From the NCBI RefSeq assembly GCF_018350175.1, contig NC_058382.1:8866001-8930000 (forward strand): a DNA stretch of 64,000 nt. The letters run 5' to 3'. How positions within the stretch are numbered: the stretch's first letter is position 1; every line of letters begins with the position of its first letter. Of this stretch, positions 1 to 64,000 are shown piece after piece. The DNA is from Felis catus. Taxonomy: Eukaryota. Made by a program: the position numbers and the translations under genes. The notes under the pieces are model-generated. The model worked only from the letters and a program-made list of their open reading frames with translations. It was not told where the DNA came from and made no database searches.

Positions 1-170
1 AAGTTCAAGAGCATCCCCTGGAAATTCAAGTTCACCTGGAACCTGTGAATGTGGCCTTATTTGGAAATAGGACCTTTGTCAGTGGAATCCAATCAAGATG
101 AGGTCACGCTGGATCAGACCAGGTCCTAAACCTGACGTGACCGGTGCCCTCATAAGAAGAGGGTAATTTA
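1..170 (+). mobile_element. MaLR (MLT1-like) LTR fragment
   Basis: 'tgtgaatgtggccttatttggaaatagg...gatgaggtca...cataagaagagg' matches the typical MLT1 LTR consensus as recalled. Confidence 0.6.
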
Positions 171-320
171 GGGACACCTGGGTGGCTCCGTCGGTTGAGC
201 GTCCAACTTCAGCCCAGGCCATGATCTCACGGTTCATGGGTTCGAGCCCCGCGTGGGGCTCTGTGCTGACAGCTCAGAGCCTGGGGCCTGCTGCGGATTC
301 TGAGCCACCCAGGCGCCCCC
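171..320 (+). mobile_element. Truncated carnivore SINE (CAN/SINEC) fused to the reverse-complemented head of a second SINE
   Basis: gggacacctgggtggctc... tRNA-like head to ~300, then tgagccacccaggcgcccc (reverse complement of a SINE head). Confidence 0.8.
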
Positions 321-1078
321 CCTCCCCCCACCCCTTTCTTTTTTTAATTTTGACACTAACCTGCTTCTAGCGGAAAGGAGAGACAATGCGATTGGGAGTT
401 AACATCCCCAGGTGGGGGGAGAGGTGTTTGCTTGTTTAACACATTTTGCAGGAAACTGTAGGTTTCCTGTCTGGCTTCCCTCTTCCAGGGTCCCGCCCCT
501 CTCTGGGTATCTCTGACACCCCCCCTCTCCCCACCGGGCCCCACGTTTGTCCCTCTTCTCCTCCTCCTCCTCCTGGGTCCTTGACTTCCTCTCTCTGGGT
601 GTCTATCTTAGGACCCACCCCCCACCATTCCACTACCTCTTCCCTCCCCGCCAGGCTGGCCAGGTCCCCGTTCTCCAAGACTGTGGAGGCTTGCAGGGGT
701 GGGGTGGGCGGGAAAGTGATCAGGGCAGATGCCCCGAGGTGCTTCCTGCTCCCTCGCAGGGGGAGACTTTCCAGAGTCAGGTGGACTCCTCTGACCCAGG
801 AACATACATCCCACGTGAAGCTCCCCCCCCAGCCACGAAGCCGCTCTTTCCGGCGACTTTTGTGGCGTTTCGGATTCTGCTTCCGGTGACACCTCTTTCC
901 CTGCCGGAGCCAGCCCAGTGCCACCAGAGCGGACAGCCACACTTGCCACGAGATGCAGAGAGCTTCATTTCCTCCAGTCACTGAGTCCCTCCTGGGACCT
1001 GCTGGGACCTGCAGTTATATCCCCTTTCCACTGAGATGTTCCTCTCATTTGAACCTTGGAATTAAAAATGAAGGGCCC

Positions 1079-1304
1079 TGGGGCGCCTGGGCGGCGCAGT
1101 GGGTTAAGCCTTCCACTTCGGCTCAGGTCATGATCGTACAGTTTGAGCCCCGTGTAGGGCTGTGTGCTGGGCTCTGTGCTGACAGCTCGGAGCCTGGAGC
1201 CCTCTTCGGAGTCTGTGTCTCCCTCTCTCTCTGCCCCTCCCCCACTCATGCTCTGTCTCTGTCTCTCAAAAATGAATAAACGTTAAAACATTTAAAAAAA
1301 AAAT
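1079..1304 (+). mobile_element. Full-length carnivore SINE with target-site duplication
   Basis: ggggcgcctggg head, (CT)n region, AATAAA and polyA tail; TSD ATGAAGGGCCC at 1068-1078 and 1305-1315. Confidence 0.9.
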
Positions 1305-1676
1305 ATGAAGGGCCCAAGACGCCGTGGGAGTGGGTCAGACTCCTGGACATCAGCGCTGTCCGTGAATCTGGGCTGTTGTCTACATTTCTGTCCTCCCTTC
1401 TGTCCCACCCAGGAAATCGCTCAAAGAACAACGTGGAAATCTACGCTGCGGGCGGGGAGAGAGAACAGGCAACCCGCTCACTGGGACTGCATTCTGTGAC
1501 AGTCATCACACTCCAAGTCCATAAGCACCTGGACGGATGAATTTAGATCCTCAAGCCCTCTTCTAGAGAACCAGGACCTCCAGCCTTCAGTCCCTCCAGT
1601 CCCTCCCTCAGCACAGGGTTCCCAGTTCCTCCCTCAAACACTCACACACGCGCACCCTGACCCTCCTCTCAGATTC

Positions 1677-1682
1677 TTTATT
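1677..1682 (-). terminator. FGF21 polyadenylation signal (AATAAA) after an AU-rich 3' UTR
   Basis: tttatt on + strand ~90 nt downstream of the stop; ATTTA-rich tract at 1697-1742 on the minus strand. Confidence 0.7.
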
Positions 1683-1774
1683 ATCCCAAGTAGGCAAAAT
1701 AAAAAAATAAATAAGATAAATATCAAATAACCCAATAAATAAAGAGGAGGCCCCACAGCAAACAGCCCGTGGCT

Positions 1775-3130
1775 TCAGGAAGCGTAGCTGGGACTTCGGC
1801 CCTGGGAAGCCCCCACCATGCTCAGAGGGTCCGAGGAGCCCACGTCCGGGGGCTCGGGGGCCAGGATCCCTGGAGGCTCCGGGGGTGCCGGAAGCAGGCC
1901 TGGCAGCGGCAGGAAGCGGGCAGGTGCCCGGGGGGCCAAGTCCCGGTATGGGGAGTTGTGGGGGGGCAGGCGGAGTGGGAGCCCGAGGGTCTCCGAGTGG
2001 TAGATGTTGTATCCGTCCTCCAGGAGCAGTTCCCGGAAGCTGCAGGCTGCGGGGTCAAAGCGGAGCTGAGGGGACAAGAGAGGACGTCGGAGATACGGGA
2101 TTCCTCTGCACCTTCCTGCTGCAGGACCCAGGAGTCCCGGCCCCCAGCCCCTCCTCCGGGACACAGGCAACAGAAGCAGGCTCTCCCTTTACCCCTGGGC
2201 AGTCCTGCAAGGCCTACCTCCCTGGCTTCACTTCACAGAGACCAATATTCCAGCCCAGGGACCAGTCAAGGCTCTCTGAGTCCAGACAGAGGCGTCTGGC
2301 TTCCACCCAAGGGGTCATGGTCACTTTACAGGCCATGGGTCCCCTGAGCAGCCCTGTGCCCAGCGTGAAGCAGGCAGCTAGGAGCCCATGCGGCCCAGCA
2401 AGGGTCACAGGTCACAGGACTCAGGCGCTCCGTCATTCACGGGCCTCGTGACTCGGAGCTGGTGTGTCCCTGCCTGAGCCTCAGTTTCCCCTTGTGCACA
2501 AATGATGAGGTCAGCTCCCGCGTGCAGGGGAGGTGGCGAGGCGGGGGGCCACGCAGGGAGCACAGAACCAAGCCCGGCTCAGGCCCAAGGTGCGAGAGGT
2601 GGAACCCTGGGTGGTGAAGGTGATACGGAGGGGGGAGCACGAGAAGGGGGCGATCCCAGAAACTCACCGATCCATACAGTGTCCCATCTGGGCCCTGGCA
2701 CAGGAACCTGGACGTTTTGACCCCCAAGATTTGAATTACCCCCGGCTTCAGGGCTTTTAGCTCCAAGAGACCTGAGAGGAGAGAGTGGTCAGGGGCTCAG
2801 AGGACCTCTGCCCAGGCCCGTCTCTCTTAGACCCAGGGGTCTGGGCCCCCCAGCCCCTGCTCCCTCAGACCAGGCTCTGTCTATGCACTCACTCTCAGGG
2901 CTCCGGCGAGCGGTCCCCACCACTGTGCCATCAGCCTTGATCTCGAGGTGGACCTCTGTCTCCTGGGCGTCGTCCGTGTAGAGGAACCGCTGTCGAACTT
3001 GGCCCCCGAATTGGAGGAGGGGGCTGGAGTCAGGGATAGGGTGTGCCTGGCAGGCTTCCGGCAAAAGGACCCCCAGCATCATCAGGACCCACAGTCCCAG
3101 GCGCTGGGACCCGGCCTCGTCCCAGCCCAT
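1775..3130 (-). CDS. FGF21: Fibroblast growth factor 21 (3 coding exons: 3130-2893, 2771-2668, 2065-1775; 210 aa = 29 aa signal + 181 aa mature)
   Basis: Translation MGWDEAGSQRLGLW...HPIPDSSPLLQFGGQVRQRFLYTDD...LELKALKPGVIQILGVKTSRFLCQ...SQGRSPSYAS; canonical GT/AG boundaries; phases consistent (238+104+291 nt). Confidence 0.97.
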
Positions 3131-3327
3131 CACTGGCTCACGTCCTCAGGTGAGATCCGGGGTCTGGGGCTTGAGGAGCCGAATGGTCTAGATTCTGTCC
3201 CCGTTGTCTGGGACAGGAGATTCACGGATTGCACCTTAGTGAGCCTCAACGCCTGGGTCTTCGTGTCCGCGGATTCCCAGCTGACAGAATACCCCGGTCT
3301 CTTAGAATGGATGCAGGCACTCCAAAA

Positions 3328-3834
3328 TTTATATCCAGACAGACCCGCCCAATCACCTTCCCCACACCTGACCCATGATATTTGACCCACTTGGCAAGAG
3401 CTAGGATTCCACCGTGGCCAGATCAGCCTGAGCCGGATGATGCAACCGGGGGGGGGGGGGGGGTGGTCCTTCCCGCTGGGGCCCTGGACTCCCGGGTCTG
3501 AGGAATCAGGGGGACCGGGACCTGCTGACTGGGACTTGGCTGAAAGGGGCTGGGGGAGGAGAGGGCTGGGGGCCTGGAAAACTGCCTCCCTGGCTGATCG
3601 ACGGACACCGTGCCCCATAACCGGGATTGCGGCATCCTGCCCGAATTTCTGTGGGTTTCTGGGGGGGTGCGGGCAGGGAGGGTGTCACACACACGGACGT
3701 TCCTCGATCATCAGGAGAGCAGCAAAAGCCACGTGACCAAAAGCCTCTCGCCTCAACCTCACCAACCCCAGCCCAGAGGTTCCTCGGGCACCTAATGAGC
3801 CAGAGGAGAGCCTCCCTCTCCTCCCTGATGTAAT
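3328..3834 (-). promoter_or_regulatory. FGF21 proximal promoter: TATA box (3328-3333), two C/EBP-ATF (ATF4 AARE) elements (3438-3446, 3826-3834), E-box CACGTG (3730-3735)
   Basis: TATAAA on the minus strand; TGATGCAAC and TGATGTAAT match the AARE consensus; FGF21 is a known ATF4 target with two upstream AAREs. Confidence 0.65.
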
Positions 3835-4249
3835 CCCGGGACCTCTTTCACCAGAGTAGCTACCCCAGGCCCAGAAAGGTGTTCTCAAAATAGCCTGGGG
3901 TGGGGAGGGTGGGTGGAGGGTGAAAGTCTGACTCAGCGCCTCTGGGGTGGGGGTGGGGGGGGGCAGAGCCAGGCTCTGGAGGGGGGAAGTGAAGAGACCA
4001 GAGCCCAAAGGGAATGGGGGGGGGGTTCCTGGAAACTGTAGGACAGAGACGGACACCCTCCAGTGCGGAGGTCTGAACGTCTCCAGCAGAGGGGGCTGGG
4101 GCTGGAAATCCTGGGTCTGTGGAAGGAGGGGCTTGGGTCTGGAGACATCACGGTCCACCCTCTGGAGAGGGGAGTCAAATTCCTGGGTCTTTAGCTTTGA
4201 TTTATCGAATGACAATGATCACACGGCTCCAGCCCAAGGAAGTGGGGGG

Positions 4250-5230
4250 GGGGGGTGGCGGAACCGCCCGGTCAATGGAAGCGGCTCCAGGTATACACCG
4301 CGGAGCCGAGGCCCTGGACCCCCAACCTGGGGCCCCAGCCTCCCGGTGAGGCTGGGCATGACAGGCCCGCTTCCCCTCCTCGCCCTCGGGGAGACGCTGT
4401 CCCCGGGACGCGCCCGTCTGGAGAGGAGCCGTCGGACCCCGGATCGTAGGATTCCTCAAAAGGAGAGGCTCAGCAGTTCGCAGGTGCACCGTGCGGAGAC
4501 GGGGAATTAGCGGCCCCCGGTGTGCGCGGGGACACCCTTTCGGGCCGGAGGCGCCCACGTTCGGGACCCTGAGAGCCGGAGGAGGTTTCCATCGGCTCCT
4601 GGAGCAGGCCTGGCAAACAGGTTCTGCCTCCCCACCGGGAGGACCCGGCCGAGGGCGGAGGATCTTCGCCCCCGCCCGGGCCTGGTGTCTGCGCCCTCCC
4701 CAGCGGCTGGGGCGTGGCCCGGCTCGGAGCATCCAGATACTCTGGGCGGCCCTTCAGCCCAGGCTCGGGAGAAGGGGGAGAAGTCGATGGACCCGAATAC
4801 CTGGGTCCGGCCTTGCGGCTGGGCGCCGGGTCTCCAGGCTGTGGAGGCTGGCCCCGGAGAGCCCGCCCGCGGGCCGGGGCCGAGGAGGAGGGGGCCGGGC
4901 GCGGGTCCCCGGGTCTGGGGAGGGCAGGGGGGGCGGGGGTTACCAGCTTAGCCTGGGGCGCCGGGGCGGGGGCGGGGCTCCGCCTCCGACCTACCTGCCC
5001 AGGTCGGGAGGGGCGGAGGCTGGGAGTCTCGGAACCGCGCCCATCTCCTTCCTCCCTCCCCCGAGCCCTAGGAGCCAGTCGGGGGAGGCGGCATGGAGGG
5101 GAGGGCTGCCGAGCCTAGGATCCCGGAGTCCTGGGTTCCGGGGGCGGCCGGATGTGGGCTGCACCTGCGGTCGGCGCGCTCCAGCCTCTCTAAGCCCGCT
5201 GTGGCTCTGTCACCCGCCAGGAGCTCAGGT
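4250..5230. promoter_or_regulatory. CpG island / FUT1 promoter with GC boxes and probable non-coding exon ending at 5228
   Basis: Very GC/CpG-rich, several GGGCGG boxes (~4930-5020), donor CAG|GTGAGT at 5228/5229. Confidence 0.6.
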
Positions 5231-5795
5231 GAGTGGGACCGGAGGATGCCTGGGACCCAGGAATCGGGGCCTTCGGTCCCAGGAGGCGCAGCCCCAACCG
5301 CTAGCCCCGTAGGACCCCAGGAGTCTCCACCCCCCCCCCCCAACTCCTGCTCGTCCAGAGGCCGAGATCCCTCATCCAGTCCCCGACCTCCAGCCTCTCA
5401 TGTTCCACCTGGCCCCTCTCTTCCCGTCACCCCCATGGCGGAGTCCTCACCCTCCCTCCACCAGGCCCACCCCAGAGAGGAGTGGGTGGCACATCGCCCA
5501 ACTAAAGTGGGACCTCCCGGCCCGGGGAGCCAGATTCCAAGGTGCGGATGTGGCAGGCTGGCTCCGAGACCCGTTGCTATCTTGGAAACACCAGTTTTCG
5601 ACATTCGCCGTCCCCATCCCTGCAGTTCCAAGCGCCCACCTCCCTCCCCTCCCTCAGATCCAGGCCCCTGATCCCCTTTCCCGGGGACCCAGGAGTCTCA
5701 AGCCTTGGTTTCCTCGTTCCCCCAGGCCCCTGCCCACGGACACTTCCTCCTGGGGCTCCGGGGCCCCGCTAATTCACCTTTCCTCCCGTGCAGCC

Positions 5796-6875
5796 ATGTG
5801 GGCCCCCAGCCAACGGCAGCTCTGTGTGGCTTTCCTGCTAGTGTGTGTCCTTTCAGCCACCTTGTTCCTCTACGTCCACCGAGACCTCTTTCCCAACGGC
5901 CTGGCCCTGACGGCCCTGTGTCCAGGCCGCCGCCCGGTGCCATCCCCTGTGGCCATCCTCTGCCTGTCCCCCAACACCTCCGCCTGCCCCAAGCCCCCCG
6001 CCTCCCTCTCGGGAACCTGGACCATCCACCCAGACGGCCGGTTCGGTAACCAGATGGGGCAGTACGCCACGCTCCTGGCCCTGGCCCAGCTCAACAGTCG
6101 CCGGGCCTTCATCCTGCCCGCCATGCACGCCGCCCTGGCCCCCGTGTTCCGCATCACCCTGCCGGTGCTGGCGCCCGAGGTGGACAGCCGCACGCCCTGG
6201 CGGGAGCTGGAGCTCCACGACTGGATGTCCCGGGAGTACGCCCGCCTGAGGGACCCCTTGCTGAAGCTCACCGGCTTTCCCTGCTCCTGGACCTTCTTCC
6301 ACCACCTCCGGGAGCAGATCCGCAGGGAATTCACGCTGCATGACCACCTTCGGCGAGAGGCCCAGGGTCTGCTGAGCCGGCTCCGCCTGGGCCCCACCGG
6401 GGACCGCCCTCGCACCTTCGTGGGCGTCCACGTGCGCCGCGGGGACTACCTGCGGGTCATGCCCCACCGCTGGAAGGGGGTGGTAGGCGATCGCGCTTAC
6501 CTCCGGCAGGCTATGGACTGGTTCCGGGCACGGCACGAAGACCCCGTCTTTGTGGTCACCAGCAACGGCATGGAGTGGTGCCGGGAAAACATGGACACGT
6601 CCCGTGGGGATGTGATCTTTGCGGGCGACGGGCAGGAGGGCTCGCCGGGGAGGGACTTCGCGCTGCTCACGCAGTGCAACCACACCATCATGACCATTGG
6701 CACTTTTGGCTTCTGGGCCGCCTACCTGACCGGTGGGGACACCGTCTACCTGGCCAACTTCACCCTGCCCGACTCCAACTTCCTGAAGATCTTTAAGCCC
6801 GAGGCTGCCTTCTTGCCCGAGTGGGTGGGCATTAATGCAGACTTGTCTCCCCTCCGCTCCTTGGCTGGGCCTTGA
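5796..6875 (+). CDS. FUT1: Galactoside alpha-(1,2)-fucosyltransferase 1 (H enzyme), single coding exon, 359 aa
   Basis: [10 protein letters not shown] start directly after acceptor CAG (5791-5793); N-terminal TM; GT11 motifs [11 protein letters not shown] and HVRRGDY; synteny between FGF21 and IZUMO1. Confidence 0.96.
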
Positions 6876-7595
6876 GCAGCGGGGAGACTTTCTGGAATAG
6901 CTCGGGCCAGCGTTCTGGGTCTCCGGAGGCCTAGCGGCTTCTGGAGAAGCTTGTGGTAGCCCCGTAGCAGGCGGGCACCCATTTCTAGAGTAATCCTAGT
7001 TGGCTAGACTTGGAGAAAGAGGACTTGGAGAAAAAGAAACCTAGGGGCTCTCTGTAACTGCCTGGACGTTCTAGAACCAGCAGGGGATCTTTTCCTGAGG
7101 GCTGGCAATGTCCAGAGAGGCTCGCGTCAGTTCTGGAAGGCAATGCCTTACCCACTGTTCCCAGCACGGATCCAGGGTACTTCTGGATGGCTTCACCCCA
7201 AAAATGGAGAACTCCCCGCCCCCCCCCCCCTTCTAATGTTGCCTCTGGTCTTTTCTAGAAGAGAAGGACAATCCTCAGGACTGAAAGAACTTAGGGGTAG
7301 TCCACAGCAAGCACTCATCCACTCCTCTGCTGTGTTTCTGGAGTGGTTCTAGAGAGGGCCAGGTCTCAGGCCTGTGGAGAATCCTGCAGGGCTTCCCCAG
7401 AGGGGATGAGGTTCTGGAATTCTAGGAGGATCTCAGGAAGGGACACTCAGAAGTTCAACACCTCAGCCACTGTCAGGAAGACTGGCAGAACACAGAGTAT
7501 CTGTCCTGTGAGGTGGGAAATCTGTCCAACCTCTCAGCCTCTGAGAAAAAGAAAGACAAAGGCCCGTTTTGGAAATTTAAAAAGAAAAAAATATG

Positions 7596-7992
7596 TTTTT
7601 TAATGTTTATTTTTGAGAGACAGAGACAGAGCGTGAGCAGGGGAGGGGCAGAGAGAGAGGGAGACACAGAACCTGAAGCAGGCTCCTGGCTCTGAGCTGT
7701 CAGCACAGAGCCCGACTCGGGCTCGAACTCGCAGATCTAGAGATCATGACCTGAGCTGAAGCCGGGGGCTTAGCTGACTGAGCCACGCAGGTGCCCCTTG
7801 AATTTTTTTTTTTTATGTTTATTTTTGAGACAGAGGCAGAGAGCAAGCAGGGGAGGGGCAGAGAGAGGGAGAGGGAGACACAGAATCCAAAGCAGGCTCC
7901 AGAGCCTGAGGTGGGGCTCGAACTCACGAACCGCGAGATCACGACCTGAGCCGAAGTCAGACACTTAACCGACTGAGCCACCCAGGCGCCCC
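7596..7992 (-). mobile_element. Two tandem carnivore SINEs (~7596-7797, ~7803-7992)
   Basis: Reverse-strand polyT, (GA)n and ...tgagccacccaggcgccc heads. Confidence 0.85.
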
Positions 7993-8390
7993 AGAGACTC
8001 TATTTTGAGCAGATAGACTAAAACGTGGGACTGTTCCTCCACAGGTCGGGGAGAGGTATGGATGCTGAAATACAGCAGCTCGTGGAGCAAAGCCTTCCAG
8101 AAACCTAGAGACTTTTTTTTTTTTTTTTGTCAAAAACTGCCAAAGACAGGCACTTTACAAGTCGGCTCTGAGTTAAGGTTACCTTTCTTCTCAAGAAAGT
8201 TTCCTTCTCTGCAGCTGGGCTGTTGGATGTAACAGGATCGATTTTCTGGAATTCAGCCAGCATAAATAAACGTCATGAATGTTTCTTTTGGGCTTGCAGA
8301 AAGCTACAGGTATGGGGACCCTTGCCAACCTGGGCTTCCTCTGATTTCACAGAACCACTAAACCCGGTTTCGGGCTTCAAGGGCTCTGTA

Positions 8391-8600
8391 GGCGCCTGGG
8401 TGGCTTAGTCAGTTCAGCCTTCGACTTTGGCTCAGGTCATGATCTCGCGGTTCGTGAGTTTGGGCCCCAGTGGGGTTCTGTGCTCACGGCTCAGAGCCTG
8501 GAGCCTGCTTCGGATTCTGCGTCTCCCTCTCTCGCTGTCCCCACCCCTCCACCCCCCGCTCGACCTCTCTTTCTCTCTCTCGAAAATAAATAAACATTAA
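8391..8600 (+). mobile_element. Carnivore SINE
   Basis: ggcgcctgggtggcttagtc head, CT-rich region, aaataaataaa tail. Confidence 0.85.
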
Positions 8601-8943
8601 AAGAAGAATGAAAGGATCTGAAGGTCTGAAAGTATACGGGCCCCGGGCTGGCCTGAAACCCAGGCCAGAGCACAAGGTCTGGCCAAGGAGAATGGGATTC
8701 TTGACTCAGATTCCAGGACCCCCTTGGTGCTTTTTTGTAGGGGATGAAGGTACCTAGCTTTATTACAGACAACTCTGATCGCATCCCCTACCTACCCAGA
8801 AGAATCCAAGCCCCCTTTTTTTTAGTCGTCTCAGGGAGTTTTGAGGGATCATTCACTATTCAGCTGCCACAGGTGGGACAGAGGGAGATATGAATTAAAA
8901 GTCCACACCACCAAATCCTGTCTCTGCAGGTGTTGTGGAGTCC

Positions 8944-8945
<2 letters not shown>

Positions 8946-8973
<28 letters not shown>
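8946..8973. repeat. (TG)n microsatellite
   Basis: Direct. Confidence 0.9.
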
Positions 8974-8979
<6 letters not shown>

Positions 8980-9069
8980 GGGAAATCCAGAACTGCTCAC
9001 GTCTAGGGGTATTGTCCCTGCTGGGAACTGGCAGCCTCCTGTTCTCAGGCTCATGTGAGTCGCGGTTCC

Positions 9070-9280
9070 TGTTTTGTTTTAATGTTTATTCATTTTTGAA
9101 AGACAGAGGCAGAGCATAAGCAGGGGTGGGGCGGAGAGGGAGGGGGACACAGAATCCGAAGCAGGCTCCAGGCTCGGAGCTGTCAGCACAGAGCCCGAGG
9201 CGGGGCTTGAACTCATGAACGGTGAGATCATGACCTGAGCCGAAGCCTGACGCTCAACCCACTGAGCCACCCAGGCGCCC
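9070..9280 (-). mobile_element. Carnivore SINE
   Basis: Reverse-strand SINE ending in ...gagccacccaggcgcccc. Confidence 0.85.
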
Positions 9281-9694
9281 CGCGGTTTCAGTTTTTATGG
9301 TGGTTTGATTCTTGATGTAGAAAAGGAGAGAGAGACCTTCCAGGACCCATAGGTCTGAGCCCCAGGTTCTTAGTATTGGCCCTAGGCCTCTTTCTTCTAG
9401 AACCCTGGCATCGAGCCCCTCAGCTATGGAGAGAAGGAGGAGAAGGGAGTGAGTAAAGTGTGGAACTCTGGCCAGGGAGACACCCCAGGGCCTCCTGGGA
9501 GTCGTAGTCCTGCGGCTAGAAAGGGCCACTTCCCAATTCCGTGGCTTGACACCAAATATTCCAAAAGATCCCAGGCATCTAGCCGAAGCCTGGGTTCAGA
9601 AACTCGGGGACGAGAGGAAGCTGAAGGCCAGATGCCCTCGCCTGAGCTGACCAGATGAAACTTCTAGTCTGAGAAGGAGGCCTCTTGGCGATTT

Positions 9695-9910
9695 CCTGGA
9701 ACCATAGGCGGAGCCTTCCTTTGTTGCCGTCCAATCGGACTCAGAGTTGGGTTTGTGGGCGGGGCCAAGGAAACTCCTGGGCGTGTCTCCAGGGAAGTCG
9801 CGCCCCCACGTCCGAAGCTAGAAGGGGGAGGCTGTGGGAATTCCTTGTAGATCGGGGGAAACGGTGACTCGGACTCCAGTCACAAAGCTCTCCACATCAC
9901 GTGACCAACC
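9695..9910 (+). promoter_or_regulatory. IZUMO1 promoter block (CCAAT 9731-9735, GC box, TCACGTGA 9897-9904), repeated at ~14160-14370, 18780-18995, 33740-33965, 38550-38770, 43235-43465; absent before copy 4
   Basis: Conserved 'gttgccgtccaatc..actcagagttgggtttgtgggcggggcc' and 'tcacgtga' in six units. Confidence 0.65.
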
Positions 9911-10247
9911 TCACCTTCGCCCCAGAAACGTCCTCAATTTTAGCCGTGGCAAATAAAGTGGAAGGACGTGACCTGCTCGTCCCCTCTAAAGGCCCTCAGC
10001 CTGGATTCGGCCCTTCAGCGAACTCTAGTATTCCAGGGTGCAACATTCAAGGTCAAGGTCGGGCAGCGGCTGTCTAGGGTGCATCGGGACTCCGGACTCC
10101 TCGGTTTCCTAACCGAGAAGGGGGAGCCCTGCAAATTGGGGGGTCTTACTCTCGGGGAAGGGGTTCTTTCCCGTTACTGATCACCCCTTCCGTGTGGGGT
10201 GGGAGGACCCTCCCCGGGTTCTGTGCGGGCTGAGCGCTGTGGCCGCA

Positions 10248-13561
<3,314 letters not shown>

Positions 13562-14705
13562 AGATTTATCTGGTTGCCTAAATACCGGATTCATTTCCTC
13601 GGGTCTGATCCTCATTTTAGCTTTCCGAGAGGAGAGGTCTGGGGCTCGCCTCCTGTCCTAGAAGGAGAGCCCGGGAACCCGGGTCCCTTGGTCATGGCAG
13701 GGCCCCCTGGCTGAGATGTAATTCCCCAATCGAGGAGTGGGGAAGGGCCAGCCCTACCCAGATCTCCTCCCCCAGCCTCGCCCCCTCACAGGACGCCCCC
13801 TCCCGGCTCTTCCAGCCCAGTTGCCTCTGGCCTTTTCCAGTCCCCCAGCCAGGGCTGGGAGCCGGGGCAGAGGGGTCAAGAACCAACCCGGGTCAACGAA
13901 GACAGGGCGCCGAGGTGCTGGGGGGACCCGAAGCAGAGTAAGAACCGCGGGACCAGGGGTCCACACCCCTCCTGCGTCAGACCCAAGAGCCGGTCCCCAG
14001 CCATCTTCCACGCCAGTTCCCAGGAGTTAAGCTCCCATCTTTCTCCTCCACCCAGACTCCTTAGTCTGACCCCAGCCCCCTCCACCCCAACGCGACCACA
14101 CAAGGGCCTCATCGGGGAGGCCCAGATGAAAGTTCTAGTCAGAGAGGGGTCGGTCTGCGAGATCCTGGAACAATAGGCGGGGCCTCCCTTTGTTGCCGTC
14201 CAATCAGACTCAGAGTTGGGTTTGTGGGCGGGGCCAAGGAAACTCGCCCAGAGTGTCTCTTGAGAAGTCGGCGCCCCAAGGAGAAAGGAAGAAGAGGGAC
14301 TCTGTGGGATTGAGGCGACCTTCGAGTCTGACTCCAGTCATAAAGCTCTCCACGTCACGTGACCAACCTCACCTTCGCTCCAGAAACGTCCTCAATTTTA
14401 GCCGTGGCAAATAGAGTGGAAGGACGTGACCCTATCGTCCCCTCTAAAGGCCCCCAGCCTGGATTCGGCCCTTCAGCGAACCCTAGTATTCCAGGGTGCA
14501 ACATTCAAGGTCAAGGTCGGGCAGCGGCTGTCTAGGGTGCATCGGGACTCCGGACTCCTCGGTTTCCTAACCGAGAAGGGGGAGCCCTGCAAATTGGGGG
14601 GTCTTACTCTCGGGGAAGAGGTTCTTTCCGGTCAGCGATCACCCCTTCCGTGTGGGGTGGGTGGACCCTCCCCGGGGTTCTGCTGGGGCTGAGCGCCCTG
14701 GGGAA

Positions 14706-18179
<3,474 letters not shown>

Positions 18180-19361
18180 AGATTTATCTGGTTGTCTAAA
18201 TATCGGATTCCTTTTCTCCGGTCAGATTCTCAGTTTTGGCTTCCCGAGAGGAGAGCTCTGGGGCGGGTCTCCTGTCCTAGAAGGATAGACTGGGAACCCG
18301 GGTCCCTTCGGCGTGGCAGGGCCACCTGGCTGAGATGCACTTCCAGAATCAAGGAGTGATTCCCGAATCAAGGGCCAGCCCTACCCAGATCTCCTCCCCC
18401 AGGCCCAACCCCTCACATGACAACCCGTCCACACTCTTCCAGTGGGTTTCCCCTGCCTTTTCCTCTCCCCCAGCCAGTGCTGGGAGCCGGGGCAGAGGCG
18501 AAGGCTGAATAGGAACAGTGGGGTCTGAACTAACCAGGCCGACGGAGCCAGGGCGCCGGGTGCTGTTGGGGCCTCAAGCAGGGACCCAGGGGTCCGCACG
18601 CCTCCTCCATCAGACCCAAGACCAAGTCCCCAGCCATCTTCCACGCCAGTTCCCAGGAGCTAAGCTCCCATCTTTCTCCTCCACCGAGACCCCACCCCCT
18701 CCACCCCAACGCGACCACACGGGGGCCTCGTCTGGGAGGAACCAGAAAAAAGTTCTAGTAGAGAGGGGGCGGAGGGCGTTATCCTGGAACTATAGGCGGA
18801 GCCTCCCTTTGTTGCCGTCCAATCAGACTCAGAGTTGGGTTTGTGGGCGGGGCCGAGGGCACTCCTGGATTGTCTCTAGGTAAGTCGGGGGGCCTGTGTG
18901 GAAAGCTAGAAGGGAAACGCTGTGGGATTTCCTTGCACATTGAGGCGATCTTCAGGTCTGACTCCAGTCATAAAGCTCTCTGCATCACGTGAGCCACCTC
19001 GCCTTCGCTGCAACAGCATCCTTAATTTCAGTCGTGGCGTAACAGAGCCGGAAGGACGTGGCCGGCTGGTCCCCCTGAATGCCCTCAGCCTGGATTCCGC
19101 TCTTCAGCAAACCCTAGTTGTATTCGAGGGTCAACGGACAAGTTCAAGGTCGGGCAGCGGCTGCTCAGGGTGCATCGCGACTCCGGACTCCTCGGTTTCC
19201 TAACCGAGAAGTGGGAGACCTACAACTTGGGGGTCTTAGTCTCCGGGAAGGGGTTCTTTCCCCTTAGCGATCACGTCCTCCTCCGTGTGGGGTGGGCGGA
19301 CCGTCCCCATAAAGTCCAGAGAGTCCTGGTGGGTTCTGCTGGGGCTGAGCGCCCTGGGGAA

Positions 19362-22647
<3,286 letters not shown>

Positions 22648-25208
22648 GGCTAGGTCCCAAAGAGTCAGCCTTCACAGGAGCAGGTTCCGAAGGTACCGAA
22701 GGAAAAGGCCACAGTACCGTGGCACAAATAAAGATTTATCTGGTTGTCTAAATACCGGACTCACTTCCTCTGCTCTGATCCTCACTCTTGGTTTCCGAGA
22801 GGAGAACTCTGGGGCTGGTCTCCTGTCCTAGAAGGAGAGCCTGGGAACATGCGTCCCTTCATCATGACAGGGCCACCGGGCTGAGATGTAATTCCGGAAT
22901 CAAGGAGTGGGGAAGGACCAGCCCTACCCAGATCTCCTCCCTCAGGCCCGTCCTCTCCCAGGATGCCCCCTCCCAGCTCTTCCTGCCAGGTTTGCTCTTG
23001 TCTTTTCTGGATCCCCAGCCAGTACTGGGAGCCTGGGCAGAGGCAAAGGCTGAAGGGGAACAGCGGGGTCAGGAAGCAACCAGGGCCAACGGAGCCAGGG
23101 CCCCGGGGTGCTGTTGGGACCTGAAGCAGGGTAAGAACCAGGGACCCTGAAGTCCAGACCCCTCCTCCCTCAGACCTAGTGTTGAGGGAGCATAAGTGAG
23201 GCTAAGAGCAAAATAGAAGCTAGCACTCCCCACCCCCTGGTGGGATATAGGTGACGTTGCTCAGACACTCCTGAGGTACTTTGTCTTTTCTTCCTTTACT
23301 CTCATTTTAGGGGCTTTTCGCGAAGTATGGTCTTACTGGAACCCTTTTCATGTGGATTGCTCAGGCTGCAATCCTCTAGCCCATGTCTACTCTATGGGGA
23401 GGAGAAAGCCTGTCTTTTGGCTGGATGTTACTACCCTGGGTGGGGTGGTAATGAGACCCAGAAACTTGGTGCCCTCTCTTTATTCCTGTCCTCAGGCAAA
23501 GTTGTCTGTCTTGTGCATGGGACAGCCACCTGTCCAAGTAGCCAAGTGGACCAACACGGCTGCCAATCTTATGATTCCCGTGTGAGGTATCTTCCTCATT
23601 GGTCTAAGGTGATCCCCTCCACATTTCTGGTCTAGCTGCTTCTAGCCTCGGAACCTCCCACGGAGAGCTGGCGGAACCACTACTCGATTGAAAGAACATT
23701 GAACCGGGGACCGTTTCTTAGGGAAGTTGGCTGTGAAGACCTTACGTGTTGGAATATCACTTAGATCATGGTGGATTTCTGCCTTTACTGTTTTCAATCA
23801 GTGTCCTCTATTAACTGCTACTTAAATTACCAAATTGGGTCATTCCCCCTTGCAAAATTTCCAGTGTTTTCCACGGGCTCTAAATGACAGTTGACTGTCC
23901 TTCTCAGCCAGGCAAATTTGGTCCATACGTCAGACACCCATCTGTAGTCTGGGGGAAGCGAAGGGATGCTAACATCCCTCTTTTAGGAGCCCTTAATCGG
24001 CTAGTCGGTGGTCATAGAGATTTCGTTTGAGGGTTGTGTCGGGTCGCTTTGGCACCGGGAACCTCTGACGTTTCCTGTGCCTGGGACACCACCGGGGAGC
24101 CGGGGGGTGGGGCGGTTGTCAGGATAATAGAGGCTTTCTCTCTAGGAGAAGCATGGGAGCTCCTCCTCTGTCTCCAAGGAGTCTCCCCTGGGATGTCTTT
24201 TAACCCACTGGAAACAATTTGGATTGCAAAATTTAGGAAAGGATTGATCTCCTGTAATACTGCATGGCGTCCGTAGGATCTAGCAGTTAGATCTCTTCTG
24301 CAGTAAACAGGGCAAATGGACAGAGGTACCCTAGGTCCAGGCCTTCACAGCTCTAAATCACGACCCAGACCCAAAGGCTTCTTGCAGAATGTGTTTGCCA
24401 AAGTGTATTTGGCTGGTAAACTCCCTCCTGACATATTGGATGTCTAGATAGGCCTCCCCTAAGTGAATCCAGGCTGTTGGAGGAAACACAGGCCATTTCC
24501 AACCAAGGGGACGCTGACTCTTTCTCTCTGTTCCTCCTCCTAACTGGTGTGAGGGCTTCTCCCTCATGCATTTCCTGGGTTAACGGCTACAATTGGAGGT
24601 AATTGTGATTAGTCTCCCTCGGGTCTGGGACTTTACGGAATATTCCCAAGCAGCTGCCGAAACTCCATTCATTTTAGGGAAATTCCCTATCTTCTCCAGC
24701 CTGACACGGACCGCCTAATTCTTCTTTGGTGGAAAAAACATGCCATCTGCTCATCTGTTCAAGTTGACAGGCTTTAGTACCAGGAGACCCCCCTCTCTCC
24801 GCTCTCTGGGCCTTTATCTACCTTTAGGCTTCTTGGCCAAACCTCACCCCTTCAGTCTTATCCCCCTCCTGCTGTTTCTGCACCACCTTGGGTGAGACCT
24901 ACACAACTGTCTTCTATACCACCCTCAGTGCCTCAGGCACCATTGGCTCCTCCCTCAAGGTCAAGGAGCGAAGAGCACCCCCTTGGACCACCCACTTCCG
25001 GTTTCCCCACCAGTGTCCCAAGTTTAAAAAATTGACAACGGGGAACATATTATCTTGTAAGTGGATACCGGTGGAACTTATTTGGAGTTTAAACTAATTT
25101 AAGTTTGTTGATTTAATTTAATTAAGATATACATGTCTTTAGGGTTATCAGCATTAAATATGAAACGTATTCTATCTAGGTTTATTAAAGGTCAAATAAG
25201 CTCATGTT

Positions 25209-25745
25209 GGGGGCGTCTGAATGCCTCACTCAGTTGAGTGTCCAACTTTGGCTCACGTCATGATCTCACGGTTCATGGGTTCGAGCCCCATGTGGGGCTC
25301 TGTGCTGACAGCTTGGGGCCTGGAGCCTGTGTGTCCCTCTCTCTCTGCTCCTCCCCTGTTCATGCTCTGTCTCTCTTTCTCTCTCTCAAAATAAATGAAC
25401 ATTTAAAAAAAGTACACTGGTATAAGGTCGAAATTCTGCTTTTCTCTCTGTTCAAAGTCAAAGTTTTCTTGGATTGCTGGTCTGCCCTTGATAAGAAAAT
25501 GCAAACAGGGGCGCCTGGGTGGCTCAGTCGGTTAAGCGGCCGACTTCGGCTCGGGTCATGATCTCGCGGTCTGTGAGTTCGAGCCCCGCGTTGGGCTCTG
25601 TGCTGACAGCTCAGAACCTGGAGTCTGTTTCAGATTCTGTGTCTCCCTCTCTCTCTGCCCCTCCCCCGTTCATGCTCTGTCTCTCTCTGTCTCAAAAATA
25701 AATAAATGTTAAAAAAAAAATTAAAAAAAGAAGAAAAGAAAAGAA
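25209..25745 (+). mobile_element. Two carnivore SINEs inside the ERV (~25209-25410, ~25508-25745)
   Basis: SINE heads, (CT)n and polyA tails. Confidence 0.85.
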
Positions 25746-28700
25746 AACGCAAACAAAGAGTTTTTTTCTCTTTGGGAAAAAAACCAAGGCTTTAGGGTTC
25801 CTCTTTCATCAAGTCTTTAATTACTTAGTTAAAACTTCTCAGTGTTAAAGGAGCTAAGTTTTGCTAACAACTGTATAACCTTACATGTTTGCCTTTGGGA
25901 TCTCTTGTTGCCATCCTGGTTAAATAATGTAAAGTTTGATGATTTGTAATGATCTGTAATCCTATTTAGGATGTGCTTTGTAGCTTACTGAGGTTTTAGC
26001 AAACTTTCCCGCATTTAAATCATAAATGAAGTCTTTTTTTTTTTTTTTTTTTTTAACCAATTAGGCATTTTCTGGCATATTAAGTTACTCTGGAACCACT
26101 TTCCAACAAATAATGGTATTGCACGGGTAAATGCTAGAACCGTTCAAATATATATATATATATATGTGATTCCTAAACTTTTAATATCTTGGTATAAGGT
26201 CTTCCTTTGGTACTCTATCAAAGTATTATGTGTCTTTGAACACTGGATGACCTTGCTAACTGCATCATAATGAACTCTCATATCATATGGTGAACATGTC
26301 CATTTCTGACATTTTGTCATTTATAGTTGTGGTTCTGATACTCATCTTCAAGGAGATTAATCAAAAGGATTTTTAGGACAAAGAGAGATATTTGACATCT
26401 CCAAGATGAGTACTTAAATGGGTGAGAAGCTGCCTTCAAACTGGACAAGAATTAGGAACAGTGGACTAAATGAAGTGAGGAAGAGGTTCGAGTTTTGTGA
26501 CTCTCGTTGGAAATATTGCCGGTCCTTTAATGTTTGCTCTTCCAGATGAAGGGAACTTTCTCTTAAGGTACCTATGACAAAGGGAAATGTGATAGAGTAT
26601 TCATTTGTGTACACACTGAAGCATTTAACTTTTCTCTCTACCTAAACCCTCTACAATTCAAAGACTCTCAGTGAATATCTGTTCACAACAATTAGAATCA
26701 TTTGCATAAGTTCAGTAAGAATCTGTTCTGCTTGCAACAGGATGCCATTGGAAATACGGTTATTTTAGCAAGGCTTTGACCGGAATGTCCTGCTTGAGAG
26801 ACATGAGTAGACTCAGACATGACCATACAGCTCTAAGAAACTAAGGTTGACTTTATGAAACAGGGAGCCATAAAGCCCTTTGGAAATGTCGGCCTGAAAC
26901 CTTGCTCACAGAGTTCCCAGCAGCCTTACCAGTTGCGTAAAACATGTCACTTCCTGGCAGGTGTAGGAACCTCAGGATAGCTTGGGGACCTCGTGAAGAG
27001 GAATTCGCCCAATTCCACAGGTATTGCAGCCATGTCTGATGGCAAGTGCTTGGCTTGGCTTCTGGCCTGTAGAGGCTACTAAAAGTTCAATCTAGAGATT
27101 CCCTATAAAAGGTTCCAGCAAAGCAAACTTTAAAAGATCCTTATACTCGATCGCTCTTCTTGCTCAGCTTATCTGAATAAGTAGGCCAAGTTTATCAAAC
27201 TAGATGTGTTTTACAAGCGAATTAGGCTGGATTTGGCCATCTCTGGAAATGAGGGTTACTAGGGAGAAAAATTAGGTTTCAACAATAGACCTTAATGGAT
27301 ACTAAATTCTAGCTGATTTTCTTTAAATGTTTGCCTAAGCTGGACAACTTGAGGCACTTCAGAGATATTGTCACAATAGCACAGGTATGGACAATCTTTT
27401 TGCTTCTTATTCTGTGGGGATAATAATATGACTCAATGGGCATAGGATTATTTGAACAACGGGAAAATGGGAAGGACTCCCCTAGCAATCATACATAAAA
27501 AAGACTTTTCTCGCTGTAAACCTATCAGTAGATAAAGGCTATAGAGCTTTATGAAATTATTCACCTGAATCTAACGTATCCTTCCTAAACCTGACCCGGT
27601 GATTACTAGAAACTCACACCATATAAACCCAGGAGGCCTTGTTTATTTAGAGGATTAAAAGTCTAATACAGCAGGGGATTTAACTCCAAAATAAAAGTGC
27701 CCCCAACGAGTCCTATTATATACTCCCACTGCAGTACAGTTAGAGGGAAACTCTTCATGAGCCCCTGTATCTAAATAAAACCCGTACCCCCTTTACAGGA
27801 AGTCAATGAACAAACTAATGTGCCTTCATCTTCCTGTGAACCTGTGCAAGACCTCGAACCTGCCTTATGATGGTTGAGCCTTTCCTTTCTCATTCTCCTT
27901 TCCCCAATTTATACTAACGATTCCTTTGTACAATGGGCATAGCATTAGTGCTGAACCCCAAAGTCAGACAGCTTGCTGGATACGTAGAGTTTTGCCCATG
28001 TCAAGCACATCTGGGTTACCATGGTGGGTCTCCCCTTTACAAGGTATTGGTTGGCACTCTGTATGTACTTGGATTTCAAAAATAGCATAGAAAGATACGA
28101 TGTTTCAAAAGAAGTCTATCACTAATCAAAATGTTCCTTTCTGGTCCAGGAGCGATGTCTTGGAATTTACCAGGACATAACTGGACTTTTTCATATCCTC
28201 AGCCTGTGAAGGTAGTAGCTGATTTTACAAACCCACAAGGTAATACCCACCAACGAGGGCTTAAGTTACAAATCCCCACTTATCAGCATACTGTGGATGG
28301 CATATGTCAAATTTGGGATGCATATTTATGGCTCACACTCACCATGGGATCGCTCAGTCACAAAGGACAATTTTATGCAGGGAACAAAGAAATGATACAT
28401 ATGATACGTAGTACTTACCTATGGCCCTGGCTTTCTCCAAGATGGATAGATAGATCACTGCACCTTAGAATTTGCCTGGATTCATGGGCGCATTATTAAA
28501 ACCATCGCTGCCCCAGCTGACCTTCCAGATTTAAAACAAAAGTGGGCAGGACCTGTTTCCGCTGTCATGATCACTTGGCATCCATTTTTGTCCCATGTGT
28601 AGGGTTAAAAAGTGTCATTTGGCATGTGAAAGCCCTCGATAACTAGACCGTAGGGGCATTCAATAACTCACCAAACAGCATCTGGTTACTCAACACTGAG

Positions 28701-28886
28701 GTCGCGTAGACGCGCAACACAGCTCTGTAAAATAGAAGAGCATTAGATGTTTTCGCTGCTGTACAAGGTGGAAGTTGTGCTCTCATAAAAACAATGCTGT
28801 GTATTGTTCCAGATGACCACAAATGTAGTTCTGGGTTTCTACCTAACATGAGTACTCAAATGGGTGCTTTAAACAATCCCTTTCAT

Positions 28887-29117
28887 GGGGCACCTGGGTG
28901 GCTCAGTCGACTGAGCATTCGACTTCGGCTTGGGTCATGATCTCATGGTTTGTGGGTTTGAGCCCCACATCGGGCTCTGTGCTGACAGCTCAGAGCCTGG
29001 AGCCTGCTTCGGATTCTAGGTCTCCCTCTCTCGGTGCCCCTCCCCCACTCACACTCTCTTTCTCTCTCTCTCTCTCTTGCTCTAAAAAATAATTAAAACA
29101 AACAAACAAACAAAAAA
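28887..29117 (+). mobile_element. Carnivore SINE inserted in the env remnant
   Basis: ggggcacctgggtggctcagtc head, (CT)n, A-rich tail. Confidence 0.85.
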
Positions 29118-29699
29118 CCCCAATGACTCCCTTTCCTTCAGCGATTGGTTAAATTCTTGCACTAGACCATTTTTGGCAACTACCAAAGGACTTTTATTGG
29201 AGTTTCTTTCTTGTTATTCAAATTGTCCTGCTGTATCTCATCCTGGTCCCAAGACTCCATCACTGCATTAACTTCAAGCCAACAGACAACCCTTTCTACA
29301 CGAGGAGGTTCCTGTATGTTGCCCACGTCGGATTCAGCTGCCTCCATTTTGGTAACTACGCTCATAGGCCCTCAACTGATCCATATTGACCCATAGTGTA
29401 ATGGCACCAAGGTCCGCACAGAGAGTCGTGACACCTAGGCGTTTCTTTCCAGGAAGCAACTTGATTCATCTTGCCAGCACGGCCTCAATGGGTTGGTACC
29501 CCCAACAAACTGACCCGTGAGTGCAGCGGGGTATGGCCTTTTATAACAATTTCTAATTCTTTGCTTTCCATACATGGTAACATACGGACGTACAGCCTGA
29601 TTGGGCGGTCTATGTTATGGAGCCCTGAGGAAATTCAGGACTATGTGCCCATAGCCCGGTTGCCCTTCCTTGTCTCCTCCTTCAGGCTCTACCCTCCTA

Positions 29700-33106
<3,407 letters not shown>

Positions 33107-34281
33107 GCCACAGTCCCAAGGCGCAAATAAAGATTTATCTGGTTGTCTCTACATCAGGTTCATTTCCTCAGGTCTGATCCTCGGTTTTGGTTTCCCCAGA
33201 GGAGAGGTGTGGGCTGGTCTCGTGTCCTAGAAAGAGAGATCGGGAACCCTGTCCCTTCGTCGTGGCAGGGCCTCACTGGCTGAGAGGTCGTTCCAGAATT
33301 AAGAAGTGGGGAAGGGCCAGTCCTACCTAATTGTCCCTCCCCACCCCCACCCAGGTCCGGTCCTCTCCAAGGAACCCTGTCCCCACACTTAGCATGGGTT
33401 TCCTCTTGCCTTTTCCTGTCCTGCAGCCAGTGCTGGGAGCTGGGGCAAAGCCTGACAGGAACAGTGGGGTCAGGAAGCCACCAGGGCCAAGGGAGCCAGG
33501 GTTCCGGGGTGCTGTTGGGACCTGAGGCAGGGGAAGACCCAGGCATCCGGGGGTCCACACCCAAGAGCCCGTCTCCAGCAGTCTTCCATCCCAGCACCCA
33601 TGAGCTAAGCTCCCATCCTTCTCCTCCACCCAGACTTGCGAGTTCACCCCAGCCCCCAGCACGGCAACCCCACCACTGAGGGCCTAGTCTGGGGGGACCA
33701 GATGAACTTTCTAGTCTGAGACGGGGCTGTCTGCTTTGTCCTGGAACCATAGGCAGAGCCTCCCTTTGTTGCCGTCCAATCAGACTCAGAGTTGGGTTTG
33801 TGGGCGGGGCCAAGAAAACTCCCGGGGAGCGTCGTCTCTAGGGAAGTCCGGCGGGGGGGCGGGCCAGGTAGTAACGTAGAAGGGGGAGGGTGTGGGAATT
33901 CCTTGTAGTTCGGGGTGAAAGGTGACCCTGGCTCCGGTCATAAAGCCCTCCACATCACGTGACCAACGTCACCCTCTCCCCAACAACATCCTTATTTTCA
34001 GTCTTGGGAAATCGAGTGGAAGACGGTGGCCTGCTCGTCCCTTCCAAAAGCCCTCAGCCTGGTTTCGACCTTGACAACATTCAAGGTCAAGGTCGGGCAG
34101 CGGCTGTCTAGGGTGCCTTGGGACTCCGGACACCTCGGGTTCCTAACGGAGAAGTGGGAGCCCTGCAAATTGGGGCTCTTCGTCTCAGGGATAGCTTCTT
34201 TCCCCTTAGCGATCACCTCCTCCGAGTGGGCTGGGAGGACCCTCCCCGGGAATCTGTGCGGGGCTGAGCCCTCCGGCCTCA

Positions 34282-37861
<3,580 letters not shown>

Positions 37862-39135
37862 CGTCAGCTGTCACAGAGCCACGTTCTCAAAGTACCGAAG
37901 GACAAGGACACAGGACCAAGTCACAAATAAAGATTTATCTGGTTGCTGAAATATCAGATTCGTTTCCTCGGGTCTGATCCTCAGTTTTGGTTTCCCGAGA
38001 GGAGAGCTCTGGGGCCGGCCTCCTGTCCGAGAAGGAGAGACCCGGTGGCGGGGTCCCTTCGTGGTGGCAGGGCCACCTGGCTGAGATGTAATTCCAGCAT
38101 CGAGGAGTGGGGCAGAGCCAGCCCTACCCAGATCTCCTCCCCCAGGCCCATCTCTTGACAGGACGGCCCCTCCTCACTCTTCCAGCCGGCTTTCCTCTGG
38201 CGTTTTCCTGTCCCCCAGCCAGTGCTGCGAGCCGGGGCAGAGGCAAAGCCTGAACGTGAACAGCGGGTCTAGGAACCAACCAGGGAGAACGGAAACAGGA
38301 CGCCGGGGTGCCGTTGGGACTTGAAGCAGGGTAAGAATCGGGGACCCGGGGATCCTCACGCCTCCTACTTCAGACCCAAGAGCCAGTCCCCAGGCATCTC
38401 CCATAACAGCACCCAGGAGTTAGGCTCCCATCCTTCTCCTCCACCCACACTCATTAGTCTGAGCCACCCCTCTACCCCAACCCGACCACTCAAGGGCCTC
38501 ATCTGGAAGGAATACATGAAAAGGTCTAGGGTGAGAGGGGGCGGTCTGCATCATCCTGGAACCACAGGCGGAGCCTCCTTTTGTTGACGTCCAATCAGAC
38601 TCAGAGTTGGATTTCTGGGCGGGGCCAATGGAGCTTCCTGGGAGTGTCTCTAGGGAAGTCGGGGGCCCAGTGTAGGCAGGTGGAAGGCGGCGGCTGTGGG
38701 ATTCCATTGTACATTGAGGCGATCCTCGAGCCTGACTCCAGTCATAAAGTTCTCCACGTCACGTGACCAACCTCACCCTCGCTCCAACAACATCCTTAAT
38801 ATGATTCATGGCAAAATAGACTGGAGGGAGGTGGCCGGCTCGTCCCTCTAAATGCCCTCAGCCTGGATTCCGCTATTCAGTGAACCCTACGTGTATTCGA
38901 GGGTACACCCTTCAAGCTCAAGGTCGGAGAGCGGCTGTTCAGGGTGCATCGGGACTCCGGACTCCTCGGTTTCCTAACCGAGAAGTGGGAGACCTACAAA
39001 TTGGGGGTCTTAGTCTCCGGGAAGGGGTTCTTTCCCCTTAGCGATCACGTCCTCCTCCGTGTGGGGTGGGCGGACCCTCCCCATAAAGTCCAGAGAGTCC
39101 TGGTGGGTTCTGCTGGGGCTGAGCGCCCTGGGGAA

Positions 39136-42100
39136 ATGGGTCCCCAAGTTGCCCTCCTGGTGGCGGCGCTAGCCGGCTGCCTGCTTCCTGCCCGGAGCTG
39201 TATCGCCTGTGATGAGAGGGTTGGGAAGCAGTTGGACGCCTTGGAAAAAGAATACCTGCGAACCCACCTTGCCCCCGGGCGGCACAGGGAAGTGATGGAA
39301 AAGATAAGAGAGACCGTCGACAATTTCAAGGACCTGCCAGATATACAGTCTACTTTAAATGGGGCTGTCGGTGAGGGCACGGCAGAGCGTGGGAACCCTG
39401 GGTCCTGGGAAAGGAGGGGGTCTAGTGTCAGAATTGCTAGGGGCAGGGGGCGACGGGAGGGAAAGGCTGAAGGCAGAGTCTACTGGGTTCGGGCGTGGAG
39501 AAGGCTGGGATGCAGAATCCAGGCCTCGCCAGGGCTAGGAATACACTTCCCCTATAGGCCTTACCTTGCCATTTTGGATAAAAACTACAACTCCCAGCAG
39601 GCAACGGGCGGGCAATCGCTTTACAGCCCCATCCTTGCCCAGGAGCCACATGGGTATTGTAGTTTGTAACGCTAGCTGAGCCAAGAGAGCTTAAGGCTTG
39701 GAATCTGAGGTTCTGTCTCCCCTCCCCGCATCCCCTGTTCCCCTCCAGATGAGGCCACAATGAAAATGGCAGCGTCGAGTTTTCTGAGGAGTGTGAAACT
39801 TATCACAAACCGTGGTTTAAGAGGTAAATGCACACAGATGGGGGGGGGCGGGGGGAGAAGCTCCAGAATCTTTGGCTCTGGAGTCAACCTGCCTAGCTTC
39901 AAATACCTGCCCAGTCATCCCCTAGCTGCGTGGCCTTGGAGGAGGTTTTCCACGTCTAAAATGGATCATAACGGTGCCTGGACACCGGCCCTCGCTTAGC
40001 TCAGTGGCCGGCGTGGTTAAGTGGCCATTCAATTTCATTGTGGCTCCCTGAGAAGTCCCCAACGGGAATTGGCATGCCCTTCAGACAGAGACAAACTTCC
40101 TGTACCTCACTCCTGGGGTGGGGAGCGGAGGGGTCGCACTCCCTGTCACCCTGCTTCTTCCCAGATGACACTTTCGTGAAGGAGTTCTCCGCGATGTTGA
40201 CTCGGGAAAAGGAAACGTTTCGGCACAATGTCGCTCGGTTTCACGGAGGTGAGGGAAGATGGGCTCCGTCAGGGACCACAGCCCCTTCCTCCACCAGTCC
40301 CAGGGTCTCTGTCCCCAGCCCCCTGCTTCTCTACGTCCAGCGCCTCACCTCTCCCGACCGCGCCCTCCCTTGGACCCAGAGCTCCAGGCACCCGGGTCCT
40401 TCCTCCCTCCAACCCAAGCACCCAACCCCCACCTATTCCTTGGCCCCCCTCTCTGGTGTCCTCTACCTTTGAAACCTTATAATAATTTCATTCTTTTCTC
40501 CAGGTGAGGATTCTTGTCCCAACAAATGTGGTGAGTCCGGATCATGGATACTGGTTTTCTACCCTTCATCCTTGCCCCGTGAATACCCAGCCTTTCTCCT
40601 CCGGCTTTGGGTCTCGGTGGTTCTTCCTTCCCCACGTCTGAGAGGTTCCTGGTCCCCAGTAGTCCTTCTGCACAGCGGGCTTCCTGGATAGCGGGTCCCC
40701 TTCTCTGGGCGCTCTTTCCTGAGATTGGTTACACCCCTCTTCAGGGAGGACTGCCTTCTAGCCCCGCCCCTTGGGCTGACCCCTAGGGATTAGGGGCCTG
40801 ACTCCGCCCCCGACCTTGGCCCTGCCCTCTCCGTGGAGCCCCTTTTCTTGGGGCGAATTACAGCCTCGTTCATGCCCCTTCAGGTGTATTGTTGCGGCTT
40901 CTGAGGTGGTGCGATTCTTGCCTGCTGCACACGTACCCTTGTCGAAAGTCCACAGATTGTGGAGGTGAGAGGGCTGGCGCCAGCGGGAGGGGTTGGCGCA
41001 GGAGGGGCGGAGCCAGGAGAGAGGGAGTCTTGACAGGGCGGAGACTGAACCAGGCCTGTTAGCAAAGAAGGGCTTAGACCCGGTTGGAGGGAGTTGATGG
41101 AGGGCCTGGAAGCACGAGGAAGCACCCCACCATTACCCTCGTCCCCAGTGCGCCAAATCAACGTCAATGAAAAGGAAGACCTGGTCCTGGACTGTGAGCT
41201 CGACTGGCACAAAATTGCTACAGGCGCGACCCGTTACAGCTTTTACAGGGTGGGCCCTTCAAGCCCAAGTCCATTAGGGTTGTGAGCCCCCGACGCCTGT
41301 AGCCACAGGCTTGTTCCCACAATCCCTGTGACCCATGACCTACCCGGTTTGCCTTCTACGGATCCCCGGCGACCCCACGCCCTTACGGGTATACCCTGGA
41401 CCCCCATCTCTCTCCTGAGATCTCGTGATGTTCTCGCCCCTGTACTTCCCCAAACCCTGAATTCCCCAGGCCTGTGTGACCCCTTGAGTTTTGGGTCTAG
41501 GTTTGGGGGAGCAAAGCTGACAGCTTGTTGTACACGGGGAAATGGCCCACCCTGACCAAGCAACTGGTGAGGCCCGCGGATGCAGGTACCTACCGCTGCG
41601 CGTTGGGCACTCCGGGAGTGAGCCTATTCTCGGCCCTCCGTTTTGAAGTCACAGGTCAGTGCTGTTGACAGAAGTGGGGGATTCAGTTTCCTTAAAACGA
41701 AGTGGGGGATTCAGTTGGATTAAAACTGCCTGTCAGAGTGTGGTTTCAGGCCACGGGGGTGTGGCTTCCTGGCCTGGGGGTGGCCCCCAGCCACCTTGAC
41801 CTGCTTTCTGTAGTTAGGGTTGGGAGTATCTCCTGGAAGGCCTGGGTGTTGGGGACGGTTGACGTGGCGAGAGCTTGCCTGGGTGAGGACGGGCCCTTGG
41901 GACCCTCTCAGGTCCGTTCATTTCCTCTTCTTTATCAGTGTTGCCTCGGAAAATCATTTCGGTGATGGTGACATCTCCCAAGTCTGCAGCCATTGTAACC
42001 CAGCCATCAACCATTGGAACCCAGTCACCAACCAATGGAACGCAGTCACCAGCCATTGGAACCGAGGCTGAGGAGGAAATCTGGGATGACCTTTCCCCAA

Positions 42101-42621
42101 CCCTCGTGCCCTCAGAGTGTTCAAAGCCCGAAAATGTGCAGACCGGCCGTCTGATAGGGCTGCTTCTCTGGTGCTTTTTCCTGCTGATCATAGGATTTTT
42201 CACTGGGTGAGCCAACCACGGAAGAAGGCAGGGCTTGGGGTGGGGGGCGGGGTCCCCACCTTCCTAATGTGGGAGGGGTCTTGTGGGGTTTAGAAAACTG
42301 GGAGGGGCTCACCTACATGGGCGAAGCTTGGGTCATTGCTAGAAAGGATCCAATACAGGGAGGGTGGGAGGGGTGTCCCTCAGTCAGGACCGAATCTGTT
42401 ACCCCATTTTGCACCCTACCGTCCCCAGCGTACTTTGCTTTCGGTCTGGGATGGTGACCGATTCCATAAAGTCCAGATTCCGCACCGACAAGGCAGCTGC
42501 TCCACAGGACCAGCTTCCACAGAGTTGGCTGTCACAGAACCAGCTGTCACATGACCAGCTGTCACAGAGTCCGCTCTCAGAAACCCAGGTTCCGAAAGCT
42601 GAGAAACTTCCGAAGGAATAG
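39136..42621 (+). CDS. IZUMO1: IZUMO1 copy 6, open frame, 405 aa, most divergent; exons 39136-39370, 39749-39823, 40165-40248, 40504-40530, 40884-40964, 41149-41249, 41501-41654, 41939-42206, 42429-42621
   Basis: Frame is intact if the 27-nt microexon (ctccag|GTGAGGATTCTTGTCCCAACAAATGTG|gt) is used; ten Cys kept; W113A; hinge LRWCDSCLLHTYPCRK. Confidence 0.83.
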
Positions 42622-43778
42622 GTGCAGTACCAAGGCGCAAATAAAGATTTATCTGGTTGTCTCTACATCAGGTTCATTTCCTCAGGTCTGATCCTCGGTT
42701 TTGGTTTCCCCAGAGGAGAGGTGTGGGCTGGTCTCGTGTCCTAGAAAGAGAGATCGGGAACCCTGTCCCTTCGTCGTGGCAGGGCCTCACTGGCTGAGAG
42801 GTCGTTCCAGAATTAAGAAGTGGGGAAGGACCAGTCCGACCTAATTGTCCCTCCCCACCCCCACCCAGGTCCGGTCCTCTCCAAGGAACCCTGTCCCCAC
42901 ACTTAGCATGGATTTCCTCTTGCCTTTTCCTGTCCTGCAGCCAGTGCTGGGAGCTGGGGCAAAGCCTGACAGGAACAGTGGGGTCAGGAAGCCACCAGGG
43001 CCAAGGGAGCCAGGGTTCCGGGGTGCTGTTGGGACCTGAGGCAGGGGAAGACCCAGGCATCCGGGGGTCCACACCCAAGAGCCCGTCTCCAGCAGTCTTC
43101 CATCCCAGCACCCATGAGCTAGGCTCCCAGACTTACGAGTTCACCCCAGCCCCCAGCAGGGCAACCCCACCACTGAGGGCCTAGTCTGGGGGGACCAGAT
43201 GAACTTTCTAGTCTGAGAGGGGGTTGTCTGCTTTGTCCTGGAACCATAGGCGGAGCGTCCCTTTGTTGCCGTCCAATCAGACTCAGAGTTGGGTTTGTGG
43301 GCGGGGCCAAGAAAACTCCCGGGGAGCTTCGTCTCTAGGGAAGTCCGGCAGGGGGGCGGGCCAGGTAGTAACGTAGAAGGGGGAGGGTGTGGGAATTCCT
43401 TGTAGATCGGGGTGAAAGGTGACCCTGGCTCCGGTCATAAAGCCCTCCACATCACGTGACCAACGTCACCCTCTCCCCAACAACATCCTTATTTTCAGTC
43501 TTGGGAAATCGAGTGGAAGACGGTGGCCTGCTCGTCCCTTCCAAAAGCCTTCAGCCTGGTTTCGACCTTGACAACATTCAAGGTCAAGGTCGGGCAACGG
43601 CTGTCTAGGGTGCCTCGGGACTCCGGACACCTCGGTTTCCTAACGGAGAAGTGGGAGCCCTGCAAATTGGGGCTCTTCGTCTCAGGGATAGCTTCTTTCC
43701 CCTTAGCGACCACCTCCTCCGAGTGGGCTGGGAAGACCCTCCCCGGGGATCTGTGCGGGGCTGAGCCCTCGGGCCTCA

Positions 43779-47287
<3,509 letters not shown>

Positions 47288-47399
47288 AGATTTATCTGGT
47301 TGTCTAAATATCGGATTCCTTTTCTCCGGTCAGATTCTCAGTTTTGGCTTCCCGAGAGGAGAGCTCTGGGGCGGGTCTCCTGTCCTCGGAGAGACTGGG

Positions 47400-47686
47400 A
47401 AGTCAGTTCCCTGTGTCAAGGCAGTGCCCAACTAGCTGAGATGTAATTCCAGAATCAAGGAGTAGAGAAGGGCCTGCCCTACGCAGATCTCCTCCCCCAG
47501 GCCCGGTCCCCTCACAGGACGCCCCCTCCCAGCTCTTCCTGCCGGGTTTCCTCTCGCCTTTTCCTGTCCCCCACCCAGTGCTGGGAGCCGGGGCAGAGGC
47601 AAAGGCTGAACGGGAACAGCGGGGTCAGGAACCAACCAGGGCCAACGGAGCCAGGGCCCCGGGGTGCTGTTGGGACCTGAAGCAGG
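47400..47686 (+). promoter_or_regulatory. Probable RASIP1 promoter and non-coding exon 1 (donor AGG|GTAAGA at 47686/47687)
   Basis: Lies between the IZUMO1 polyA signal (47283-47288) and the acceptor (47890-47891) of the ATG-containing RASIP1 exon; strong donor. Confidence 0.65.
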
Positions 47687-47895
47687 GTAAGAACCGCGGA
47701 GCCAGGAGTCCAGACCCCTCCTCCCTCAGACCCAGTGGCCAGTCCCCACCCATCTCCCATCCCAGCACCCAGGAGCTTAGCTCCCATCCGTCTCCTCCAC
47801 CCAGACTCGCGAGTTTGAGCCCCAGGCCCCTCCATCCCCAACCCCACTACTCGGGGCCTCAGGAGTTGGGGTCTTACCCATCCTTCCTTAGGGCC

Positions 47896-48366
47896 ATGCT
47901 ATCTGGTGAACGGAAAGAGGGCGGAAGCCCCCGCTTCGGGAAGCTCCACCTCCCCGTGGGCTTGTGGATCAATTCTCCCAGGAAACAGCTGGCCAAGCTG
48001 GGACGCCGCTGGCCTAGCGCCGCCTCTGTTAAGTGAGTGCCCACCTCCTCCAGGCCCCTGTCCCTCCTCCACCTACCTCCCAATTGTCCTCGTTTCTGAT
48101 CCAGTCTCTGCACCGGGTAGGGCCAGGGGCCCCGAGCGTTGACTGCAGTTCCTTTCCGGAATGGGCAAGTGAGGTGGCGGGCTGGAGGAGACAGACAGTG
48201 GGCCACAGTGCTCTCAGAGTCCGGTCGGGGAAGAGCCGGGCCTGGATAGGGGCCCTCGCTGGATGGACAAGGCGATGGGGATACAGGGGCAAGGGTTTGA
48301 TTCCCCTTCCTTCCTCCCCTCCCTGCTTACCTCTTGCAACTTCCTTAGGTGCCACTCGCCTTCATT

Positions 48367-48403
<37 letters not shown>

Positions 48404-51400
48404 CTGGCCTCTGCCCAACTCCGTATCTGTACACTCGCGTCTCTCCCCCTTCTGTGGGTCTCTGTCTCCCTCTTTATCTCTGTCTCTGTCCCTCTCTTTC
48501 CCTGGGTTTCTTTTGCTCTTTCGGTCTGGATCTGTGTCCCCTCTCAATGGGTCTCTCTGTCACTCTCCGGGTCTCTGATCCCTCCGTCTGGGTCTTTGCC
48601 CACCTCCTTCCTTCGTCTTCTGCCATCGGCCTCCATCCTGGCCTGTCTCTCTCGGTCTCTTTGCCGCCTCTCCGCTCCCCTGGCGGGTTCCCAGGTCTTC
48701 TTCCTCGGACACGGGGAGCCGCAGCAGCGAGCCGCTGCCCCCGCCGCCGCCGCACGTGGAGCTGCGGCGAGTGGGCGCGGTCAAGGCGGCCGGGGGAGCC
48801 TCCGGGAGTCGCGCCAAGCGCATCTCCCAGCTCTTTCGGGGCTCGGGGACCGGGGCCACGGGGTCCGGCGGCGCGGGAGGCGCCGGGACTCCGGGGGGCG
48901 CTCAGCGCTGGGCCAGCGAGAAGAAGCTGCCTGAGCTGGCCGCGGGCGTGGCCCCCGAGCCCCCGCTGGCCGCCCGCGCCACGGCACCCCCGGGGGTCCT
49001 CAAGATCTTCGGCGCCGGGCTGGCGTCGGGCGCCAACTACAAGAGCGTGCTCGCCACTGCGCGCTCCACGGCACGCGAGCTGGTGGCCGAGGCGCTGGAG
49101 CGCTACGGGCTGGCGGGGAGCCCCGGCGGCAGCCCAGGCGAGAGCAGCTGCGTGGACGCCTTCGCGCTGTGCGACGCGCTGGGCCGGCCCGCGGCGGGCG
49201 GCGTGGGCAGCTGCGAGTGGCGGGCGGAGCACCTGCGCGTGCTGGGCGACTCGGAGCGACCGCTGCTGGTGCAGGAGCTGTGGCGAGCGCGGCCCGGCTG
49301 GGCGCGCCGTTTCGAGCTGCGCGGCCGCGAGGAGGCGCGCCGCCTGGAGCAGGAGGCCTTCGGGGCGGCGGACAGCGACGGTGAGCCGGCGGGGGCCCGA
49401 CTCCGGGGGCGGGGCGGGGCCTGTCCTGGAGGCGGGGCCAGCGGTGGCTGGGCGGGGCTTGGGGCCGGGGGCTAAGGGGGCCGGGATCTGTGGGGCTGGA
49501 GAGACCAGGGGTAGGCTGGAGGCGGGGCCCCCGGGAGAAAGGGAGGGGGGAATGGGAGGAGCCTAAAGCCCCGGGTCAGGTCGGGGGCGGGGCTGGGGCC
49601 AGACCGGAGTTATTGCCAGAGTGGATGGGCGGGGCTTGTGATGGGGGGTGGGGGGTCCCTGCTGAAGAGGGTAACCCAGAGCCAGAGGTGTTGAGTCGTG
49701 GTGGTCGTCCGCGTGGCTAGAAGGCCTCTCGGGAGAGGCAGGGCCGACGTAGATTAAGCCTCTTTGGGGGAGGAGCCTGGAGAGTGAAGAAATGGTGGGC
49801 TTGTTTGGGGCAGAAAATGATCCAAGCTTTAGGAGCGCCTGAGTGGCTCAGTGGGTTAAGCCTCCGACTTCGGATCGGATCATGATCGCTCGGTCCGTGA
49901 GCTCGAGCCCAGCGTCGGGCTCTGTCCTAACAGCTGGGAGCCTGGAGCCTGCTATAGATTCTGTGTCTCCTTCTCTCTGCCCTTCCCCTGCTCGTGCTCT
50001 CCCTCTCTTAAGAATAATTAAAAAAACAGATCGAAGCTTCAGAGGATCTGACCTTGGAGCAGGTGGATCTAGGCTGGGTTGGCTGCAGACTGTGGGTGGG
50101 AGATTTGAGGGTGGCGCATGGGAAATGAAGACGTAACACCATCAAGGGCTTACATGCTGGCCTGGCCTTTGAGGAAACGTTCCTGGAACAGGAGGTGGTC
50201 CCCTTGGTGAAATAGTAAGTGCAGAGCAGGGCCCGGCAGGGATGGAGCCGGCTCTAAGGGGCTGCTCACAGAACCTTCTAAAGCTTTTCTGTTTCTGAGC
50301 CTCCCATCGGGGAGACAGAGTGGGGTAGCGGTCAACCTCCTGAGCTCTGAACTCTGGCTTGGATTCCGATCCGTTCTTTGTCGGTTCCGCTCTGCAACAC
50401 CCTAGGGGAAGATGAAATAGGAAAATGTATAAAAGGGTTTTAGCACAGGGCTTGGCACATAGTGGTCGCCTAATAAAGAAAGGCAATTACAACCATCACT
50501 GTCTTCCCCCCCCCCAAAAAGCATTGGTTGAGCGCCTACTGTGGGCCACACATTATTTAGGGCCCTGGGGGAATACAGTGAGCACATGACAGATGAGGTT
50601 CCCCCCCTCTAGATTTCGTGGCCTAGTGAGAAACAAATCACTAGTTCGTTCCTTCCGTTCACCATCACCCACTATGTGCCGGGCACAGGGAACAGCATAT
50701 ACAGAAAACTAAATGTGCGAAGCAGCCTCACCTCTCTGTGGTCAATTTTTTTGTCTCTTTATCATCTCGGCTCTGCGAGCCTGTCTCGGGCTCTTTGGAG
50801 TCTCTTGCCTCATCCCTCTCGGTCTCTCCGCAGGCACGGGTGCCCCCTCGTGGCGGCCGCAGAAGAATCGCTCCCGGGCGGCGTCCGGAGGGGCGGCCCT
50901 GGCCAGTCCGGGCCCGGGGTCCGGGTCAGGGCCCCCCGCTGGGTCCGGGGGCAAAGAGCGCTCGGAAAACCTGTCCCTGCGGCGCAGCGTGTCGGAGCTC
51001 AGCCTGCAGGGTCGCCGGCGGCGGCAGCAGGAGCGCAGGCAGCAGGCACTTAGCATGGCCCCAGGGGCAGCCGACACCCAAATCGGACCTGCTGACCCTG
51101 GCGACTTCGATCAGTTGACCCAGTGCCTCATTCAGGCTCCCAGCAACCGTCCCTACTTCCTGCTGCTCCAGGGCTACCAGGACGCTCAGGTAAGGCAGCC
51201 CCTCCTACCCCGGAGAGAACTATGCTCCGGCCTTCTGTCCACCTTCCTTCGTCTGCAGGGCGACAAAATTACAACTCCCAGAATCCCCTGGGTCGCGGTA
51301 GTCTCAGGTTTGCGGGAAGGCGTGGGCCCAGCAAGGTAGGGTTCCAGGGTAGGAGAGGTCATTGTGGGAGACAGGGGATGGGGGGAAGAGGTGATAGTCG

Positions 51401-54400
51401 TGGAGGTTGGTGGCTGAAAAAGATTTTGCTGGAAGAACAAGTGGGGAATGGTTCATTTCATGCAATGTTGGGGGAACACACTGCCTTTGTCTGTCAAGGG
51501 GGAATGTGAGAGCCTATCGTAGAAAAGGGATCTCCTTGTAAGCGCCTATTTCTTGATGAGGAGTAATTGAAGTGTCTATCTTGTTTGGGAGGAAGATAAG
51601 TTCATTGATGTATGGGATCTTGTTCTGGGTAAGCGTATATTTTCTTGGAAGGAGCAGACTAACCCGCTTTTTAAAGGTGATGGTTTACACTGGAATGATT
51701 TGACTCTTGTTAGGGGGCGTAGGGGGTACGATGCTTCTGTTTTCTATATTTGGGTGACAGTAGAACTTTGCTTGAGTGTTAGGCAGCAGAGAGGGAGAAA
51801 GGATTAGCAGATAGTAGAAAATGATTCGTGGGAAATTGTTTCATTAATAGAAACGTAACGTACTCTTGGAAAGACTCATTTGTGTGTGTGTGTGTGTGTG
51901 CGTGTGCGCGCGATGATTGGGGGAGCCATGTTTGTGGTGTCGCCCAACTTTGAGTAACAGCAGTACAGCCAAGTTCCACAGGTACTGCTGGGAATCAATG
52001 GGAAAGCCCACTCTAGAAGGTAGTGGAGCTCAGCAAATAGTCCCATTTGTGCTGTCAGAGTGATCCAGTTGGGTTCGGTGGCCTGTGTGTGGGTGTGTAT
52101 GAGTGAGAGGTTAAGACTATTGAGAGAAGGGCTTGCGTGGAAGAATTCATTCCTCCTTACTGGGGCAAGTTCCTTACAGGGAGGGGTTTGCAGACAAGGT
52201 TGGAGAATAGGAGAGCCTGTTTTGGGAAGACGGGGGACATTGGGAGCATCCATTCTTTTGAATGGGGTTCATGAGAAATTCCTTTCTAAGAAAGAGGCTT
52301 CTATGGAAGTATTCCTTCCTGGGGAAGAGGAATCAGAGGTGAATCTCGTAGGGAGGAATTTATTTGCACTCATCTATTCATGAGTGGCTATAACCCGGGA
52401 GTTCATTGGGGGCACTGTGGAATCCCTTCTGGGGTTAAGTAATTTTAGAAGAGGGTTCCATGTATTTTGGACCATTCCATTGCTTCAAACAGGGATGGAT
52501 AACAGGAGATTTTACCTTTGGAAGGTGGTCATACTGGAAAGGTCCATTTTCTAGAGGCAGATGAACAAGTCCATTGTAGGAAGGGGTCTCTTTGGAAATG
52601 TCCATCCATGAGGTAAAGGTAATACGTGAGTTCAGGGAGGATGACTATCCTCCCAGTGTGAATAGAGAACAGAGAGTCCATTTTAGGAAGAGGGCCAGAC
52701 TGAGCTCTTCCATTTTTGTAGGATGGAGATGGGAGAGTCATTTAGGAAGGGGTCTTCTGGAATGCACCTCTTCATTTGGTGGATGAAATGGGACACTCCA
52801 TTATAAGAAGAGGGTCTCCTTGAAAACATCTATTAATAAGGTGGGGTTACTAGAAGAGCCACTATATGGAGAGCTCCATGGAGATGTTCTTTGTTGGGAT
52901 GAGAATACTAAAAGCATCCATTGATGGAAAGGAGTATCTTTGGAATCCTCTATCATGGGAGTGGGGGTAGTAGGTGAGTCCATTGTAGTATTATTTCTCC
53001 TTGGAAGTGAGTTCAGCATGGGGTGGGGGGAAATAAGGGTCCTTTGTAGAAAGGGGGTCTCCCTGGAAGTGTATGTTCATGGGGTGGAGATAATGGAAGA
53101 AACCTTTGTTCAAAGGGGGCAGTCTCCTTAAAGATATCCGTCCCGTGTCTTGGAAATATTCAGAGAAGCTCTTATTAGAAGGGGAAATGTCTTTGGAAGT
53201 CCCCATTATGGTGGTGGAAGGACTGGCAAATGGGGCCAGCGTCAGAGAAATGGGAGGGTTCACAGGAGAAAGATGTCCTTGGAAAGTTCCATTCTTTGGG
53301 GGGCAAGGTAATGGGCAGTCCACTGTAGTCATGGGGGTGTGGTGCTCTTGGAAGCACCCCTTCTTTGGGCTCTATATCATGGGAGAGTGCATTGTGGGAA
53401 TGGATTTCCTTGAAAGGGTCCATTCAGAAGAGGTGAGAAGAGGGCGGCGTCTCCTGGAGAAATGTCTCCTGGAAAACATCAATAATTTCAGGGAGGGCAA
53501 TTACAGAACTCATGTCAAGAAAGGGGTTTCCTGGGCACCTGGGTGGCGCAGTCGGTTAAGCGTCCGACTTCAGCCAGGTCACGATCTCGCGGTCCGTGAG
53601 TTCGAGCCCCGCGTCGGGCTCTGGGCTGATGGCTCGAAGCCTGGAGCCTGTTTCCGATTCTGTGTCTCCCTCTCTCTCTGCCCCTCCCCCATTCATGCTC
53701 TGTCTCTCTCTGTCCCAAAAATAAATAAACGTTGAAAAAAAATTAAAAAAAAAAAAAAAAAAAGAAAGGGGTTTCCTTATACGCAGCCAGTCTTCCAGAT
53801 GGGTGTTCTGGACCAGTCCATCACAGGAAGTGCCGTTGAAGAGTCCACTCATGGTTTGGGGAAGCAATTGCTGAGGCTTTGGGGATCCCAGGAGATCTCC
53901 TTGAAAGCGTTCATTCTAAGCGAGGTGGTGGATGGGAGAGTCCTTTGTGGCCAAGGGTCCCCTTTGGAAACATCCGTTCCTCACGGAGCTGTGTCTCTCC
54001 TGTATCTTCACCTTCCCTGCAGGACTTCGTGGTGTATGTGATGACGCGGGAGCAGCATGTCTTCGGCCGGGGCGGGAACTCCTCGGCCCGTGGTGGGTCC
54101 CCGGCCCCGTATGTGGACACCTTTCTCAATGCCCCCGACATCCTGCCGCGGCACTGTACGGTGCGTGCGGGCCCTGAGCCCCCGGCCATGGTGCGCCCGG
54201 CCCGGGGTGCCCCGGTCACGCACAACGGGTGCCTCCTGCTGCGCGAGGCCGAGCTGCACCCTGGCGACCTGCTGGGGCTGGGCGAGCACTTCCTCTTCAT
54301 GTACAAGGACCCCCGCGCTGGGGGCTCGGGGCCCGCGCGGCCGCCGTGGCTGCCCACCCGTCCGGGGGCCTCCCCGCCAGGCCCCGGCTGGGCCTTCTCC

Positions 54401-57400
54401 TGCCGCCTGTGCGGCCGGGGCCTGCAGGAGCGCGGCGAGGCGCTGGCGGCCTACCTGGATGGCCGCGAGCCGGTGCTGCGCTTCCGGCCCCGCGAGGAAG
54501 AGGCGCTGCTGGGTGAGATCGTGCGCGCAGCAGCGGCCGGCGCCGGGGACCTACCACCGCTGGGGCCGGCCACGCTGCTGGCGCTGTGCGTCCAGCATTC
54601 AGCCCGGGAACTGGAGCTGGGCCACCTGCCGCGCCTGCTGGGCCGTCTGGCCCGGCTCATCAAGGAGGCTGTCTGGGTGAGTGCCTCCAACCGCCGTCCA
54701 GCCCCCGTCTGCTCCCCTAGGGCTTCCCCCAGCCTCTCGTCGCCCCCTGCCGCCGGTTTGGAAGTCGAGCAGGATGAAGCCACCTCTTCCCTGCTTAGGA
54801 GGGGCCTGGGCTCTCCAGTAAGGGATCTCGCGGGGTGCTGGGAGTGGTGGATTCATCCGCGGTGCTGGAAGAGAAGGTAGCAAAGAACCACCTTTGCGGC
54901 TCTGGGATAATGGGAGAAACGATTCTGGGAGCTCCTGGGATGAGAAGTCAGGAGAGACCGTTGTGGGAGGTGAGGCGGGCAGCCCGCTGGGCCCGAAGCT
55001 TTGAACAGTAGTGGGCAAGACCGTGCTTGGAGGCGAGGGAGGACAAATCCATCGGACCTACAGATGGAAGTACCTGGGAGAAATCATCCAGATTTCTGGA
55101 TTTGGGGGGGGAGGTTAAAGTCGCCATCCAATGGAGCTAGGGCTTCTCAGAGCGAAGGTTAAGGAAGGGCCTGGGCGGTAAGAAGAAACTTCTATTCGAG
55201 CAGAAGTGGGCCTGAGGGAGGTAGACCGTCTGCAATCATAGGGCTTTGTATTTTATTTTATTTTTGTAAGTTTATTCTATTTCTTTTGAGAGAGAGCGCG
55301 CGCACGGGCGCAAAAGGGGGGGAAGGGGAGAGAGAGAGAATCCCAAGCAGGCCCTGCACTGCCAGCGCAGAGCCGGGTGTGGGGCTTGAACTCGGGAGCT
55401 GTGAGATCGTGACCTGAGCTGAAGTCGGAGGCTCAACCAACTGAATCACCCAGGCGCCCCTAGGGCTTTGTGTTTTAAAAGGTATGGAGAGGTGAGGGAC
55501 GGACGCCGGGGTGGCTCAGTCGGTCAAGTGACTGAGTCCTGTTAAGGAACTGACTCACAGTTCCTGAGTTCAAGCCCCACATCCAGCTCTGTGCTGACAG
55601 CTGGGAGCCCGGAGCCTGCTTCAGATTCTGTGTCTTCCTCTCTCCCTTCCCCTCCCCCACTCGCACGTACACACTCTCTCTCTCTCAAAAATAAATAAAC
55701 ATTAAAAAAGAAAAAAAAAAAAACCGTACAGAGAGGTGAAACCATTCTGAAACCTGGGGGTTAGGGTCCATTTGAGCGTGGAGAGGCCGTGTCAAAAAGG
55801 TGCTTCCAGAAATACCAGGGTATTAACTCATACGTCTCTCTCCCTCAATTCCACGCGCCTTGATTCTGAGCTTACTGTTCTACAGGAAAAGATCAAGGAA
55901 ATCGGAGACCGCCAGCCAGAGAAGTAAGAGAAATTCTGGGAAGAAGGGTTATAGAGGGACGCAGGGGTGGGGCTCTGCAGGCAGGCTCTTCCTCGGCCCC
56001 CAACTTTTCCAGCTGTGAAATGGGGATTGGCCTCTGTCCTCAGTTGGATCCAGAGCTCGGGGTTTGGACACTATGGTGGGGGTTGGGCAGAGACCACCCC
56101 ACCCCCATGACTAATGGACTGTCCCGTTAATGGGTCCTTTTCTCCTCCAGCCACCCTGAGGGAGTCCCCGAGGTGCCCTTGACTCCCGAGGCTGTGTCCG
56201 TGGAGCTGCGGCCACTCATGCTGTGGATGGCCAACACCACGGAGCTGCTGAGTTTTGTACAGGAGAAGGTGCTGGAAATGGAGAAGGAGGCCGACCAGGA
56301 GGGTGAGCTCTGACCCAAGCTCAGGCCTGTCCGGGATCCCTGTCATTCCCTCTACTTGGGGACTTGGGCTCCTGCCTGTCAGCCTCTGGTTCTCTCTCTN
56401 NNNNNNNNNNNNNNNNNNNNNNNNNNNNNNNNNNNNNNNNNNNNNNNNNNNNNNNNNNNNNNNNNNNNNNNNNNNNNNNNNNNNNNNNNNNNNNNNNNNN
56501 NNNNNNNNNNNNNNNNNNNNNNNNNNNNNNNNNNNNNNNTGCTGCCTGTTTGACATAACATCACTTCCTGTTTGCATTACATCGTGTTGCTCTGACGTCA
56601 CTTCCTAGTTGACCTTGTGAGATTTCCCGCTTCTCTGACATCACTTCCCGTTCACCCCCGGGCTTTGCTGTTCTGATACCCCTTCCTGTTGGAGCCTACA
56701 TCACTTCCCGCCTTTCTGGCTTCTTCTCCTGTCTCTGCATCTGTCCCCTCTTGACAAGTGAACTTTACTACCTGGTCATATCACCCTTATCATTTTCTCA
56801 AGCTCCTGTTTTCTTTTTCTTTTTTTTTTTTAAATGTTTTTATTTTTTTTTATTTTTAACATTTATTTATTTTTGAGACAGAGGGAGACAGAGCATGAAG
56901 GGGGGAGGGGCAGAGAGAGAAGGAGACACCGAATCGGAAGCAGGCTCCAGGCTCTGAGCCATCAGCCCAGAGCCCGACACGGGGCTCAAACTCACAGACC
57001 GCGAGATCGTGACCTGAGCTGAAGTTGGACGCCCAACCGACTGCGCCACCCAGGCGCCCCAAATGTTTTTATTTTTGAGAGAGAGAGAGACACAGAGCGC
57101 CAGTGGGGGGTGGCCAGAGAGAGAGGGAGACACAGATTCCGAAGCAGGCCGTCAGCACAAAGCCCAGTACGGGGCTCGAACCCACAAACCGTGAAATCAT
57201 GACCTGAGCTGAAGTTGGACGCTCAACTGACTGAGCCCCCCAGGTGTCCCTCAAGCTCCTGTTTTCTAGGTCCACTCTTCAGTGACTGGTAAACTAGAGA
57301 GAAGATAGATAGATAGATATCAAATAGTGTCAGGCACTGTCATTTAAACTAAAAGTCCTCTGTAATCAGGCTTCGCTTCCTGTTTGCTGACTTCATTTCC

Positions 57401-60400
57401 TATAGCTCCAAATTCACTCCCTTTTCCAAGCCACAGACCTTCTCCCTGGAGTGCTAGTCCTGAGGACCCGCTTTCTCCCCCAGGCCCCCAACCACCCTTG
57501 ACCTTGATATTGCCCCGTGGAATTCTCAGGGTTTCAGGCTTACCGTGGGCCTGAGTCCCTGTCTGTAAACGGAACGGGGATCTTTGGGGACTGATCAACG
57601 TAAAGATGTTCCTTAAGCAGCCTTGATTTGTGAAGCCCTTTCCTCCAAGGCTTCGCTTCCTGTACATTCCTGCCACGTGTGGCTTTGTTTCTTCTTCGGC
57701 TCTGACCTCATTTCCTGTCCTTGGCCCGATCTCACTTTCCACTGGCTCACTGCCACTTTACTCCCACTTCCTGACTCTCTATTCTTTTTCTTTCCTTTGG
57801 GAATTCTGGATAAATCATTCTCTGACCGAAGGGGGCCTCTTTGTTCAGCGTCCTTTGTCCTCCGCGAGCTGCCGTGTGGAGAAATACAAGTCCTGGGGTG
57901 CCTGGGTGGCTCAGTCAGCTGGGCGTCGGACTTCAGCTCAGGTCCCGATCTCATGGTTCTTGAGTTCGAGGCCCGCGACGGGCTCTGTGCCGACAGCTCG
58001 GAGCCTGCTTCGGATTCCGTGTCGGCCCCTCTCTCTCTGCCCTTCCCCCACTTGAGCTCCGTCTCTTTCTCTCTCTCAAAAAGAAATAAACACTGAAAAA
58101 ATTTCAAGGCTTGAGGTGTCCCAGACCTGATGAATGCCAGAAAGCCACCTGGAAAGTAGGGATTTGCTCACAGAGGCCTTTAGGGTGTTGAAGATAGAAT
58201 GGGCTCTAATTCCCAGAAGCTCTGCCCGGAAGCTTCCAGGAAGGTGTAGTCCAATCACTTGTTTCCATCTCTGTATCTTCTTAGACTCTGTATTCAACGC
58301 TGCCTGCTCTCCTGGATAGTAACCCTTTTACCGCTGGGGCAGAGCTTCCCGGGCCCGGCGCAGAGCTGGCGGCCATGCCTCCGGGGCTGAGACCCACCCT
58401 GGGCGTGTTCCAAGCAGCCCTGGAACTGACCAGCCAGTGTGAGCTGCATCCGGACCTCGTGTCTCAGACTTTCGGTTACTTGTTCTTCTTCTCCAATGCG
58501 TCCCTCCTCAACTCGCTGATGGAACGAGGTGCGGGTCAGATCGGGGAAGGGGCAGGGACGAAGGGGCGGGAGCCATCGGGACCCAAGTCAGTTCAGAACA
58601 TACCACAGGATCAGGCCTCATCTTTAGAGAGTCTGGAGGCCAAGCTCCAGATCCCAAGCTGAAAAATAAGAAGGGTCCAGGAGGCAGGAGGGCAGAGTCC
58701 ACGCACCCATTCCCCTTCCTAACCTTCCCCACAGGTCAAGGCCGACCTTTCTATCAATGGTCCCGAGCTGTCCAAATCCGGACCAACTTGGACCTCGTCT
58801 TGGACTGGCTGCAGGGGGCCGGGCTGGGCGACATTGCCACTGAATTCTTCCGGAAACTCTCCATAGCTGTGAACCTGCTCTGTGTGCCCCGCACCTCCCT
58901 GCTCAAGGTGATTCCCGATCCCTGACCTCTGACTCCCCAACCACCCCCCCCCATCCATCCTCTGTATTCAGCCCACCCTTGACATCCCCTTGGCCCTCAC
59001 GTTATCCCCAGTCCCAGCGCAGACACCGTGGGTGATGCACTGGCAGTTAGAAGCCAGCCCCAAGCGTCCAAAGTGCACCTGAATCGCAGTGGGACTTCCG
59101 AATAATAGTTTCCAAGGCCCCCTCCCTCAGTCATGCTGGTTCCAAGGAATGAGACAGTCAAAACATTCATTGAACGTAAACTAGATACCAAACACTGTCA
59201 AGCACTGTTCACTGAGTGCTGATTAAGGCTCATGAAATAGGTTATTCATTGACCGTTTGTAACAGACAAGGAAACTGAGATTCGGGCAGGATAAGTTCCT
59301 TGATTTCTTTTGTTGCTATTTCTCAGACTTTTACAGAGCGCTTAATAAGCACCCGGCCGTGTTCTAAGTATTTTACGATCTTGCCATATTGAAACCTCAG
59401 AACAACCCTATTAGGTGGTGCCTAATCCCTCCACCCCCAATTTACAGATGAAGAACTTGCCAGAGGTGATGAGTAGTCAAGCCAGGATTTTTGAACCCAG
59501 GCAATCTGGGTCCACCGCAGTGATGACTTGGTTGTCATCTCAGTTCAGTAGATCCAAACTTTATTTTAAATTTTATTATTTAAAAATTTTTACATTTATG
59601 TCTGCACAGAGCCCGACGCGGGGCTCGAACTCACAAACTGTGAGATCATGACCTGAGCCGAAGTCGGAAGCTTAACCGACTGAGCCACCCAGGCGCCAAA
59701 CAAATCACTTTTCTTTTTTTTAAAGCCGAGAGCACCCCCTTTCTCACCATCACTTTGGTGACAGCCTGGCTTCGCAGTCACAATCTGGCTGCACAGACAT
59801 CACGGCCGACCCCCTACATCGGTACCCTCTGGGGGGGCCTTCCATTCAGGCTTTCTCAGCTGTCCCATAACGACCACCGACTTCTCACCTCATCTTCCCA
59901 CCAGGCTTCTTGGAGCAGCCTACGAACTGACCACCCCACGCTGACCCCTGCTCAGCTTCACCATCTGCTCAGCCACTACCAGCTGGGTCCTGGCCGTGGG
60001 CCACCACCTGCCTGGGACCCTCCCCCTGCAGAGCGAGACGCTGTGGACACAGGTGAGGCACGGTGGGGACAGAGGCACGGGGGCTGTCAGCTGTTTTCTG
60101 GCCTCAGGACCTAGGAATCCATAGCCCCTTCCTCCTTCTGACCCAGGATCCTGGACCCTTAACCCTTTCCTCCCTCGAGACCCAATAAGTGATGGGCCTC
60201 AACTCCCTCCTCCGCCAGGATACGGGATTTCAAGCCCCAACTCCTCCTTTTTCCCCCCAGGGTTCAGGCCCCCAGCCCCTTCCCCCGACAACCTACCCTT
60301 CTCACCCAGGGGCTCGGGTTCCAGGCCCCTCCACGAAGGAATCCGTAAAACTAAGTTCCCAGACCTTCCTTCCTCAGACCCAAGAACCCAACTACCTCGC

Positions 60401-60813
60401 CCGTTTCCCAGGCAGCGGTGGCCTCTCTTTCTTTGTCTGAACTACAACTCCCATGATGCTCGGGGGACTCCCAAGACTCGTGTTTGAGTGGGTCCCGCTC
60501 CGGGAATTGCTGGTTGAAGTCTGTCCTTCCCTCGGGCGTGACGCAGCCTCTCCCTAACACTGCTGCCTCACGCCCATTTTCAGAATTTGATGCCGTCTTC
60601 TTCTGTCTCCTAGGGGACATCTTCGAGAGCTTCTCCTCCCATCCGCCCCTCATCCTGCCCTTGGGCAGCTCGCGCCTGCGCCTCACGGGTCCCGTGACGG
60701 ACGACGCCCTGCACCGCGAACTGCGCAGGCTCCGCCGCCTCCTCTGGGATCTTGAGCAGCAGGAACTGCCGGCCAATCACCGCCACGGACCTCCCGTGGC
60801 CACGCCTCCTTGA
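47896..60813 (+). CDS. RASIP1: Ras-interacting protein 1; coding exons 47896-48032, 48695-49380, 50834-51189, 54023-54676, 55886-55923, 56151-56302, [one exon presumed in N gap], 58285-58528, 58735-58907, 59905-60052, 60614-60813
   Basis: MLSGERKEGGSPRFGKLHLPVGLWINSPRKQLAKLGRRWPSAASVK start; RA domain (PPGVLKIFGAGLASGANYKSVLAT); FHA-like region; Dilute domain; GT/AG boundaries; AATAAA at 61006-61011. Confidence 0.95.
49831..50026 (+). mobile_element. Carnivore SINE in a RASIP1 intron
   Basis: ggagcgcctgagtggctcagt head, CT-rich region, A tail. Confidence 0.8.
53533..53764 (+). mobile_element. Young carnivore SINE with TSD
   Basis: Near-consensus body, long polyA, flanking repeat aagaaaggggtttcct on both sides. 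Confidence 0.9.
55250..55723. mobile_element. Two carnivore SINEs (~55250-55460 on -, ~55500-55723 on +)
   Basis: SINE heads and tails in divergent orientation. Confidence 0.8.
56400..56539. other. Assembly gap (140 N)
   Basis: Direct. Confidence 1.
56810..57250 (-). mobile_element. Two tandem carnivore SINEs
   Basis: polyT, (GA)n and reverse heads ending at ~57060 and ~57250. Confidence 0.85.
57896..58102 (+). mobile_element. Carnivore SINE
   Basis: ggggtgcctgggtggctcagtc head and A tail. Confidence 0.85.
59160..59700. mobile_element. MIR/L2-like remnants plus a partial SINE (~59600-59697, -)
   Basis: 'acagacaaggaaactgaga' and 'ttacagatgaag...tttgaacccaggcaatctgg' MIR-like cores. Confidence 0.55.
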
Positions 60814-62522
60814 GGACCAATAACCAACGAGCGCGCGACCCTTGAAAATTCTTCGGCTTCTGCTCCCCGGAGCCCGCCTGAGCTCAGGGCTCTCTGGGAG
60901 TTGTAGTTCTTTCCCCCGCGTGGCATGCCGGGAGTTTGAGTTTTCGGGTAGTAGAGGACGGGACAGTGGGAAGACGGGCTTGGGAGGTGAGGGCGAAGAG
61001 CAAGCAATAAAGGTATCTGTGGTGTTGGCACCGCCTCGCTTGTTAAGACTTGGGAACGCTGGCGATGATGATTTTCTGCGGATTAGAGCACCAGGTTCCT
61101 CGACTGGAGCGTTGAGTTCTTGCCGAGGCCCCGGGGGTATTTATAGCCACGGCCTCAGCTTGCCCTGGGGCTTGTAATCCAAACCGGGAGCCCTGGGGCC
61201 TCGCAACGCATTTCAGGACAGAACCCTAAGCTGGGTCGGCCAAGTATCAGGCCCTCGGTCCTGCCAGCGGGAACCAGCCATCTCTCCCTCGGACCCCAAA
61301 GGCCATACTCCAGCCCTCTTCTCTCTCAGACCCGGGAGTCTGGGTCCCCCGGCCATCATCTGGACATTTCTGCCCGTCGGTCACACTGCCGAATCCCAAC
61401 ACCCCTTGTCCTGGCTCTGGCCTCCCTCCTTCCTCACATCCAGAAGTCCAGGCCCCAACCCCCTCCTCCCTCGGACCCAGGAGTCCAGATCCCCAGCCCC
61501 CTCCTCCCTCAGATCCAGGAGTCCGGAGCTCCGGTTTGAACTTTCCACTCCCCTAAATCCGACTCCCGCTGCTGCGTCAGGGAAAAAATAAGCGACAGGT
61601 GGCACCTGCCCGCAGGGCCGGGTCGCGACCACCTGCTCCCGCTGCTCACCCGGCGCCCCTCTCCAGGCACCTGCTTCTGTCAGTCCGCCTGCCGCTGCCT
61701 CGCCTGAGCCCCACAGCCCCAGGCCGCGGAGGAGGGAGAGACTCGGGGAACCCCGACGTTCGCCCCCCCCCTCAGTGCCACCCAGACCGTGCTCCCGCCC
61801 CTTCTCAGGGTCACGGGCGGAGCTTCTGTCTGCCCCGCCCCATTTCACAGGCTCCTGCTCGCCCTACAAAGGGGTGTCCTGGGCGGTCCCGGGCTGGTGG
61901 GGCGGAGCCTACGGCCTCCAGCCTTGACCTGGGGACTCAACCCGCCCCGGAGCACTACTGGCCGGAGCCCACCTGGTGAGAAGCCCCTGGGGTGGGGCTG
62001 GGGGGAACCTGCCTTAACCCTTCTGCCACCTCTCCGGTCCCGGTCCCTTCCTCACAGACCATAGTGGCTGACACCCACCCACTCCCTGCTTAAATGCAGG
62101 TGGCAGAGACCCGGAGCCTAGCAGGTCTCTTTCCCCTCTAGATCAAGGGTGTTGGATTCCAGTCCCTTCAGAGTATTGAGCTCTGTCTCTTCACCCCCTT
62201 TTCTTCCCTCTCCGTTCACAGACCCGGGGGGCGGGGCGTGGGGGGGGTCTCCTTTCAGAGATCCCGTCCGTTCCTCCTCGAGGCTCCAGGAGTTGGGGCC
62301 CTCAACCCCCTTCTCCCTCAGACCCAGGAGTCTGGGCTCCCAGCCCCTGGATCCCTCCCACCCCCCAGGATCCAGAACTTATGGTTCAAGTCCTCTCCTA
62401 TCCCTAAGCTGTTTCCCTGCTGCGTTCGCATGCGGGGACAGCCTCCTGACCTCCACTCTGACCCTGCCTCCTGTGGGGGCTCTACCCTCGCCTCAGTCCA
62501 GGTCACCATCACAGCCTTGGCA

Positions 62523-64000
62523 ATGACCCTCGCGGCTTCCTCCCAGCGCTCCCAAATCATTCGCTCCAAGTTCAGATCTGGTGAGAGGATTCTCTCTGTG
62601 CATGTAGGGAAGGAGTCTTCTGGGCCCTGGGATTGAGTACTCTTTTTTTTTTTTACGTTCATTTATTTATTCTTGAGAGAGAGAACAAGTGGGGGAGGGG
62701 GTGGAGAGAGAGAGAATCCCAGGCGTGCTGTCAGCGCGGAGCCAGACACAGGCCTCAAACTCACGAACCCGTGAGATCATGACCTGAACTTAACCGACGG
62801 AGCCACCCAGGTGCCCCCTGGGATTGAGAACTCTTAACTCTGGGAGTGTGTATTGGGGGGGGGGGGGGTCAGGTGGGAAGGAGGCCATGGGACCCACGAG
62901 GCACGTGTCCTCTGTACAAAAGGTCACTGGTGCAGAAAGGAGGCCCCAGCAAAGGGCTTGAGTTTTTGGTGGCTCAACTAGCGTGCAAACGGCCAATACA
63001 ATGTTCACGTAAACACTGAGGAGCAGGTGGGCGGGTAGGGGTGGGTGTGGAGAGTCGGGTACTGCGAAGGAACAGGAGCTGAAATTGACAGGTGTGCAAA
63101 GTGGACGGGGTACACAGACTGGGGACTTTGGCGTGAGCAGCGTGGGTGAGGGGACAAGCGAGCTGCCAAGCGGCGAAAGCGTCACGGGTTGTGTTTTAGG
63201 TCCCAGTGCAGACAGAAAGCGGGCAAGTGAGTGGCGCCGGATGTCAGTTCCTGCACACGCGCGCGCGCGCGCGCGCGCGCGGAGGGTGAAATGCGCGTGT
63301 GAACGAGTGTGCTTCCGTGGTGGCTGGGTGGGTGCGAAGACGCCAGTGACCGAAGAGCCAAGGGGGTGCCGGGGAGTGCACGTGGAACGTGACGGAGCGG
63401 GATCCTTGCTCCCAAGCTGGAAGCCAGATCCTGAGTGTGCGGGGAAGTGTGTCAGTGTGGCTGGGTGGGTGCCAGGACAGGGTGAGCCAAGATGGAGAGG
63501 GCCACAGGGTACGAGTGCACAGAAGTGGCGTGCGTGCCAAACCAGGGCCCGGGGAGCGGCGTGTACAGAGGGGGAGACTGTGGGGAGGCCCAGGGGCACA
63601 CAGGAGGGAGTGGGCTTGCGCAGATTCGAGCACATGGACCGGAGGAGGTGAGGGTGCAAACGGGTCCGGCTGGCCAAGATGGCGATGGTGCCTTGAGTTG
63701 GGTGGGTACGTGCTCCTGAAGGGGGGCCGGTGGAGCTGGGGGGCAGGGCCGCCTCCTGCCTGCACGCTGGCTGGCTCCTGGTCGCAGAAGGGCTGCGGCT
63801 GGGAGCGAGGAGCAGGCGGGAGGCCCGGGAAAGGGACCGGGCTGACAGCCCACCCACCCGCCTGCCCCGGGGAGTGTAAGGGGGCTGGGCGCGGCGCCCC
63901 GCCAGGCCAGGCTCCTGGACACTCCCTTCCCGCCTTTCCCCTCCCACCTCTCTCTTTCCTCCGCAGTCCTCCAGCTTCGGATCCACAGACGGTATCAGGA
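62523..64000 (+). CDS. MAMSTR: MEF2-activating motif and SAP domain transcriptional regulator, 5' part; coding exons 62523-62580 and 63967->64000 (continues beyond the window)
   Basis: MTLAASSQRSQIIRSKFRS|VLQLRIHRR...; GT/AG boundaries; synteny downstream of RASIP1; probable non-coding exon ending at 61975. Confidence 0.9.
62643..62818 (-). mobile_element. Carnivore SINE
   Basis: Reverse polyT, (GA)n, ...gagccacccaggtgcccc. Confidence 0.8.
63258..63281. repeat. (CG)12 dinucleotide repeat
   Basis: Direct. Confidence 0.9.

Follow-up and report, generated by a model that had tools for sequence, protein, structure and literature searches.

The window (the whole 64-kb stretch of DNA that was analyzed) contains seven tandem copies of IZUMO1, five of which are intact (copies 1, 2, 3, 5, and 6), and its comparison with itself places a ~4.5-kb repeat unit throughout the interval between 9.6 and 47.9 kb. 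Exactly seven copies were also recovered by a DNA search of the 2.43-Gb assembly, and a profile search of this assembly gave 14 matches to PF16706 (Izumo-Ig), two per copy, with none outside the window. All genes and tracts of the window given here with coordinates are on the plus strand, with one exception marked below. The upstream flank holds a glycosyltransferase family 11 ORF (5313..6875; PF01531, E = 2e-126), which is presumably FUT1 by synteny, and the downstream flank holds a DIL-domain gene (47440..58925, extent approximate; PF01843 at 58443-58922, ORF at 47440-48036), presumably RASIP1, judging from synteny and its N terminus; the gene order would be FUT1-IZUMO1-RASIP1. The intact copies have open frames of 353 to 405 aa with GT-AG introns, in copies 3 and 6 exon 1 matches the IZUMO domain (PF15005), and PDB searches with copy 3 exon 1 and copy 6 exon 5 gave IZUMO1 chains only. 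The FUT1-RASIP1 position and a transmembrane segment followed by a tail are further IZUMO1 features of the array, and promoters with a TCACGTGA box were found in six of the seven copies. By domain, cysteine, and synteny features, the array units are IZUMO1.

Copy 1 (10248..13561; 353 aa and nine coding exons, from the ORF and GT-AG sites) is likely the canonical IZUMO1 gene, as it carries all eight residue states (L70, E71, A73, S150, Q155, L156, S162, and T163) described for Felidae or feliforms in the accessible portion of a Carnivora preprint (bioRxiv 10.1101/2022.03.22.485370). The second residue cluster (S150-T163) was compared under an inferred 7-residue offset, based on the 353 aa found here versus 346 aa in the jaguar and on the 7 residues coded by exon 4. 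The residue match also points to a felid as the likely source of the genome. As read from the alignment, copies 2, 3, 5, and 6 match 5, 4, 4, and 2 of these states. Copy 2 (14706..18179) is intact, codes for 374 aa, and keeps W148, K154, H157, and R160. Copy 3 (19362..22647), intact with 355 aa and H157Y, is a mosaic, with exons that go mostly with copies 1, 2, and 5 and several noncoding tracts that go with copies 4 and 6; it also has two N-glycosylation sequons (63 and 195) not found in copy 1. Copy 5 (34282..37861; intact, 368 aa) has K154Q, H157Y, and a longer Ser/Thr-rich stalk. The most diverged copy is copy 6 (39136..42621; intact, 405 aa), with K154L, H157Y, P158, the longest stalk, and a shifted exon 3/4 junction.

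The initial annotation had counted seven coding sequences, which stands for the five intact copies but not for copies 4 and 7, both of which are broken. Copy 4 (29700..33106) is 5' truncated, with no promoter or start, and carries W148C; two indels shift its frame (1 nt inserted in exon 1 and 7 nt deleted from exon 5), exon 7 holds a stop, and the copy is near-identical to copy 6 in exons 2 to 5 and from the middle of exon 8 onward. It adjoins a 6.5-kb non-IZUMO insert with SINEs (23182..29699, no strand assigned), identified as a gap in the self-BLAST. The right end of this insert is an old interspersed repeat, which occupies the place of the copy 4 promoter and start codon; the repeat has 677 candidates genome-wide, and 39 other scored ones are 73 to 81% identical. 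Copy 7 (43779..47287) has a premature TAG at 44923 (codon 113) and is a chimera, copy 5-like from its 5' end to exon 2 and copy 2-like from exon 3.

The fold is kept in the intact copies. The initial annotation had noted fixed cysteines in copies 3 and 6, and none of the ten cysteines varies among the five intact copies, including those at IZUMO-domain positions 22, 25, 135, 139, 149, 152, 159, and 165, and the Ig-like domain after the hinge is present in each copy, where both PF16706 matches fall. In the five intact copies, 111 of 228 residues are invariant, and exons 1 to 7 contain no frameshifts versus ~22 expected from the indel-to-substitution ratio of the introns (a rough, alignment-dependent figure). 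Frame and fold are clearly under purifying selection. The JUNO-contact residues are less uniform. W148, K154, H157, I158, R160, and L163 are positions at which mutation lowers oocyte binding, according to the part of the source available (PMC8406655); among the five intact copies, W148 and R160 are kept in all, K154 in three, and H157 in two, and residue 163 is T or R throughout. Exon 5, the site of the JUNO-contact residues, is the most diverged of exons 1 to 7 (mean, 24.6%). In comparison with mammalian IZUMO1, the array thus has the same IZUMO domain, Izumo-Ig, best PDB matches, ten cysteines, W148, R160, and transmembrane segment with tail, while differing in having seven copies, changes at K154, H157, and 158 in copies 3, 5, and 6, and variable stalks and tails.

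In the accessible parts of the literature, IZUMO1 is treated as one gene per species (PMC3432370, PMC4807442, PMC8830517, and bioRxiv 10.1101/2022.03.22.485370), and the discussion turns on the four Izumo paralogues of ancient origin and on how selection has acted on orthologues, rather than on recent IZUMO1 copies (PMC3432370, PMC4807442, PMC8830517). The available text of the Carnivora preprint makes no mention of IZUMO1 copies or a tandem array, and "paralog" there refers to ZP genes. Our search of openly accessible literature found no earlier description of the array; public gene annotation may list IZUMO1-like loci.

The initial annotation had drawn attention to copies 3 and 6, and the similarities and differences it reported in this pair were reproduced: 5 of 256 bases differ in the 5' region (19170-19425 versus 38944-39199), 17 of the 337 aligned bases are mismatched in intron 2, where another 8 alignment columns are gaps, and a single residue of the 21 in the signal peptide is changed, versus 27 of the 57 residues in the mature part of exon 1 and 19% and 30% of bases in exons 3 and 5. 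The noncoding parts picked there are the most similar ones of the pair. The exon-intron contrast built on them holds for those parts but not for the rest of the pair, as divergence is 12 to 18% in the upstream region and in introns 3, 4, and 6 and reaches 25 to 27% in introns 7 and 8. Nor is it a rule of the array, in which mature exons average 11 to 25% over pairs, with the exception of the 21-nt exon 4 (5%), and introns 13 to 25% (means over 21 pairs, or 15 where copy 4 is without the region). Introns are as divergent as exons over all 21 pairs, and we discarded an array-wide excess of exon divergence. The signal peptide alone has a low divergence in all pairs (1.6 to 7.9% in each of 15), and the 5' DNA that adjoins it averages 15%.

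Shared tracts were called with a two-state HMM and appear in 18 of the 21 pairs, with five of them in pair 3-6. The 5' region and signal peptide of copies 3 and 6 form a tract of 263 bp with 5 differences (19165..19427), which stops 3 bases past the signal-peptide boundary. In intron 1, a tract shared by copies 3, 4, and 6 (19785..19964), found by the HMM and in the segment trees, has two ACTACAA-N2-CCCA motifs, which are ZNF143-like. The same three copies share a block made up of the 3' half of exon 2 and the greater part of intron 2 (20003..20354, also from the HMM and segment trees), and because this tract includes coding sequence, exon 2 of copy 3 is chimeric. The HMM also called an intron-4 tract (20790..20901), similar in many pairs (1-3, 1-6, 1-7, 2-3, 2-4, 2-6, 3-6, and others), and a tract of copies 3 and 6 at the junction of intron 5 and exon 6 (21308..21431). 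Constraint, and not conversion, may account for the low divergence of introns 1b and 4. In the segment trees, copy 3 joins copies 4 and 6 over four stretches, namely, the 5' region, intron 1b, the block of exon 2b and intron 2, and intron 5. Its exon 1 lies weakly near theirs (support, 0.81), and its exons 3, 5, 6, and 7 lie apart. These mosaic trees and shared tracts support the gene conversion of noncoding flanks proposed at first, and the near-identical patches of copies 3 and 6 were likely written by recent gene conversion.

Noncoding DNA of pair 3-6 differs by 2.6% inside tracts (19/726) versus 19.1% outside (316/1658). The mature exons differ at 143 of 684 bases (21%), with no excess over this unconverted noncoding DNA (P = 0.30), so the tracts of the pair are young and the exons are no faster than usual. 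Exon 1 (50/171) and exon 5 (24/81) do stand above the unconverted background (P = 0.002 and 0.03, respectively), both chosen post hoc. Tracts overlap the mature exons of the pair over 111 bases versus 226 expected (P = 0.10), their avoidance of exons 1, 3, and 5 alone gives P = 0.11, and in other intact pairs (2-5, 2-3, and 1-5) they reach coding sequence.

In exons 1, 3, and 5 of copies 3 and 6, silent changes are as old as replacement changes. The pS and pN values of the pair are 0.37 and 0.27 in exon 1, 0.27 and 0.18 in exon 3, 0.39 and 0.28 in exon 5, and 0.12 and 0.12 in exon 6, and only in exon 7 (0.10 and 0.22) does dN exceed dS. Path averaging inflates pS in codons changed multiply, and a kappa of 2.5 narrows the gap in exons 1, 3, and 5 with its sign unchanged. 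At clean fourfold sites of these three exons 6 of 25 differ, and silent differences were found in 13 of the 63 codons with identical residues, both far over the 2.6% of the tracts. As pS equals or exceeds pN in exons 1, 3, and 5, with exon dS as high as dN, conversion explains the exon-intron contrast of this pair, and the contrast alone does not serve as the signature of diversifying substitution it had been taken for. This is the outcome that the initial annotation had itself named as refuting its reading. We also rejected the idea that copies 3 and 6 split recently and that their exons then accelerated, given that the silent sites are old and the segment trees disagree.

The codon models covered codons 22 to 251 of the five intact copies, with one tree per exon block; codons 132 and 133 were masked, the indel-rich exons 8 and 9 were omitted, and copies 4 and 7 were excluded, apart from a control with copy 4. 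Overall dN/dS is 0.91, despite a constrained class of sites. M2a is preferred to M1a with an LRT of 13.4 with per-exon trees and of 8.6 with multinucleotide changes, its fit placing 35% of sites at a dN/dS of 2.5, and an observed LRT of 12.8 is higher than any value from null simulations, of which 18 were plain and 17 micro-mosaic (maxima, 7.9 and 8.8). The LRT falls to 2.3 to 2.4 once whole-codon rates vary across sites, under a null with 83% of sites at a dN/dS of 1. A rate-variation model without dN/dS above 1 is ahead of M2a by 2.9 lnL, which none of 21 simulations under true M2a reach (best, -0.8). Codons thus differ in age, as patchy conversion predicts, so a standard site test would mislead. 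Such rate variation is itself compatible with selection, since linked silent sites also become older when selection acts against conversion. Clustering of silent variation near variable residues was not significant (P = 0.16). The 26 NEB sites listed by M2a were not relied on, as the model fails the rate-variation and simulation checks, and an internal-branch dN/dS of 5 was unstable and was not used.

By branch, copy 1 has a dN/dS of 0.47 versus 1.03 for the rest (P = 0.06). The Ig-domain branch of copy 6 reaches 5.1 (P = 0.004, or ~0.04 after ten tests), while the helical bundle and hinge of this copy give 0.62. CpG hypermutation was discarded as the source of the copy 6 Ig changes, none of the 25 being CpG transitions. 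The broken copy 4 gives a dN/dS of 3.0 in the same Ig test (P = 0.045), with 14 nonsynonymous and 3 synonymous changes versus 15 and 2 in copy 6; either copy 4 was under the same Ig-domain selection before it broke, or this region biases the test. The positive selection on the ectodomain proposed at the outset finds some backing in the overall dN/dS, in the plain M2a test, in the Ig domain of copy 6, and in the post hoc excess of exons 1 and 5, but the signal does not withstand site-rate variation, and a broken copy behaves alike.

What we observe, then, is an array with mosaic tracts, in which exons diverge at background level at silent and replacement sites alike and the fold is kept, and the average protein divergence is near neutral. 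The explanation we prefer, with slightly better than even confidence, is that conversion wrote the patches of copies 3 and 6, while their exons remain ~20% diverged as selection keeps the ectodomains distinct. The array would have been built by unequal crossing-over (copy 7 being a 5/2 chimera), and conversion would have homogenized the interchangeable stretches, namely, the promoter-proximal DNA, signal peptide, introns, and some of the Ig fold. Tracts that erased residues specific to one ectodomain would have been purged, leaving opsin-like divergence peaks over exons 1 and 5. Copy 1 would likely perform the canonical JUNO binding, with copies 3, 5, and 6 as putative variant adhesins that bind JUNO with a changed affinity or have a different partner. 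The full form of this proposal, in which cat-family sperm carry up to five IZUMO1 proteins against one JUNO, with exons shielded from conversion by selection and copies 3, 5, and 6, their hinge residues rebuilt and their stalks longer, tuning egg binding or binding a new partner, we regard as speculative and rather unlikely. A PF03024 search gave a single locus with JUNO as its best PDB match, apart from a cluster of three folate-receptor genes; three lone matches to other contigs were weaker. On the stronger matches, a JUNO expansion alongside that of IZUMO1 was discarded.

Much of the same evidence could be accommodated by relaxed constraint, with redundant or dosage copies whose surfaces drift near-neutrally, only frame and fold being kept, and tracts that fall by chance or at existing similarity. 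We consider this a possible but doubtful account. The dN/dS of 1.03 off copy 1, the rate-variation null that fits as well with most sites at a dN/dS of 1, the tract placement (P = 0.10), the two broken copies out of seven, and the Ig-domain excess of broken copy 4, which resembles that of copy 6, are all in its favor; however, five frames have stayed open through ~20% divergence with none of the expected frameshifts, which argues that the proteins are maintained, divergence in exons 1 and 5 is above the background, and the copy 6 Ig branch has a dN/dS of 5 with no CpG transitions among its 25 changes. Strong diversification as in toxin or immune-receptor families, in which positive selection would have rapidly separated the ectodomain exons of two closely related copies, 3 and 6, seems improbable, and the synonymous-site results largely refute it for the contrast between the two copies. 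Silent sites of exons 1, 3, and 5 are as old as the nonsynonymous ones (6/25 at fourfold sites), exons 3, 5, 6, and 7 of copy 3 do not group with copy 6, the M2a signal is gone with site-rate variation, the data are unlike M2a simulations, and dN/dS is 0.62 in the bundle and hinge of copy 6. The points that speak for it are the M2a-M1a test (also with multinucleotide hits), an observed LRT above every null simulation, the copy 6 Ig branch even after correction for ten tests, and exon 7 of pair 3-6. An artifact of assembly is very improbable. Identity is ~99% between the 3' halves of copies 2 and 7 and ~98% over the first kilobase of copies 5 and 7, as an artifact might produce, but most pairs differ by 15 to 25% and the flanking genes are normal. 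For copy 6 an artifact is unlikely also because at least 0.90 of its sampled words are present in 14 of the 24 runs listed, from seven studies, one of which may be the assembly source.

A close known system is the primate red/green opsins, for which a divergence peak under gene conversion was modeled by Teshima and Innan and for which exon 5 is a precedent for the purging of conversion at copy-specific residues, according to the accessible text of a review (PMC3924837). As far as that text describes them, the opsins resemble the array in their homogenized introns, distinct exons, and differing exon and intron trees. They differ from it in having two copies and pervasive conversion, whereas the array has seven copies, patchy conversion, and an exon avoidance that is not significant. 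For IZUMO1 orthologues, the available portions of earlier studies report positive selection in Laurasiatheria and Caniformia and its absence between species within Feliformia (PMC3432370; bioRxiv 10.1101/2022.03.22.485370). Similar to the orthologue selection described in those portions, the variable sites of the array spare the signal peptide and cluster near residues 70 to 73 and the hinge; unlike it, the variation separates paralogues of a single genome and not species.

IZUMO1 is an essential fertilization gene that has been studied as single copy. The main interest lies in the array itself, with five intact and strongly diverged copies against one receptor. It offers a naturally occurring set of IZUMO1 variants with which to ask what residues determine the affinity for JUNO and the specificity between species, with a bearing on felid hybridization, assisted breeding, and IZUMO1-based contraception in cats. 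If five proteins do face one JUNO, published felid IZUMO1 analyses would have seen one member of a hidden, diversifying family. The array is also an example in which a PAML-style site test is significant while conversion-driven rate variation fits the data better. Last, with an intron divergence near 20 to 25% and an assumed substitution rate, the array is probably older than the living cat species, and we can expect it in other felids.

Exon 8 measures 175 nt in copies 1, 2, and 7 of the tandem IZUMO1 array, whereas it reaches 235 to 268 nt in copies 3 to 6 (22116-22350, 32451-32691, 37279-37537, and 41939-42206, respectively), so the proteins predicted for these four carry longer Ser/Thr/Pro-rich stalks. 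The predicted cytoplasmic tails are short in copies 3 and 5, and those of copies 2 (17984-18179), 4 (32914-33106), and 6 (42429-42621) contain short Gln/Ser/Leu repeats. Copies 4 and 6 also have a displaced exon 4 acceptor, which gives an exon 4 of 27 nt (31019-31045 and 40504-40530, respectively) and an exon 3 of 84 nt, with a net gain of one residue and the frame intact.

Within intron 1, we identified the motif ACTACAA-N2-CCCA, which we take to be ZNF143-like, twice each in copies 1 (10702 and 10768), 3 (19810 and 19877), 4 (30111 and 30178), and 6 (39584 and 39651) and once in copy 2 (15234), with no exact match in intron 1 of copies 5 and 7. Regulatory constraint may act on these motifs inside one of the near-identical tracts, the one common to copies 3, 4, and 6. 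In intron 4, the stretch at 20790-20901 and its homologous places are highly similar in at least 10 copy pairs, and this region could be either a conversion hotspot or a conserved element.

Copies 3 and 4 are separated by a 6.5-kb insert (23182-29699), which is AT-richer and contains SINEs and an old interspersed repeat, possibly retroviral. Both the end of the copy 3 flank and the copy 4 promoter are absent here, which points to an insertion accompanied by a deletion. Elsewhere in the window, a run of 140 N bases occupies 56400-56539.
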